Positions 1 to 64,000 of a DNA stretch of 64,000 nucleotides are shown piece after piece; within the stretch, counting starts at the first letter, position 1, and every line of letters begins with the position of its first letter. The notes under the pieces are model-generated. The model saw only the letters and a list, made by a program, of their open reading frames with translations, was not told the DNA's origin and made no database searches. The stretch comes from Candidatus Eiseniibacteriota bacterium (GTDB taxonomy: Bacteria > Eisenbacteria > RBG-16-71-46). The stretch spans positions 2,016,001 through 2,080,000 of the forward strand of contig OY970178.1 of the NCBI GenBank assembly GCA_963707915.1, given 5' to 3'. Position numbers and translations under genes: made by a program.

Positions 1-1
1 G

Positions 2-1390
<1,389 letters not shown>

Positions 1391-1497
1391 CGGTCCCGGC
1401 GGAACGAGGGCCCGGCGCGTCCCGCGCGCATCCGCCCGAAAGCCCGCCGCCCCGTCCGCGAAGCGCGAACGGGGCGGCGGCAGGACGAGCCTGGAGT

Positions 1498-3243
1498 CTA
1501 GCGCACGATCACAACGCGGCCGGTCTCGATCGCCTCGTCGGTGCCGCGGTGGCGCGCGAAGTAGAGCCCCGGGGCGAGCGTCGCGGTCCCCTCGAGCGTG
1601 ACCTCGCGCGCGCCGGCGGACACCTCGGTCTCGGCGCACACACGCCCCGCCACGTCGTGCAGCTGGATGAGCCCTTCCGCGACGGCGCCGAGCGTGGCGA
1701 CCACGCCCCGCCCCGGCGCGAAGCGCAGCCGGAACACCCGCGGGGCAACGACCACCGGCTCCACGCCGACAGCCTCGCCGCCCGGGGCGAAGCGCCGCGC
1801 GAACACGCCCTGGCGCTCGTACCTCTGCGACCAGACGAAGATCGCGCCGGCGCCGCTCGTGGGCGCCAGGCCGATGTCCATGTAGAAGTAGTACAGCGTG
1901 TGGTCGTTCCATTCGAGGAAGTCCGGCCCGGCCGCGCCCGAGGCATACGTGTGCTTGAGCGCGATGCCTGAGAACGGGGAGCCCTGGCTGAACGGGATGT
2001 TCGAGCGATACGAGGCGAGGTACGTGTCGCCCGTCGGCGGCACGATAAATTCGAACCCCCCGCCCATCGGCGCGCTCCATTCCATCTGCGTGGCCGCCGG
2101 CGTGAAGCGCGTCAGCGAGATGTCGTCGAACGCGAACACGCCGCCCGCGGTCTCCGGGAACAGGCGCAGCGAGTTGTCCGCACCGTAATCGGCCGCCTGC
2201 CTCCAAACACCTCCCGCATCCGGCACCACGCCCGCCAGGGGCCACGACGGATCCGCCGCGCCGGTCGAGTCTCGATGGAAGAGCCTCGGCGTCAGCGTGG
2301 CCCCGCCGTCCACCACGTCCGAAACGAGCAGGTACGCGCCCTCTGCCCCATCGGAAGCAACCGCCACAGGCGATGCCGCGAAGTAGGGCGGGTAGGAGGG
2401 TGAGTAGACGGCAGAGGCGTTCACCAGCAACTCGCCGTGGAACTCGCGCACGGCCACGCTGCCGGACTCCCATCCGGGCGCCTCGGACCCCTCCGACATG
2501 AGGCGCAGGAGCCGCCATGAACCGGCGTGATACCCGTTCGCGTCGTACACCGCATCGCCCCACGCGACCCAGGCGCCGCCGTCGGAGGCCGGGGCGTACG
2601 AGAAGGCGAGCGTCCGCAACCCGCCATTGGATTGATCTGAGATGGCGTACTGGAAGCCCCCCTCGGGCCAGCCTCCCGCGCTGAGGCCGTCCGGACCCAG
2701 GTGCACGATGCAACCCGACGTGTACAACGGCGCGCCCATGAGCCACCCGAGCCAGATGCCACCCTGCCCGTCGGCGAACACCCGTGGACGGAATGCCGAC
2801 GCAAAGATGTAGCCGAGGAACCTGCCGCGCGCCGTCCAGCCGGCGGCGATCTTGCCGTCCGGGATCACGCGCGTGAGGTAGAGCTCCGCGCCTTCCATCC
2901 ACCAGACGTAGGCACCACCATTGCCGTCAGCGAGCGCGCCGAGCGCCGAACGGTTCACCGTCTCGCTGCTGACATGCGCGCCGGCCACCGGCCAGGTCGC
3001 GTCGACGTCGCCGTTCGCGAGCAGGCGCCTGGCAAGCAGCCGGAACGTGCCGGGACTCGCCGCGACGTCCTGTTGCCACACGACGATGGCGCCGTCCTGC
3101 GCGTCGGAGGCGGCGGCGACCAGCGGACATGCGTCCGTCGTCGCGTGCACGGTGACGGGATCCACCGACCAGGCCGCGTGGCCGACGGCGGGAGCGAGGA
3201 GCGCTGCGCTCAGGATCAGGGCGATCTCAAGGCGGGCCTTCAT
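1498..3243 (-). CDS. Secreted protein with DG.GG/GWP-type repeats and C-terminal T9SS/FlgD-like sorting domain
   Basis: Signal peptide MKARLEIALILSAALLAPAVGHA, GGAGG RBS, recurring SDG.GGA.V.W and GWP motifs, C-terminus LHDVAGR...PGLYFAR...RVVIVR. Confidence 0.75.
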   Translation of the reverse strand: MKARLEIALILSAALLAPAVGHAAWSVDPVTVHATTDACPLVAAASDAQDGAIVVWQQDVAASPGTFRLLARRLLANGDVDATWPVAGAHVSSETVNRSALGALADGNGGAYVWWMEGAELYLTRVIPDGKIAAGWTARGRFLGYIFASAFRPRVFADGQGGIWLGWLMGAPLYTSGCIVHLGPDGLSAGGWPEGGFQYAISDQSNGGLRTLAFSYAPASDGGAWVAWGDAVYDANGYHAGSWRLLRLMSEGSEAPGWESGSVAVREFHGELLVNASAVYSPSYPPYFAASPVAVASDGAEGAYLLVSDVVDGGATLTPRLFHRDSTGAADPSWPLAGVVPDAGGVWRQAADYGADNSLRLFPETAGGVFAFDDISLTRFTPAATQMEWSAPMGGGFEFIVPPTGDTYLASYRSNIPFSQGSPFSGIALKHTYASGAAGPDFLEWNDHTLYYFYMDIGLAPTSGAGAIFVWSQRYERQGVFARRFAPGGEAVGVEPVVVAPRVFRLRFAPGRGVVATLGAVAEGLIQLHDVAGRVCAETEVSAGAREVTLEGTATLAPGLYFARHRGTDEAIETGRVVIVR

Positions 3244-3466
3244 GAGTCACCTCCCATGCAGGGCGACGCGGGCTCGGGGGCATCCAGTCGCGACGTCGTC
3301 CAGCCGGGATTGTTCGCCCCGGTGCAGAACGCTGTCAAGGCCTGACCGTGCGCCGCCAGGAGCGCCGGAGCCCCGACCCCGCTGCCCGGGCGCCGCTTCC
3401 GCACGAGCGGGAGCCAGCAGATGGGCGGGGCGCACCGGTGTCCCCTGCCGACTCGCAGCCCGGCGC

Positions 3467-3493
3467 TCAAGTCCCCGCCCCGGATACCGGGAT
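3467..3493 (+). promoter_or_regulatory. Putative sigma28 (FliA)-like promoter
   Basis: TCAA-N15-ACCGGGAT, same spacing as the copy at 5588-5614; resembles TAAA-N15-GCCGATAA. Confidence 0.35.
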
Positions 3494-3536
3494 CATGGGA
3501 AAGGGCAGCTGTGCCCGACAGGAGGAGAATATCCCC

Positions 3537-4001
3537 ATGGTCAACGGAATCAGTCCTGCGCTCTACGGCCTGGACGCGGCCTCGTGGTCGGCCACCCAGG
3601 CACGTCGTGAATCCACCGTGGCCACGAACCTCCTCGCGGTGCAGGCCTCGAGTGACACCACCGCCGAGATCGACATCGCCACGAAGGACGGCGACATGGT
3701 GACGATCTCGCTCTCCTCCGACGTCGATGCGGGATATGCCTACTACCGCCGCACAGGCCCCGCTGCAGGAAGCGATCTGGAAGCCAGAGCGTTGGTCGCC
3801 TCGGCCAGCAGCGAGCTGCAGATCACGGTGCCGGGGAACCTCGACGAGCAGGAGTTGGCCGACATCACGAAGCTCGTCCGGCAGCTCGGTCAGGCGATCC
3901 GCAGCTTCGTGAAGGGCGACACCACCGCGTCGGCCCGGCAGGCCCTCGCATCTGGCCCGTCTCGCCGTCGAGGATGTGGATGGCCGCCGAACCCGCGGTG
4001 A
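3537..4001 (+). pseudogene. C-terminally truncated paralog of the 5658-6464 protein (DUF5610-like)
   Basis: GGAGGAG RBS. Protein MVNGISPAL...TKDGDMVTISL...GNLDEQELADI aligns closely with 5658-6464 up to about base 3950, then similarity stops. Confidence 0.6.
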
Positions 4002-4313
4002 AGCTGACCTGGCCGGCGCCGAAGTGGTGGGTCTCGCGCCCGAGCGCGTCGTGGAGCCGGAACTCGCGCGGCGTCGAGGCGAGCGCGGCCCCACCGTCCT
4101 AGCCGGCGCCCGCGGCCGGCCCGGGACACCCGGGCGAGCGTCGAGCGGGCCCGTGCGGCCCGGCGGCCCCGGTTCCATCTCCGCAGCGTGGCGACTTCGC
4201 AACGGACGCGAGGCGTCCTGCATGTCGCCGCTCACTGGACGCGCTGCCGCAGGCCGTGTTCCCGCGGGCGTGGTTCATGCTTGGGCCTCTCCCCCCCTGG
4301 TGGAGGAGATCCC

Positions 4314-5372
4314 ATGAACGCACACCGAACCGGACTCATCAGCGCGCTCGCCCTGGCCCTCGTCCTGTCCGCGGGTTGTTCCTCGCAGCCGAGCGCGATC
4401 ACGGCGCCCCTCGAGGCCGCGGCGGCGCCCGACCCGGGCCACAGCGGCGTCGTGCTGCTCGAGGACTTCGCCGGCCGCCAGATCTTCCCGGCCAGCGACG
4501 GCTGGAACCTGGACGCCAGCCAGGCCCCGGTGGACTCGAACTCCCAGGCCTACATCGACCTGATCAGCAGGCGCACGGCGCAGAACCCGGGCGGCGTGTG
4601 CAGGCTCTCCGCCCGTTTCGGCCCCCCGCCCTGGGGCATCCCCTACGTCGGGGTCTCCGGCAAGCAGGCGCTGCTGCCCGTCACCTTCGACAACTCGATC
4701 CAGAGCGACCCGGCGGCGCCGGGGCGGCCGGTCGGCTACCCGATCCCCGAGGAAGCGAAGCTCCTGCCCAGCTACCTCGAGGGCAACCTGCCCGGCGGGG
4801 GCACGGCCGGCGACCGGCACATGATCGTGGTGGACCGCGACAACGGCCTGCTGTTCGAGACCTGGGCCACGCGCTGGAACGCGGATGCCGGCCGCTGGGA
4901 AGCGGGCTCGGGGGCGACGTTCAGTCTCTCCGCCGGCGCCGTGCGCCCCCACGGCTGGACCTCGGCCGACGCGGCGGGGCTGGCCATCTTCCCGGGCCTG
5001 GTGCGTTACGACGAGGCGTACGGCGAGGGCGAGATCACGCATGCCTTCCGCACCACGTGTCCGTTCGTGTACGAGCACGTTTGGCCCGCCTCGCACACCG
5101 AGGCGGGCGGCGTGATCGGTGCGCCGCCGCTGGGCGCGCGGCTGCGGCTCAAGGCCTCGGTCGACCTCTCCGGCTACGCACCCCAGATCCAGCGGATCTT
5201 CCGTGCCATGCAGAAGTACGGGCTGATCATCGCGGACAGCGGCGGTGACGGCCTGGGCGTGACCGGCACGATGGACGCGCGCTGGAACGGCAACCTCCTC
5301 AACCCGGCGTTCGGGAGCCTCACCGCGGACGACTTCGAGGTCGTGCAGCTGGGCTGGGGGCAACCGAACTAG
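4314..5372 (+). CDS. Uncharacterised lipoprotein
   Basis: GGAGGAG RBS, lipobox LSAGC, conserved-looking motifs FP..DGWN, GDRHMIVVD, GWTSADAAGLAIFPGLVRYDE, ITHAFR. Confidence 0.8.
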   Translation: MNAHRTGLISALALALVLSAGCSSQPSAITAPLEAAAAPDPGHSGVVLLEDFAGRQIFPASDGWNLDASQAPVDSNSQAYIDLISRRTAQNPGGVCRLSARFGPPPWGIPYVGVSGKQALLPVTFDNSIQSDPAAPGRPVGYPIPEEAKLLPSYLEGNLPGGGTAGDRHMIVVDRDNGLLFETWATRWNADAGRWEAGSGATFSLSAGAVRPHGWTSADAAGLAIFPGLVRYDEAYGEGEITHAFRTTCPFVYEHVWPASHTEAGGVIGAPPLGARLRLKASVDLSGYAPQIQRIFRAMQKYGLIIADSGGDGLGVTGTMDARWNGNLLNPAFGSLTADDFEVVQLGWGQPN

Positions 5373-5587
5373 GCCCCGGCCGGGGCCCTCACGGGCCATC
5401 TCCGGTGCCGGGCGGTGCCGGCTCCATCGGGAGGATCCGGCCGGGGCACCGATTCCCCACGATCATCCGCCCGGCCGTAGCGTCTGGACGGGCCTCGCTT
5501 TGGGCCTGCAAGGGCGTCGTGTCGCCCACCGGGGCCGGGGGACCCCTCCCGGAGCGGCCCCCCACTCCAAGCCTGCCCGCCGCCCCC

Positions 5588-5614
5588 TCAAGCCCCGGTC
5601 TCTCGGACCGAGAT
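5588..5614 (+). promoter_or_regulatory. Putative sigma28 (FliA)-like promoter
   Basis: TCAA-N15-ACCGAGAT, ending about 44 nt upstream of ATG 5658; conserved in the paralogous leader. Confidence 0.4.
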
Positions 5615-5657
5615 TATGGGTAGGGGCACCCGTGCCCGGAAAGTGAGGCTACCCCCC

Positions 5658-6464
5658 ATGATCAACGGAATCAGTCCCGCGCTCGTCGGGCTCGACCCGA
5701 CCGCGTGGTCGTCCGCCCCGGCGCGCCGGGAGTCCTCCAGTGCCACGAGCGTCCTCGCGGCGCAGGCCTCGAGCGAGACCACGGCCGACATCGACATCGT
5801 CACCAAGGACGGCGACACGGTGACGATCTCCCTGCACTCCGACGTCGACGCGGGGTACGCCTACTATCGCCGCACCGGTGACGGGAGCGAACTGGAAGCC
5901 CGCGCGCTCGTCGCCTCGGTCAGCCAGGAGTTGCAGGTCACGGTGGAGGGGAGCCTCGACGAGCAGGAGCTGGCCGACATCGCGAAGCTTGTCAAGCAGA
6001 TCGGCCAGGCGATCCGCAGCTTCGTCAAGGGCAACACCACGGCGTCGGCCCAGCAGGCCCTCGAGGGGCCCGCGCTGGACTCGCTCTCGGGATTCTCGCT
6101 CGACATGACGCATTCGGACAGCCTCGCGCTGGTCGCGGCGGGCGCCACGACGACGACCGCTCCGGCGGGCGAGGTGACGTTCGAGAAGCCCGTGGCCGAG
6201 CCGCTGCCGACGCTCCCGATCGCGTACGAGGCGGACCCGCCGGACTCCCGGCGCCCTGGCGTCGAGGGCGTGCTCGAGGCGATGCAGAAGAGCGTGAAGG
6301 ACTCCGGCATCGACCTGGCCCGGGCCGGGAAGGTGCTGGTGAGGGCGCTCGAGCGGCTGATGAAGCGCATCGCCGAGGAACCGGCGGGCAGGTCCGCCCG
6401 GCCGGCGCTCGAGGAGATCGCGGCCCGCCTCCCCGAGCACCTGCGGCACGCGCACGACGAGTAG
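5658..6464 (+). CDS. Hypothetical protein, DUF5610-like (T.DGD.VTIS / G.LDEQEL..I motifs)
   Basis: Intact ORF with GC3-rich codons and a paralog at 3537. Family assignment is from motif memory only. Confidence 0.7.
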   Translation: MINGISPALVGLDPTAWSSAPARRESSSATSVLAAQASSETTADIDIVTKDGDTVTISLHSDVDAGYAYYRRTGDGSELEARALVASVSQELQVTVEGSLDEQELADIAKLVKQIGQAIRSFVKGNTTASAQQALEGPALDSLSGFSLDMTHSDSLALVAAGATTTTAPAGEVTFEKPVAEPLPTLPIAYEADPPDSRRPGVEGVLEAMQKSVKDSGIDLARAGKVLVRALERLMKRIAEEPAGRSARPALEEIAARLPEHLRHAHDE

Positions 6465-7027
6465 GGCGGATCCACGGCGGCGCCGGGCCCACCGCGGCCC
6501 CGGCGCCGTCGCGCACCGCCGGCCACGCCCCCGCGCAGTCTCCGCGGGGGCGCGGCGTTTGGGGAGCGATCCCGCCGCGTGACGCCCGGGGGTGCGCGCC
6601 ACGTGGGCCGCGCACGCCGCCCGGGCGCAGGGTCCCGCCTGCCGCCCCTTCCGGCGCACGCGCGCTCGACCCCGCTCGTCCTGGTCCCGACGCGGACGAG
6701 ACCGTCCCCGGGCGGCCCTTCCCCACCAGACTCAGGCGGCGAGGACGGCGCCGTGCTGGGCAGGTCATACGTTTGGACCATTGCCCCATACGGAGGAGTG
6801 AACGAAGATGAGACTCCACGCGTGATTTGCGCGGGCAGGGCGTAGCGAGCCGGGGCGCAGCGAGTCGAACCGCGCACCGGAGGCGCCAGCACCATCGACA
6901 GGCCGCGGAAACGCAGGCTGAATCAGGGTCACATCTCCGCCGCAGGGGAAGCGCAACGGCGGCAGGAGGTGTGGCCGCTTCTTGTGAGCCGGCGGCCCAT
7001 GGCCGGTCTCGCGTCAGGGGGAGCGCC

Positions 7028-7375
7028 ATGAGCCCGAACCCGCGAAGCACCGCGCGGAACCCGATGACCGCGCCGAAGCCGGCGTCCCGGGGACGCGTGT
7101 TCATCCGCGTGGAACGATGCAAGGGCTGCGCCTTCTGCGTCGAGTTCTGTCCGCAGAAGGTGCTGAAGCTCTCCGCCGACTTCAATCCCAAGGGCTTCCA
7201 CTACCCCGTCGTGGTCAAGGACGAGTGCATCAACTGCACCCTGTGCCTCTCCCTGTGCCCGGACTATGCGATCTACTCGAAACCCGTCGGCGCACGACCG
7301 GCCGCGCAATCGGCCCCCGGCTCGAACGGCGACGGCGTGAAGCGCGAGACGTCCCGCCAAGGAACCCCGTCATGA
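7028..7375 (+). CDS. korD: 2x[4Fe-4S] ferredoxin, delta subunit of 2-oxoacid:ferredoxin oxidoreductase
   Basis: CKGCAFCVEFCP and CINCTLCLSLCP; ATGA overlap with the alpha subunit. Alternative start at 7064. Confidence 0.88.
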   Translation: MSPNPRSTARNPMTAPKPASRGRVFIRVERCKGCAFCVEFCPQKVLKLSADFNPKGFHYPVVVKDECINCTLCLSLCPDYAIYSKPVGARPAAQSAPGSNGDGVKRETSRQGTPS

Positions 7376-8568
7376 GCGAGAACCCCGCGGTACTGACCGG
7401 CGAGCACTTCCTCCTGGGCGATCACGCCATCACCGAAGGGGCCCTGGCGGCCGGTTGCCGCTTCTTCGCCGGCTACCCGATCACGCCCTCGACCGAGACG
7501 GCGGAGTTGATGTCCCAGCGCATGCCCGAGGTGGGCGGCCTGTACCTGCAGATGGAGGACGAGATCGCCTCGATCGCCGCCATCCTGGGCGCGGCCTGGG
7601 GCGGGGCGAAGACCATGACCGCGACCTCCGGCCCCGGCTTCTCGCTGATGCTCGAGAACCTCGGGCTCGGCGTCATCACCGAGACCCCCACGGTGATCGT
7701 CAACGTCCAGCGCGGCGGGCCCTCCACCGGGCTGCCGACCCTCATGGCGCAGGGCGACATGATGCAGGCGCGCTGGGGCTCGCACGGCCACTACGAGATC
7801 ATCGCGGTCTCGCCCTGGAACGCGCAGGAGTGCTTCGAGCTCACGCTGCGCGCGTTCAACCTCGCCGAGCGCTACCGGACGCCGGTGCTGGTGCTGGCCG
7901 ACGCGGAGATCGGCCACCTGATCGAGAAGGTCGTGATCCCGCCGGCCGAGAGCCTCGAGATCTGGCACCGCAAGCGGCCGACCGCGAAGCCCGGCGAGTT
8001 CAAGACCTTCCAGCCCGACGACGACCTCATCCCGCCCATGGCGCCGATCGGCGAGGGCTACCGCGTCTTCGTGGACAGCCTCACCCACGACGAGCGCGGC
8101 TACCCGGTGATGACCGCCGAGTGCCAGGCGAAGCTGGTCCAGCGGCTGTGCGACAAGATCACCCACAACCGCTTCGCGATCTACGACAACGTCGAGCGGG
8201 ACGTGGAGGACGCCGAGGTCCTGGTGCTGTCCTACGGCATCTCGGCGCGCACCGCGATGCGCTCGATCGCGCTGGCGAAGGCGCGCGGCCTGAAGGTCGG
8301 CATGCTGCGGCTGCGGACCGTCTGGCCGTTCCCCGACGAGCGCGTGCGGGAGTTGTCCCGGAAGGTCAAGGGCATCGTGGTTCCCGAGCTCAACCTGGGC
8401 CAGATGGTGCGCGAAGTGGAGCGCTGCGCGATCGACACCTGCCAGGTCGCGCTGGTGCCGCATGCCGGCGGCAGCCTGCACGACCCCGAGGCGATCCTCG
8501 AGGCGATCGTCCAGGTGTCCGAGGGCCGGGCGCCGTCGCGGGCGGCCCTGGCGGTCCAGGGGAAGTAG
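7372..8568 (+). CDS. korA: 2-oxoacid:ferredoxin oxidoreductase alpha subunit
   Basis: FAGYPITPSTE, QMEDEIAS, TATSGPGFSLM, VQRGGPSTGLPT. Confidence 0.93.
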   Translation: MSENPAVLTGEHFLLGDHAITEGALAAGCRFFAGYPITPSTETAELMSQRMPEVGGLYLQMEDEIASIAAILGAAWGGAKTMTATSGPGFSLMLENLGLGVITETPTVIVNVQRGGPSTGLPTLMAQGDMMQARWGSHGHYEIIAVSPWNAQECFELTLRAFNLAERYRTPVLVLADAEIGHLIEKVVIPPAESLEIWHRKRPTAKPGEFKTFQPDDDLIPPMAPIGEGYRVFVDSLTHDERGYPVMTAECQAKLVQRLCDKITHNRFAIYDNVERDVEDAEVLVLSYGISARTAMRSIALAKARGLKVGMLRLRTVWPFPDERVRELSRKVKGIVVPELNLGQMVREVERCAIDTCQVALVPHAGGSLHDPEAILEAIVQVSEGRAPSRAALAVQGK

Positions 8569-8570
8569 CG

Positions 8571-10577
8571 ATGCCCCGGATCGGCGTCTTCGTCTGTCAC
8601 TGCGGCGAGAACATCGCCCGCACGGTGGACGTCCGCAAGGTGGCCGAGAGCGCCGGGAAGATCCCCGGCGTGGTCTTCTCCACCGACTACACCTACATGT
8701 GCTCCGCGCCCGGCCAGAAACTGGTGATGGACGCCATCCGCGAGCGGGGGCTCACCGGGGTCGTGGTCTCGGCCTGTTCCCCGCAGCTCCACGAGCCCAC
8801 GTTCCGCAACGCCGTGAAGCAGGCGGGCCTCAATCCCTTCATGTGCGAGATGGCGAACATCCGCGAGCAGTGCTCGTGGGTGCACCCGGACCGCGCCGAG
8901 GGCACGGCCAAGGCCTCCCGGATCATGGCCTCGGCGGTGCAGAAGGTGGCGCGCAGCCGCCCGCTGAACGCCTCGGAGGTGCCGGTCACCAAGCGCGCAC
9001 TGGTCATCGGCGGCGGCGTGGCCGGGATCCGCACGGCGCTCGACATCGCCAACGCCGGCCACGAGGTGGTGCTGGTCGAGAAGCAGCCGTCGATCGGCGG
9101 CAACATGGCGCGACTGAGCGAGACGTTCCCGACACTCGACTGCTCCCAGTGCATCCTGACCCCGCTCATGGTCGAGGTCGCGCGCCACCCGCGCATCGAG
9201 CTCATCACCCACGCCGAGGTCGAGGAGGTCTCGGGCTACGTCGGCAACTTCCGCGTCCGCATCCGCCGCCGGCCGTCGTTCGTGCGCGCGGACCAGTGCA
9301 CCGCCTGCGGCGACTGCGCCGCCGCGTGCCCGGTGTCCGTGCCGAACGAGTTCGACCAGGGCCTGGCGTGGCGCAAGGCGATCTACATCCCGTTCCCCCA
9401 GGCCGTGCCCTCGACCTACACGCTCGACGCCGCCAACTGCTCGAACCAGTCGCTGGTCTCGGCCAAGAGCGGCTACCGGGTGCTGGCGTGCGAGCGCTGC
9501 GCCAACGCCTGCAGCCGCAAGGCGATCGACTACGACATGAAGCCCGAGATCCTCGAGCGCGAGGTCGGCGCGATCGTCGCCGCCACCGGCTACAAGATGA
9601 TGGGCGGCGAGGGGCTCGCGGACTACGGCTACGGCCGCTACCCGGACGTGGTGGACAGCCTCGAGTTCGAGCGGTTGCTCTCCGCCTCGGGGCCGACCGG
9701 CGGCGAGGTGCTCCGGCCGTCCGACGGCAGGCCCGCGCGGGACGTGGTGTTCGTGCAGTGCGTGGGCTCGCGCGACCCCGAACACGGCTACCCCTACTGC
9801 TCCCGGGTCTGCTGCATGTACACGGCCAAGCACGCGCTGCTGTTCAAGCACAAGGTGCATGGCGGACGGGCCACGGTCTTCTACATCGACATCCGCGCCG
9901 CGGGCAAGGGCTACGAGGAGTTCGTGCAGCGCGCGATGCAGGAGGAGCGCGTCCTCTACGTGCGCGGGCGCGTCGCCCGGGTGGTCCAGCAGGACGGGCA
10001 GCTCGTGGTCTACGGCGCCGACACGCTCAGCGGCCAGCCGCTGCAGGTGCGCGCCGACCTCGTGGTGCTGGCCAGCGCGATGGTGCCCGCCCAGACCGAC
10101 GTGGCGGCCCGGCTGCGCGTGCCGACCGACGCCTACGGCTTCTTCCAGGAGGCCCACCCCAAGCTGCGCCCGGTCGAGACGCTGACCGCGGGGATCTTCA
10201 TCACCGGCGCGGCGCACGGGCCGAAGGACATCCCGGACACGGTGGCCCAGGCGTCGGCCGCCGCGTCGAAGGCGCTCGACCTGTTGTCCCGGACCCGGCT
10301 GCAGCGCGAACCGACCATCGCCCGCGTCGACGAGGCCGTGTGCATGGCCTGCTTCGAGTGCATCCGGGTGTGCCCCTACCAGGCGGTCGCGAGGCACGAG
10401 ATCCGCGCGCGCGACGGGCGGCTGCTGCGCGTGGTCGCACGCGTGAACCCGGCGATGTGCGAAGGCTGCGGCGCCTGCTCCGGCGCGTGCCGCTCGAGCG
10501 CCATGGACCTGCAGGGCTACACCGACAGCCAGATCTTCGCGCAGCTGACCGCGCTGATGGCGGGGGTGAACTCATGA
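8571..10577 (+). CDS. hdrA: Heterodisulfide reductase subunit A-like electron-bifurcating flavoprotein
   Basis: RIGVFVCHCGENI, NIREQCSWVH, FAD motif ALVIGGGVAG, TFPTLDCSQC, QCVGSRD...CSRVCCMYTAKHA, C-terminal ferredoxin. Confidence 0.95.
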   Translation: MPRIGVFVCHCGENIARTVDVRKVAESAGKIPGVVFSTDYTYMCSAPGQKLVMDAIRERGLTGVVVSACSPQLHEPTFRNAVKQAGLNPFMCEMANIREQCSWVHPDRAEGTAKASRIMASAVQKVARSRPLNASEVPVTKRALVIGGGVAGIRTALDIANAGHEVVLVEKQPSIGGNMARLSETFPTLDCSQCILTPLMVEVARHPRIELITHAEVEEVSGYVGNFRVRIRRRPSFVRADQCTACGDCAAACPVSVPNEFDQGLAWRKAIYIPFPQAVPSTYTLDAANCSNQSLVSAKSGYRVLACERCANACSRKAIDYDMKPEILEREVGAIVAATGYKMMGGEGLADYGYGRYPDVVDSLEFERLLSASGPTGGEVLRPSDGRPARDVVFVQCVGSRDPEHGYPYCSRVCCMYTAKHALLFKHKVHGGRATVFYIDIRAAGKGYEEFVQRAMQEERVLYVRGRVARVVQQDGQLVVYGADTLSGQPLQVRADLVVLASAMVPAQTDVAARLRVPTDAYGFFQEAHPKLRPVETLTAGIFITGAAHGPKDIPDTVAQASAAASKALDLLSRTRLQREPTIARVDEAVCMACFECIRVCPYQAVARHEIRARDGRLLRVVARVNPAMCEGCGACSGACRSSAMDLQGYTDSQIFAQLTALMAGVNS

Positions 10578-11977
10578 GCGAGCCGACCCTGCAGGCCGTG
10601 ACCGGCACCGCGGCACCGGCCTGGAAGCCGCAGATCACCGCCATCGTCTGCAACTGGTGCACCTACGCCGGCGCCGACATGGCGGGGACCACGCGGCGCG
10701 AGTACCCGGCGAGCGTGCGCCTGCTGCGCGTGCCGTGCAGCGGGCGGGTGAACCCGCTCTTCATCCTCAAGTCGTTCGAGCAGGGCGCCGACGGCGTGCT
10801 GGTCTCGGGCTGCCACCCCGGCGACTGCCACTACGTGCAGGGGAACTTCTTCGCGCGGCGCCGCTTCGCGGCCTTCCGCTCGCTGCTGCACTTCCTCGGC
10901 GTCGACCCGCGGCGGGTGCACTTCTCCTGGATCTCGGCCTCGGAGGGCATCAAGTGGTCGCGGGTGGTCGGCGACGTGACCCGCGCGGTGACCGAGGCCG
11001 GCCCGCTCGCCGACTGGGGCAAGGTCCGCCCGCAGGCGCCGGTGACGCTGCCCGAGCCGGCCGACCCCAGGCCGCGGCCCGCCGACGCCGAACTGGCGGC
11101 GGTCACCGGCCACGCGCGCGAGCTGGCGGCGTCGCTGCTGCGCGAGGGCAAGGTCGCGTTCGTGCTGGGCTGGACGCCCGGCCCGATCCCCGGCCAGACC
11201 GTCCCCGCCTTCATCCAGCGGCCCGAGGATGCGGCGACCCTGGTGTTCGGCACGGACAGCCACGCCGACCTGGCCGCCTACCTGGCCGGCCCGCGCAAGG
11301 TGGCCGGCAAGGTCGCCGTGCTGGTGAAGGCCTGTGACGCGCGGGCCGCGACGACGCTGCTGGCCGAGGGCCAGCTGGTGCGCGAGGACGTGGTCCTGGT
11401 CGGCGTGTCCTGCCCGGGCATGTGGCGTGACGACCGGCTCGCCTACCGCTGCCACTCCTGCGACGGCGAGGTCGGCGCCCTCTGCGACTTCACCGTGAGC
11501 GCCGCGGGCGTGCAGGCCGGGGCGGTCCGGGGCGACGCGCAGCGGGCCACCGGGCCCGATCCGCGCGACGTCCAGAACACGTACCTCGAGTCCCTGCCCC
11601 CGGCCCAGCGCTGGGCCTTCTGGCAGGAACAGTTCGCCGACTGCGTGCGCTGCTACGCCTGCCGCGCGGTCTGCCCGATGTGCTACTGCGGGACGTGCAT
11701 CTCCGAGCAGCACCGCCCCCAGTGGGTGCCCACCTCGATCGACGGACGAGCCAACACGGCCTGGAACCTGATCCGCGCCTACCACCTGAGCGGCCGCTGC
11801 GCGGGCTGCGACGAGTGCGAGCGCGTCTGCCCGGCCAACATCCGCCTCGACCTGATCAACCGGCGACTGGCGCTGGAGCTCGAGCAGCGCTTCGACTATC
11901 GCGCGGGGACCGACCCGGAGGGGGCGCCGCCGCTGGCAACCTTCCGGCCGGACGACCCGCAGGAGTTCATCTACTGA
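10574..11977 (+). CDS. flxCD: MvhD/FlxD [2Fe-2S] domain fused to FlxC-like 4Fe-4S protein
   Basis: CNWCTYAGAD, RVPCSGRV, SGCHPGDCHY (MvhD), then CVRCYACRAVCPMCYC and HLSGRCAGCDECERVCP; ATGA overlap with hdrA. Confidence 0.85.
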   Translation: MSEPTLQAVTGTAAPAWKPQITAIVCNWCTYAGADMAGTTRREYPASVRLLRVPCSGRVNPLFILKSFEQGADGVLVSGCHPGDCHYVQGNFFARRRFAAFRSLLHFLGVDPRRVHFSWISASEGIKWSRVVGDVTRAVTEAGPLADWGKVRPQAPVTLPEPADPRPRPADAELAAVTGHARELAASLLREGKVAFVLGWTPGPIPGQTVPAFIQRPEDAATLVFGTDSHADLAAYLAGPRKVAGKVAVLVKACDARAATTLLAEGQLVREDVVLVGVSCPGMWRDDRLAYRCHSCDGEVGALCDFTVSAAGVQAGAVRGDAQRATGPDPRDVQNTYLESLPPAQRWAFWQEQFADCVRCYACRAVCPMCYCGTCISEQHRPQWVPTSIDGRANTAWNLIRAYHLSGRCAGCDECERVCPANIRLDLINRRLALELEQRFDYRAGTDPEGAPPLATFRPDDPQEFIY

Positions 11978-13047
11978 TGAGCACGCCGTCGGAAGGACCG
12001 ACCCATCGCCTCGGGCAGGACCAGCTGGCGTCGTGGCTGGACGCGCTGATCGCCGAGCGCAGGCGCGTCTACGCGCCGGTGCTGCGGCGCGGGCTGCGGG
12101 TGCTGCGCGTGGTGGACCGGGCGCAGGACGCGGACCTCGCGCCCGGCCGGACCCGCTGGTCGCCCAAGGAGGCCCTGTTCCCGCGCACCGAGACGTTGTT
12201 CTCCTACGAGAACGGCAACGGGACGCCGGTGCTCACCGACCCGCCGGCGGACGACGTCGCGCAGGTCCTGTTCGGCGTGCAGCCCTGCGACGCCGCGGGG
12301 CTGGTGCGGCTCGACGCCATCCTGCTCCAGGACCCGTTCTACGCGCGGCGCCGCGAGCTCACCACGGTGGTCGCCATCGCCTGCTCCGAGGCCGCTCCCG
12401 AGTGCTTCTGCACCGCGGTCGGCGGGTCGCCCGCGGGCGAGGAGGGCGTGGACGTCCTGCTGGCGCCGCACGAGGGGGGCTGGCTGGTCCGCGCGCTGAG
12501 CCCGAAGGGCGAGGCCCTGCTCGCCCCGCGGCGGGGCGACTGGCCGTCGGCCGCCGCGGGCGCGTGGGCGTCGGCCCTCCAGCAGGCGGGCCGGGTGGCC
12601 GCGGGCATGGACCGCCGCGAGATCCCGGCGGAGTGGGCCGCGACGCTCGAGCAGAGCTTCGACGACCCGCGCTGGGAGGCGCTCGCCCGCCGCTGCGTCG
12701 GCTGCAGCATCTGCGCCTACGTCTGCCCGTCGTGCTCCTGCTTCGACGTGGCCGACGAGGGCAGCGACGCCTGCGGCACGCGCTGCCGGACCTGGGACAG
12801 CTGCTCGTTCCGAATGTTCACGCTGCACGGCTCGGGGCACAACCCCCGGCCCGCCCAGGCCGAGCGGTCGCGCCAGCGCGTGCTGCACAAGTTCGCGTTC
12901 TACCCGCTGCAGCACGGCGGCCGGGCGATGTGCGTCGGCTGCGGCCGCTGCATCCGGTCCTGTCCCGTGGGGATGGACATCCACGCGGAGGTCGTCGAGG
13001 TGATGTCCGGGAGACCGGAGAAGGAGTCGAAGGATGTCGAACGCTGA
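11977..13047 (+). CDS. flxB: FlxB-like (AsrA/sulfhydrogenase beta-like) 4Fe-4S protein
   Basis: SPKEALFP, GVQPCD, CVGCSICAYVCPSCSCF, RTWDSC, CVGCGRCIRSCP; TGATG coupling. Confidence 0.85.
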   Translation: MSTPSEGPTHRLGQDQLASWLDALIAERRRVYAPVLRRGLRVLRVVDRAQDADLAPGRTRWSPKEALFPRTETLFSYENGNGTPVLTDPPADDVAQVLFGVQPCDAAGLVRLDAILLQDPFYARRRELTTVVAIACSEAAPECFCTAVGGSPAGEEGVDVLLAPHEGGWLVRALSPKGEALLAPRRGDWPSAAAGAWASALQQAGRVAAGMDRREIPAEWAATLEQSFDDPRWEALARRCVGCSICAYVCPSCSCFDVADEGSDACGTRCRTWDSCSFRMFTLHGSGHNPRPAQAERSRQRVLHKFAFYPLQHGGRAMCVGCGRCIRSCPVGMDIHAEVVEVMSGRPEKESKDVER

Positions 13048-13921
13048 GACCGTGGCCGGACCGGCGCGCGCCGCCGGCGCACAGGCCGGGCCGCTCGAGA
13101 GCCCGCTCAAGCCGCGCCTGATGCGCATCGTCGAAGCCTGGGACGAGACGCCGGACGTGCGCAGCCTGCGGCTCCAGCCGGTCGACGACGGCCCGCCGGT
13201 GCGCTGGCTGCCCGGGCAGTTCGGCGAGTTCTCGGTGTTCGGAGCGGGCGAGGCGGTCTTCACCATGGCGAACTCACCGTCGCGCGGGGACTTCGTCGAA
13301 TGCGGCTTCCGCGCGCTGGGCAAGGTGACCTGGGCGCTGCGCGACCTGGCGGTGGGCCAGGTGATCGGCTATCGCGGCCCCTACGGGAACTCCTTCCCCG
13401 TCGACTCGTGGCGCGGCAAGGACCTGGTCTTCGTCGGCGGCGGCATCGGCACGGTCGCGCTGCGCGCGCCGCTGCAGTGGGTGCTCGACCACCGCGACGA
13501 CTTCGGCGAGGTCGTGGTGCTGAACGGCGCCCGCAGCGTCGCCGACCTCTGCTACCAGCAGGAGATGCCGGCCTGGGCGGAGGTGCCGGGGGTCCGCGTG
13601 GTACGGACGGTCGACCCGGGCGGCGAGACCCCGGAGTGGGACGGCGAGGTCGGCCTGCTGCCGACGGTGTTCGAGCGGCTGGGCCTGGCGCCGGGCCGCC
13701 GCGTCGTCGTCACCTGCGGCCCGCCCATCATGCTGCACTACCTGTTCCAGTCGCTCGAGAAGCTGCAATTCCCGCCGGACGACGTGGTGACCACGCTCGA
13801 GAACAAGATGAAGTGCGGTCTCGGGCTGTGCGGCCGCTGCAACGTCGGGCGCCTGTTCGTGTGCGTGGACGGTCCCGTGTTCACCTGGGCCCGCCTCAAG
13901 ACCCTGCCCAGGGACTACTAG
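13034..13921 (+). CDS. flxA: FlxA-like FAD/NAD(P)H-binding [2Fe-2S] subunit
   Basis: PGQF, RGPYGN, GGGIG, CGPPIM, MKCGLGLCGRC...VCVDGPVF. Confidence 0.88.
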   Translation: MSNAETVAGPARAAGAQAGPLESPLKPRLMRIVEAWDETPDVRSLRLQPVDDGPPVRWLPGQFGEFSVFGAGEAVFTMANSPSRGDFVECGFRALGKVTWALRDLAVGQVIGYRGPYGNSFPVDSWRGKDLVFVGGGIGTVALRAPLQWVLDHRDDFGEVVVLNGARSVADLCYQQEMPAWAEVPGVRVVRTVDPGGETPEWDGEVGLLPTVFERLGLAPGRRVVVTCGPPIMLHYLFQSLEKLQFPPDDVVTTLENKMKCGLGLCGRCNVGRLFVCVDGPVFTWARLKTLPRDY

Positions 13922-13933
13922 GAGAGGAGAGTC

Positions 13934-14833
13934 ATGCGCTTGGCCCGCGAGTTGGAGGAGGAGCTCGGCTCGGAGCACTGGACCGAGGAGGTGCTCGAGG
14001 AGGCGCTCTCGCACCCCACCGAGGAGTTCCTGCGGAAGGACCGGCTCCCCCACATCTGGTGCCCGGGGTGCGGCATCGGGGTGACGACCAACGCGTTCGT
14101 GCAGGCGCTGACCGAGGCCGGCGTGGACCGCGACAAGCTGGTCGTGGTCTCGGGCATCGGCTGCACCGGCCGCGTGTCGGGCTACATGGACTGCGACACC
14201 TTCCACACCACGCACGGCCGCGCCATCCCCTACGCGCTCGGCCTGCACATGACCAACCCGGACCTCAAGATCGTGGTGGTGAGCGGGGACGGCGACCTCC
14301 TGTCGATCGGCGGCAACCACCTGATCCACGCCGCGCGCCGCAACCCCAACATCACCGTCATCTGCGTGAACAACTTCAACTACGGCATGACCGGCGGCCA
14401 GTGCGGGCCCACCAGCCAGCACGACGCCCGCACCGTCACCACGCCGTTCGGCAACATGGAGTACCCGTTCAACGTGCCCCTGCTGATCGGCTCGGCCGGC
14501 GCGACCTACCTGGCCCGCTGGACGGTGCTCGACCTGGGCCGGGTGCGCCGCTCGATGGTGGAGGCGCTCCAGCACAAGGGGTTCGCCTTCGTCGAGGTCG
14601 TCTCCCCGTGCCCGATCTACTACGTCCGCTTCAACAAGCGCGGCGAGGCCGTGGACGAGCTGCGCTACTACCGGGACCACTCCGAGGTGAAGGACTTCGC
14701 TCCGCTCGAGGAGTGCGACCTGACCCTCGGCGGGAAGATCGTGGTCGGCAAGTTCATCGACAAGCAGCGGCCCACCCTGTACGACCTGCTGATGCGTGAC
14801 CAGATCCAGAAGGCCCAGGCCCGGAAGAAATAG
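13934..14833 (+). CDS. korB: 2-oxoacid:ferredoxin oxidoreductase beta (TPP-binding) subunit
   Basis: WCPGCG, SGIGCTGR, HTTHGRA, GDGD...NNFNYGMTGGQ, SPCP. Confidence 0.93.
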   Translation: MRLARELEEELGSEHWTEEVLEEALSHPTEEFLRKDRLPHIWCPGCGIGVTTNAFVQALTEAGVDRDKLVVVSGIGCTGRVSGYMDCDTFHTTHGRAIPYALGLHMTNPDLKIVVVSGDGDLLSIGGNHLIHAARRNPNITVICVNNFNYGMTGGQCGPTSQHDARTVTTPFGNMEYPFNVPLLIGSAGATYLARWTVLDLGRVRRSMVEALQHKGFAFVEVVSPCPIYYVRFNKRGEAVDELRYYRDHSEVKDFAPLEECDLTLGGKIVVGKFIDKQRPTLYDLLMRDQIQKAQARKK

Positions 14834-14842
14834 GAGTCGGCG

Positions 14843-15412
14843 ATGAGCGCGAAGAAGAACCACATCGAGGTGCGGCTGAGCGGCTTCGGCGGCCAGGGCC
14901 TGGTGCTCGCGGGGATCGTGCTCGGGCGCGCGGCGGCCGTCCACGAGCGCCGCAACGCGGTCATGGCCCAGAGCTACGGGCCCGAGTCGCGGGGCGGCGC
15001 GTCCTGCGCCGAGGTCATCATCGACGACGGGGACATCGACTACCCGCACGTCATCGCTCCCGACGTCGTGCTGGTGCTCTCGCAGGAGGCCTACGCCAGG
15101 TACGGGAAGACCCGCGCGCCCGGCGTGCTGATGATCGCCGAGAAGGACATCGTCCAGCTCGACCCCGCCGCCGAGGCGGGTCGCCGGTCGATGCGCGTGC
15201 CGTTCACCGCGCTCGCCGAGAAAGTCGGGCGCCGCATCGTGCTGAACATGGTCGCGCTCGGCTTCCTGTGCCGCGCGACCGGCGTGGTCAGCCGCGAGGC
15301 CCTGCGGGAGGCGATCAAGGCGTCGGTGCCGCGCGGCACGGACGAGTTGAACCTGCGCGCCTTCGACGCCGGGCACGAGTACACCGAAGGCCTGGTGGAG
15401 GCCGCGCGATGA
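14843..15412 (+). CDS. korC: 2-oxoacid:ferredoxin oxidoreductase gamma subunit
   Basis: RLSGFGGQG, QSYGPESRGG, NMVALG, NLRAFDAG. Confidence 0.92.
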   Translation: MSAKKNHIEVRLSGFGGQGLVLAGIVLGRAAAVHERRNAVMAQSYGPESRGGASCAEVIIDDGDIDYPHVIAPDVVLVLSQEAYARYGKTRAPGVLMIAEKDIVQLDPAAEAGRRSMRVPFTALAEKVGRRIVLNMVALGFLCRATGVVSREALREAIKASVPRGTDELNLRAFDAGHEYTEGLVEAAR

Positions 15413-16785
15413 CGCAGCCGGCCCTCGCGCCCGGCCACGAGGCCACCGACCACGAGGCGGTGGACCGGCCGATCCGCGAGATCGAGCGCAAGAGCGAGCA
15501 GAACCTCTGGGCCTGCTACCAGTGCGGCCGCTGCACCGCGGACTGCCCGTTCTCGCTGACGCCGAGCCTGGCGGTGCGGCTCCTGCAACTCGGGCAGCTG
15601 GAGGCCGCGCGCAGCCTGGCCACGACCTGGGACTGCGCGAGCTGCTACTCCTGCCAGACCGGGTGCCCGAAGGGCGTCAGCCCGGCGCGGGTGATGAAGG
15701 CACTGCGCGCGCTCGACGGCGGGCAGATGCCCGCGGTCTTCACGCAGCCTGCCGAGCTGCTGGGCCGCAACGGCGACCCGCTCCCGCTCTCCGCGCGCCG
15801 GCCCCGCTGGACGCCGCGCGCCGGCCTCGCCGCGTGGACCCGGCGGATGCGCGCCCGCGCGCTGGCCTCGATGCCCCTGGCGTTCCCGCTGATGAGCGCG
15901 GTCGCGCCGCTCAGCAACCGGATGATGAAGCTGCCCGGCGCGCGGCAACTCGCCCACCTGGTCCTGGGCGTGCACCGCGACCGCAAGCTCCCCACCTTCG
16001 CCGCCCGCTCGTTCCCGGCCTGGTTCGCGACCCACCCGCCGCTCGGCGACGGCCGTCGCGGCGCCGTGATCCTGTTCCACGACGAGTTCATGGACTACAA
16101 CTACCCCCAGACCGGCATCGCGGTGACCGAGATCCTCGAGCGCGCCGGCTACCGGGTCGAGCTGTTCCGCGGCGCCTGCTGCGGCCGGCCGATGATCTCG
16201 AAGGGACTCGAGGAGGGCGCCTCCGCCTGCGCCGTGAAGAACGTCCCCATCCTGCACGAGGCGGCCAGCCGCGGCGCGTACATCGTGGGCTGCGAGCCGT
16301 CCTGCCTGCTCACACTCCGCGACGAGTACCTGCACCTCGTGCCGCAGGGCCTCGAGGCGCAGGCCCGGGCGGTCGCCCGCCAGGCGTTCCTGATCGACGA
16401 GTTCCTGGTCATGCTCCACGCGAAGGGCGAGCTCGAGCTCACCTTCCGCGCACCCGACACGCTGCGGCCCGTGCTGTTCCACGGGCACTGCCACCAGAAG
16501 GCCTTCGCGGACGCGTCGAAGAGCGTCGCACTGCTGGAGCTCGCCGGCTACGACGTGGAGTTCGTCAACGCGGCGTGCTGCGGCATGGCGGGCCTGCACG
16601 GCTTCGAGAAGCGGCATTTCGAGGCCTCGCGCGCTGCCTGCGAGCGCTCGGTGCTCCCGGCGGTACGTTCGCGGCCCGACGCCGACCTCGTCATCATGGG
16701 TGTGTCCTGCCGCCAGCAGATGGAGCAGTTCACCGAGCGCCCGGTCCGCCACCTCGTCGAGGCCGTGCGCGACGCCCTCGCCTGA
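15409..16785 (+). CDS. Fe-S oxidoreductase: HdrC-like N-terminus plus two CCG domains (HdrD/GlpC-like)
   Basis: CYQCGRCTADCP, WDCASCYSCQTGCP, then GACCG...CEPSC and HGHCHQ...ACCGMAG...GVSC; ATGA overlap with korC. Confidence 0.85.
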   Translation: MTQPALAPGHEATDHEAVDRPIREIERKSEQNLWACYQCGRCTADCPFSLTPSLAVRLLQLGQLEAARSLATTWDCASCYSCQTGCPKGVSPARVMKALRALDGGQMPAVFTQPAELLGRNGDPLPLSARRPRWTPRAGLAAWTRRMRARALASMPLAFPLMSAVAPLSNRMMKLPGARQLAHLVLGVHRDRKLPTFAARSFPAWFATHPPLGDGRRGAVILFHDEFMDYNYPQTGIAVTEILERAGYRVELFRGACCGRPMISKGLEEGASACAVKNVPILHEAASRGAYIVGCEPSCLLTLRDEYLHLVPQGLEAQARAVARQAFLIDEFLVMLHAKGELELTFRAPDTLRPVLFHGHCHQKAFADASKSVALLELAGYDVEFVNAACCGMAGLHGFEKRHFEASRAACERSVLPAVRSRPDADLVIMGVSCRQQMEQFTERPVRHLVEAVRDALA

Positions 16786-16801
16786 TCCGCCGCGGCGACC
16801 G

Positions 16802-17254
16802 TCAGCCGGACGGGCGCCGCGGCGCGTGGATCGCGCGGTCGAGGGCCTGCAGGAAGCGCGAACGGTCCCGCGGGTCGAACGGCGGCGGACCGCCCGCCTC
16901 GATCCCGGCGCCGCGCATCTCGGCGAGCAGGTTCCGCGTCGCCAGCGCATCGCCGATGTTCGCCTCGGTGAAGGGCCGGCCGGTCGTGCCCAGCACGCCG
17001 GCGCCGGCGGCGAGGCAGCGGGCGGCGAGCGGGATGTCCGCCGTGACCACCAGGTCGCCGGGCGCGACCCGCGCCGCGATCCAGTCGTCCGCCGCGTCGA
17101 ACCCCCTGTCCACGACCTCGAGCACGACGTCCGGACCGCCCGGGACCCGCATCCAGGAGCCCGCCACGAAGGTCACCCCGAGGCCGTAGCGCTGCGCGAC
17201 CCGGACGACCTCCGGCTTCACCGGGCAGGCGTCGGCGTCAACGTAGATGCGCAC
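16802..17254 (-). CDS. yaiI: YaiI/YqxD (UPF0178) family protein
   Basis: IYVDADACPVK, DAADDWI, DLVVTADIPLA, GGPPPF..RDR.RF. Confidence 0.9.
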   Translation of the reverse strand: MRIYVDADACPVKPEVVRVAQRYGLGVTFVAGSWMRVPGGPDVVLEVVDRGFDAADDWIAARVAPGDLVVTADIPLAARCLAAGAGVLGTTGRPFTEANIGDALATRNLLAEMRGAGIEAGGPPPFDPRDRSRFLQALDRAIHAPRRPSG

Positions 17255-17318
17255 CGCCCTGCCCTCCCGGGTCCGGGATCCGGCCGCCGCCCGGCCCCGC
17301 GACGCTCCCCCGCATCCC

Positions 17319-18242
17319 TCAGGCCGGCGCGTCGAGCGACCGAGCCGCCTCGCGCAGCACCTCGGCCGAGCGCAGCAGGTCCGCCCGCTCCGCGTCCGTC
17401 ATCCCGGGCTCGAGCACGTGCTCGGCCCCGGTGGGGCTCACCACCGTCGGCAGCGACAGCGCCACGTCGCTGAGCCCCAGCGCGCCCTCCTGGACCCGCG
17501 CCACCGTCAGCACGCGCCGGGCACCCCGCAGCATCCACTTGATCAGCGTCGCGGTGACCAGCCCGATGGCGTGGGTGGTCGCCCCCTTGCGCCGGATGAC
17601 CTCGAGGCCGGCGCCGCGGACCTCCTCGGTCACCCGCGCCTCGCGCGCGGCGTCCCAGCCGGGCCAATCGCGCAGCGGCAGGCCGCCCACCCGCACGCCC
17701 GACCACAGCACCACCTCGGTCGCGCCGTGCTCGCCGATGACCTGGCCGTGGATCGAGCGCGGGTCGAGGTCGAGCTCGCGCCCCAGCACCTGCCGCAGCC
17801 GCGCGGAGTCGAGCATCGTGCCGGTGCCGATCACGCGCGCGGGCGGGAAGCCGGTGGCCCGCGTCATCACCAGCGTCATGACGTCCACCGGGTTCGTCAC
17901 CACGACCACGATGCCGCGCCCGCCGCGCAACTGCCGGCCGATGTCGGTCACGATGCCCGCGTTGGTCGCCAGCAACTGGAGCCGCGACTGCCCCGGGGCG
18001 CGGCCGACGCCCGCCGTGACCACCACCGCGTCGCAATCGAGCATGTCCGCGATGGTGCCCGCGCGCACCCGCGCCGTGGGATAGAACGCCGAGCCCTGGA
18101 GGAGGTCCATGGCCTCGCCCTCGGCGACGTCCGGTCGCGCGTCGTGCAGGACCAGCTCGCCCGCCGCGCCGAAGTGGAGCAGCGACAGGGCGACGCTCAC
18201 GCCGACGCCGCCGGTACCGATGATGCCGACCTTCACGCGCAT
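17319..18242 (-). CDS. ldh: L-lactate dehydrogenase (LDH/MDH family)
   Basis: GIIGTGGVG, VVVTAG, SRLQL, VTNPVD, GTGTMLDSARLR, GEHG. Confidence 0.85.
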   Translation of the reverse strand: MRVKVGIIGTGGVGVSVALSLLHFGAAGELVLHDARPDVAEGEAMDLLQGSAFYPTARVRAGTIADMLDCDAVVVTAGVGRAPGQSRLQLLATNAGIVTDIGRQLRGGRGIVVVVTNPVDVMTLVMTRATGFPPARVIGTGTMLDSARLRQVLGRELDLDPRSIHGQVIGEHGATEVVLWSGVRVGGLPLRDWPGWDAAREARVTEEVRGAGLEVIRRKGATTHAIGLVTATLIKWMLRGARRVLTVARVQEGALGLSDVALSLPTVVSPTGAEHVLEPGMTDAERADLLRSAEVLREAARSLDAPA

Positions 18243-18441
18243 GGCTGGCTCCCCATCCGGTCGAGGTGTGCGGGCACGTCCGGCCGGGAACATAGCCCAG
18301 AACCCCGGTCGCCGCCGATCCGCCGCTCCCGGGCCCGCCCGCCGGCGGCCGGCGCGCCGCGCGGCCCCAAGCCCGACGGCCACCCGGGTGGGTGGCCGTC
18401 GGCAGGTCGGGACCGGTGCCCCGGCTCGGGGGCGGTCCGCG

Positions 18442-21400
18442 TCACCGGAGCAGCAGCATCTTCCGCTGCTGGACGACGCTCCCGACCTGCAGCCGGCAGA
18501 AGTAGACGCCGCTGGCGATCCCCTTCACGTCGAGGTCGACGCGGTAGCGCCCCGCGGCCTGCGGCTGGTCGACGAGCTTGCGCACCTCGCGGCCCTGCAG
18601 GTCGTACATCCGTAGCGAGACGTGCTGCGCCACCGGGATCGCGTAGGCGATGCTGGTGGAGTTGCGGAACGGGTTCGGCGCGTTCTGCGCGAGCATCACG
18701 GCGCGCGGGACGCCCAGGGTGACGTCGGTCACCCGCACGGAGTCGCTGCCGCCGAACTGGTAGTAGCGGGCGGTGAACTCCTGCAGGTACTGGTTGGCGA
18801 TGTCGGGGTCGTGGAGGATGAAGGTGTTCTCGTTGTTCGAGTTCTCCGCCGAGGCCGACCAGTTGTGCGAGCCGGTCAGGGTCACGCCGTCCCAGGTCGG
18901 GTTGTCCGCGTCCATCAGGGCGTACTTGTGGTGGAGCAGGCCCCCGCCGGTGTTCAGGCGCACGTCCACGCCCGACGCGACCAGGCCGGCGTATTCCGAG
19001 CCGGAGTCGGTGCCGTTGTCCAGGTCCCCGCGGACCTTGAGCCCGGCCGTCTTCCGCGCGATCAGGGCGGCGGCGATGTCCGACCGGGTCAGCGTGAGCA
19101 CCTCGAAGCCGACCGAGTGCTGGGCCGCGTTGATCGCCGAGATGATCTGCCAGTTCGCACCGTCGGAGGGGCTGAAGTAGCAGGACGCCGCGTGACCTCC
19201 GATGACGAACTTGTGCGGCGTGTCGTCCAGCTTGCGCGCCCCGAAGCGCGAGTTCGCGGCGTTCGGCACGTCGGTGTCGCTCCCCCACATCTCGTCGAAC
19301 TCGAGCGTGTAGACGACGGCCAGGGCCTGGTCCTGCACTTCGATCGCGTTCTGGTAGTCGCTGTTCGTGCCGGGGTCGGTGAGGTTCCACGACCCGGTCC
19401 ACACCCAGGTGCTCTCGGGCGCGCCGCCGCGCGAGTCGACCACGAAGAACTTGTCGTGCATGAGCCCGGCGCCGTAGTTGATCGGGTCGAACTTGTCGTC
19501 GATCAGCGGGATCCCGCTGCCGGCGACCGTGTTGAACGCGAGCGTGTTGCGGTTGTCGGCCTCGCAGATGACCCGCACCTTCACGCCCCGGTTCCTGGCG
19601 CTGACCAGCGCATCGGCGATGGTGCCGCCCACCGTGCCGCTCATGCTGTAGACCGCGCAGTCGATCGAGCGCCGGGCGTTGTCGATGCGCGTCTTGAGCC
19701 GCGCGACCAGGTCCTGGTTGCCGTTGGCCGGGTGCAGCCAGGCCACGGCCGTGTCCACGCTCTTGTTGAAGTAGGCATTGATCTCGCCCGTGGTCTGCGC
19801 GGGCGAGGCGGTGCAGAAGACGCGGGTGGTCGAGAAGTTGGCGCCGTTCACGTCGGCCGATCCGACGCTGTAGTGGTAGACGGTCGCCGGCGCAAGCCCG
19901 GGAAGCTCCACGTCGTGCGCGGTCACCGGGTCCGCGACGACCACGCTGTCGCCGAGCGCCGCGGTGAGCCCGTAGCGGACGATGCTGCTCGCGGCCACGT
20001 CCGTGGTCCAGTGCAGCTGCACCGACGAGGGCAGGATGTGGTCCTCGTAGGGGGTGGTGAGGATGATCGGGCCCGGGTGCCCGATGATGTCGTCGGGCGA
20101 GCGCGGCGAGATCTCGTAGTCGGCGGTGAAGGGCGGCGGAACCGGGTTGGTGCCGGCCTTGTACTGCTTGAGGATGCCGATCACGTCGAACACGCTCGGC
20201 GTCGGCGGATAGCTGAGCGGGATGTAGATCATCGTCGTGCCGGAGGCGTCGGTGATCATCGAGGTCGTCGAGTTGTAGCTCGCGCCGTTGATGCGGATCA
20301 GGCGGCCCTCGTTCGGCTCGGTGCCGTCCGGGTGGAACGTGGCGTTGACGTCGGCGCAGGTGACGACCAGCGGCTCCGGCGCCGGCCGGCCGGTGGCGAT
20401 CACCTGGAGCGAGGAGAAGTCCACCGTGATCTCCGTGAGGCCGCGGAACTGCGCGATCGACCCGCTGACGAGGACGCTGTCGCCGGGCGCGAGCGTGACC
20501 GGGGGCGCGCCGTAGGCGAAGCAGTCGATGCCACCCGTGCCGTCCTGCACGTAGAAGTCGGTGTTGGTGCCGCTCCAGTTCACGGTGACGGTGCCCGAGA
20601 CGGTCACCGAGGAGCCGGCCGCGTACGGCGCCGCCGCCACACCCGTCGTGGGGTCGTTGACGTGGACGCTCACGATCGGGACCAGCGTCACCACGCGGAC
20701 CTTCGGCTGCTTGACGACCTGGGTCAGCGTCCCGGACGCGACGGCGCTCCGCAGCGTGAAGGTCGTCGTACCGGTGGCGACCGGTGCGGTGAGGTTCGAG
20801 AGGGTCACCAGGCCGCTGTCCGCGGGGGTGACCGCGGCGCCGGCGATGAACAGCGTGTCGGCGACGAGCGAGGGCGTGGCGGAGGTGAAGGCCGTCCCCG
20901 TCAGGGCGACGTCCGTCAGCGAGCGCGACCAGGTCCAGTCCGACGGGATCAGGATCGCCAGGTCCGTCAGCGTGTAGGCCGAGTCCTGGGCGACGGAGAA
21001 CGCCAGCGAGGGCACGGCGTGCTCGGTGAGGACCGTGGCGGGCGCGGCGCTGCCGCGGCCGGTCCCGTTGCCTCCGGAGGCGAAGGCAGGCTCCGGCGGG
21101 TTGCCGCTGTTCTGCGGGTTGCGGCCGTTGGTCTGCGTGACGAAGTCGTTGCCGTTGACGTTGGTGTCCTGCCCGTTCCCGGCGAACTCCTCGGAGCCGC
21201 CCGCCGCGAGCGTCGCCGCGGTGGAGGTCACGGACGCCTTGCGCTCGACGCTGTTGCCATTCGCGCTCGTGCCGTGATTCGGCGCGGCCGCGCCGCCCTC
21301 GGGATTGACCGCGCTGCCCCAGCCGACCTTGTCCACCTCGACGGCCGAGGCGTCGATGATGCGCTCGTGGCCGTTGTCCGCCATGCCCGTGCCGGAGGTC

Positions 21401-21753
21401 CAGAGCCCCGAGGAGTAGTCCGCCGTGACCGAGCCCACGTACGACGTGTTGACGATCAGGTAGAACCCGTGCGGCTGGATGAGCGTGCCCGCGGGCAGGA
21501 TGGCGCGGTCGCTCCACGTGCTGCCGTTGGTCGCGGAGGAGTACTGGAGCTTCCAGCCGCCGATGTCGATCGCGGTGGCGGTCGGGTTGTAGAGCTCGAC
21601 GAACTCGTCGGTGGCGACCGCGGGCCCGCGCGTGGCGAACTCGCTGATGACGACGTGCGTGGCGGCCGCCTTGGCCGGGGGCACCGCGAGCAGGAGGAGC
21701 GCCAGGATCGCGAGCAGGACGGGAGCGCTGGAACGGCGTGGCAGGAGACGCAT
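18442..21753 (-). CDS. Secreted multidomain phospholipase D-family protein (lamin-tail, OB-like, Fn3, 2x HKD, C-terminal sorting domain)
   Basis: Signal peptide; VVISEF...DEFVELYNPT; HKD motifs MHDKFFVVD/TGSWN and LHHKYALMD/TGSHNWS; C-terminus QNAPNPF...YDLQGR...SGVYFCRL...RKMLLLR. Confidence 0.85.
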   Translation of the reverse strand: MRLLPRRSSAPVLLAILALLLLAVPPAKAAATHVVISEFATRGPAVATDEFVELYNPTATAIDIGGWKLQYSSATNGSTWSDRAILPAGTLIQPHGFYLIVNTSYVGSVTADYSSGLWTSGTGMADNGHERIIDASAVEVDKVGWGSAVNPEGGAAAPNHGTSANGNSVERKASVTSTAATLAAGGSEEFAGNGQDTNVNGNDFVTQTNGRNPQNSGNPPEPAFASGGNGTGRGSAAPATVLTEHAVPSLAFSVAQDSAYTLTDLAILIPSDWTWSRSLTDVALTGTAFTSATPSLVADTLFIAGAAVTPADSGLVTLSNLTAPVATGTTTFTLRSAVASGTLTQVVKQPKVRVVTLVPIVSVHVNDPTTGVAAAPYAAGSSVTVSGTVTVNWSGTNTDFYVQDGTGGIDCFAYGAPPVTLAPGDSVLVSGSIAQFRGLTEITVDFSSLQVIATGRPAPEPLVVTCADVNATFHPDGTEPNEGRLIRINGASYNSTTSMITDASGTTMIYIPLSYPPTPSVFDVIGILKQYKAGTNPVPPPFTADYEISPRSPDDIIGHPGPIILTTPYEDHILPSSVQLHWTTDVAASSIVRYGLTAALGDSVVVADPVTAHDVELPGLAPATVYHYSVGSADVNGANFSTTRVFCTASPAQTTGEINAYFNKSVDTAVAWLHPANGNQDLVARLKTRIDNARRSIDCAVYSMSGTVGGTIADALVSARNRGVKVRVICEADNRNTLAFNTVAGSGIPLIDDKFDPINYGAGLMHDKFFVVDSRGGAPESTWVWTGSWNLTDPGTNSDYQNAIEVQDQALAVVYTLEFDEMWGSDTDVPNAANSRFGARKLDDTPHKFVIGGHAASCYFSPSDGANWQIISAINAAQHSVGFEVLTLTRSDIAAALIARKTAGLKVRGDLDNGTDSGSEYAGLVASGVDVRLNTGGGLLHHKYALMDADNPTWDGVTLTGSHNWSASAENSNNENTFILHDPDIANQYLQEFTARYYQFGGSDSVRVTDVTLGVPRAVMLAQNAPNPFRNSTSIAYAIPVAQHVSLRMYDLQGREVRKLVDQPQAAGRYRVDLDVKGIASGVYFCRLQVGSVVQQRKMLLLR

Positions 21754-21929
21754 CGGGACTCCTCATCTGGGATGGGTTGGACGGCGGTCTCGTGCCTCAA
21801 GCGTATCACGGGGGGGGCGGTGGCACGTCATGCCCCGCGGCAGGGGCCGCCGCGCGCCGGACCGCCCCGGGAGCGCACGCGGGCCGGGTCCCGGGCGCCC
21901 GCACCGCCGCGGAGGCCCACGGCGCCCGT

Positions 21930-22814
21930 CTACGCCTTCCCGGCCAGCATCCCCTCGAGCCCGCGCAGCTCCGCCGTCACCTCGTCCATCTCGGCCAGGT
22001 CGGGCGCCACGCCGTGGACGCCGTGCTCCAGCGCGTAGCGCACGCCTTCCGCCAGACTGCAGAGCCCGCCTGCCCGCAGGTCGGCGGCGACGAACGGCAC
22101 GCCGCCCAGCGCGAGCTCCTTCAACGTCTCCGCGGGGCGCGGCTTCATCCCCAGGCCGCGCGGGTTCACCGGGCCCACGACGAAGTCGGGGCCGACGCCC
22201 CATTCGCGCAGGCGCTGCACCAGCAACCCCGGGTTGCGGGTCTCGAAGCCCGCCGCGGCGCGGAAGCGCGAGCGCACGAAACGCGGCAGCGATTCGAAGA
22301 ACCGGCGATGCCCGCCCGCCAGCGCCGCGTCGGTGAGCGGCGCGGCGATGACGATGCCGGCCAGGCCACGGCGCGGCAGCAGGCGCGCCCCGGCCTCGAG
22401 CAGCACCGGCGCGCGCGCCGCGAGGTCGCCGCGGCGGAACGCGGCGAACCGCACGAACCCGGCCAGGTTCATGCGCAGGCGCCCGGCGAGGTCCGCGTCG
22501 CGGCGCGCGCGCGCGATCAGCGGCTCCACGCCGGGATCGAGCATGCGATAGGCCTGCGGGCTCAGCGCGGGCAGGACGGCGTAGATCGGCACGGTGCGCG
22601 CCAGCTCGGCCAGCGCGGTGCGCAACGCGGGCGAAGGCGAGCCGAGCACGCCGGCGGCCCCCGCGTCCACCGCCTTCACCAGGGTCACGGCCAGCGACTC
22701 GGGCTCGCGGAAGCGGTTCTGGATCTCGAGCAGGCGCTCGCGCGGAGCGCGGGTCACGCCGTCCAGCGAGCGCACCGACAGCAGCAGCCGGGGCGCGGCG
22801 TAGGTGCGCTTCAC
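21930..22814 (-). CDS. Hypothetical protein translationally coupled to the oxidoreductase
   Basis: GTG start overlaps the upstream stop (GTGA); GC3-rich; motifs GFETRN and DFVVGPVNPRGLGMKP. Confidence 0.6.
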   Translation of the reverse strand: MKRTYAAPRLLLSVRSLDGVTRAPRERLLEIQNRFREPESLAVTLVKAVDAGAAGVLGSPSPALRTALAELARTVPIYAVLPALSPQAYRMLDPGVEPLIARARRDADLAGRLRMNLAGFVRFAAFRRGDLAARAPVLLEAGARLLPRRGLAGIVIAAPLTDAALAGGHRRFFESLPRFVRSRFRAAAGFETRNPGLLVQRLREWGVGPDFVVGPVNPRGLGMKPRPAETLKELALGGVPFVAADLRAGGLCSLAEGVRYALEHGVHGVAPDLAEMDEVTAELRGLEGMLAGKA

Positions 22815-23908
22815 GACGCCACCTTCACGCGGGCGCCGCCGGCCGCCGCCGAGCGGTAGAGCGCGTCCATCACGCGATGGGCGTCGAGCGCGGCGAAGGC
22901 CTCGTTCGGCGGCACCGCGCCACCCGCCACCCAGTCCAGGAAGGCGGCGTCGTGCGACCAGAGCGTCTCGCCGCCGAAGTCGAACCGCGCCGGCGCGTCG
23001 AAGTCGGCGTCGCGCAGGCGCGAGTAGCCGGTGGGGAAGCCGGCGCCGGCCCGCGAGAGGTCCAACTCCAGCGCCTCGTCCGACGCCAGCAGCTTGCCGT
23101 CGGGGCCGTCCAGCTCGATGACGGTCGAGGCCCGCGTGTATCCGGGCACGCTCCAGGAACAGTCGAACCCGACCTCCGCGCCGCCGGGCAGGGTCATCAT
23201 GCCGTGCAGCTCGTCCTCGACCGCGCCGTAGAGCAGGTTCCACTCGGCGCGGACCTCGACCGGCACGCCCAGCATCCGGACCAGCACGAACAGCAGGTCC
23301 GAACCGAGGTGGGCCACCACGCCGCCGGCCACCCGGCGCAGGTCGAGCCGGCCGGGGCCGCGCCGCGGACGGGGCGCGAACACGCGGGAGACGAACATGG
23401 CCGAGCGGGCGTGCTCCACCGGGCCGAGCGCCCCCTCCCGCACCACCTCGTGGACGCGCGCGAAGACCGGTTCGAAGGCGAGCGGGTGCCCCACGGCGAG
23501 CGGGATGCGGCGCTTCGAGGCCAGCTCGACCAGCGCCTCGGCCTCTTCGAGCGTGCGCGCCATGGGGCGCTCGACCAGGACCGGGATGCCCGCCTCGAGC
23601 ACCATCCGGGCCACCCGGGCGCGCTCGTGCTGCGCGACACAGACCACCACCGCCTCGGGACGGACCTTGTCGAGCAGGCGCTCGACGCGGGCGAAGGCCG
23701 GCATCGCGAAGCCCAGGCCGCGCAGCCCGGCGCGGGAGGAGGCGCGCGGATCGGCCACGGCGACGATCTCGCAGCCCGGGATGTGGGCCAGCATGGCCGC
23801 GTGCGCGACGCCGGCGCGGCCGAGGCCGACCACCGCCACGCGCTGGATGTTCGTGAGGGGCGTCGTCCGATCCTCGGTGTCGCCCGATGGGCCAGCCATG
23901 GCACTCAT
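22811..23908 (-). CDS. Gfo/Idh/MocA family oxidoreductase
   Basis: RVAVVGLGRAG, VLVERPMA (EKP-like), GGVVAHLGSD. Start is 23908 or 23899. Confidence 0.85.
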   Translation of the reverse strand: MSAMAGPSGDTEDRTTPLTNIQRVAVVGLGRAGVAHAAMLAHIPGCEIVAVADPRASSRAGLRGLGFAMPAFARVERLLDKVRPEAVVVCVAQHERARVARMVLEAGIPVLVERPMARTLEEAEALVELASKRRIPLAVGHPLAFEPVFARVHEVVREGALGPVEHARSAMFVSRVFAPRPRRGPGRLDLRRVAGGVVAHLGSDLLFVLVRMLGVPVEVRAEWNLLYGAVEDELHGMMTLPGGAEVGFDCSWSVPGYTRASTVIELDGPDGKLLASDEALELDLSRAGAGFPTGYSRLRDADFDAPARFDFGGETLWSHDAAFLDWVAGGAVPPNEAFAALDAHRVMDALYRSAAAGGARVKVAS

Positions 23909-24000
23909 GGGGGGCAGGCTACACGCACAGGTCCCCCCGCGGCAATGCGGCGCGGTCCTCGCAGGGCCCCGTCGGGGGCCACGCTGACGGACGGCGGCGC

Positions 24001-27000
24001 TCAGGCCAAGCTGGCCTCGGAGTGCGGGACCCGGGCCGGCGCTGCGGCCAGGTCGGCCTCGGGGGACGCGTCGTGCGCCTTCGCGACCAGGGTGTAGATC
24101 GCGGGCACGACGAACAGCGTGAAGGCGGTGCCGATGATCATGCCGCTCACCAGCGTGATGCCGATGCTGTTGCGCGCGCCGGCTCCGGGGCCGCGGGCGA
24201 AGATCAGCGGCAGGTGGCCGAACACCGTCGCCGCGGTGGTCATGAGGATGGGCCGCAGCCGCGTGCCCGCTGCCTCGATGACCGCCCGCGCCTTGTCGTG
24301 TCCGGTCTCCTGCAGGTGGTTGGCGAACTGGACGATCAGGATGCCGTTCTTCGCGACCAGCCCGACCAGCGTGATGAGCCCGACCTGGCTGTAGATGTTG
24401 AGCGACGTGAACCCGAGGAAGGTGAACATCAGCGCGCCCGTGAGGGCCAGTGGCGCGGACCCCGCCAGGATCACGAACGGGTCGCGGAAGCTCTCGAACT
24501 GGGCCGCCAGCACCAGGAAGATCAGGATCGCCGACAGCAGGAACACCCCGAGGAACTTGCCGCCTTCGGCGCGCAGCTGGCGGGATTCGCCCGCGTAATC
24601 GATCGTGTACCCGCGCGGCAGGATCTTGCGGGCCTCGCCCTCGAGGAATCCCAGCGCGCGCTCGAGCGGCACGCCCGGCGGGATCACCGCCTGGATCCGC
24701 ACGGCGTTCAGCTGCTGGAACCGCTTGAGCTCGCGCGGTTGCGTGCTGTTCTGCAGCGTGGCGAAGGTGGACAGCGGCACCAGCTTGCCGTCCGGCCCGC
24801 TCACGTAGACCGTCAGCAGCTGCTCGGGCGTCAGCCGCTCGCTCCGCACGACCTGCGGGATGACCTTGTAGCTGCGTCCCTGGATGCTGAACCGGTTGAC
24901 GAAGTTGCCGCCGAGCATGACGGAAAGGTCCTGGCCGACCTGGCTCATGTTCACGCCCAGCGAGCGCACCTTGTCGCGGTCGAAGACGACCTCCGCCTGC
25001 GGCTGGTCGAACTTGAGGTCGGTGTCCACGAACATGAACATGCCGCTGGAGTAGGCGCTCTTCACCAGCTGGTTCGCAAAGGCCAGCAGCTGCTCCGGCT
25101 CGGCGGTGGCGGCGATGACCAGGTCCACGGGGAAGCTGCTGCCACCAGGCAGCGGCGCGGGCGTCACGGCGATCGCGCGGACACCGGGGATCTTCGAGAA
25201 CCCGCCGGCCACCTGCAGCTGGAGCTGGGCGGTGCTGCGCGTGCGCTCGTTCCAGGGCCGGGTGACCAGGCCGGCGAAGCCGCCGGCCGGCGTGGTGACC
25301 TGGAAGATGTTCCGGGTCTCGGGGAACGAGCGGTAGACGTCGTAGACGCGTGAGGTGAACAGCTTCGTCTGGTCGAGGGTGGCGTCCGGCGCCGCCTGCA
25401 CGATGCCGAAGATGACGCCCTGGTCCTCCTTCGGCGCCAGCTCGCGCGGCGTGAACAGGTAGAAGGGCACCATGAGCAGCACGACGATCAGCCACAGGAC
25501 CAGCACGACCGGGCGGTTCCGGATGGTCGCCCCCAGCATCCGCATGTAGAACTGGCGGAGGCGCTCGAACTGCCGGTTGATGTGGCCCGCGAAGCCGCGC
25601 TCGTCGTCACCGGAGCGCAGCATGCGGGAGCCCATCATCGGTGACAGCGTGAGCGCGACCAGTCCCGAGACGATGACGGCGCCGGCCAGGGTGAATGCGA
25701 ACTCCCGGAACAGCGCGCCGGTCAGGCCGCCCTGGATCGCCAGCGGCGTGTAGACGGCGGCCAGCGTGATGGTCATGGCGATGATCGGGCCCACCAGCTC
25801 GCGCGCCGCGAGGATCGCGGCGGTCATGGGCTTCTCGCCCCGCTGCACGTGCCGCTCGATGTTCTCGAGCATGACGATCGCGTCGTCGACCACCAGGCCC
25901 ACCGACAGCACGATGGCCAGCAGCGTCAGCAGGTTGATGGTGAAGCCCGCGACCTGCATGAGGAACACCGCGCCGATGAGCGAGATCGGGATGGCGACGA
26001 CCGGGATGATCAGGCCGCGCACCGAGCCGAGGAACAGGAAGATGACGAGGATGACGATGAGCAGCGTCTCCGCCAGGGTCTTGAGAACCTCCCGGATGGA
26101 GTCCTCGATGTATGCCGTCGAGTCGTACGGGATGCCCGCCGTCATCCCCTCGGGCAGTTGGGCCTGGACCTCCTTCATGGCCTCGCGCACCCGCCGGATG
26201 ACCTCGAGCGTGTTCGCGGTCGGCAGCACCCAGATCCCCATGAAGGTCGCCGCCTGCCCGTTGAACCGCACCTCGCTGTCGTAGTCCTCCGCGCCGAGCG
26301 CCACGTCCGCGATGTCGCCCAGGCGCACGACGTCGCCGCCCTGCTGCTGGACCACCAACTGGCGGAAGTCCTCGGGCGACTTGAGGTCGGTGTTGGCCAC
26401 GAGGTTCACCGACACCATGGTGCCCCGCGTGCGGCCCAGCGCGGACAGGTAGTTGTTCTGCGCGAGCGCGTTCCACACCTGCGACGGCGACAGCCCGTGG
26501 GCGGCCATGGGCTCGGGCTTGAGCCAGATGCGCATGGCGAACGTGCGCCCGCCGAGGATGTCGGCGCGCTGGACGCCGCTCACCGCGCTCAGTCGCGGCT
26601 GCACGACGCGCGTGAGGTAGTCGCTGATCTGGTTCTGGTCGAGGTCCTTCGAGGCGAAGCCCAGGTACATCGCGGCGAACTGCGACTCGGCGGTCTGCAC
26701 CTGGATGATGGGCGCCTCGGCCTCGGGCGGCAGGTCGTTGCGCACCTGCGCCACCTTGGCCTGGACCTGGGTGAGTGCCGCGTTGGTGTCGTAGTTGAGC
26801 TTGAGATGCACCGTGATGGTGCTGACGCCCTGCGCGCTCGACGACTCCAGGTAGTCGATGCCGTCGGCGCTGGCGATCACGCGTTCGATCGGCGTGGTGA
26901 TGAACCCGCGCACCAGGTCGGCGTTCGCACCCACGTAGACCGTGGTCACCGTCACCACGGCGATGTCCGTGCGCGGGAACTGCCGCACGCTGAGCGAGCG

Positions 27001-27087
27001 GATCGACTGCAGCCCGGCGATCAGGATCACCAGGCTGACGACGATCGCCAGGACCGGCCGGCGGATGAACAGGTCGGTGATCTGCAT
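24001..27087 (-). CDS. RND efflux permease (AcrB/MexW-like)
   Basis: FIRRPVLAIV, GLVVDDAIVMLENI, ALTLSPMM, GLVAKNGILIV, RLRPILMTT. Confidence 0.95.
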   Translation of the reverse strand: MQITDLFIRRPVLAIVVSLVILIAGLQSIRSLSVRQFPRTDIAVVTVTTVYVGANADLVRGFITTPIERVIASADGIDYLESSSAQGVSTITVHLKLNYDTNAALTQVQAKVAQVRNDLPPEAEAPIIQVQTAESQFAAMYLGFASKDLDQNQISDYLTRVVQPRLSAVSGVQRADILGGRTFAMRIWLKPEPMAAHGLSPSQVWNALAQNNYLSALGRTRGTMVSVNLVANTDLKSPEDFRQLVVQQQGGDVVRLGDIADVALGAEDYDSEVRFNGQAATFMGIWVLPTANTLEVIRRVREAMKEVQAQLPEGMTAGIPYDSTAYIEDSIREVLKTLAETLLIVILVIFLFLGSVRGLIIPVVAIPISLIGAVFLMQVAGFTINLLTLLAIVLSVGLVVDDAIVMLENIERHVQRGEKPMTAAILAARELVGPIIAMTITLAAVYTPLAIQGGLTGALFREFAFTLAGAVIVSGLVALTLSPMMGSRMLRSGDDERGFAGHINRQFERLRQFYMRMLGATIRNRPVVLVLWLIVVLLMVPFYLFTPRELAPKEDQGVIFGIVQAAPDATLDQTKLFTSRVYDVYRSFPETRNIFQVTTPAGGFAGLVTRPWNERTRSTAQLQLQVAGGFSKIPGVRAIAVTPAPLPGGSSFPVDLVIAATAEPEQLLAFANQLVKSAYSSGMFMFVDTDLKFDQPQAEVVFDRDKVRSLGVNMSQVGQDLSVMLGGNFVNRFSIQGRSYKVIPQVVRSERLTPEQLLTVYVSGPDGKLVPLSTFATLQNSTQPRELKRFQQLNAVRIQAVIPPGVPLERALGFLEGEARKILPRGYTIDYAGESRQLRAEGGKFLGVFLLSAILIFLVLAAQFESFRDPFVILAGSAPLALTGALMFTFLGFTSLNIYSQVGLITLVGLVAKNGILIVQFANHLQETGHDKARAVIEAAGTRLRPILMTTAATVFGHLPLIFARGPGAGARNSIGITLVSGMIIGTAFTLFVVPAIYTLVAKAHDASPEADLAAAPARVPHSEASLA

Positions 27088-28211
27088 CAGCTGTTCTTCG
27101 GGCTGGGCGCGAGGCTGTTCGACGGCTGGACCCGGTTGTCCACGATCACGGCCGCGTGCGGCCGCAGCTTGAACGCCCCCGAGGACACGACCTCCTCCCC
27201 CGGCTTGACCCCATCGAGGATCACCACCTGGTCGCCCTGCGTGGCGCCCAGCCTCACGAACTGCTGGCGCACGCCGAGGTAGCCCTTGCCGTCCGGGCCG
27301 GTCTGCTTCTCGACGATGAACACCGAGTTGCCGTACGGGGCATAGCTGATGGCCGAGGCGGGCAGGGCGATGAGCGGGGCGCTCGTGCCGAACATGACCT
27401 TCACCGTCACGTAGGCGCCCGCCCGCAGGCGGCCCTGCCGGTTCCGGAAGGTCGCCTGGACCTGCACGTTCCGCGTCGCCTCGTCCACCACCGGGTTCAC
27501 CGCGGTGATCCGCCCGACGGCCGTCGTCCGCGCGCCGCTGTCGGACGCCTGGACCGTGGCGCCGACGCGGATCGCCCCGACCTGCTGCTGCGGCACGGCG
27601 AAGTTCACGTAGATCGGGTCCTCGGTCTGGATCGGCACGATCGGGTCACCGCTGCGCACGTACTGGCCGAGGTTCACCTGGCGGATGCCGACCACGCCGG
27701 TGAACGGCGCCCGGATCGTCTTGCGCCCGATGCTGGCCCGGATCGCGTCGGCCGCCGCTTTCGACTCGGCGAGCTGCGCGACCAGGTCGTCGTAGTCCGA
27801 GTGCGAGATGAGCTGCTGGTCGAACAGCTTCTTCCCGCGGTCGAGGCGGGTCTGGTCGAGCCCGCGCTGCGCCTCGGCCGAAGCCAGCTGGGCGCGCTCC
27901 TGCCGCGTGTCGAGCAGGACCAGCGTCTGGCCGGCGCGCACGTGGGCGCCCGACTCGAACGCGATGCTGTCCACCACGCCGGGCTGGTCCCCGCTGAGCA
28001 TGACGCCCTGCACCGGGGCGACGCTCCCGGTCGCCTCGAGCGAGGCCTCCCACCGCTGCGGCCGGGCGACCACCGTGGTCACGGCCTCGGGTGGGGGCGC
28101 GAAGGACTTGCCCATCGCCATCGCCACCCGGATCTGCTGGAACTTCACCAGGCCGAGGGCGGTGACCACCACCACGACGGCCAAGAGCATCTGGAGCATA
28201 CGCCTGTTCAT
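27087..28211 (-). CDS. RND efflux periplasmic adaptor subunit
   Basis: N-terminal TM, V.AGQ.LV.LD, IRAPFTGVVG, PVVDEATRNVQV; coupled to the permease. Confidence 0.92.
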   Translation of the reverse strand: MNRRMLQMLLAVVVVVTALGLVKFQQIRVAMAMGKSFAPPPEAVTTVVARPQRWEASLEATGSVAPVQGVMLSGDQPGVVDSIAFESGAHVRAGQTLVLLDTRQERAQLASAEAQRGLDQTRLDRGKKLFDQQLISHSDYDDLVAQLAESKAAADAIRASIGRKTIRAPFTGVVGIRQVNLGQYVRSGDPIVPIQTEDPIYVNFAVPQQQVGAIRVGATVQASDSGARTTAVGRITAVNPVVDEATRNVQVQATFRNRQGRLRAGAYVTVKVMFGTSAPLIALPASAISYAPYGNSVFIVEKQTGPDGKGYLGVRQQFVRLGATQGDQVVILDGVKPGEEVVSSGAFKLRPHAAVIVDNRVQPSNSLAPSPKNS

Positions 28212-28456
28212 GGGGTGTTCTCCCGAACGGTCAGGAGGCACTGGGTGGACCTCGGCCCCCGGGCCGTGCGCCTCCGGCTACCCTGATTCCGCACCGGGCC
28301 CGGCGGCTGAGCCCGCCGGACCTGGGACGCTGCCATGGACCCGATAGGATGCGTTCGGTACGGGGGGGGATTCCTTCCAGCGGACGGAGCCCCTTACCCG
28401 GGGGCCCGGAACCCGCATTCGCGGGCCGGCCGGCCGGCGACGACCGCAGGCGCGCA

Positions 28457-28486
28457 AGGCCCCCGGGACGCCCGTCCCGGGGGCCT
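28457..28486 (-). terminator. GC-rich hairpin downstream of the second kor operon
   Basis: AGGCCCCCGGGACG / CGTCCCGGGGGCCT perfect 14-bp inverted repeat about 35 nt after the korC stop; no strong U-tract. Confidence 0.55.
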
Positions 28487-28519
28487 CGTTCGATCGCGCG
28501 ACCGGTCCGCTGCTCCCGG

Positions 28520-29089
28520 TCAGCCTCCCGTCGCCGCCGGGGTGCGTCCGACGAGCAACTCCTCGGCGAACTCGCGGCCCTTCTCGAAGGCCTTCATGTT
28601 CAGCTCTTCCGTGCCCGCCGGGACCGAGTGGCGCAGCGCCTCCCGCATGGCCTCCATCGGCACCAGCCGGGTGATCGCCGAGAAGAAGCCCAGCATCACC
28701 ACGTTCTGCACCAGCACCCGGCCGAGCGACTCGGCGATCTGGGTGGAGGGAATGCCATAGGCACGCTGCCCGGGCTTGACGACCGGGTGGACCAGGTTCG
28801 CCTCGTAGACCACCACGCCGTCGTCCTTCAGCTCCTCCTTGTACAGCTCGAAGCCCTCCGACGACATCGCCACGAGGACGTCCGGATGCCGCACGTACGG
28901 ATAGAGCACCTCGGTCTCCGACATCGCCAGCGTGGCGCTGCACGCGGAGCCGCGGGCCTCGGGGCCGAAGCTCTGGATCATCGCGGCGTGCTTGCCGGCG
29001 TGGACCGCCCAGGCGCGCCCGATCACGGTGCTGATCAGCACCACGCCCTGCCCGCCGTAGCCGGTGACGCGGACCTCAGTCCTGCCCAT
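28520..29089 (-). CDS. korC: 2-oxoacid:ferredoxin oxidoreductase gamma subunit (copy 2)
   Basis: RVTGYGGQG, QSFGPEARGS, NVVMLG, NMKAFEKG. Confidence 0.92.
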   Translation of the reverse strand: MGRTEVRVTGYGGQGVVLISTVIGRAWAVHAGKHAAMIQSFGPEARGSACSATLAMSETEVLYPYVRHPDVLVAMSSEGFELYKEELKDDGVVVYEANLVHPVVKPGQRAYGIPSTQIAESLGRVLVQNVVMLGFFSAITRLVPMEAMREALRHSVPAGTEELNMKAFEKGREFAEELLVGRTPAATGG

Positions 29090-29978
29090 GGAGCATCCCC
29101 CCCTCGGGCGGCATCGGCACGTACTGGTCCCCGAGCGCTTCCCGGTAGTGTGCATCCCTCGCCTCGAGGAACGTGGGCCGTTCCACGTCGACGAACTTCC
29201 CGCAGATGATCCTGCTCTGGAAGTCGAGATCCAGTTCGCGGGTGTCGGCCTTGTTCTTGATCTCGAAGTTGTCGCGGTAGTAGGTCATCAGGTCCAGGCC
29301 GGTCCCGAGCTTGTTGAGCCGCGCGTAGAGCGTCGAACAGGGCGCGATCACCTCGATGAAGCGGAAGCCCTTGCGCTTCAGGGCCTCGGTGAAGGTCCGG
29401 GTCATCTGGGCGGTGTGCATGCTGGTCCAGCGCGCGACGTACGTGGCCCCGCAGGTGGCCGCCAGGTGCGGGAGGTTGAACGGGCGCTCGAAGTTGCCGA
29501 GCGGCATGGTCGAGGAGCGCGCGGTGAGCGGCGTGGTGGGCGCGTTCTGCCCGCCGGTCATGCCGTAGATGAAGTTGTTCACCAGGATCACCAGCAGGTC
29601 CATGTTGCGCCGGGCCGCGTGGATGAAGTGGTTGCCGCCGATTCCGATCAGGTCACCGTCGCCGGAGAAGACGGTGACGTTCAACTCGGGCCGTCCCAGC
29701 TTGAGCCCGGTCGCGAAGGGCAGGGCGCGGCCGTGCGTCGAGTGGAAGCTGTCCATCTTCACGTAGCCGGCGACGCGGCCGGTGCAGCCGATGCCGGAGA
29801 CCACGCTCACCTTGTCGAGGTCGAGCTTCGAGCGGCCCAGCGCGGTCCCGTAGCACTTCAGCACCGTGCCGATGCCGCAGGTCGGGCACCAGATGTGCGG
29901 CATCCGGTCCATGCGGATGTAGGGCGTGATCGGGTGTTCGGGCGTCTCGATCTTGTCCAGCCGGATCAGCGGGCTCAT
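29076..29978 (-). CDS. korB: 2-oxoacid:ferredoxin oxidoreductase beta subunit (copy 2)
   Basis: WCPTCG, SGIGCTGR, HSTHGRA, GDGD...NNFIYGMTGGQ. Confidence 0.93.
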   Translation of the reverse strand: MSPLIRLDKIETPEHPITPYIRMDRMPHIWCPTCGIGTVLKCYGTALGRSKLDLDKVSVVSGIGCTGRVAGYVKMDSFHSTHGRALPFATGLKLGRPELNVTVFSGDGDLIGIGGNHFIHAARRNMDLLVILVNNFIYGMTGGQNAPTTPLTARSSTMPLGNFERPFNLPHLAATCGATYVARWTSMHTAQMTRTFTEALKRKGFRFIEVIAPCSTLYARLNKLGTGLDLMTYYRDNFEIKNKADTRELDLDFQSRIICGKFVDVERPTFLEARDAHYREALGDQYVPMPPEGGMLHGQD

Positions 29979-31174
29979 CGCGCGGCTCCCAGGATGGCCC
30001 GGCAGACCGTCTCGGGATCGTGGACCCCGCCGCCGGCGTGCGGGACCCCGATGGTGGCGGCCTGGCCGCCGGCGCAACGCTCCACCTCCAGCGACATCTG
30101 CCCGAAGTTGATCTCCGGGACCACGAAGGCCTTGATCCCCCGGGCCAGCTCGCGGATGCGCGCCTCCGGGAACGGCCAGCACACCACCAGCCGCAGCGTG
30201 CCCACCTTCGCCCCCTGCTGGCGCGCCATCTCGACCCCCAGCTGGGCGACCCGCGAGGTGATGCCGTAGCTCACCACCACCACGTCGGCCCCGGCGGTCT
30301 GCTCCTCCTCGATGCGGATGATCTTGTCCGCGTTCTTCCTGAGCTTGTCCACCAGCCGCCGCACCAGGACCTCCTGGGTTTCCACGGTCATGGCCGGGTA
30401 GCCGCGCTCGTCGTGCGTGAGGCCGGTGGTGTGGAAGCGGTAGCCGTCGCCGGCGCGGATCATCTCGGGCACCAGGCTCTCGTCGGCGCGGTAGGGCCGG
30501 TACTCGGCCGGGCTGAGCTTCGTCAGCCGCCGCGGCACGACCTCGATCTGGTCGGCCGGCGGGATGACGACCTTCTCGGTCATGTGGCCGACGCACTCGT
30601 CCATCATCATCAGCACCGGCACGCGATAGAGCTCGGAGAGATTGAAGGCGTCGATGGTCAGGTCGAAGGCCTCCTGCGGCGAGCGCGGGCTGAGCGCGAT
30701 CACGCCGTAGTCCCCGTGCGAGCCCCAGCGGGCCTGCATCATGTCGCCCTGCCCCACCATGGTGGGCAGTCCGGTCGAGGGCCCGGCGCGCTGCACGTCC
30801 ACCACCACGACCGGGGTCTCCATCATCGCGGCCAGGCCGATGTTCTCCATCATCAGGCTGAAGCCGGGGCCGCTGGTCACGGTCATGCACTTCGTGCCGG
30901 TCCACGAGCCGCCGACCACCGCGGCCATGCTGGCCAGCTCATCCTCCATCTGGATGAAGATGCCGCCCACCGTGGGGAAGCGGCGGCCGATGCGCTCGAC
31001 GATCTCGGTGGAGGGCGTGATCGGGTAGCCGGCCACGAAGCGGCAACCGGCGGCCATGGCGCCCTCGCCGCAGGCGAAGTCACCGTCCAGGTAGTGCGTG
31101 CCGGCGAGAACACCGCGAGGGTCGGCCTTCACCGGGCGGACCCCGGAGGCCTCGAGGTAGTGCGGACGCGTCAC
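29975..31174 (-). CDS. korA: 2-oxoacid:ferredoxin oxidoreductase alpha subunit (copy 2)
   Basis: AGYPITPSTE, QMEDELAS, TSGPGFSLM, VQRAGPSTGLPT; GTGA overlap with korD. Confidence 0.93.
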   Translation of the reverse strand: MTRPHYLEASGVRPVKADPRGVLAGTHYLDGDFACGEGAMAAGCRFVAGYPITPSTEIVERIGRRFPTVGGIFIQMEDELASMAAVVGGSWTGTKCMTVTSGPGFSLMMENIGLAAMMETPVVVVDVQRAGPSTGLPTMVGQGDMMQARWGSHGDYGVIALSPRSPQEAFDLTIDAFNLSELYRVPVLMMMDECVGHMTEKVVIPPADQIEVVPRRLTKLSPAEYRPYRADESLVPEMIRAGDGYRFHTTGLTHDERGYPAMTVETQEVLVRRLVDKLRKNADKIIRIEEEQTAGADVVVVSYGITSRVAQLGVEMARQQGAKVGTLRLVVCWPFPEARIRELARGIKAFVVPEINFGQMSLEVERCAGGQAATIGVPHAGGGVHDPETVCRAILGAAR

Positions 31175-31488
31175 TTGGCCACCCCCTTCCCGTCTTCCGG
31201 GTCGGGCTCGGGCGCGCCGATGGTGAAGATGGCGAAGTCGGGGCAGATCATCTCGCACATCGCGCAGTTGGTGCAGCTGTCGGGATTGACGACCCTGGGC
31301 GGGTGGTAGCCCTTCCGGTTGAACTTCTCCGAGGACACGAGGACGTGCCGGGGGCAGAACTCGACACAGAAGCCACAGCCCTTGCACCAGTCCGCGATGA
31401 TGCACAACTCACCGTCCGGCACCGGGACGCGTTCGGCCTCCGGCACCTTGCCCTGGGGTACGTGTTCGATCCCCTCGATCGGCTTCAT
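31171..31488 (-). CDS. korD: 2x[4Fe-4S] ferredoxin, delta subunit (copy 2)
   Basis: CKGCGFCVEFCP, CTNCAMCEMICPDFAI; GGAGGGAG RBS. Confidence 0.9.
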   Translation of the reverse strand: MKPIEGIEHVPQGKVPEAERVPVPDGELCIIADWCKGCGFCVEFCPRHVLVSSEKFNRKGYHPPRVVNPDSCTNCAMCEMICPDFAIFTIGAPEPDPEDGKGVAK

Positions 31489-31588
31489 CCACTCCCTCCG
31501 CGATCCACTCTTCCCGTCGGCTCCGGCTCCAGGGCGGCCGCCCGGCAGCAGGGACTGACGGCGTCTCAGCCATTCGGACGATGCAAAA

Positions 31589-31625
31589 TACAGGCCCCTC
31601 CCGGGTGTGGGTCCCGGGGCCTGTA
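31589..31625 (-). terminator. Hairpin followed by short U-tract upstream of korD copy 2
   Basis: TACAGGCCCC / GGGGCCTGTA 10-bp stem followed by TTTT on the minus strand. Confidence 0.4.
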
Positions 31626-31839
31626 GTCCATTGGATGCGGAGATTCCAACGGGTTGCAGAAAGAACTCTTGGGACGATGATCGAACCGGCCGCGGCGGCG
31701 ACTGCCGAGGTCGCTGCGCCGGGGGACGGGGCTGCCATGCGCCACCCCGGGGCTGTGACATGGCAGGCGGGCCGGGCGGCCCGGGACGGGCCGGTTCGGG
31801 GGCCTTGCGGGCCACCCGGGGCCCGGCGGCCCCGTGCCG

Positions 31840-32700
31840 TCACGCGCGCGCCAGGGCCTCGACGGCCTCCGCGACCTTCACGCAGAACGCCCGGTAGTCG
31901 TTCCGCTCGGCGAACGCCCGGCCGCGTCGCCCCATCTCCGGGGTCACCGCGGCGAGGGCCACCCGCCACCCGGCCACGTCCCCCGGCGGCACGGACAGGC
32001 CGCACCCCACCGCCTCCGGCGAGAAGTGCACGTTCCTCGTCATCACGATGGGCTTCCCGAGCGCGAGCGCGTCGATCAGCTCGGTGAACCCCGCGAGACC
32101 GGACCCGGCGAGCGGGATCGCGACGACCGACGCGCGCTTCAGGTCCTCGATCACCCGGCCGTAGTCGAGGTGGCCGACCGGACCGATGATCTTCGTGGTC
32201 ACCGCCGGGTGGTGGGGCATCGGCTCCCGCAGGTAGACCACCGCGGGGACGTCCAGCGCCGCCAGCAGGGTCGCATGGTCGCGCGCGTTCTTGCCGACGC
32301 TGACCACGTACTCCGAGGAGATCGGCGTGTAGTCGTAGGTGAGGTCGGGCCCCCACCACGCGCTGACGGCGCGTCCGCCCTGGCGCTCCACCACCTGCCG
32401 GGTGTGCTCGGACAGGCAGAGGCAGGTGTCGATCCCGCGGATCCAGAGGCCGCTGCCGCGACTCTGCCGCGGGTGGTGGAACACCACGGCCAGCGGCGGC
32501 GAGAACCCGGCCCGGCGGGACAGCGCATGCAGCCGCGCCTGCTGCTCGTTCGCCACGTAGACGACGTCCGGCCGGGTGTCGCACAGCTGGTGGCCCAGCG
32601 ACTCGAGATGGTCCGTGGCCCACAGGTGGTGGCGCGGGAGCACGCCCCGGGCGCAGCGGTCACGGGCCAGCGGGTAGTTGTTGAGGAATCGGATTCTCAT
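31840..32700 (-). CDS. Glycosyltransferase (GT-B, family 4-like)
   Basis: SVGKNARDHATL, ASVVAIP...GFTELIDALALGKPIV, VPPGD. Confidence 0.75.
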   Translation of the reverse strand: MRIRFLNNYPLARDRCARGVLPRHHLWATDHLESLGHQLCDTRPDVVYVANEQQARLHALSRRAGFSPPLAVVFHHPRQSRGSGLWIRGIDTCLCLSEHTRQVVERQGGRAVSAWWGPDLTYDYTPISSEYVVSVGKNARDHATLLAALDVPAVVYLREPMPHHPAVTTKIIGPVGHLDYGRVIEDLKRASVVAIPLAGSGLAGFTELIDALALGKPIVMTRNVHFSPEAVGCGLSVPPGDVAGWRVALAAVTPEMGRRGRAFAERNDYRAFCVKVAEAVEALARA

Positions 32701-32839
32701 CGGGGTCCGGCGTGGCTCACAGGTCCTCGCGAGCGGGGAGCGGAGACGCGGAGGCCCCCGCCTGGTGGAAAGCGCTCGTCCAGACGGAGGCCTTCGACGT
32801 CTCGAATCCTACCACACGACCGGGCCGGTCCCCGGCCGG

Positions 32840-33418
32840 TCAGCCCGCCATCGCGAACTTGATCTCGACATCCTCCCGGTCCTCGGCCGTCGCGTGGAAC
32901 AGGTCCGCCGGGGTGAAGGCGAGCCAGCCCGCCACCCACTTGTCGGGGATCTGGCCGAGCCGGGTGTTGAAGGTGGCGACCGTGTCGTTGTAGAACTCGC
33001 GCCGGTCCGCGATCTGGCCCTCGATCTCGCTGATCCGCGTCTGCAGCTGCAGGAAACCCTGGTTGGCCTTGAGGTCGGGGTAGGCCTCCGCCACCGCGAA
33101 GATCCCGCCGAGCGCCCGGGTCAGCAGGTTCTCGGCCTCGGCGCGCTGCCCCACGCTCTGGGCCCGCTGCAGCGCCCCGCGCGCCTCGCTGAGCTTGTCG
33201 AAGACGGCGCGCTCGTGCTGCATGTAGCCCTCGCAGGTCTTCACCAGCTTGGGCAGCTCGTCGTGCCGCTGCTTCAGGAGCACGTCGATGTTGGCCCACG
33301 AGCGCGCGATGGCGTTCTTGAGGGCGACCAGGCTGTTGTAGATGGAGAACCACACGCCACCCACCGCCACGACGACGAACAGCACCGCGACCGTACCGAG
33401 GATCTCACCGGGATGCAT
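32840..33418 (-). CDS. lemA: LemA family protein
   Basis: N-terminal TM, YNSLV, WANIDVLLKQRHD, AVAEAYPDLKANQGF, RREFYN. Confidence 0.93.
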   Translation of the reverse strand: MHPGEILGTVAVLFVVVAVGGVWFSIYNSLVALKNAIARSWANIDVLLKQRHDELPKLVKTCEGYMQHERAVFDKLSEARGALQRAQSVGQRAEAENLLTRALGGIFAVAEAYPDLKANQGFLQLQTRISEIEGQIADRREFYNDTVATFNTRLGQIPDKWVAGWLAFTPADLFHATAEDREDVEIKFAMAG

Positions 33419-33460
33419 CCGCTGCCTCCTGGGGCTTGCCGGCGTGACCGCCGGACGGGG

Positions 33461-34279
33461 TTATCGGAACCACCGGCCCACGCTCAGCGCGTGAAGCCAG
33501 TAGGCGAGGCCGAACAACGCGAGCGCCGGACCGCCGATCACCTGGGCCGTCGCCTTCAACCCCAGCTGCAGCGTCAGGTCCCGCTCGGACTGCTGGGAGA
33601 TGATGTAGGTCCGCTCGTTCTCTCCGCGCCGGACGACCGCCTGCGCCTCGTGGTCGAGGTCGTGCAGCCGGCGGGCGCGACGATCGTCGGTGCCGGTCGC
33701 CTCGAGCTCGTCGTCCATCGAGATCACGACCGACTGGGGCCGCGGCATGGCGGTGCCGAGCACGTAGACGCGCTGGCCCGCTTCCAGCACGCGCTCGCGG
33801 AAGCGCAGGCTGCCCAGGCGCCACAGCCGGTGGGCCGCGGGGCGCTGCTCGTCCAGGTACCGCGCGTAGACCTCGGGGAGCGAGATCCCGAGGCACTCCT
33901 CCTCGACCTGGAAGTTGAGCCGCGCCGTGGCGCCCTGCGGGTAGACCAGCGCCACGCCGGTCTCGTCGCGCAGGAAGAAGGGGTGCCCCGAGGCGTTGCG
34001 GTGGACGACGTGCCAGGCGTTGCGCCGTGAACGGGTGGCGATGTCCACCTGCCAGTAGGCGCACGGCCGGCCGGAGAACGGCGCGGCGATCTCGCTGCGC
34101 GGGCTCACCGTGCCGTTGATCTCCACCAGCCCCATGGACATCGAGCGGATGCGCGACGTGGGGGTGTTCTGGATGAGCCGCCGCAGGCGCAGGTCGCGGA
34201 AGCTGCGCCAGAACAGGAGGGGCCCCGTACCCAGCGCCACGGTGGCCCAGAACGGCAACTCGACGGCGTGCAGGTTCAT
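33461..34279 (-). CDS. GIDE-domain-like membrane protein
   Basis: TM-soluble-TM architecture; RLIQNTPTSRIRS..MGLVEING, APFSGRPC, F.LRDETG, RFRERVL..G..VYVLG. Confidence 0.7.
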   Translation of the reverse strand: MNLHAVELPFWATVALGTGPLLFWRSFRDLRLRRLIQNTPTSRIRSMSMGLVEINGTVSPRSEIAAPFSGRPCAYWQVDIATRSRRNAWHVVHRNASGHPFFLRDETGVALVYPQGATARLNFQVEEECLGISLPEVYARYLDEQRPAAHRLWRLGSLRFRERVLEAGQRVYVLGTAMPRPQSVVISMDDELEATGTDDRRARRLHDLDHEAQAVVRRGENERTYIISQQSERDLTLQLGLKATAQVIGGPALALFGLAYWLHALSVGRWFR

Positions 34280-34287
34280 CGCGGCTC

Positions 34288-35118
34288 CTAGAGGCGCCCC
34301 AGCGCGCGCAACGCGTCGGCCGCGGCGGCCAGGTAGAGCAGGCCGAGCAGGCTCAGCGCCGGCCCGGCGAACGCGCCCAGCGTCCGCCACGCCGGCGCCG
34401 CCAGGTCGCGCGCCTCCGGCGCGCGGTCGGAGACGAAGAGGAAGTCGACCAGGTCACCCGGGCCCAGGCTCAGCTCGCACTCCTCCGCACGGGTATCGGC
34501 CACGGCCACTTCGAACGCACCGTCGGTGCCGGTGGCCTCCAGCTCGACGACCTCCAGGCGATCGAGCGCGTGCCGGCTGCGGGCGAAGCCCGCGACGTGG
34601 CAGGACGAGCCGGGCAGGAGCGACCGCTCGACCAGCCGGAGCCGGCCGCCCGCCCGGCGCCACCACACCGCCTCCGGGACACGGCCGAGCAGCCGGGAGA
34701 GACGCTCCGGCAGCGGCTCGTCGGGCGCGACCTCGCGTGCCGCGGTGGCGGGGAGCGGCCAGCGGCCGGCGGTCGATTCGAGGCGCGCCGTGGCCCCGGG
34801 ACCCACGACGCGGAAGGGACGGCGCTCCTCCACGGTCTTCACGATCGGCGCCCCGACCGCCTGGATCTCGAGCTGGAAGGCCGCGCAGGGTGCGGCCGAG
34901 AGCGGCGTGAACATCGGGCTGTCGAGCGTCACGGTGCCGCTGACGTGCACGAAGCCCTCGAGCCCGCCGGTGAGCGGCTTCTCGGCGAGGCCGGCGCGGT
35001 GGCGCCGAAGCCGCAGCGCACGCAGGCCGGCCCGGAAGAGCGCCGCCCCGGACACGACGGCGCCGAGGGCACAGGCGAGCCCCCCGAGGGTCGGGTGAAC
35101 GAACTGGGCAGGATCCAT
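34288..35118 (-). CDS. Second, more divergent GIDE-like membrane protein
   Basis: Same architecture; G.VHVSG, TPLSAAPC, RLVERSL.PG, ELEATGTDG (shared with the neighbour). Confidence 0.6.
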   Translation of the reverse strand: MDPAQFVHPTLGGLACALGAVVSGAALFRAGLRALRLRRHRAGLAEKPLTGGLEGFVHVSGTVTLDSPMFTPLSAAPCAAFQLEIQAVGAPIVKTVEERRPFRVVGPGATARLESTAGRWPLPATAAREVAPDEPLPERLSRLLGRVPEAVWWRRAGGRLRLVERSLLPGSSCHVAGFARSRHALDRLEVVELEATGTDGAFEVAVADTRAEECELSLGPGDLVDFLFVSDRAPEARDLAAPAWRTLGAFAGPALSLLGLLYLAAAADALRALGRL

Positions 35119-35223
35119 CGGACGGGTTATCGGCCCGGCGAGGGCTCAACCACAGCCGGAAATCGAGGGGTTCCGGCGCATCCGGAGGGACGGTTGTGCG
35201 AGCGGCGCCCGGTGCCCCTCGGC

Positions 35224-35387
35224 GCCGGGGCCGGAGACTCCAGTGGGCGAGCAGAGGCACCATGCGCTCGCTCACTGGAGTCTCCGGCCCCGGCTGGCAC
35301 AGTCGGGGAGGCGGTAGACGGGGGCAGCAGGACGGGTTGGGCGAGCGCATGGTGCCTCTGCTCGCCCAACCCGTCCTGCTGCCCCCG
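35224..35387. repeat. Pair of long hairpins sharing an inverted core (REP/REPIN-like)
   Basis: 29-bp stem at 35224-35294 (one G-T) and perfect 28-bp stem at 35319-35387. Core TGGGCGAGC-AGAGGCACCATGC-GCTCGC is present in opposite orientations. Confidence 0.85.
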
Positions 35388-35420
35388 CCTCTGGAGCGCA
35401 GCGGGCTGCTCCTTGCTGCC

Positions 35421-36197
35421 CTAGCGCGCGCTGAGCAGTTGCCGGCCCCCGTCGATCGGGATCGTCGCGCCGGTGATCCAGGCGGCGGCATCGCTCAGCA
35501 GGAACAGCACCATCGCCGCGATCTCCTCGGGCTGTCCGACGCGGCCCAGCGGGTGGGTGACCTTCGAGCGCTCGAGGAAGCTTGGGTAGTCGGTGACCGC
35601 GTTCGTGACGGTCTGCAGCTCGGTCACCACGACGCCCGGGTTCAGCGCGTTCACCCGCACGCCGTGCGGCGCCAGGTCCAGCGCGGCGCAGCGCGTGAAG
35701 GCGTCCACGCCCGCCTTGCTCACCACGTAGCCCATGAGGTTGGCGTAGGGCCGCGGGCCGGCCACCGACGAGAGGTTCACCACCGCGCCACGGCGCTGGA
35801 TCAGCCCGGGCGCGGCGGCGCGGGTGAGCAGGTACATGGCGCGCAGGTTGGTGTCCATCATGCGGTCCCACTCCGCGGGCTCGAGCTCCAGCAGCCCGCC
35901 GCCGCCCATCACGCCGGCCGCGTTCACCAGGCCGTCGAGCCCGCCGTAGCGCTTCGCCGCCGCCTCGACCCAGGCGCGGCACACCGGTTCCTCGCGCACG
36001 TCCCCCGAGACCGCGACGGCCTCGCCGCCGGCGGTGCGGATCCGCGCCACGACCTCGTCGAGCCGGGCCTGGCGGCGCCCCGCCGCGACCACCTTCGCAC
36101 CCTCCGCGCCCAGCGCGAGTGCGCACGCCCGGCCGATGCCGCTGCTCGCGCCGGTGACGAGACAGACGCGGTCCTTGAAGCGAGCCTGTTCAGCCAT
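35421..36197 (-). CDS. SDR family NAD(P)-dependent oxidoreductase
   Basis: VTGASSGIG, VNAAG, catalytic YVVSK, VRVNALNPG. Confidence 0.93.
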   Translation of the reverse strand: MAEQARFKDRVCLVTGASSGIGRACALALGAEGAKVVAAGRRQARLDEVVARIRTAGGEAVAVSGDVREEPVCRAWVEAAAKRYGGLDGLVNAAGVMGGGGLLELEPAEWDRMMDTNLRAMYLLTRAAAPGLIQRRGAVVNLSSVAGPRPYANLMGYVVSKAGVDAFTRCAALDLAPHGVRVNALNPGVVVTELQTVTNAVTDYPSFLERSKVTHPLGRVGQPEEIAAMVLFLLSDAAAWITGATIPIDGGRQLLSAR

Positions 36198-36282
36198 TCG
36201 TCCCTCTCCTTTCGGATTCGTTCGCTGCGCTTCCCGGGCGCCCGCGTCCGTCGGACCGCCCGCGGTCGCGCCCCCGGCGACG

Positions 36283-36429
36283 TCAGTGCTTCCCCGGCCC
36301 CCGCTCGCGGGCGCGCCGCTCGTCGGCGCGGCCCCGGCGGTAGGCCCAGGCCCAGATGAACCACCCGGTGACGGCGTGCAACAGCCACCAGCCGGGCTGC
36401 AGGAACTGGAGTCCTTCGGGCAGAGTCAT
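36283..36429 (-). CDS. Small 48-aa membrane protein
   Basis: ATGA overlap with the Nudix stop; Trp-rich hydrophobic stretch followed by a basic tail. Confidence 0.55.
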   Translation of the reverse strand: MTLPEGLQFLQPGWWLLHAVTGWFIWAWAYRRGRADERRARERGPGKH

Positions 36430-36869
36430 GGTTCCCTTCCTCGTTGCCGGGCACCTTCCCGTTCGGCTTTCGCCAGCACGGCCAGGAACCCGCGGTCCGC
36501 CTCCAGCACCTCCCCCGGATCGACCTCGCCGGGCCGGCTCCAGCGCACCTCGTGCACCGCCGGGCTCGGCCTGAAGTCGAGCGAATCCAGCTCGCAGCCG
36601 ACGAAGTGAAGCTCGACGGCAGGACCGTGCGCGTACTCGTGGGACTCCACCGCCAGCGTGCCCCGCGGCACCGAGCCCACTCCCAGCTCCTCGCGCAGCT
36701 CGCGCACCAGGGCCTGTTCGGCCGTCTCGCCGGGCTCGAACTTGCCGCCGGGGAACTCCCACTGGAGCCCGAACCGCCCGCCCGGCGGGCGGCGCGTCAG
36801 GAGCACGCGCCCGTCGCGCCACACGACCGCGGCGGCGACCCGGATGCGGCGATCCCGGTCGTCAGCCAC
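36426..36869 (-). CDS. Nudix hydrolase, MutT/NudG-like
   Basis: WEFPGGKFEPGETAEQALVRELREELGV Nudix box. Confidence 0.9.
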   Translation of the reverse strand: MADDRDRRIRVAAAVVWRDGRVLLTRRPPGGRFGLQWEFPGGKFEPGETAEQALVRELREELGVGSVPRGTLAVESHEYAHGPAVELHFVGCELDSLDFRPSPAVHEVRWSRPGEVDPGEVLEADRGFLAVLAKAEREGARQRGREP

Positions 36870-37467
36870 GCCGCGGCCCGTCCTCCGCCGTCTCGCGCTC
36901 GAAGAGCACGAGGTAGCGCCGCTCGCCCGACTTCCGCGCGGCGATGGCCCGGCGCGCCGCGTGGCAGAGGAAGGCCGCCTGCTCCGGCCCGAGCCGGCGG
37001 CAGCCGCGCAGCGAGCGCGGCAGCCGCAGGTAGCTCGGCGGCACGTCGTTCAGCAACGGCGAGCGGGCGAGCGCCCACAGGTCGCAGGCGCGTTCGCCGC
37101 GCGGCACCAGGCCGCGGGCTTGCAGCAGGTGGGTGAATTCGTGCGCCACGGTGAAGTACGACAACCGGCGCGGCCGCACCCAGATGCCCGGGCGCTCGGG
37201 GTCGAGCGATCCCCAGCCGAGCACGCCGCGCTTGCGGGCCAGCCCGACGCGCACCGTGCCGTCGGCCAGCTCGGGGAAGAAGCGCCGGACGAACTCCAGG
37301 CGCTCGAGGATGCGCGGCCGGTGGGGCGAGCGCTCGACCAGCCTCGAGAGGTCCCAGCGGGGACGCGGCGGGCCGAAGTCCATCGCGATCTGCTCGAGCG
37401 GGGTGATCCGGCGCCGGCGGCGCGCGGGCCGCGGCTGCGGCGGTGGAGCGACCGAGAGGGCGGGCAT
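36862..37467 (-). CDS. Hypothetical protein with HEXXH zinc-binding motif
   Basis: VAHEFTHLLQ...ERACDL; overlaps the Nudix start. Start codon is uncertain. Confidence 0.6.
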   Translation of the reverse strand: MPALSVAPPPQPRPARRRRRITPLEQIAMDFGPPRPRWDLSRLVERSPHRPRILERLEFVRRFFPELADGTVRVGLARKRGVLGWGSLDPERPGIWVRPRRLSYFTVAHEFTHLLQARGLVPRGERACDLWALARSPLLNDVPPSYLRLPRSLRGCRRLGPEQAAFLCHAARRAIAARKSGERRYLVLFERETAEDGPRRG

Positions 37468-37736
37468 CCGTGGACTCTGTCGCACCGGGGGGGCGGCTGG
37501 CAAGGAGCGGGCGCCGCGTCCGGGCCGGGGACGACGCAGGACCCGGAGCAGCGCCCCGAGCCACGGCCGGATCAGCATGCGACGGACTGCGGCGGGCCCG
37601 GCGGGCCCGCGCCGGCGCCGAGGTCCGTGCCGATCCCGGTGGCGCGGCGGCCCGCGGCGGGTCTATATTGCCGGCACGGCAGCTCCCCCCGTACATGGAC
37701 CGTAGGCCCCGAGGATGGATCCTCAAGGAGCCCCGC

Positions 37737-38288
37737 ATGCGCATCGTCCTTCGCTTCTGTTTCGTCGGCCTCCTGCTGCTCGTCTCCGCCGCGCTCGCCC
37801 GCGCCCAGGTCTTCTCCGGCGTGGACCTGATGACCTCGACCGTCATGCAGCAGCACCAGAGCTCGTTCTCGGGGCTCAGCGCCCGCGTGGAGCTGCGCTC
37901 CAAGCGCATCGTCGAGGGCTTCGACCTCCTGCCCTACTTCGAGTACTGGCGCAACAACTCGCGGATCGAGGTCCCCGGCACCAGCATCAGCAGCACGCGC
38001 AAGGACGCCACCCTCGGAGCCGACGCGCGCTACACCTTCCAGCGCGCGGGCTGGCGGCCCTACGTGGGAGCGGGCCTCGGGGTCCACTTCCTCTCGACCG
38101 AGGTGGATGCGCCTTCGCTGAACCTGGATCACCCGAGCGGCTCGATGGTCAAGGGCGGTCTCTCGGGGCTGGTCGGGGTCACGTTCCCGCTCTCCGGGCG
38201 TCTCGAGAACTTCACCGAGCTCAAGTACCACCACCTCCCCGGCTACAGCCAGGTCAAGATCAACATGGGGCTCGCCTGGAAGCTGTAG
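37737..38288 (+). CDS. Outer-membrane beta-barrel protein (OmpA/OmpW-like, small)
   Basis: AAGGAG RBS, signal peptide ending ARA, amphipathic strands, RPYVGAGLG, aromatic residue near the C-terminus. Confidence 0.75.
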   Translation: MRIVLRFCFVGLLLLVSAALARAQVFSGVDLMTSTVMQQHQSSFSGLSARVELRSKRIVEGFDLLPYFEYWRNNSRIEVPGTSISSTRKDATLGADARYTFQRAGWRPYVGAGLGVHFLSTEVDAPSLNLDHPSGSMVKGGLSGLVGVTFPLSGRLENFTELKYHHLPGYSQVKINMGLAWKL

Positions 38289-38305
38289 GGCCCTGACGCG
38301 GCGCT

Positions 38306-39178
38306 TCAGGCCTCGGCGGCGGGCGCGGCGGCCTTCTCCGGCTCCGGGAGCTGCCCGACGCGGTGCAGGATGATGCTCGGACAGATGTCCACGCAGGCCT
38401 CCCGGCACGAGGGCCCGTAGGCCACGCACATCTCGTGGTCCACGACGATGGTCTGGCCGTCCCAGGTGATGGCGCCCGCGGGGCACTTGGCCACGCAGCG
38501 GCGGCACAGCGTGCAGCCCACCATGCAGGTGGCGCGCACCACGCTGCGCTTGTCGATCGCCACGCAGGAGAGCTCGACGCGGTGGTGGCGCGGCACGAAG
38601 CTCCACAGGTCCTTGGGGCACGAGGTCACGCAGAGGCCGCAGCCGGTGCACTTCGCGTGGTCCACCTCGGGGATCCCCTTGGCCGTCATCGCCAGCGCGC
38701 CGAACGGGCAGGCGTCCACGCAGTCGCCCAGCCCGAGGCAGCCGTTCTTGCAGGCCTTGGGACCGCCGAAGACGAACGAGGCCGCCGCACAGGTGCGGAT
38801 CCCGGAGTAGCGCGCCTCGTCGGGCGCGAAGGCCGAGGTGCCGTGGCAGCGCAGCACCACGACGCGGTCCACCACCGAGCCGGGCTGCTTGCCGGTGAGC
38901 TCGGCCACCGCGTCCGCGACCGCCGTACGGCCCGGGAGGCAGAGGCTGGGCGACACCTCACCGCGCTCCACCACCGCCTCGGCGTAGGCCTGGCAGCCGG
39001 CGAAGCCGCAGGCGCCGCAGTTGGCCGCCGGCAGCCGGTCGCGCACGCGCTCGACCAGCGGGTTCACCGGCACCTGGAACTTCGCCGCCGCCGCGGCCAG
39101 CGCGAAGCCGAAGACCAGGCCGAGCAGGGTGAAGAACGCCAGCCCCCACAGCACGATGCCGAGCGCCGAGGTGTCCAT
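38306..39178 (-). CDS. rnfB: Rnf complex subunit B
   Basis: N-terminal TM, LPAANCGACGFAGC, CKNGCLGLGDCVDACPF and further ferredoxin motifs. Confidence 0.95.
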   Translation of the reverse strand: MDTSALGIVLWGLAFFTLLGLVFGFALAAAAAKFQVPVNPLVERVRDRLPAANCGACGFAGCQAYAEAVVERGEVSPSLCLPGRTAVADAVAELTGKQPGSVVDRVVVLRCHGTSAFAPDEARYSGIRTCAAASFVFGGPKACKNGCLGLGDCVDACPFGALAMTAKGIPEVDHAKCTGCGLCVTSCPKDLWSFVPRHHRVELSCVAIDKRSVVRATCMVGCTLCRRCVAKCPAGAITWDGQTIVVDHEMCVAYGPSCREACVDICPSIILHRVGQLPEPEKAAAPAAEA

Positions 39179-40098
39179 CAGCGGAAGAAGTCCAGGCCGG
39201 AGAAGCCCATGAACGCCAGCGCGAACAGGCCGGCGAGCGCGAAGGCGATGGGCAGGCCCTGGAACGGCCGGGGGACGCGCGCGTACTCCAGGCGTTCGCG
39301 GGCGCACGACATCAGGAACAGCGCGAGCGCGAAGCCCGCGCCCGAGCCGATGGCCAGCGCCAGCGAGTCGAGCGGGCCGTTCGAGGCCTGCGCGTTGAGC
39401 AGCGGCACGGCCAGGATGATGCAGTTGGTGGTGATGAGCATCAGGTAGATGCCCCACTTGCGGTGCAGCACCGGGTGGGTCTTGCGCAGCATGGTGTCGA
39501 GGAACTGCACCACGGAGGCCACCACCCCGATGAACACCAGGATCTGGAAGAAGCCGAGCTGCAGCGGGCGCAGCACGAAGGTGTCGAGCACCCACGAGAC
39601 CATGGCGGTGAAGATCATCACCATCGTGAAGGTGATGCCCATGCCGATCGCCGTGTCGCGCTTCTTGGAGACCCCGAAGAAGATGCACAGGCCGAGGTAG
39701 CGCGTGAAGACGAAGTTGTTGATGAAGGCGGCGGCGATCATCACGCTCAGCAGCAGCGCCCACGCCGCCGGCCGCACGTCGTGCGCGAGCGGCGGGTCGG
39801 TCACCTCGAGCCGGTAGTGCTCGGCGGGCATGAGCCGCTGCTCGAAGGTCAGGACCACGCGGTTCCCTCCGGCCAGCCTCACGCGCGCGACCGGGATGGG
39901 GATGTCGGGCGCCTGCGCGTGGGTGAGGCGGAAGTTCTCCGCGTCGGTGCGCGGCAGCGGGCCGGAGAAGCGCAGCCGCAGCTCGCTGGGCGCGACCACG
40001 CGCGCGCTCAGCACGCGGAGCTCCGCGGCCCCGGCCGCACCCGCGGCCAGCACCAGCGCGGCGAGCAGCGCCACCGGCAGCGCGGGCGCCCTAGGCAC
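39178..40098 (-). CDS. rnfA: Rnf complex subunit A with N-terminal signal peptide and Ig-like extension
   Basis: INNFVFTRYLGLC, LITTNCIIL, LAGLFALAFMGF, preceded in frame by about 110 extra residues. GTG start overlaps the rnfE stop. Confidence 0.9.
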   Translation of the reverse strand: MPRAPALPVALLAALVLAAGAAGAAELRVLSARVVAPSELRLRFSGPLPRTDAENFRLTHAQAPDIPIPVARVRLAGGNRVVLTFEQRLMPAEHYRLEVTDPPLAHDVRPAAWALLLSVMIAAAFINNFVFTRYLGLCIFFGVSKKRDTAIGMGITFTMVMIFTAMVSWVLDTFVLRPLQLGFFQILVFIGVVASVVQFLDTMLRKTHPVLHRKWGIYLMLITTNCIILAVPLLNAQASNGPLDSLALAIGSGAGFALALFLMSCARERLEYARVPRPFQGLPIAFALAGLFALAFMGFSGLDFFR

Positions 40099-40753
40099 CG
40101 TGCCCTCCCGTGCCCGCCGCCGGCCCGGCCGCACCGCCCCCGGCCCGGCGCTCGATCCAGTTGAAGAGCGCCATCAGCAGCGCGATCGAGAAGAAACCGC
40201 CCGCCGGCAGCGCGAAGAAGAGCAGCGGCTTGCCCGGCGCGAGCGGGACGCCGGCGAGGGAGCCGGCGCCGAGCAGCTCGCGGAAGGCGCCGATCATGAG
40301 CAGCGCGAGCAGGAAGCCGAGCCCCATCCCGAGCCCGTCGAAGAAGGTCGGCACCAGCGGCTGGCGCGAGGCGAACACCTCGAGCCGCGAGATGATGATG
40401 GCGAAGGCCACGATCAGCTTCACGTAGAGCCCGACCTGGGCGTAGAGCGCGGGCGCGAAGGCCGCGAGCGACATGTCGATGGCGCTCACCCACACGGCGA
40501 TGATGATGGTGTAGACCGGGATGCGCACGCGCGGGTGGATGAGCCGCTTCGCCAGCGTCACCGTGACGCTCGAAAGCACCTGCACGAACAGCACCGCCAC
40601 GCCCAGCAGCAGGCCGTTCAGCACCGTGGTGGTCACCGCCACGGCCGGGCACAGGCTCAGCGCCAGCCGGAACACGGGGTTCTCGGCGAAGATGCCGTTC
40701 AGGATCAGCTGCCGCGCGCTCGGCGCGGGCCCGGGGTGGAGCACGGTGCTCAC
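40091..40753 (-). CDS. rnfE: Rnf complex subunit E
   Basis: ENPVF..LSLCPAVAVT, RVRIP, FRELLG, LPAGGF. Confidence 0.92.
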   Translation of the reverse strand: MSTVLHPGPAPSARQLILNGIFAENPVFRLALSLCPAVAVTTTVLNGLLLGVAVLFVQVLSSVTVTLAKRLIHPRVRIPVYTIIIAVWVSAIDMSLAAFAPALYAQVGLYVKLIVAFAIIISRLEVFASRQPLVPTFFDGLGMGLGFLLALLMIGAFRELLGAGSLAGVPLAPGKPLLFFALPAGGFFSIALLMALFNWIERRAGGGAAGPAAGTGGHGA

Positions 40754-41610
40754 AGCAGGCCCTCCAGGTGCGGCGCCAGAAGCCACCAGCGCCGGCGGAA
40801 GTGGTCCACGGTCTTGCGCACGCCCTCGGTCACGGCGCGGCTCGAGATGGTCGCGCCGGTCACGGCGTAGATGGGCCGCGTGCGCTCGCGCTGCAGCAGC
40901 TCGCGGTGGCGCGCCGGGCCGTCGGGGGCACGCCGGGCGAAGGCCACCAGCGCCTGCTTCCAGTCCTCGGGCATCGGGTCCCGGGTCACGTCGAGCCGGG
41001 CGAGCTCCTCCGCCGTGCGCCCCACGTACTGCTCGCGGAACCACGGCTGCGCCACCTCGGCGCCGAGCCCGGGGTCGTCGGTGGTCTCGATGATCCGCAT
41101 GTCCACGATCTCGAAGTCGGGCTTCATCGCCACGAACAGCCGGATCGGCGCCTTGTAGCCGCGCGTCTCGCCCTGCACCACGAAGCCCGCGGGCTGGCCG
41201 GCCCGCGTCGCGACGAACATGCGGCCCAGCGGCGCCCACTCGCGGCCGACCGGGTCCGCGACCGGCACGTCGCGGGCGCCCGCCAGCGCGCCGTCCAGCG
41301 TGAACGTCACCTCGTGCGCCGTCCCGCTGGTCGCCCCCAGCGGCGCGGCGCGGTAGACCACCTCGCGCGCCCCGGGCATCAGGAACTGGCGGACCTCGAG
41401 CAGGCGCGCCCCCTCGTCCAGGCCCAGCATCTCGTGGATGGCCGCGCGCTCGGCGGCCCGGGCGGAGGCGACCCGGTAGCGCTCGGTGCCGAGGTAGACC
41501 AGCCCCAGCACGGCGGCGCCCGCCAGGCACGCCACGCTCATCGAGAGCACGATGCGCGCCAGTTCGCGCCCCGCGAGGCGCGGCTTCGGCCGGACCACGT
41601 CGTGGCTCAC
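40750..41610 (-). CDS. rnfG: Rnf complex subunit G (FMN-binding), extended
   Basis: N-terminal TM, RGYKAPI, DDPGLG, flavinylation motif AVTGATISS. Confidence 0.85.
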   Translation of the reverse strand: MSHDVVRPKPRLAGRELARIVLSMSVACLAGAAVLGLVYLGTERYRVASARAAERAAIHEMLGLDEGARLLEVRQFLMPGAREVVYRAAPLGATSGTAHEVTFTLDGALAGARDVPVADPVGREWAPLGRMFVATRAGQPAGFVVQGETRGYKAPIRLFVAMKPDFEIVDMRIIETTDDPGLGAEVAQPWFREQYVGRTAEELARLDVTRDPMPEDWKQALVAFARRAPDGPARHRELLQRERTRPIYAVTGATISSRAVTEGVRKTVDHFRRRWWLLAPHLEGLL

Positions 41611-42593
41611 GAGAGCGCTCCCGCGGCCTGCACCCGGCGCGGCCGGAACCACAGGTCGATCGCCGGCACCATGGCGTTGGCGATGAGGATGGCGAAGCAG
41701 ATGCCCTCGGGGTAGCCCCCCCACATGCGGATCAGCCCGGTCAGCAGCCCGATCAGCACGCCGAAGACCAGCTGCCCCGTGCGCGTGACCGGCGCGGTGA
41801 CGTAGTCGGTCGCCATGAAGAACGCGGCCAGCCAGACGCCGCCCGAGAGCATGTGCAGCCAGGCCGCGCCACTGAACGAGGTCATGACCGCCAGCCCGAA
41901 GAAAACGCCGAGCGGCGCGTGGAGCCGGATGATGCCGCGCGCCAGCAACACCAGGGCGCCGAGCACGATGAGCACGATCGAGACCTCCCCGATCGAACCG
42001 GGCCGCAGGCCGATGAGCAGCCGGAACCAGCCCTCGGGCCCGCCGATCAGGTGCAGCGCGGCCTGCAGGTCGTGCTCGCGCATGACCCCGAGCGGCGTGG
42101 CGGTGGTGATGGCCTCGAGCCGCGAGTACCAGGCGCGCGGGATGGACCAGCCGATCGTCATCGCCACCGGGAAGGAGGCCATCATGAACGCCCGCCCGAT
42201 CATCGCCGGGTTGAAGAGGTTGTAGCCCAGCCCGCCGAAGATCATCTTGCCGAACAGGATGGCGAACGCGCCGCCGATCGTCGCCGCCCACCACGGCACC
42301 AGCGGCGGCAGCGTGAGCGCGAGCAGCAACCCGGTGCACACGGCGCTGCCGTCCCCCACCGTCGCGCGCTGCCTCATGAGCCGCTTCGCGAGCAGCTCGG
42401 CACCCACCGCGCCGGCGACCGCTCCCAGGATGACCTCCAGCGCCGGGGGACCGAACACCCACACGCCCCACGCCGTGGTCGGCAGCAACGCGGCGTTCAC
42501 CCACCACATGATGCCGGCCGTGGTCTCCGTGGTCCGCAGGTGCGGCCCCGGGGTCACGACGAACGGCTGCCGGGCAGCGGTCGCTTCGCTCAT
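41607..42593 (-). CDS. rnfD: Rnf complex subunit D
   Basis: GPHL, GKMIFGGLGYNLFNPA, AITTATP (FMN site), GSIGEVS, FMATDYVTAP, YPEG. Confidence 0.95.
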   Translation of the reverse strand: MSEATAARQPFVVTPGPHLRTTETTAGIMWWVNAALLPTTAWGVWVFGPPALEVILGAVAGAVGAELLAKRLMRQRATVGDGSAVCTGLLLALTLPPLVPWWAATIGGAFAILFGKMIFGGLGYNLFNPAMIGRAFMMASFPVAMTIGWSIPRAWYSRLEAITTATPLGVMREHDLQAALHLIGGPEGWFRLLIGLRPGSIGEVSIVLIVLGALVLLARGIIRLHAPLGVFFGLAVMTSFSGAAWLHMLSGGVWLAAFFMATDYVTAPVTRTGQLVFGVLIGLLTGLIRMWGGYPEGICFAILIANAMVPAIDLWFRPRRVQAAGALS

Positions 42594-43966
42594 CGCGTCC
42601 CCGTCGCCAGGTTCTCGCGCTGCTTGCGCAGCGCGCTCTTCGCCACCTGCAGGAACTGCACCAGCGGTCGCTGCGACGGGCAGACGTAGGCGCAGGCCCC
42701 GCACTCGTAGCACTCCACCGCGCCGAAATCCGCGGTCTCGGCGGCGTGCCCGGCCTCGACCCGGACCGAGACCTGGTTGGGCTCGAGCCCCAGCGGGCAG
42801 GCGTCGAGGCAGCGCCCGCACTGGATGCACGGCCCGTAGCCCTGCTCGAACGGGCCCTGGCCGGTGAGCAGCACCAGGCCGTTCATCCCCTTGACCAGCG
42901 GCACGTCGAGGCGCGGCAGCGCGCGGCCCATCATCGGACCGCCCGAGATCACGCGCGTGGCCTGGTCGGTCAGACCGCCGCAGAAGCGCACCAGGTCGGC
43001 GAGCAGCGTGCCGATCGGGGCGCGCACGTTCCGGGGCTGCGCCACGCCCGGGCCGGTCACGGTCACCACGCGCTCGATCAGCGGCCGGCGGAAGCGCACG
43101 GCGTCGTGCACCGCGGCCGCCGTCGCCACGTTCTGCACCACCACGTGCACCGCGTAGGGCAGCGAGCGGGGCGGGATCACGCGCCCGGTCAGCGCGGCGA
43201 CCAGCTGCTTCTCGGCGCCCTGCGGGTAGCGCGACGGCACGACGCGGACCTGGACGTCCAGGCCGTGCAGCGCGCTCGAGCCGGCGGCCGCCTCGAGCGC
43301 GGCGGCGGCGTCGAGCTTGTCCGACTCCACGCCGACCAGGACGCGCCGCACGCCGACGATGCGGGCCAGCAGGGCGGCGCCCTCGACGATGGCGCGCGGC
43401 TCCGCCAGCATCAGCCGGTAGTCCGAGGTCAGGTACGGCTCGCACTCGGCCCCGTTGATGACCAGCGTGTCCACCGTCACGCCCGGCGGCAGCCGGAGCT
43501 TGCGGAAGGTCGGGAACGCCGCCCCGCCCAGGCCGACGATGCCGGCCTCGCGGATGCGCGCCAGCATCTCCTCGGGGTCGAGCGCGCGCCAGGCCGCGTC
43601 CTCGGGGAACTCGAGGGCGGGCGCCCCGGTCTCGTCCACCCGCGCCAGCACGATGGCCTGCGCCTGGACCAGCGTGGGGTGCGCCTGCTTGTCGATCGAC
43701 TTGACCTTGCCGTCGATGGAGGCGTGCAGCGGCACGCCGCTGCCCGCGGCCTCGGCGATCTTCTGCCCGCGCCGCACCACGTCGCCCTTCTTGACCACCG
43801 GCACCGCCGGGTCGCCCAGGTGCTGCACCAGCGGCAGCACGACCTCCGCCGGGGGCGGCAGGTCCTCGATCGGGCGGCCCGCGGTGGCCTCCTTGCGCGG
43901 GCCGGGATGGCTCGGCCCGCGCATCAACTCGAATAGCGCGGCGCCGCGTGAGTCGGAGTGCGTCAT
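42590..43966 (-). CDS. rnfC: Rnf complex subunit C
   Basis: GIVGLGGAAFPT, NGAECEPYLT, YPQGAEK, GGPMMG, CIQCGRCLDACP, CYECGACAYVCP. Confidence 0.96.
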   Translation of the reverse strand: MTHSDSRGAALFELMRGPSHPGPRKEATAGRPIEDLPPPAEVVLPLVQHLGDPAVPVVKKGDVVRRGQKIAEAAGSGVPLHASIDGKVKSIDKQAHPTLVQAQAIVLARVDETGAPALEFPEDAAWRALDPEEMLARIREAGIVGLGGAAFPTFRKLRLPPGVTVDTLVINGAECEPYLTSDYRLMLAEPRAIVEGAALLARIVGVRRVLVGVESDKLDAAAALEAAAGSSALHGLDVQVRVVPSRYPQGAEKQLVAALTGRVIPPRSLPYAVHVVVQNVATAAAVHDAVRFRRPLIERVVTVTGPGVAQPRNVRAPIGTLLADLVRFCGGLTDQATRVISGGPMMGRALPRLDVPLVKGMNGLVLLTGQGPFEQGYGPCIQCGRCLDACPLGLEPNQVSVRVEAGHAAETADFGAVECYECGACAYVCPSQRPLVQFLQVAKSALRKQRENLATGTR

Positions 43967-43979
43967 GGTCGTCCGGGCC

Positions 43980-44999
43980 CTACAGGAACAGCGCGTCGAG
44001 CGCGCCGGGCCAGCCGCGGAAGCGGCTCGGACCGAGCAGGAACGCGGCCGTGGACATCTGGTCGGACGCCACCGCCGTGCGCGCCAGGACGCTCACGCTG
44101 ACGTGGCCGTCCGCGGGTGTGCCGCGCTTCGCGTCGAGGATGTGGCCGAGCCGATGGCCCGCGATGGTGCGGAAGCGTTCGGTGTTGGCGCTGGTCGCCA
44201 CCGCGGCGTCCCGCAGGCTGAAGACGCGCTCGGTCCGCCCGGTGCGCGGGTGGAACAGCGCCACCGACCAGCCGTCGGCGCCGTCCTCGGGCACGCCCAG
44301 CCCGTAGACGTTGCCGCCCGCGTCCACCAGGCCCGAAGTGACGCCCTCCGCGCGCAGGGCCTCCACGGCGCGGTCCACGGCCCAGCCCTTGCCGATCGAG
44401 CCCAGGTCGAGGCCCATGCCGCGCCGCGCCAGCGCGACGGTGCCGGCGCCCCGGTCGAGCCGCACGTCCTCGAACCCGACCAGGGCCAGCGCCCGGTCCA
44501 CCTCGGCGGTGGTGGGCAGGCTCGCGCGATCGGGACCGTAGAAGCCGTAGAGCGTCATGAGCGGCAGCACGGTCGGGTCGTACAGCCCGCCCGAGCGGCG
44601 CGCGCACGCGCCGGCCTGCTCCACCACCTCGAGCAGCGCCGGCGCGACCCGCACCGGCTCGAGTCCCGCGGCCCGGTTCAGCCGCGACAACCCGCTGTCG
44701 GCGCGGTGGGCGCTCATCTGCGCGTCCACTTCGCGCATCGCGGCGAAGGCACGCTCGACCGCGCGGGTCGCGCGGCCGCGGTCGGGATGGCGCGCGACGA
44801 CCCGCACCCAGGTGCCCATCAGCGGACGGCCCGCCTCGACGCTCTCGACCGGCCGGTGCTGCGTGCGACGCAGCACCGGGGCCATGATCCCGGCGCCGGC
44901 GAGCAGGCCGAGGCCGGCGAGGAAATCGCGACGGGTGAACGGCTTCCGCCCGGCGAGTGGGCCTTCGGGCGGCAATGGCGTAAGGTGGGAGCGCGCCAT
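43980..44999 (-). CDS. apbE: FAD:protein FMN transferase with Tat signal
   Basis: TRRDFL twin-arginine motif; LMGT, YDPTV.PL, LDLGSIGKGWAVD, DAGGN, ATS, HILD. Confidence 0.93.
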   Translation of the reverse strand: MARSHLTPLPPEGPLAGRKPFTRRDFLAGLGLLAGAGIMAPVLRRTQHRPVESVEAGRPLMGTWVRVVARHPDRGRATRAVERAFAAMREVDAQMSAHRADSGLSRLNRAAGLEPVRVAPALLEVVEQAGACARRSGGLYDPTVLPLMTLYGFYGPDRASLPTTAEVDRALALVGFEDVRLDRGAGTVALARRGMGLDLGSIGKGWAVDRAVEALRAEGVTSGLVDAGGNVYGLGVPEDGADGWSVALFHPRTGRTERVFSLRDAAVATSANTERFRTIAGHRLGHILDAKRGTPADGHVSVSVLARTAVASDQMSTAAFLLGPSRFRGWPGALDALFL

Positions 45000-45082
45000 G
45001 GGGCTACGGACTCCTCGGGTTTGCGATGGAGGTCTCCCCGGCGGCCCCGGGCGGGAAGGTCTGCTGCCTGCCTTCCCGGTTA

Positions 45083-45115
45083 GCATGATTCATGCAGGGT
45101 AGCACAAGTCCTGTG
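45083..45115. promoter_or_regulatory. Dyad motifs in the divergent rnf / ferredoxin-por intergenic region
   Basis: GCATGA-T-TCATGC (45083-45095) and near-dyad CACAA-GTC-CTGTG in an AT-richer patch. Confidence 0.35.
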
Positions 45116-45185
45116 AATTCCAGCCCGGCGCCCGGCGCCGGACCCAGCAAGGACGTAACCCGCCAACTCCAGAAGGAGCACCAAA

Positions 45186-45392
45186 TTGGGCAAGATTCCT
45201 GAGTTCTACGTGGACGCCGATCTGTGCACGGAATGCGGCGACTGCATCACGGCCATCCCCGAGGCCTTCCGGAAGGTCGCAGGTGAAGAAGTGGCAGAGG
45301 TTTACAACGTCAATCTGGACGAGAGCTTCCTGCCAAAAGTGGAGAAGATTATGACAGATTGTCCGGCCGCCGCCATCCTCTGGAAGAAGTGA
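45186..45392 (+). CDS. Monocluster [4Fe-4S]/[3Fe-4S] ferredoxin
   Basis: GAAGGAG RBS, TTG start, VDADLCTECGDC...DCPAAAI. Confidence 0.85.
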   Translation: MGKIPEFYVDADLCTECGDCITAIPEAFRKVAGEEVAEVYNVNLDESFLPKVEKIMTDCPAAAILWKK

Positions 45393-45400
45393 GGACCTCC

Positions 45401-46375
45401 GTGAAGCCTCTGGACCTGAGAAAGACCCTTGGGGAGTCGGTGCTCGAGATCCGCGGCGACGGCAAGGCCGGCGGCGGTCTCGTGCTCGCCTTCCAGAGCC
45501 TCGCCAGCCTGGCGCTGACCGACCCGACCCTGAACGTCCAGGAGTGGCCGTTCTTCAGCTCCGCGCGCCGCGGCGCCAACATCCGCTCCTACGTGCGCGT
45601 CAGCTCGCGCCCCATCCGCATCGCCTGCGAGGTGACCAACCCGACGCTCGTGCTGTTGATGGACGAAGGCGCGTCCCGCACGGTGGACTTCGCCCAGGGC
45701 GTGCCCCCGGGCGGCACCTTCGTGCTCAACACGCGGCACTCGCCCGAGGTCTGCGCGAAGCACTACGGGCTGTCCGGCCGCGTGATCACCATCTCCGGCG
45801 ACGAGATCGGGCTGAAGCACCTCAAGGCCCAGATCGGCAACGTCTCGGCCTACGTCGCCATGGCGCACGCCATCGGCGGGTTCAAGCCCGAGACCATCAT
45901 CGACACCTTCCTCTACGCGCTCAAGAAGCGCCGCATCCCGGAGACCGTGCTGCAGCGCAACCGCGAGGCGCTCGAGGCGAGCCTGACCGAGGTCAAGGAG
46001 GGCGTGTTCGACGAGGCCAAGGCGGGTTCGCACCAGGTCCCGCCGTTCGCGGGCTACGGCGAACTGCCGGTCGGCGCGCAGACCGCCCTGCGCCTCTCGC
46101 AGGACAACCTGACCGCCTACTACGCCCGCAGCGGCGTGCAGCTGCACTTCGCGGACCCCGAGGACAAGTGCACCGGCTGCGGACACTGCATCACCAACTG
46201 CCCCGAGGGCATCATCCACTGGGAGCCGAACGAGAAGAACGGCCTCAAGGTCACGGGCAGCGACGTCACCGACTACTGCAAGCTCTGCGCGGAGTGCATC
46301 AGCGTCTGTCCCGAGAACCTGTTCTCCGAGGTCCCGTTCAACGTGGCCTGGAAGGAAGCGGAGGTCACGTCATGA
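45401..46375 (+). CDS. 2-oxoacid oxidoreductase fused gamma-delta subunit
   Basis: EIRGDGKAGGG, FSSARRGANIRSYVR, C-terminal CTGCGHCITNCPEG and DYCKLCAECISVCP. Confidence 0.85.
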   Translation: MKPLDLRKTLGESVLEIRGDGKAGGGLVLAFQSLASLALTDPTLNVQEWPFFSSARRGANIRSYVRVSSRPIRIACEVTNPTLVLLMDEGASRTVDFAQGVPPGGTFVLNTRHSPEVCAKHYGLSGRVITISGDEIGLKHLKAQIGNVSAYVAMAHAIGGFKPETIIDTFLYALKKRRIPETVLQRNREALEASLTEVKEGVFDEAKAGSHQVPPFAGYGELPVGAQTALRLSQDNLTAYYARSGVQLHFADPEDKCTGCGHCITNCPEGIIHWEPNEKNGLKVTGSDVTDYCKLCAECISVCPENLFSEVPFNVAWKEAEVTS

Positions 46376-47700
46376 GCACCGAACTCAACGCCGCCGCGAC
46401 GCGTGTCACCACGCCCTCCGGCGACTGGTATCCCGACGCGATCGACCTGGCGGCCGTGAAGGCCGCGCACGTCCCGCTCTATACCCAGCGCACCGAGATC
46501 ACCTCGGACGGCAACCAGGCCGCGGCGGTCGCCGGCCTGCAGATGTGGCGCTGCCTGATCTACGCCGGCTTCCCGATCACGCCCTCGACCAAGTGGGCCG
46601 AGTTCTCGGCCGCGACCATCAACGGCCAGAAGGGCACCAAGAAGCGCGTCAAGCTCATGGAGGCGGAGCACGCGGTGGCGGACTACATGGCCGCCGCGTC
46701 CGCGGCCTGCCGCGACTTGATCTTCACCACCGCGACCAGCTCGGTCGGGCTCGACCACATGTACGAGACCATCAAGTCGATGGGCGCGAGCGGCCTCGGC
46801 AACGCGATGCTCATCAACGTGTACCGGTGCTCGGCCAACTACCCGCTGTGCATCGAGGGCGATCCTTCGGACACGCTCGGCCAGCGGGACTCCGGCTGGA
46901 TCCAGATCTCCTGCCGCGGCAAGCAGCAGATCTACGACACCGTCCTGCAGATGCCGTGCGTCGGCATGCACCACGACGTGCTCACGCCGACCATGCCGGG
47001 CTTCTACGGCATCAAGGACAGCCACCGCAACGCGCGCCTGGTCTGCGAGCCGGATGCGGCGGTCCACGAGTTCCAGGACCGCTGGATCAAGCCCTGCCCG
47101 CTGCCGGGCCTGATCAACGGCGACACCGCCATGGGCAACTGCGTCACCTCGCGGTACTTCCAGGGCTTCAAGGTCACGCAGAAGCGCCGCTTCGAGAAGA
47201 CCCTCGACGTGCTGCCGCAGGTCGGGGCGGATTTCGAGCGCACGTTCGGGCGCCCCGGTGTCTCGTTCTTCGAGCTGGCCGGCTGGCCCGAGTCGGGCGG
47301 CCCCGACCTGGCGGTGGTCAGCATGGGGCCGGACTTCGGCACCTTCGAGGAGATCCGCGAGGGCTACGCCAGGAAGCACGGCCTCAAGGTGGGCGGGATG
47401 TGCATCCGCCTGCTGTCGCCGTTCCCCCGCGAGGCGGTGCGCGAGAAGCTGCGTCACGCGCGCGCGGTGCTGGTCGTCAACCAGGCGCATCACCAGTCAC
47501 GCGGCCACCTGACGCTCGACGTGGCGGACGCGCTCTGCAACCTCAGCTCTCCTCCCGCCGTGGTCAGCACCTTCTGCGGCATGGGCGGCGCGGACGTCTC
47601 CGTGTCGACCTGGGAGGCGATGCTCGACAGCGGGCGGCGCGCCCTGTCCGGCGACATGCCTCCTCCCTACCAGATCTTCCACGAGGGGGCCGTGCTATGA
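46372..47700 (+). CDS. PorA-like 2-oxoacid oxidoreductase alpha subunit (divergent)
   Basis: DGNQAAA, GFPITPST, MEAEH, TATSSVGL; ATGA coupling. Confidence 0.85.
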   Translation: MSTELNAAATRVTTPSGDWYPDAIDLAAVKAAHVPLYTQRTEITSDGNQAAAVAGLQMWRCLIYAGFPITPSTKWAEFSAATINGQKGTKKRVKLMEAEHAVADYMAAASAACRDLIFTTATSSVGLDHMYETIKSMGASGLGNAMLINVYRCSANYPLCIEGDPSDTLGQRDSGWIQISCRGKQQIYDTVLQMPCVGMHHDVLTPTMPGFYGIKDSHRNARLVCEPDAAVHEFQDRWIKPCPLPGLINGDTAMGNCVTSRYFQGFKVTQKRRFEKTLDVLPQVGADFERTFGRPGVSFFELAGWPESGGPDLAVVSMGPDFGTFEEIREGYARKHGLKVGGMCIRLLSPFPREAVREKLRHARAVLVVNQAHHQSRGHLTLDVADALCNLSSPPAVVSTFCGMGGADVSVSTWEAMLDSGRRALSGDMPPPYQIFHEGAVL

Positions 47701-48713
47701 GCACCTACAAGGAGATCGCCCAGCGCGACTCCTGCTTCCGGGCCGGCTCGACGCTGTGCCCCGGATGCATGGAATCGCTGGCGCTTCAGAACATCGGCCG
47801 CGTCACCGACAACGGCGTGAAGACCTGCTTCACCATCGGCACCTCGTGCGCCGAGGTGTCCACGCTGTTCTTCCCCAACGTCGTGGCCTGGGGCCGCGGC
47901 GACGGCTCGCCCGACGAGTTCGGCAAGAGCTTCTCGATCATCCACAACGTGTTCGAGTCGGCGCCGACCTGCGCCGAGGCCGTGCGCGACGTGGGCGACG
48001 CGCTCACCGACTGCGGGGCTCTCAAGAACCCCATCCAGGTGTTCTCGGTCTCGGGGGACGGCGGCGCGATCGCCATCGGCCTGCGGGCCCTGCTGCACAC
48101 CATCAACCGGCGCGCGCGCATCACCATGGTGGTGCTGGTGAACGAGGTGTTCGCCAACACCGGGTTCCAGTACAGCCCGGCGGCCACGCCCTTCTCCGAC
48201 ACCAGCACCACGCCGGCGGTCGGGGACGTGCCCGGCAACCTGAACCCGCCGATCGACTACCTGCACATGGCCATCGCCGCGGGCGCCGACCTGGTCGCCC
48301 AGGTCAGCCCGGCCCACGGCCGCATGTTCCAGAAGACCGTCGAGGACTCGATGCAGGTCAAGGGCACGGCGATCATCTTCGTGCCGGCGCCCTGCATCAG
48401 CGGCTGGAAGTACGAGGACGGCAAGACCATCGACCTGGCGCTCGACGGTGCCCGTGCGGGCGTCTTCCCGACGTTCGTGTGGAAGCGCGGCGAGGGCGGC
48501 AAGGTGGTCGACTGCAAGCGCGAAGCGAAGGACCGGCCGAGCCTCGAGGAGTTCCTCGCGGCGCAGCGGCGCTTCGTGCACATCGTCGAGCGCGACCGCA
48601 AGACCGGCGAGGTCCGCGTGAAGCCCGGACGCGAGCACCACGTCGAGGCGTTCCGCACCTGGGTGCAGGACAACGTCGAGCGCCTGTACCAGCTCGCGGA
48701 GATCAAGAAGTAG
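47697..48713 (+). CDS. PorB-like TPP-binding beta subunit (divergent)
   Basis: LCPGC, GTSC, GDGG...NEVFANTGFQ, APCISGW. Confidence 0.87.
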   Translation: MSTYKEIAQRDSCFRAGSTLCPGCMESLALQNIGRVTDNGVKTCFTIGTSCAEVSTLFFPNVVAWGRGDGSPDEFGKSFSIIHNVFESAPTCAEAVRDVGDALTDCGALKNPIQVFSVSGDGGAIAIGLRALLHTINRRARITMVVLVNEVFANTGFQYSPAATPFSDTSTTPAVGDVPGNLNPPIDYLHMAIAAGADLVAQVSPAHGRMFQKTVEDSMQVKGTAIIFVPAPCISGWKYEDGKTIDLALDGARAGVFPTFVWKRGEGGKVVDCKREAKDRPSLEEFLAAQRRFVHIVERDRKTGEVRVKPGREHHVEAFRTWVQDNVERLYQLAEIKK

Positions 48714-48903
48714 CAGCACATCAGTGTGGGGCCGCACCAACGGGGCCGGGCGATGAGCCCGGCCTCGACTATTTCGGCCGCGGTGCCCGCCGGTGCGCGC
48801 CCCGCGCCGGGCCCGGGGTGGTTTGGCCGCGACCCGGCGCGCGCTCTAGTCTGTCCGCGGCACGCTCACGATCGCGGCTCGTTCACCCGGTGACGAGGCA
48901 ACG

Positions 48904-50616
48904 ATGAGACCCGCCCACTCGCGCCCGGACTCCACGCGGATCGTGGACCTGCTCGTCATCACCGCCGCGTGGTGCGCCAGCCTGGTCCTGGTCCGTCCGG
49001 CGGGGGACTTCCCGCTGAACGACGACTGGTCCTTCGGCCTGGCCGTGCGGCACCTGCTCGCCAGTGGGGACTTCCGGCCCACCGGATGGACCTCCATGCC
49101 GCTGGTCACCAACGTGCTGTGGGGGTCGTTGTTCTGCCTGCCGGGCGGGTTCTCGTTCACCGCCCTGCGGGTCTCCACGCTGGTCATGGGGTGGATCGGG
49201 CTGCTCGGGACCTACCAGCTCGTCCGCGAGACCGGCCAGGGACGCTGGCTGGCGGTCCTGGCGGCGCTGACGCTGGGCTTCAGCCCCATCTACTACGCGC
49301 TGTCCAACACCTTCATGACGGACGTCCCGTTCACCGCGCTCTCGGTATGGGCGGCGGTCTTCCTGGTGCGCACGCTGAAGGGCGGGTCGCGCCTCGACTG
49401 GCTCGCGGGCACCGCTCTCGGCGTGGTCGCGACGCTCTCCCGGCAGCTTGGCCTCTGCATCCCCATCGCCTTCGGCGCCACCCTGCTCCTGGCCCGCGGA
49501 GTCACGGGCCGCGTCCTGCTGCGCGCGCTCGTCCCCGTCGCGGCATGCCTCGCCGCCCTGTTCGGCCTCGAGGCGTGGCTCACCGCCAGCGGCCGTCTGC
49601 CGCCGCTCTACCACGCCAGCGTGGACAAGCTGCTCGCCTCGCCGCCCGGCCCGCGGACGCTGGTGGCCTTCTTCGGGAAGACCGACATCAGCCTGCTCTA
49701 CCTGGGCTGGTTCCTGCTGCCGCTCCTCGCCGCGGGGGCCGCCGGCCTGTGGCGCTCGCGCGGGACGGGCGCGAGGCGGGCCCTGGTCCTGTCCTTCGCC
49801 GGCCTGCTCGCCCTGAACGTCGTGCTGGCGCCGGTCAACCAGCGGCGCTTCATCATGCCGATGTCCGGCAACGTCGTCGTCGCGTCCGGCATCGGCCCGC
49901 TCACGCTGGCGGAGGACTCGCTCAAGCGCTCGAGCCACGTCGCACCGCTGCCCGGGGTCTTTTGGTACGCCGTGACGGCGCTCTCGCTGCTCGGGGCCGC
50001 GTGCCTCGCCGCCATCCTCGCGCTCTGGCTGGCGGAGGCCGCGTCCCGGCTCCGGGCGCGGGCGATGACGCCGGACCACGCGCTCACGGCCTTCCTGCTG
50101 CTCGGCGCCGTCCTGCAACTGGTCCCGATGTCGCTGACGCGCTACTTCGACCGCTACACCGTGCCCACCCTCCCCTTGCTGGCCGCGGGCTGCCTATGCG
50201 TGCTGTCGCGGTTGCCCGGATTCGCGGTCGTGCACACGAAGGCGCTGCGGATCACGGCGGTGGCGCTGCTCGCGGCGAGCGCGATCTACTCGGTCGCCGG
50301 CACCCGCGACTACCTGGCCTGGAACCGCGCGCGCTGGCAGGCACTGAACGAGCTGACGGTCGATCGGAGGGTCCCCCCCGGGGAGATCGACGGCGGCTTC
50401 GAGTTCGGCGGCCTGTACCTCTACGATCCGGACTACGCGGAAGACCCCGGCAAGAGCTGGTGGTGGGTGCGGAATGACCGCTACCGGCTCGCGTTCGCGC
50501 CGCGCCCGGGGTTCACGGTCGTGCGCGAGTATCCGTACGACCGGTGGCTGCCGCCGGGGCGCGGAAGCATCGTCGTCCTGGCCGCCGCGCCGGCGGCGGC
50601 GCGTCCGACGCGGTAG
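48904..50616 (+). CDS. Polytopic membrane glycosyltransferase (GT-C, ArnT/PMT-like)
   Basis: FPLNDDWSF acidic motif, FMTDVPF, many TM segments, FDRY. Confidence 0.75.
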   Translation: MRPAHSRPDSTRIVDLLVITAAWCASLVLVRPAGDFPLNDDWSFGLAVRHLLASGDFRPTGWTSMPLVTNVLWGSLFCLPGGFSFTALRVSTLVMGWIGLLGTYQLVRETGQGRWLAVLAALTLGFSPIYYALSNTFMTDVPFTALSVWAAVFLVRTLKGGSRLDWLAGTALGVVATLSRQLGLCIPIAFGATLLLARGVTGRVLLRALVPVAACLAALFGLEAWLTASGRLPPLYHASVDKLLASPPGPRTLVAFFGKTDISLLYLGWFLLPLLAAGAAGLWRSRGTGARRALVLSFAGLLALNVVLAPVNQRRFIMPMSGNVVVASGIGPLTLAEDSLKRSSHVAPLPGVFWYAVTALSLLGAACLAAILALWLAEAASRLRARAMTPDHALTAFLLLGAVLQLVPMSLTRYFDRYTVPTLPLLAAGCLCVLSRLPGFAVVHTKALRITAVALLAASAIYSVAGTRDYLAWNRARWQALNELTVDRRVPPGEIDGGFEFGGLYLYDPDYAEDPGKSWWWVRNDRYRLAFAPRPGFTVVREYPYDRWLPPGRGSIVVLAAAPAAARPTR

Positions 50617-50640
50617 CGCCCGCTCCGTCCCGCTGCCGCG

Positions 50641-52083
50641 TCAATGCCGCCGCGTCGGCCCCGTCGCCCCGGTCGCCCCGGCTGCCGCCACGCGCAACAG
50701 CTCCGGCCGCGCGAGCAGCACGGCGGACCACGCCAGCAGGATCACCGCCCCGACCATCACCGCGCCCGCCGGCCCGATCCGCTGGCCGAGCAGCCCCGAG
50801 AGGATGCTCGAAATGGGCATCATGCCCATGAACGCGAGCACGAACAGCGCCATCACGCGGCCGCGCAGGTGACCGGGCACGGCCAACTGGATGGAGGTGT
50901 TGGTCAGCGAGCTGGACGCGAGCAGCGCCGCGCCCGCGAGGGTCGAGAGCGCCAGCGTGAGCGGCAGCCAGCGCGATAGCGAGAAGGCAGCGAGCAGCAC
51001 CGCGAGTGCCGCGAGGGTGAACGGGATCAGGCGGTTGCGTCCCACGCCGGCGGGCAGGCCGGCCACCACCAGCGCGCCGGCCAGCGCGCCCAGGCCGTTC
51101 GCCGCCATGACGAACGCCACCGCGCGCGACAGCTCCCGGCCGGAGAGCCCGAGCGACGTGCCCACGATCGCCGGGAGCAGCGTCATGTAGGGGAACGCGA
51201 AGACGGTCATGACGGCGGTGCTGAGGATGAGCAGGCCGACGACGCGGTCCTGGCGCGCGTAGCGCAGGCCGGCGGTGAGCTGGTGCCACGAGTCCAGCCG
51301 CCAGCCGGCGGAGCGGTCGCCCGGGGCGCCGGCGGCGGCCGGGTCGGGCCGGCCGTGACCGGCACCGGTGCGCAACCGGATCGCCCACAGCGCGGCGATG
51401 ACGAACAGGAAGCTGGCCGCGTTCACGTAGAACACCTCGCCCATGCCCGCGCCGGCGAGCACCAGGGCCGCGGCCGCGAGCGGCCCGAGCAGGCGCGCGG
51501 ACTGGAATTGCGCGGAGTTCAGGGCGATGCCGTTCATCAGCAGCCGCCGCGGCACCAGGTCGGGCAGCATGGACTGGAACGCAGGCGCCATGAACGCCAT
51601 GAAGACGCCGCCCGCGAACCCCAGCAGCGAGATGCGGACCAGCGAGCCGGCCGGGTCGCTCGAGCTCAGCAGGCCCGCGTTGTAGAGCGCGCCGAGCGCC
51701 GCGGCCTGGAGCAGCAGCACGACCTGGATGAGGATCAGCATGTGGCGGCGGTCCACGCGGTCGGCGATCGCGCCGGCGGGCAGCGCGAGGAAGAGCACCG
51801 GGACGCCGGCGAGGAAGTTGACGAGGCCGAGGTCGAACGAGGAGCGGCGGAAGCCGTAGACGACGATCCCGAACGCGTACATCTGCATCCACGAGCCGAC
51901 GTTGCTCACCAGCGCGCCCGACCAGAACAGCGTGAAGTCGCGATGTCGGAAGGACTCGAAGACGCCGTGCTGCCGTCCCGTGGCCTGCGGCGGAGCCGCG
52001 ACGTCGGCCTCCGTCGCGAGCGTCTGCGCTTCGAGGCCCGCGACTTCGTCCGGGACGGCGGCGGGCGCTCCCTGGTCCGTCAT
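50641..52083 (-). CDS. MFS transporter
   Basis: FWSGALVSNVGSWMQ, GAIADRVDRR, LRGRVMALF; about 12 TM segments. Confidence 0.92.
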   Translation of the reverse strand: MTDQGAPAAVPDEVAGLEAQTLATEADVAAPPQATGRQHGVFESFRHRDFTLFWSGALVSNVGSWMQMYAFGIVVYGFRRSSFDLGLVNFLAGVPVLFLALPAGAIADRVDRRHMLILIQVVLLLQAAALGALYNAGLLSSSDPAGSLVRISLLGFAGGVFMAFMAPAFQSMLPDLVPRRLLMNGIALNSAQFQSARLLGPLAAAALVLAGAGMGEVFYVNAASFLFVIAALWAIRLRTGAGHGRPDPAAAGAPGDRSAGWRLDSWHQLTAGLRYARQDRVVGLLILSTAVMTVFAFPYMTLLPAIVGTSLGLSGRELSRAVAFVMAANGLGALAGALVVAGLPAGVGRNRLIPFTLAALAVLLAAFSLSRWLPLTLALSTLAGAALLASSSLTNTSIQLAVPGHLRGRVMALFVLAFMGMMPISSILSGLLGQRIGPAGAVMVGAVILLAWSAVLLARPELLRVAAAGATGATGPTRRH

Positions 52084-52116
52084 GCGATCCGGCCTGGTCC
52101 GCTCACGACGCCGCGC

Positions 52117-52965
52117 TCAGGTCGAGAACCCGAGCAGGCCGGGGTCCGGCATCATCTCGGGGCTCCAGGCGTCGGGCAGGATCTCCACTTCGCACGGCTG
52201 GAAGACCACGCTCATCGCCGCCTCCCGCACGTCCTGCGTGAGCTGGGGCGCGTAGGGGCAGAAGGGCGTGGTCAGCAGCATCCGCACGACCGTGCGCTCG
52301 GGCTCGATCACGATCTCGCGGATGAGGCCCAGGTCGATGACCGAGAGCTGGATCTCCGGGTCCATCACGGTCTCGAGCGCCGCGCGCACGGCGAACTCCT
52401 GCGCGCTCGGCGCCTTCCGGCCGGGCGGCGCCGCCGCGGCGGCGGACGCGCCGGCTTCCGAGGCCGCGGGGGACTCGAACGCGCGCCGCACCGACGACTG
52501 CCCGCCGGGCGAGTCGGTGTAGGGCGGCGGCGCGGGGCGCACGGGTGGCGCATCGGTCGGGGCCTTCGCGGCCGGCACGTTCCCGGCCGGCGGTCCCGCC
52601 GCCCGCGGCGCCGCGTTCGCCGCCGCCTGCGCCGCCTCCCGCTCGTCGCAGGTCTCGCAGGCCACCTGGACTTCGTCCCCGATCACGCGCACGGCGTGCC
52701 GCGGCACGGCGCCGGTCGCCGGCATCGCGAGCACCGCGCCGGTGCGGATGTCGAAGCGCGCCCCGTGGCGCGCGCACTCGACGACATAGCCGTCGATCGT
52801 GCCGTCCGACAGTTCGCCGCCGTCGTGCGTGCAGAGGTCGTCGAGCGCGTAGTACTGGCCACCGACGTGGAACACCGCGACCGGGTCGTCGTCCACGCGC
52901 ACGACCTTCACGCCGCCCTCGGGGATCTCCCCCACCTTCGCCACCGTCATGAATCGGTCGCTCAC
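52117..52965 (-). CDS. Rieske ferredoxin fused to DUF59 (SufT/PaaD-like) domain
   Basis: CTHDGG...ECARHGARF, Pro/Ala linker, then VMDPEIQLSVIDLGLI...TTPFCP; GTGA overlap with sufU. Confidence 0.85.
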   Translation of the reverse strand: MSDRFMTVAKVGEIPEGGVKVVRVDDDPVAVFHVGGQYYALDDLCTHDGGELSDGTIDGYVVECARHGARFDIRTGAVLAMPATGAVPRHAVRVIGDEVQVACETCDEREAAQAAANAAPRAAGPPAGNVPAAKAPTDAPPVRPAPPPYTDSPGGQSSVRRAFESPAASEAGASAAAAAPPGRKAPSAQEFAVRAALETVMDPEIQLSVIDLGLIREIVIEPERTVVRMLLTTPFCPYAPQLTQDVREAAMSVVFQPCEVEILPDAWSPEMMPDPGLLGFST

Positions 52966-53366
52966 TTCGTCTCCTCCTCGCCCGGCCACTGGGTCATGCC
53001 GTAGGCGCCCGCCTTCAGGGTCTTCAGGGCCAGCAGCGCGCACTTGAGGCGCACCGGCCCGAGCTCGATGCCCAGCAGCTCGAGCACGTCCTCGCGGGTG
53101 AGCGCCTTGACCTCCTCGAGCGGGCGGCCCTCGAGGCGCTCGCACAGCATCGAGGCGGCGGCCTGGCTGATGGAGCAGCCGTGTCCCGAGTGGCGGATCT
53201 TCGCGATCGTCCCGTCCTTCAGCTCGATGTCGATGCGCAGCTCGTCGCCGCACAGCGGGTTCGCGTCGCAGTAGGTGATGTCGGGGTGCTCGAGCTCGCC
53301 CCGGCAGCGCGGGTGCTTGTAGTGGTCGAGGATGTTCTCGCGGTACAGCTCGTCCCATTCGTTCAT
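52962..53366 (-). CDS. sufU: SufU/NifU-like protein
   Basis: LYRENILDHYKHPR, NPLCGD, GCSISQAAAS, RLKCALL. Confidence 0.92.
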   Translation of the reverse strand: MNEWDELYRENILDHYKHPRCRGELEHPDITYCDANPLCGDELRIDIELKDGTIAKIRHSGHGCSISQAAASMLCERLEGRPLEEVKALTREDVLELLGIELGPVRLKCALLALKTLKAGAYGMTQWPGEEETK

Positions 53367-54635
53367 CAGCCGAACACCTTGCGCGCGTGGTGGAGCCCCT
53401 CGACCAGGGCGTCCACGTCCTCGGGCACGCTGTAGCAGTGGAACGAGGCGCGCGCCGAGGCGGGCACGCCCAGCCGGTCGTGCAGCGGCATCGCGCAGTG
53501 GTGTCCCGCGCGCACGGCGACGCCGCGGTGGTCGAGCACCGTGGCCACGTCGTGCGGGTGGATCGTGCCCAGCTCGAACGCGACGACCCCGCCGCGCCGC
53601 TCCGCCGGGGGACCGAGGATCCGCACGCCGGGCACCTCGCGCAGGCGATCGAGCGCGTAGCCGGCGAGCGCGCGGTCGTGCTCGAAGACCGCCTCCATCC
53701 CCAACTCCTCGTTGAACGCCACCGCCGCGCGCAGGCCCGACCGCCTCGGCGATCGCCATGGTGCCGGCCTCGAACTTCCAGGGCAGCTCGTTCCACTTCG
53801 AGCCCGCGAGCTTCACCTCGCGGATCATCTCGCCGCCGCCCAGGAAGGGCGGCATGGCCTCGAGCAGCTCGCGCCGCGCCCAGAGCGCGCCGATCCCGGT
53901 CGGCCCGAGCATCTTGTGCGCGGTGAGCGCCAGGAAGTCGCAGCCCAGCGCCTTCACGTCCACCGGCAGGTGCGGCACGCTCTGCGAGCCGTCCACCAGC
54001 GTGAGCGCGCCGGCGGCGCGGGCCTGGCGGGCGATCTCCTCGACCGGGTTCACGGTGCCGAGCACGTTCGAGACGTGCACCACGCCGACCAGCCGCACGC
54101 GCCCGTCGGCAAGCAGCCCGGGCAGCGCCTCCAGCCGCAACTCGCCCGCGTCGGTGATCGGGATGAAGCGCAGCTCGACGCCCCGCTCGGCGGCGAGGAT
54201 GTGCCACGGCACCAGGTTCGAGTGGTGCTCCATCTCGGTGAGCAGGACCACGTCGCCACGCTTCAGCGCCCAGCGGCCCCAGGCGTAGGCCACCAGGTTG
54301 ATGGCCTCGGTGCTGTTGCGCGTGAAGATCACCTCGCGGGACGGGGCGCCGATGAAGCGCGCGAGCCGGGCGCGGGCGTCCTCGTAGGCGGCGGTCGCCT
54401 CCTCGGCGATCGCGTAGATGCCGCGGTGGATGTTGGCGTTGTAGCGCCGGTAGTAGTCGTCCATCGCCGCCAGGACGCTCTCGGGCTTCTGCGAGGTCGC
54501 GGCGCTGTCGAGGTAGACCAGCGGGCGTTCGCGCTTCGCGTTCAGCAGGGGGAAGCGGCCGCGCACCTCGCGCGGATCGAAGCGCCCGCGGCCCGTGGCG
54601 GAGGCGGTCGTGGTCCCGGCCGGCGGTGTGGACAT
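53366..54635 (-). CDS. sufS: Cysteine desulfurase SufS, +1 frameshift near 53737 (assembly error or pseudogene)
   Basis: YLDSAATSQKP, EHHSN, AHKMLGPTG, FEAGT in one frame; HPHDV and RAGHHCA continue in another frame after an extra G. Confidence 0.88.
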
Positions 54636-54640
54636 GGGGC

Positions 54641-55988
54641 CTATCCGATCTTGGCCTGGATCATCCCGCGCAGTTGCTCGCGCACGCTCTCGAGCGGGAT
54701 GCGGTCCAGGACGGGCGCGAAGAACCCTTCGACGACGAGGCGCTGGGCCGTCGTCGCGGGGCATCCCGCGCGTCATGAGGTAGTACATCTGCTCCGCGTC
54801 CACCGTGCCGACCGTGGCCCCGTGCGTGCAGCGCACGTCGTTGGCCAGGATCTCCAGGCCGGGGATGCTGTCCGCGCGCGCCGTGTCGGAGAGCAACAGG
54901 TTGCGGTTGGCCTGGTACGCGTCGGTGCGCTGCGCCCCGCGGGCCACCTGGATGGTGCCCTGGTAGACGCTGCGGGCACGGTCCTTGAGCGCGCTCTTGA
55001 TGAGCAGGTCGCTGGTGGTCTGCTCGGCCACGTGCTTCTGCAGGGTGTGCAGGTCGAAGTGCTGGCGCTGGTCGCCGAACATGAAGCCGTGCACGAAGGC
55101 GCTCGCGCCCGCGCCCACGAGCTCGAAGTAGGAGTTGGTCTTGGTCGTCCGGCCGCCCAGGAAGGTCTGGATCCACTGCAGCTCGCCGCCGCGCTCGACG
55201 CGCGCGCGCTGGTTCGAGTAGTGGGTCACGTTGCGGCCCCATTCCTGGAGATGCCCGTAGACCAGCTTCGCGTCCTCGCCGACGAAGACCTCGGTGCCGC
55301 CGCTGAAGAACGCGGGGCCGTCGGCCGTCTCCGAGAGGCACTCCTCGAGCACCGTCGCGCTCGCGCCGCGGCCCAGCACGATGACCGTGCCCGGGGCGCC
55401 GGCCACGCCCGCGCCGTCCAGCCACTGGACCAGGCGGATCGGCAGCTCGGCCTGCACGCCGTCCGGCACCCAGACGAACGCGCCGCCCGCGCGCATGGCC
55501 TGGTGGAGCGCGGCGAAACGGTCGAGGTCGGTCTCGATCAGCGCGCCGAGGCGGTCCTCGAGCTTCCCGGCGTGCTCGCGCAGCGCGCGCTCCATCGCGC
55601 AGACGATCACGCCCTGCCGCGCCAGGTCGGGATGCGCGTGCTCCAGCACCACCGCGCCGTTGCGCTGGACCAGCAGGCCGAGGTTCGCGGCCTCCCCCGC
55701 CAGTCGCGCGACCAACGCCGCCGGCAGGTCGTCCACGTCGCGCGCGGCGAGCCCGGGCGCGAACGGGTCCAGCTCGCCGAGCGCGAGCGTCCCGAAATCG
55801 GTGCGCCGCCACAGGTCGAGCCTGCGGTCCGGGAAGGGCAGGCCCGCCGCCACCGCGGCCGCCCCGCGCCGCTGCTCCAGCGCCCACTCCGGCTCGTTCG
55901 CGCTCACGGCGCGCTCCAGCGCCAGCGCGGGCCAGCCGTCGAGCCCGCCCGCCACCGGCCGCGCCGCTGTCCTCGTCTCGGCCGTCAT
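54641..55988 (-). CDS. sufD: Fe-S assembly protein SufD, +1 frameshift near 54749
   Basis: [40 protein letters not shown]. The expected [10 protein letters not shown]...AKIG stop tail lies in a shifted frame. Confidence 0.88.
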
Positions 55989-57400
55989 CCTACCGAGCCC
56001 TCCATCTGGAGCTGGATCAGGCGGTTCATCTCGACCGCGTACTCCATCGGCAGCTCCTTGACCACCGGCTCGATGAAGCCGGCCACGATCATCGCCGCCG
56101 CCTCGTCCTTGGGCACGCCGCGGCTGGTCAGGTAGAAGAGTTGCTCGTCGCCGATCTTCGAGACCGTCGCCTCGTGCCCGATCGAGACCTGGTCCTCCTC
56201 GATCTCCATGGTCGGGTAGGTGTCCGAGCGCGAGCCCTCGTCGAGGATCAGCGCGTCGCAGTTCACCGTGCTCCGGCAGTTCACCGCGCCTTTGGCGACC
56301 TTCACCAGCCCGCGGTAGCCGGCCCGCCCGCCGTCCTTGCTGATCGATTTCGAGACGATCTTGCTGGTGGTGTTGGGCGCCACGTGCACCGCCTTCGCAC
56401 CCGCGTCCTGGTGTTGGCCGGACCCTGCAAAAGCGATCGACAAGACCTCGCCGTGCGCTCCCGGCTCCATCAGATAGATTGCCGGATACTTCATCGTCAG
56501 CTTGGACCCCAAATTCCCGTCGACCCACTCCATGGTGGCGTCGCGGTAGGCAGCGGCGCGCTTGGTCACCAGGTTGTAGACGTTGTTCGACCAGTTCTGG
56601 ATGGTGGTGTAGCGGCAGCGCCCGCCGGCCTTGACGACGATCTCGACCACGGCGGAGTGGAGCGAGTCGCTGGAGTAGGTCGGCGCGGTGCAGCCTTCCA
56701 CGTAGTGCACGAAGGCGCCCTCGTCGACGATGATCAACGTGCGCTCGAACTGGCCCATGTCCTTGGTGTTGATGCGGAAGTAGGCCTGCAGCGGCACGTC
56801 CACGCGCACCCCCTTCGGCACGTAGATGAACGAGCCGCCCGACCAGACCGCGGAGTTGAGCGCGGCGAACTTGTTGTCGGTCGGCGGGATCACCGTGCCG
56901 AAGTACCGGCGGAAGAGCTCCTCGTGGTCGCGCAGCGCGTGGTCGGTCGAGAGGAACAGCACGCCCAGCTTCGCGAGGTTCTCCTTGATCTTGTGGTAGA
57001 CGACCTCGGAGTCGTATTGCGCGCCGACGCCGGAGAGGAACTTCTGCTCGGCCTCGGGGATACCCAGCCGGTCGAAGGTCCGCTTCATGTCCGCCGGCAC
57101 GTCCTCCCAGGACTTCGCCTCCTGCTCGGTCGGCTTGACGTAGTAGTAGATGTCGTCGAAATCGATGTGCGAGAGGTCGCCGCCCCAGGTCGGCATGGGC
57201 TTCTTGCGGAAGGTCTCCAGCGCCTTGAGCCGGAACTCCAGCATCCAGGCCGGCTCCCCCTTCATCTGCGAGATGCCGCGGACGATCTCGGGGTCGAGGC
57301 CCTTGCGCGCCTTGAACACGAACTGGTCGGCGTCGTGGAAGCCGTACTTCTCGGTGTAGCTCTCCCGGATGCCCCCGGTGGGGATCTTCGGAGCGCTCAT
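55985..57400 (-). CDS. sufB: Fe-S assembly protein SufB
   Basis: [53 protein letters not shown]. Confidence 0.97.
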
Positions 57401-58200
57401 TGCGTCGCCGGTTCCTTCCCCGCGCGGACGAAGTCGTACCCGCGGTTCTCCAGCTCGAGCGCCAGCTCCGGGCCGCCCGAGAGCGTGATGCGGCCGTCCA
57501 GCATGACGTGGACGTGCTGCGGCCGGATGTAGTCGAGGATGCGCTGGTAGTGCGTGATGACCAGCACCCCGAGGTCCGGCCCGGCGAGCGCGTTCACGCC
57601 CTCGGAGACGATGCGCAGCGCGTCGATGTCGAGCCCCGAGTCGGTCTCGTCCATGATCGCGATCTCGGGCTTGAGCATCGCCATCTGCAGGATCTCGGTG
57701 CGCTTCTTCTCGCCGCCCGAGAAGCCGTCGTTGAGGTAGCGCAGGGCGAACGACTCGTCCATCTTGAGCAACGCCATGTGCTCGCGCAGCAGCGCGCGGA
57801 ACTCCTTGGGCGCGATCCCCCGCTTCGCGGGCATGGCGCCGTCGGCCGTCGCGTCGCGAGGGGCGAGCCGCGCGTTGAGCGCGGTGCGCAGGAAGTTGGA
57901 GACGGTCACGCCCGGGATCGCGACCGGGTACTGGAAGGCCAGGAACAAGCCGGCGCGCGAGCGCGCGTCGGTCTCCAGGCCGAGGATGCTCTCCCCCTTG
58001 AAGCGGATGTCCCCGCCGGTCACCTGGTAGCGCGGGTGGCCCATGAGGGTGTTCGCGAGCGTGCTCTTGCCCGAGCCGTTCGGTCCCATCAGGGCGTGCA
58101 CTTCCCCCTTGCGCACCTCGAGGCTCAGGCCCTTGAGGATCTCCTTGCCCTCCACCGCGACGTGGAGGTCCTGCACGATGAGATCGGCGGTCTGGCTCAT
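57397..58200 (-). CDS. sufC: Fe-S assembly ATPase SufC
   Basis: [39 protein letters not shown]. Confidence 0.97.
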
Positions 58201-58249
58201 GTGTCCGGCCCTTCTCCTTCTTCGTTGCGGCCGCTCGCGGCCCGGGTCC

Positions 58250-58816
58250 TCACTGGATCTCTGCGACGCTCACGTACACCGGGTGCGGGCGTTTCGGGCC
58301 GCGGCCCGGCGACGCGCTCTTCAGTCCGGCCACCAGCGCCGGCGCCTGCTCCATCCCGTGATCCTGCTGACAGCCGACGCAACCCTTCGCCGTCGAGGCC
58401 GGGGCTGCGCAGACCCGGCAGGCCTCGAGGTACGCGAGCCCGGCGGACAGCTCGCGCTCGAGCTGCTGGGAGCGCCGCACCGCCTCGCGCGTGTCCTCGA
58501 GCTTGCGCCTGAACAGCGAGCGCAGGGTGTCCATGGCCTCGGGGCCCAGTCCCGCGTCCCACCAGGCGCGGACCAGCTCGCGCATCTCCTGCAGCGAGAA
58601 GCCCATGCCGTGGAAGAGCCCGATCCAGCGCACGCGCTCGACCGCGCCCGGTTCGTAGAGGCGGAAGCCGCCGCTGGTGCGCGACGCGGGCCGCAGCAGT
58701 CCCAGCTCCTCGTACAGGTGGATGGCCCGGACGGTCTTGCCCGTCATCCGGGCCAGGTCACCGATGCGCAGGAGCCTGGGAGTCTGGCTGGGTTCCAAGG
58801 TCGAGTCGATGGTCAT
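58250..58816 (-). CDS. MerR-family transcriptional regulator with C-terminal CxxC-x9-CxxC
   Basis: [41 protein letters not shown], coiled coil, CRVC...CVGC. Exact start is uncertain. Confidence 0.88.
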
Positions 58817-58817
58817 G

Positions 58818-58861
58818 AGCCTCACCCTTACGTTAACGTTAGATTCAACGCGCAACGTAAG
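58818..58861 (-). promoter_or_regulatory. MerR-type promoter/operator for the merR-suf operon
   Basis: Minus strand TTGAAT-N19-GAGGCT with near-perfect dyad CTTACGTT/AACGTTAG (58827-58842) in the spacer; extra half-site AACGTAAG at 58854-58861. Confidence 0.65.
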
Positions 58862-59067
58862 TGATTCGAACGGATATCGCAACCGAAAGGTGTCCTGACC
58901 GGGAGCCAGCCTAGGGCGGCCGATACGAGACCTAATCAGGTCTCAAGTATCTACCGCAACCACATCAGCCGATTCGCCGAAGGCCCTCGGGCTCAGCGCC
59001 GACCACCGGGCCGAGCAGTGGCCTCCGGGCCCTCGACGGCCCCTGGCCTCAGCGACCGGTCTGCCAG

Positions 59068-59330
59068 AGATCAGACCGGGGACATGGGTGACCCTTTGAG
59101 GGCTCAGCGCCGGTAGGGCCGCCGGCGCTCGGAAGACGGCAGGTCCACGATCGGGGCGAGCAGCCCGAAGCGCCGGTCGCGCCGCCCGACGGCGCGCGAG
59201 GTCCAGCACCCCGATCGGCATCGAGCCAAAGTGGACCCGCCAGGAATGGTTCTCGCCCTCCTCGAGCCCGACGCGCTCGCCAGCGAGACAGAGACTCACG
59301 TACCACTGAGTGGCGCCGATGTGAACTAAC
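59068..59330 (-). mobile_element. IS481-family transposase 3' remnant with terminal-repeat-like motif
   Basis: Peptide YVSLCLAGERVGLEE....WRVHFG.MPIGVLD resembles IS481 transposase C-termini, followed by GTCACCCATGTCCCCGGTCTGATCT resembling IS481 end repeats. No DDE core. Confidence 0.55.
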
Positions 59331-59379
59331 ATGGAGAAGTAGTCCATCCTGACGTCCATCGCCACTCACGGAGGGTTCT

Positions 59380-61431
59380 GTGCGCAGAGTCACTCTGATG
59401 GTTCTGGTCGCTGGGGCTGCGGCGATTCTCTGTGCGCAGGGGCCCGTCTCTGCGATTGGCGATCCCCGGGGCACCGCGAGATCCGTTCATCCTCCCGATG
59501 CGAGGGCCGAACTCGCCGCAGTGCCGAGTGCTACCGAAAGCGTGGCCGACACGCAGTGGGCGTCCAACGGACGACCGATCTGCATCGCCTCATACGATCA
59601 GGTGCTGCCGTCGGTCGCATCGGATGGCGAGGCGGGTGCATTCGTTGCCTGGACCGACTATCGACCAACCGGCCCGAGGGTGTTCATGCAACGCGTCCTA
59701 GCCGATGGTGAGATCGCCCCGGGATGGCCTGCCAATGGCCTTTCGGTTTCGCAGGCGGCGCAGTTCGTGCAGGGACCAGCTAGCGTGGCCGACGGCGATG
59801 GGGGCGCCTACGTGGTCTGGGCGAACGGCACGAATCACGTGTATTCGGTGTTCGCCCAGCATGTCGACGGATCGGGCAACGTCGCGGCCGGGTGGCCCAC
59901 GGAAGGCCTCCATGTGGCGACGGCCCCAGGCAATCAGTACAGACCCTGCGCGGCGACCGACGGCGGCGGCGGCATCTACGTCGTCTGGCAGGATGACCGC
60001 AACGGGGTGGACAACCCGGACCTGTACATCCAGCGAATCGGGATGGACGGGACGCCCGCTGCCGGCTGGGACTCCACCGGGACTCCTCTGTGCACGAGTC
60101 CTGGATTTCAGTACGGGGCGGCGCTTTGCCCCGACGGATCGGGCGGCGTGATCGTGGTCTGGGTGGACGGCTATCAAGTTTCTGCCATGCGGATGACTTC
60201 CGCCGGGGTGCCTGCGTCCGATTGGCCGGTGAACGGCGTGATCGCAAGGTCGGACACCACGTACGTGCAGAACGCTATCGTCGCCAGCGACTCGGCAGGT
60301 GGCTGCTTCGTCAGCTGGATCGACAATCGCGAGGCAGGGATCTCCGTCTTCGTCCAGCACCTTGGTTCAACGGGACAGTCCGCGGTGGGGTGGCCCAGCG
60401 GAGGCAGGCCCGTAGGTGCGACCGGAGTGATCCAGCAGTTTCATGCAATTTCGGCGGACGGCTCGGGCGGCCTTTACGTGGCCTGGTGGGAGGAGGTCGG
60501 GCTCCGTGCGACCCGGCTCACGAGTTCCGGTGAGACGTCGTTGCCGTGGCCTGCCGACGGACAGATCATCAGTGGTCCGTGGATGATCCTCGGCTACGGT
60601 GCACCGGTGCTGCTCACGGACGCCAATCTAGACCTGCACCTGGTCTGGAACGAGGAACGGTATCTGAACCCTTCGGGGCTGGATTTGTTCGCGGTCTGCC
60701 TCACGCCTGACGGTGCCTTCGCTCCTGGCTGGCCGGCTGGGCCCATGGTGTTCTGCAATGCGTCCGGGAGTCAGGGGTCACCAGCAGCGGTTCTCGACGC
60801 GACTGGCTGCACAGTCGCCTGGAAAGACCAGCGGAACGGGAACTGGGACATCTACGCGGCTCGACTCACGGGGGACGGGATCGTGCCGACGCTGCTGGCA
60901 CTCGCCGACGTCAGCGTCGAGCCGGAACGGGTCCGCTTGCGTTGGTACGCGGGGAGCGGTTCACCCGTCGCCGCAACCGTCTATCGCCGCACTCCGAGCA
61001 GCGAGTGGAGCCGCCGCGCGGAGTGCGAAGCAAATGGATCGGGGTTGTTCGTCTACGAGGACGATGACGTGCTGGCGGGTGGTCGATACGGCTACCGCCT
61101 CGGAGCCGCCAATGGGGTGGGAGACGCGCTCACCGAGGAGACCTGGGTGGACGTGCCGCAGTGGGGCGCGCTGGTGCTCGCAGGCGCATGTCCGAATCCT
61201 GTGACGGGGACACTGACGGTCGCCTTTTCCCTTCCGACCGGCGCTCCTGCGACGCTCCTGCTGCTGGATGTGAGTGGGCGACGGGTGATCGAAAGGGAAG
61301 TCGGGCATCTAGGTGCGGGGAGACACCTGCTGCCCTTGCTGGGCACGGCACAGCCTGCAAGCGGCGTGTACTGGCTTAGATTGACCCAGGGGCGCGAAAC
61401 GGCAACGACCCGCTGTGCGGTCATCCGGTAG
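59380..61431 (+). CDS. Secreted GWP-repeat (probable beta-propeller) protein with C-terminal T9SS/FlgD-like domain
   Basis: Signal peptide; about 6-7 repeats of DG.GG.YV.W.D.R...GWP..G; C-terminus CPNPV...LDVSGRR...SGVYWLRL...AVIR; lower GC3 than flanks. Confidence 0.8.
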   Translation: MRRVTLMVLVAGAAAILCAQGPVSAIGDPRGTARSVHPPDARAELAAVPSATESVADTQWASNGRPICIASYDQVLPSVASDGEAGAFVAWTDYRPTGPRVFMQRVLADGEIAPGWPANGLSVSQAAQFVQGPASVADGDGGAYVVWANGTNHVYSVFAQHVDGSGNVAAGWPTEGLHVATAPGNQYRPCAATDGGGGIYVVWQDDRNGVDNPDLYIQRIGMDGTPAAGWDSTGTPLCTSPGFQYGAALCPDGSGGVIVVWVDGYQVSAMRMTSAGVPASDWPVNGVIARSDTTYVQNAIVASDSAGGCFVSWIDNREAGISVFVQHLGSTGQSAVGWPSGGRPVGATGVIQQFHAISADGSGGLYVAWWEEVGLRATRLTSSGETSLPWPADGQIISGPWMILGYGAPVLLTDANLDLHLVWNEERYLNPSGLDLFAVCLTPDGAFAPGWPAGPMVFCNASGSQGSPAAVLDATGCTVAWKDQRNGNWDIYAARLTGDGIVPTLLALADVSVEPERVRLRWYAGSGSPVAATVYRRTPSSEWSRRAECEANGSGLFVYEDDDVLAGGRYGYRLGAANGVGDALTEETWVDVPQWGALVLAGACPNPVTGTLTVAFSLPTGAPATLLLLDVSGRRVIEREVGHLGAGRHLLPLLGTAQPASGVYWLRLTQGRETATTRCAVIR

Positions 61432-61607
61432 TGGTCAATGTTCGCCACGCCCGGAATTGGGGCTGCCAGCTGTCCTGTGTAAGCGGTCGCTTCACCGGTT
61501 CGGGACTCGCCCTTCGAATACTATCGTGAAGTGATCGGGTTCGGCGGGTCTACCCCTGGGTGCCCGGCATCAAGTCTCCGCTGAGCGCTCAGCACCGGCC
61601 GCCAGCC

Positions 61608-63074
61608 TCAGCGTCCGGTCTGCCAGTCGATGACGCGCTCGATGGCCCGCGAGCAGACGGGACAGAAGCGCGCAGGGTTGCGGGTGAACATGATGCAGTC
61701 GGTCGAGGAGCGGTAGAGCCCCTTCGCGCGGTAGCCGGCGCCCTCGAACGCGCCCACCCTGCCGCCGTACTCCTGCCCGGCCAGGAAGGGCCTGCCCCAT
61801 GCCAGCTCCTCCCCGAACAGCGAGTCCATCCTCGCCTCGGGCGCGTGGCTGGCGCGCAGTGCGCGGCGGCGCGCCTGGATGCCGGCCGAGAACTTCTCGT
61901 ACTCCTCCTTGCCCCACGGGGTGGGCACCGGGGTGTTCGCGGTGACCAGGTCCCCCCACTTGAGCGCGGCGGGGTCCAGCAGCGCGGTGATGTTCGGCTC
62001 CCACGGCTCCACGATCGGCGCGGTGGTGCCGTAGGCCACGTCGCTGGTGTAGTACTCGTCGGCCAGCGCGGCGAAGTGGTGCCCGAACTCGTGCACGAAG
62101 ACGTAGGGCGTCGAGCCGCTGCGGGTCGAGGCGGTGGCCATCAGGTTGTAGATGCCGCCGCCGCCGTACTTCTCGCCGTTGACCAGGATCTCGACGAACT
62201 CGTAGGGGGCCTGCGCCGCCGTCTCGCGCAGCACCGCGTTGTCGCAGGTCAGGACGTAGCGCTCGGAGCCGAAGATGTCGTAGGTGGCGCCCAGCGCGCC
62301 GCGGCGATAGACGCCGTCGCTCGGCCGGGACACGCCCGAGTCCTCGGCGGGCGTGTCGATGGCCCGGACGTTGAAGTCCTTCCGCCGCTCCCGGAAGGGC
62401 GGCGTGGAGAACAGCACCTCGACCAGGCGTCGCGCGTCCTCGTGGAAGGCCGGCATCTGCCCGGCGGTGTATCCGTCGCCGAGGATCAGCAGGTCGATCT
62501 TGGTCTCGGGCGGCCCGTTCTCGAAGATCGTCCAGACCTTGCCGCGGGTGCCGACCGGCTCGCGGCGGATCTCCGGCGCGGCGGGGTCCACCAGAAATGA
62601 CGATATTTCGTGAAAAGCGTTGTCCGGGGAGCGCTTCAGCAGGCAGACCTGGACCGGCCGGCGCGGGAACGGGAAGCGCACCGACTCGTGGAACGAGCGG
62701 CGCACGGAACGGGCCTCGTCGGTCGTCTCCCACTCGCCGTAGATGCTGGCGAAGCCCTGCGCGAAGAGCACCAGGTTGTCGGCCCGGTCGCGCACCTCGA
62801 CGCGGTAGGGCCCGAGGTCGAGCGGATCGACCAGGTTGACCCGGCTGCCCGGCCACGGCCCCTCGCGCCGCAGGCCGTCGAGGGCGAAGCGTTCCTCCTG
62901 CGCCGTGCCGGCGTGGTCGTAGTCGAGGCGCAGCGTCGCCCCGTCCGACCACGCGTCGAACGCGGACGTCCCCGCCGGGGCCTTCGCGGGCGCGGCGGCA
63001 GCCGGGTGCGTCATCGGGATCAGCAGCAGGACCGCCAGGGCGAGGCCGGACCCCAGGTTCGCGCTTGCCATCAC
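61608..63074 (-). CDS. Peptidase M64 (IgA peptidase-like) family metalloprotease
   Basis: Signal peptide, TLRLDY, IDLLILGDGYT, YGGGGI, VHEFGHHFAALADEY, FEGAGY, CIM...FCPVC. Confidence 0.9.
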   Translation of the reverse strand: MMASANLGSGLALAVLLLIPMTHPAAAAPAKAPAGTSAFDAWSDGATLRLDYDHAGTAQEERFALDGLRREGPWPGSRVNLVDPLDLGPYRVEVRDRADNLVLFAQGFASIYGEWETTDEARSVRRSFHESVRFPFPRRPVQVCLLKRSPDNAFHEISSFLVDPAAPEIRREPVGTRGKVWTIFENGPPETKIDLLILGDGYTAGQMPAFHEDARRLVEVLFSTPPFRERRKDFNVRAIDTPAEDSGVSRPSDGVYRRGALGATYDIFGSERYVLTCDNAVLRETAAQAPYEFVEILVNGEKYGGGGIYNLMATASTRSGSTPYVFVHEFGHHFAALADEYYTSDVAYGTTAPIVEPWEPNITALLDPAALKWGDLVTANTPVPTPWGKEEYEKFSAGIQARRRALRASHAPEARMDSLFGEELAWGRPFLAGQEYGGRVGAFEGAGYRAKGLYRSSTDCIMFTRNPARFCPVCSRAIERVIDWQTGR

Positions 63075-64000
63075 CGGCCTCCCTTCGGGGCGGCCGACCC
63101 GCCGCGCTCCAGCTTCACCCCGTGCGCTTCCAGCCCGGCGATCATCGCCCGGTACGCCCGCGGGTCGCGGGCCACCTTCTCGAGCGGCTGCACCCCCGGC
63201 GGCGGCACGATCCCGCCCGCCACCATCTGCGCCGTGACCGCGGTGGTGAACGCCGTGGTGCGCGCCATCGCGGTCAGGCCGGCGGCCGGGTCGTAGCGGT
63301 CCACCAGCGTGACGCGCTCCTCGCCGTCGGCCCAGCGCATGCGCACCAGCAGGACGACCAGGTCCAGCGGCGGCGTGAGCGTGCAGCGCGCGCGCAGTTC
63401 GTCGACCAGGCGCCCGGCCGCGACCAGCGGCTTCACCGCCTCGGCGTGGCCCGGCCAGCGCAGCGTCTTCTCCCCCATCTCGGCCACGCCCGGCAGCGTG
63501 TCCATGAGCGAGCGCAGGCCGTCGCTGTAGAACGCCTCGAGCTCGCCCACGCCGTCGACCGGCACGCGCTCCATGCCGCTGAAGACCGGCACGGCCACCT
63601 GCCGTCCGCCCTGCACGATGCGCGCGGGGCGGACGTACTCCTCCAGCAGGTCGTCCAGCGACCAGGTCACGCAGTAGCCGTAGGGTTGCGAGCGGTCCTG
63701 CGCCACGCCGCCGACCATGATGACCAGCTCCTGCGGAGCGCCGCGCCGCGCGTAGGCCTCGCCCGCGACCAGGTTCGAGATGCCCGGCGCCAGCCCCGCG
63801 TCGGGGATGATGGCCACCCCCGCCGCGCGCGCCGCGGCGTCCAGGTCGAGCGCGTCCTCGCCGCAGAAGGAGACGTCCACCAGGTTGCGCTTCGCCTCGA
63901 TCGCCGCCTTCATGGCGGCGAAGCCGTAACGCGAGGGCAGCGCCCCGACCGCGAAGTCGTGCTCCCCCATCAGGCGCACGACCGTCGCGGCGGCCGAGCA
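63071..64000 (-). CDS. Saccharopine dehydrogenase family protein (5' part outside window)
   Basis: VDVSF, DAGLAPGISN, VGG, TWS, LEAFYSDGLRSL, EKTLRWPGH, AMARTT. Confidence 0.88.
   Translation of the reverse strand, partial: CSAAATVVRLMGEHDFAVGALPSRYGFAAMKAAIEAKRNLVDVSFCGEDALDLDAAARAAGVAIIPDAGLAPGISNLVAGEAYARRGAPQELVIMVGGVAQDRSQPYGYCVTWSLDDLLEEYVRPARIVQGGRQVAVPVFSGMERVPVDGVGELEAFYSDGLRSLMDTLPGVAEMGEKTLRWPGHAEAVKPLVAAGRLVDELRARCTLTPPLDLVVLLVRMRWADGEERVTLVDRYDPAAGLTAMARTTAFTTAVTAQMVAGGIVPPPGVQPLEKVARDPRAYRAMIAGLEAHGVKLERGGSAAPKGGR

Follow-up and report, generated by a model that had tools for sequence, protein, structure and literature searches.

To carboxylate reductively, 2-oxoacid:ferredoxin oxidoreductases require electrons that are far more reducing than those of NAD(P)H. 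How cells obtain such electrons cheaply is a key issue in the study of the reverse tricarboxylic acid (TCA) cycle and of carbon flow under anaerobic conditions. In Desulfovibrio vulgaris, FlxABCD-HdrABC reportedly serves as an NADH dehydrogenase/heterodisulfide reductase, an account ascribed to Ramos et al., 2015. In the super-assemblies that methanogens form around Hdr, polyferredoxins pass low-potential electrons directly to the CO2-reducing formylmethanofuran dehydrogenase, as stated in a published article (PMC13518236). Genes korABCD interspersed with hdr and flx genes, together with the hypothesis of a direct complex, were reported for tubeworm symbionts in mSphere in 2019 (PMC6315080). 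According to a Nat Microbiol article of 2024 (PMC11636981), kor and hdr-flx are co-expressed in Endoriftia, intergenic regions included, and a 2023 preprint has the Kor-Hdr-Flx idea for Bipolaricaulia (bioRxiv 10.1101/2023.11.26.568696). Taken together, these sources place Kor-Hdr-Flx-Tfr clusters of the reverse TCA (rTCA) region in Ca. Endoriftia, the Escarpia symbiont, Thioflavicoccus mobilis and Bipolaricaulia, as a genomic and transcriptomic hypothesis; our literature search found no biochemistry for the coupling itself. An earlier note on the DNA analyzed here had proposed a candidate for an undescribed system. That claim does not stand, because both the architecture and the complex hypothesis were printed in 2019 and followed up in 2023–2024, and the locus is correspondingly weaker as a claim of discovery.

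The window, by which we mean the whole stretch of 64,000 nt that was analyzed, comes from a Candidatus Eiseniibacteriota bacterium (GCA_963707915.1, OY970178.1, positions 2,016,001–2,080,000, forward strand). Identification with Pfam and NCBIfam bore out the gene order that had been described from the letters alone, namely nine co-directional genes, korD-korA-hdrA-(mvhD/flxC fusion)-flxB-flxA-korB-korC-(HdrC+CCG fusion), at positions 7028–16785 (Table 1). With the start codons chosen here, which are inferred (korD has an alternative ATG at 7064), the junctions are as tight as had been claimed, each being an overlap or a gap of at most 12 nt: overlaps of 4 nt at korD/korA, hdrA/mvhD-flxC and korC/hdrD, of 1 nt at mvhD-flxC/flxB and of 14 nt at flxB/flxA, and gaps of 2 nt at korA/hdrA, 12 nt at flxA/korB and 9 nt at korB/korC. 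The hdrA-flx block that divides korA from korB, given as about 5.3 kb in the earlier note, measures 5351 nt. The paralogous operon with adjacent alpha and beta genes is likewise real: at about 28520–31488 on the - strand the window contains a contiguous korCBAD, whose KorA is 55% identical to that of the operon. Gene content and tight linkage are thus established directly, and the nine-gene interleaved Kor-HdrA-Flx operon is confirmed.

Table 1 Genes of the interleaved operon, in window coordinates
Gene	Product	Position	Strand	Length (aa)	Domains and motifs
korD	delta subunit, four-subunit 2-oxoacid:ferredoxin oxidoreductase	7028..7375	+	115	Fer4_7/Fer4 (Pfam); two [4Fe-4S] motifs
korA	alpha subunit	7372..8568	+	398	POR_N + PFOR_II (Pfam)
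hdrA	bifurcating-heterodisulfide-reductase-type FAD/Fe-S flavoprotein	8571..10577	+	668	full-length
mvhD-flxC	MvhD/FlxD (FlpD domain, N-terminal) + FlxC-like Fe-S fusion	10574..11977	+	467	FlpD (E 1.1e-46), Fer4_8 (Pfam)
flxB	FlxB-like Fe-S subunit	11977..13047	+	356	Fer4_22 (Pfam)
flxA	FlxA-like NAD(P)H/FAD subunit with [2Fe-2S] domain	13034..13921	+	295	NAD_binding_1 + DHODB_Fe-S_bind (Pfam)
korB	TPP-binding beta subunit	13934..14833	+	299	TPP_enzyme_C (E 3.3e-31; Pfam)
korC	gamma subunit	14843..15412	+	189	POR domain (E 4.1e-30; Pfam)
hdrD	HdrD/GlpC-like fusion (HdrC-like 2x[4Fe-4S] N-terminus + two CCG domains)	15409..16785	+	458	CCG + Fer4_8 (Pfam)

The operon has all four subunit types of a 2-oxoacid:ferredoxin oxidoreductase by domain content, and has these subunits and their cofactor motifs in common with KorDABC/OorDABC (PDB 8ys5, 1yd7); unlike in those enzymes, the kor genes are non-contiguous, and the presumed electron partner is HdrA-Flx rather than free ferredoxin. 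KorA passes the NCBIfam model NF006412 (547.9 bits, cut-off 411) and finds 1yd7_A as its best PDB match (E 3.6e-119), KorC scores 213.7 bits against NF006323 (cut-off 235), and the translated KorB shows a GDG...NN stretch as well as Cys residues. In KorD, eight Cys residues that are invariant across 25 sequences (C31, 34, 37, 41, 67, 70, 73 and 77) make up the two CxxCxxCxxxC [4Fe-4S] motifs. The best NCBIfam models for KorB and KorD are OGOR beta and OGOR_delta; the OGOR-specific models all score below their cut-offs (alpha 361 versus 579, beta 255 versus 364, delta 65 versus 125), and the generic 2-oxoacid alpha model is the only one whose cut-off is exceeded. The substrate pair would most likely be succinyl-CoA and 2-oxoglutarate, with the former carboxylated to the latter.

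HdrA aligns over its full length to the bifurcating HdrA structure PDB 5odc_A (688 bits, residues 2–662 on 4–649), and its best NCBIfam model is HdrA2, below the cut-off of that model. Twenty-four of its Cys residues are invariant in 25 homologues, with all cluster cysteines kept, and an insert of 9–10 residues in the inserted ferredoxin domain marks the subclade to which the window belongs. The Flx set is complete, comprising FlxA (NAD/FAD/[2Fe-2S]), FlxB, FlxC and an MvhD-like FlxD, the last two being fused here and encoded by separate genes in two relatives. In NCBIfam the fusion matches VhuD and the HdrA2 C-terminus, and FlxB and FlxA are, respectively, sulfhydrogenase beta/AsrA-like and sulfhydrogenase gamma/AsrB-like, below the cut-offs. 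FlxA is presumed to be the electron input of the operon, from NAD(P)H. The window therefore contains homologues of the D. vulgaris FlxA, FlxB, FlxC, FlxD(MvhD) and HdrA, but in a different gene order, with Kor subunits embedded among them and a GlpC-like fusion in place of HdrBC. To the methanogen Hdr-(Vhu/Fdh)-Fwd/Fmd assemblies (PDB 7bkb, 8rvu) it is alike in the proposed low-potential wiring of HdrA, through ferredoxin-type subunits, to a CO2-fixing enzyme and in its exchangeable inputs. In contrast to these assemblies, however, a TPP-dependent 2-oxoacid synthase takes the place of formylmethanofuran dehydrogenase as the partner, a polyferredoxin is lacking, the input is NAD(P)H through Flx, and the chemistry of the CoM/CoB heterodisulfide is not expected in these bacteria.

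The product of the last gene has GlpC as its best NCBIfam model (189 bits, cut-off 278). Its N-terminus matches HdrC in a PDB profile search, whereas the profile of its CCG half gave no match to HdrB in that database at E values of up to 1. HdrB contains two complete CCG motifs of five Cys each; the last-gene protein has 16 invariant Cys residues in 10 homologues, 4 + 4 of them in the CCG half. No transmembrane segment was found in this protein, which is presumed to be the high-potential exit toward a putative acceptor. DsrC (PF04358) was not found in the genome to which the window belongs (94.8% complete, one contig), in a search whose control was detected in E. coli. The window lacks tfrAB, which encode a soluble fumarate reductase, and in the genome there is no tfrA relative above 37% identity, the best tfrA-like matches (33–37% identical) lying elsewhere. 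The disulfide acceptor that the earlier note had assigned to the system was thus not borne out at this locus; with a GlpC-like fusion instead of HdrBC and no fumarate reductase in this subtype, any high-potential acceptor is a putative one.

With the Kor-Hdr-Flx-Tfr cluster (Rubin-Blum et al. 2019), the window has in common a four-subunit Kor interspersed with hdrA, mvhD and flx on one strand, as well as the proposal that flavin-based bifurcation feeds the oxidoreductase directly. It differs in that hdrA-flx divides korDA from korBC, in that one GlpC-like fusion stands for HdrB and HdrC and MvhD is fused to FlxC, and in that neither tfrAB nor a fumarase gene is nearby. There is also no acl match nearby; in the genome the ATP-citrate lyase domain PF16114 gave no match, its control being silent too in 14 of 14 control genomes. 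Citrate synthase, an SdhA-type flavoprotein and succinyl-CoA synthetase are encoded elsewhere in the genome. The hosts of the split type are labelled Eisenbacteria, Acidobacteriota, Actinomycetota and Planctomycetota. What is new in the split subtype is the division of the kor genes, the substitution of a fused, GlpC-like CCG protein for HdrBC and the lack of a fumarate reductase.

The split order was also recovered in independent assemblies from several phyla, and the arrangement is therefore not unique to this assembly. It recurs at five complete genome loci and one cut one, and on ten metagenome contigs. Five genome loci and three metagenome loci have the same nine-gene order, and a further one (L093) has the first eight genes in the order of the window and ends in hdrC-hdrB-tfrB in place of hdrD. 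Among the best 80 metagenome loci by KorA, korD-korA-hdrA is found on 10 of the 10 contigs that have a KorA at least 69% identical and run past korA (in the same set L102 stops at korA and L145 is cut within it). The CCG protein is present in nine complete split loci. We consider it very improbable that neutral rearrangement, or a fault of assembly, interleaved modules that are functionally unrelated. In four sediment runs, some contigs do pass straight from korA-like into korB-like sequence (joints 8423->14029 and 8425->14039) at 88% likeness, where joints below 95% often stem from other organisms, and therefore contiguous kor operons occur in related DNA. However, sediment-run contigs also span korD-korA, flxB-flxA, flxA-korB and korB-korC, and the reading as an assembly accident is contradicted by the independent genome loci, by the metagenome contigs and by the KorA tree, in which the split copies, compared with stand-alone ones, form a single clade that comprises 17 split rows and L102 and has an SH-like support of 99.

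The pairing of Kor with HdrA is widespread. Among the best 80 genome loci by HdrA, one or more kor genes lie within 10 kb in 71, and korA and korB are both present in 64; of the nine loci that lack kor, five are on contigs that are short or cut. Gene orders at these loci are several, with Flx (NAD(P)H input) in 42 of the 80 and Mvh hydrogenase (H2 input) in 12, and genes for a soluble fumarate reductase are found in 57, often with fumarase adjacent. An HdrA-Kor core with swapped inputs and such neighbours would fit a segment of the reductive TCA cycle. The nearest outgroups of both the HdrA and the KorA of the window are of the type hdrCB-korDABC-hdrA-mvhD-flxCBA-tfrBA. At two loci (L021 and L025) HdrA falls inside the split clade, yet Kor is contiguous and its KorA groups with the stand-alone paralogue of the window genome; judged from these placements, the Kor-HdrA pairing has re-formed independently and repeatedly. 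The combination is also modular, with either Flx or Mvh on the input side and either Tfr or a GlpC-like protein on the exit side, and it therefore offers several natural variants to purify.

On balance, and with moderate confidence, we favour the reading that the nine products make up one redox unit, probably a physical complex. FlxA would draw electrons from NAD(P)H, and a relay of FlxB, FlxC and the MvhD part of the fusion would carry them to HdrA, at whose FAD the pair would be split. In the best reading of this part, Kor, in place of free ferredoxin, accepts the low-potential electrons of HdrA bifurcation, along a path that would lead from the ferredoxin domains of HdrA through KorD to the TPP enzyme KorABC; the high-potential electron would leave through the GlpC-like HdrD protein to its putative acceptor. 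Run forward, the unit would let NAD(P)H power the reductive carboxylation of an acyl-CoA, for which succinyl-CoA is the most likely candidate; in reverse, 2-oxoacid electrons would be merged with those of a high-potential donor onto NAD(P)+. A single working unit, as the earlier note had proposed, is well supported by conserved and re-formed synteny, both observed directly; the physical complex, the substrate, the direction and the acceptor are our inference. Among RNA runs, none was found to contain the stretch.

The wiring of KorD to HdrA, also suggested in that note, drew weak support from complex prediction, in which HdrA + KorD gave a median score of 0.37 (runs 0.25, 0.39 and 0.37; best of three controls 0.00), with the runs agreeing in at least 70% of contacts and a partner pLDDT of at least 64, although ferredoxin-like partners may owe such a score to their resemblance to solved Hdr complexes. 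(Note that 116 of 157 solved complexes attain the prediction mark, as do 2 of 215 mismatched pairs, and that scores of at most 0.60 account for just 18 of the 157 and for both mismatches that passed.) The weakness of this score is compatible with another arrangement, possible but clearly less probable, in which Kor and Flx-HdrA-HdrD are coupled functionally through free ferredoxin and remain physically separate; Kor would make or use the free reduced ferredoxin, Flx-HdrA-HdrD would regenerate it, and the operon would provide co-regulation and matched amounts only. Indeed, canonical Flx-Hdr without kor (hdrCB-hdrA-flx) occurs at three loci in the same phylum, KorDABC enzymes with a similar sequence often stand alone (no hdr or tfr gene is seen at 45 of the 80 metagenome loci by KorA), the KorD proteins of HdrA-linked clusters show no docking feature that distinguishes them from stand-alone KorD, and an Rnf complex is encoded in the same window, so that free ferredoxin could link both enzymes without contact. 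Against separate enzymes, co-regulation alone is a poor explanation for a 5.35-kb division of korDA from korBC that is kept across the KorA clade, Pfam and the translations reveal no separate ferredoxin gene inside the operon, and Kor and HdrA have been joined independently more than once.

Oxidoreductases in which a TPP enzyme is wired to NAD(P)+ have precedents in the NADH-dependent phenylglyoxylate dehydrogenase PadEFGHI and in the 2-oxoglutarate:NADP+ oxidoreductase KorABC of Azoarcus. That Flx and HdrA form such a non-bifurcating wire here is, in our estimation, improbable. KorA, KorB and KorC do match Pad subunits in NCBIfam, weakly and far below the cut-offs, and the genome searches for fumarate reductase and DsrC gave the split subtype no high-potential acceptor. 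However, a full HdrA with all its clusters and a conserved CCG protein would be costly for a plain wire, and the sister clusters clearly have a fumarate reductase as their third branch.

Returning to the reading as one bifurcating unit, the pairing of Kor with HdrA-Flx probably powers a hard, CO2-fixing step; if so, it would be the second direct coupling of bifurcation to CO2 fixation, after methanogen Hdr-Fmd/Fwd, and the first with a TPP enzyme. More tentatively, and rather doubtfully, the split subtype may be a self-contained, soluble nine-subunit machine for NAD(P)H-driven fixation of CO2 into 2-oxoglutarate, which would meet the energy cost by sending its second electron by way of the GlpC-like CCG subunit either to the quinone pool or to a putative small-molecule acceptor. 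It would then amount to a FixABCX-like bifurcation attached directly to a carboxylase, and gene transfer would have spread it among bacteria of soils and sediments. With nine packed genes and no membrane parts, the subtype is a compact candidate for heterologous expression. Some of its hosts carry heme-copper oxidase genes and therefore may not be strict anaerobes.

Because the G+C content of the window is 72%, many spurious frames are open in it, and Pfam and NCBIfam single out one frame for each gene of the operon (see table; the gene coordinates rest on chosen start codons). Successive genes overlap by 4, 4, 1, 14 and 4 nt or are parted by gaps of 2, 12 and 9 nt, and korA is separated from korB by an hdrA–flx block of 5351 nt. 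On these grounds the earlier note correctly described nine closely joined genes in which those for Kor, the four-subunit 2-oxoacid:ferredoxin oxidoreductase, are parted by hdrA–flx. The contiguous kor paralogue it had placed at ~28.5–31.5 kb on the - strand is likewise real, being a korCBAD operon (28520-31488) whose KorA is 55% identical to that of the split operon.

Coordinates of the operon genes and of two further redox loci (C1, contig numbering of the same genome)
Feature	Coordinates	Strand	Basis or remark
korD	7028-7375	+	Pfam/NCBIfam
korA	7372-8568	+	Pfam/NCBIfam
hdrA	8571-10577	+	Pfam/NCBIfam
MvhD(FlpD)-FlxC fusion	10574-11977	+	Pfam/NCBIfam
flxB	11977-13047	+	Pfam/NCBIfam
flxA	13034-13921	+	Pfam/NCBIfam
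korB	13934-14833	+	Pfam/NCBIfam
korC	14843-15412	+	Pfam/NCBIfam
458-aa protein, HdrC-like N-terminus and CCG domains	15409-16785	+	Pfam/NCBIfam
Rnf-type complex (Rnf-Nqr membrane subunits, FMN_bind subunit, RnfC), then ApbE	39178-45086	-	
Second Hdr cluster with mvhA, mvhG, hdrB, hdrC	C1:2138875-2150057	-	~59 kb beyond window end

KorA exceeds the curated cut-off of the generic NCBIfam model '2-oxoacid:acceptor oxidoreductase subunit alpha', and the alpha, beta and delta subunits all score below the cut-offs of the 2-oxoglutarate-specific NCBIfam models. An alignment of homologues reveals eight invariant cysteines in KorD. Residues 2 to 662 of HdrA align with the solved bifurcating HdrA 5odc_A (688 bits), and every cluster cysteine of HdrA is kept in an alignment of 25 homologues. 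FlxA is similar to sulfhydrogenase gamma and AsrB in NCBIfam, and FlxB to sulfhydrogenase beta and AsrA, as is typical of Flx proteins. None of the nine products contains a hydrophobic stretch of transmembrane grade. A scan of both strands from 6300 to 17400 matched no promoter or terminator consensus, such a scan being uninformative at 72% G+C.

We searched for relatives with HdrA, taking one genome per species, keeping the best 80 of 549 relatives and then placing the cluster genes by tblastn. At least one kor gene lies within 10 kb of hdrA in 71 of these 80 loci, and both korA and korB are present in 64. Five of the nine kor-less loci are on short or truncated contigs (L033, L035, L036, L038 and L070), three are archaeal (L045, L069 and L074), and the last, L026, is from an unclassified bacterium, its HdrA grouping in the HdrA tree with those of the Holophagae loci L022 and L024. 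The split order of the window is complete in L001, L002, L019, L020 and L023, with a truncated copy in L064; records with this order are labelled Ca. Eisenbacteria, unclassified bacterium, Acidobacteriota, Gaiellaceae, Acidimicrobiales and Phycisphaeraceae. Among the same best 80 of 549, 34 loci, mainly with Aminicenantes labels, belong to a class with the order hdrC-hdrB-korDABC-hdrA-mvhD-flxC-flxB-flxA-tfrB-tfrA, where tfr denotes a soluble fumarate reductase (L025 is an exception, with an hdrC-like match after flxA and without upstream hdrCB and tfrBA); seven have this order minus flx; ten fall into the class mvhG-mvhA-hdrC-hdrB-hdrA-(mvhD)-tfrB-tfrA-korDABC-fumarase, the full order with mvhGA being found in seven; and a Bipolaricaulota form, in which Mvh hydrogenase lies inside the cluster, accounts for four. 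[NiFe] Mvh replaces Flx as input to the HdrA-Kor-fumarate reductase set in L031, L032, L037, L039, L043, L059 and L060, and also in L044, L052, L055 and L067; the Aminicenantes version of the Mvh-input order is mvhGA-hdrCB-hdrA-tfrBA-korDABC-fumarase, and the Bipolaricaulota order is rearranged. Gene identities at representative loci were borne out by Pfam.

In a reciprocal search of metagenome contigs with KorA, the 80 best matches being kept, hdrA directly follows korA in 10 of the 10 contigs that carry a KorA of at least 69% identity and extend past korA (L102 stops at korA, and L145 is cut inside it). The other loci comprise 19 with hdrA elsewhere in the locus, 6 with tfr or hdrBC genes only and 45 with neither, many of the 45 being short contigs. 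Placement of hdrA between korA and korB, on which the earlier note had dwelt, thus recurs in both genome loci and metagenome contigs. One metagenome contig (L093:9546-20088), which connects the split subtype to the clusters that bear a fumarate reductase, has the split kor order but lacks the fused CCG gene, its korC being followed by hdrC, hdrB and a tfrB-like gene, where the contig ends. Sequences from four sediment runs are mostly short contigs of relatives that span some of the operon junctions but contribute little; in three of these runs (X2, X3 and X4) some contigs, aligned at 88% likeness, run directly from korA-like to korB-like sequence and skip ~5.6 kb (window 8423-14039). The probable source of these is other organisms whose kor genes are contiguous. 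No RNA data set was listed as containing the stretch.

The proposal that this architecture is undescribed fails. An mSphere paper of 2019 (PMC6315080) already reports 'conserved interspersing' of korABCD with hdrABC/flxABCD and tfrAB in tubeworm symbionts and Thioflavicoccus mobilis, and later work reports co-expression of kor and hdr/flx, intergenic regions included, with KorABCD placed between HdrA and HdrBC (PMC11636981, Nat Microbiol 2024), and presence of the Kor-Hdr cluster in Bipolaricaulia (2023 preprint, 10.1101/2023.11.26.568696). The accessible portions of PMC7382037, PMC12542636 and bioRxiv 10.1101/2024.09.26.615249 add nothing on Kor-Hdr to the 2019, 2023 and 2024 papers. The Kor-Hdr-Flx kind is already published, and the window operon is a variant of it that differs from the published Kor-Hdr-Flx-Tfr clusters in its split kor genes, its MvhD-FlxC and HdrC-CCG fusions and its lack of a fumarate reductase branch. 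The full-text literature outside subscription journals yielded no biochemistry on a Kor-Hdr complex; nor did we find a description of the split, GlpC-like subtype in full-text literature, to which subscription reviews of HdrA modules could add. The closest characterised working analogue of the Kor-Hdr wiring is provided by methanogen Hdr assemblies that feed low-potential electrons into a CO2-reducing enzyme (PMC13518236, Nature 2026).

For both KorA and HdrA the tree is a FastTree one, with SH-like values as its only branch support. In the KorA tree, the phylogeny that the earlier note had thought informative, the split arrangement is confined to one clade, whose 18 rows are 17 split loci and L102 (support 99), and the stand-alone paralogue of the window lies outside it. 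In the HdrA tree, the window falls within a 12-row clade (support 100) that also includes L021 and L025, both with contiguous Kor, and three Holophagae-type loci. Since L021 and L025 have a KorA that clusters with the stand-alone paralogue, and not with the split clade, Kor and this HdrA–Flx module have been joined more than once. The two trees are broadly congruent within the split clade, which is what movement of the cluster as a whole would predict. Of 101 genomes sampled from the phylum of the window, 27 encode an HdrA at E 1e-50 or better, a number that includes the source genome of the window; beyond that genome, an orthologue of the operon HdrA occurs in the same-genus genome only (93%), and the next-best copies, 58–59% identical, sit in hdrCB-hdrA-flx clusters of the ordinary kind, which lack kor. 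This patchy distribution suggests that the operon spread horizontally, notwithstanding a base composition that gives no sign of recent arrival. The operon flanks are common to the same-genus relative only, and the other split loci have unrelated neighbours; no conserved accessory gene, such as one for a thiol carrier, thioredoxin or succinyl-CoA synthetase, accompanies eight split-type loci, whose flanks are unrelated. A malate/lactate dehydrogenase gene (17319-18383, -) and a DUF188 gene (16802-17254, -) converge on the operon end, a flank conserved only in the same-genus relative L001.

HdrA and KorD were co-folded with alignments A1 and A2, alongside three controls. The median score was 0.37 (runs 0.25, 0.39 and 0.37) and that of the best control 0.00; at least 70% of contacts agree between runs, with a partner pLDDT of 64 or more. 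The mark applied to such predictions is passed by 116 of 157 solved complexes and 2 of 215 mismatches, yet scores of 0.60 or less among those passing comprise only 18 of the solved complexes and both mismatches. The predicted complex thus lends weak support to binding of HdrA by KorD, and likeness to solved Hdr-polyferredoxin complexes could contribute to its score. The main rival explanation is that Kor and HdrA–Flx are coupled through free ferredoxin, with no contact. It still stands because the complex score is weak and because KorD of HdrA-linked clusters, compared with stand-alone KorD, has no visible docking signature or other special feature. Of the supercomplex envisaged by the earlier note, then, a functional union of Kor with HdrA–Flx has strong backing from comparative genomics, and a physical complex is plausible. 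A 9–10-residue insert in the inserted ferredoxin domain of HdrA is confined to the HdrD-type subclade; absent from other Kor-linked HdrAs, it was dropped as a general docking element.

The family is modular: an HdrA-MvhD core is joined by Kor and by an input module, either Flx, fed by NAD(P)H, or Mvh, fed by H2. Most members also have HdrBC and a FrdAB-like fumarate reductase of the soluble type, in many cases together with fumarase. The potentials of NAD+/NADH (~ -320 mV), fumarate/succinate (~ +30 mV) and succinyl-CoA + CO2/2-oxoglutarate (~ -500 mV) imply that splitting NADH electrons between fumarate and Kor would be exergonic overall. Such splitting, which would power two reactions of the reductive TCA branch, is the model of Rubin-Blum et al. 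(PMC6315080). In the window subtype, the low-potential branch would run from FlxA through FlxB, FlxC and MvhD to the FAD of HdrA, and onward through the ferredoxin domains of HdrA to KorD and KorB-TPP; the subtype may also run in reverse, in the confurcating direction.

The last operon protein is a fusion, the first 130 residues of which match HdrC. Its CCG half has GlpC as best NCBIfam match (189 bits against a cut-off of 278) and 4 + 4 invariant cysteines in ten homologues, and a profile of the protein searched against the PDB did not reach HdrB. The NCBIfam matches include GlpC, GlcF, LdhH and YdiJ, which are annotated in quinone-linked dehydrogenases. Because this presumed exit subunit of the high-potential branch is GlpC-like, a quinone and a small disulfide are both possible as high-potential acceptor. 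The cluster of the window contains no fumarate reductase gene, and we found neither a close tfrA nor DsrC in its genome.

The genome encodes citrate synthase, an SdhA-type flavoprotein and succinyl-CoA synthetase, together with two Kor-like operons beyond the split one; it gave no match to an ATP-citrate lyase domain in a search in which the control was silent too. A heme-copper oxidase gene is present, and the match to subunit I (COX1) at C1:1399300-1400573 (-) consists of five pieces in alternating frames, which may reflect a pseudogene or small indel errors of the assembly. The Rnf-type complex of the window, as a ferredoxin:NAD+ route, offers a possible Hdr-independent link between Kor and NADH. 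HdrA of the second, Mvh-Hdr cluster contains one in-frame TGA and is probably a selenocysteine protein, since many HdrA copies in the phylum share this feature. A third OFOR-like set (45359-48713, +) begins with a gene for fused gamma (POR) and delta (2x[4Fe-4S]) subunits, the TPP-binding subunit lying farther along. The window also encodes a 1103-aa protein (18442-21753, -) with Lamin-tail, purple-acid-phosphatase-N and two PLD-like domains and a type IX secretion sorting tail.
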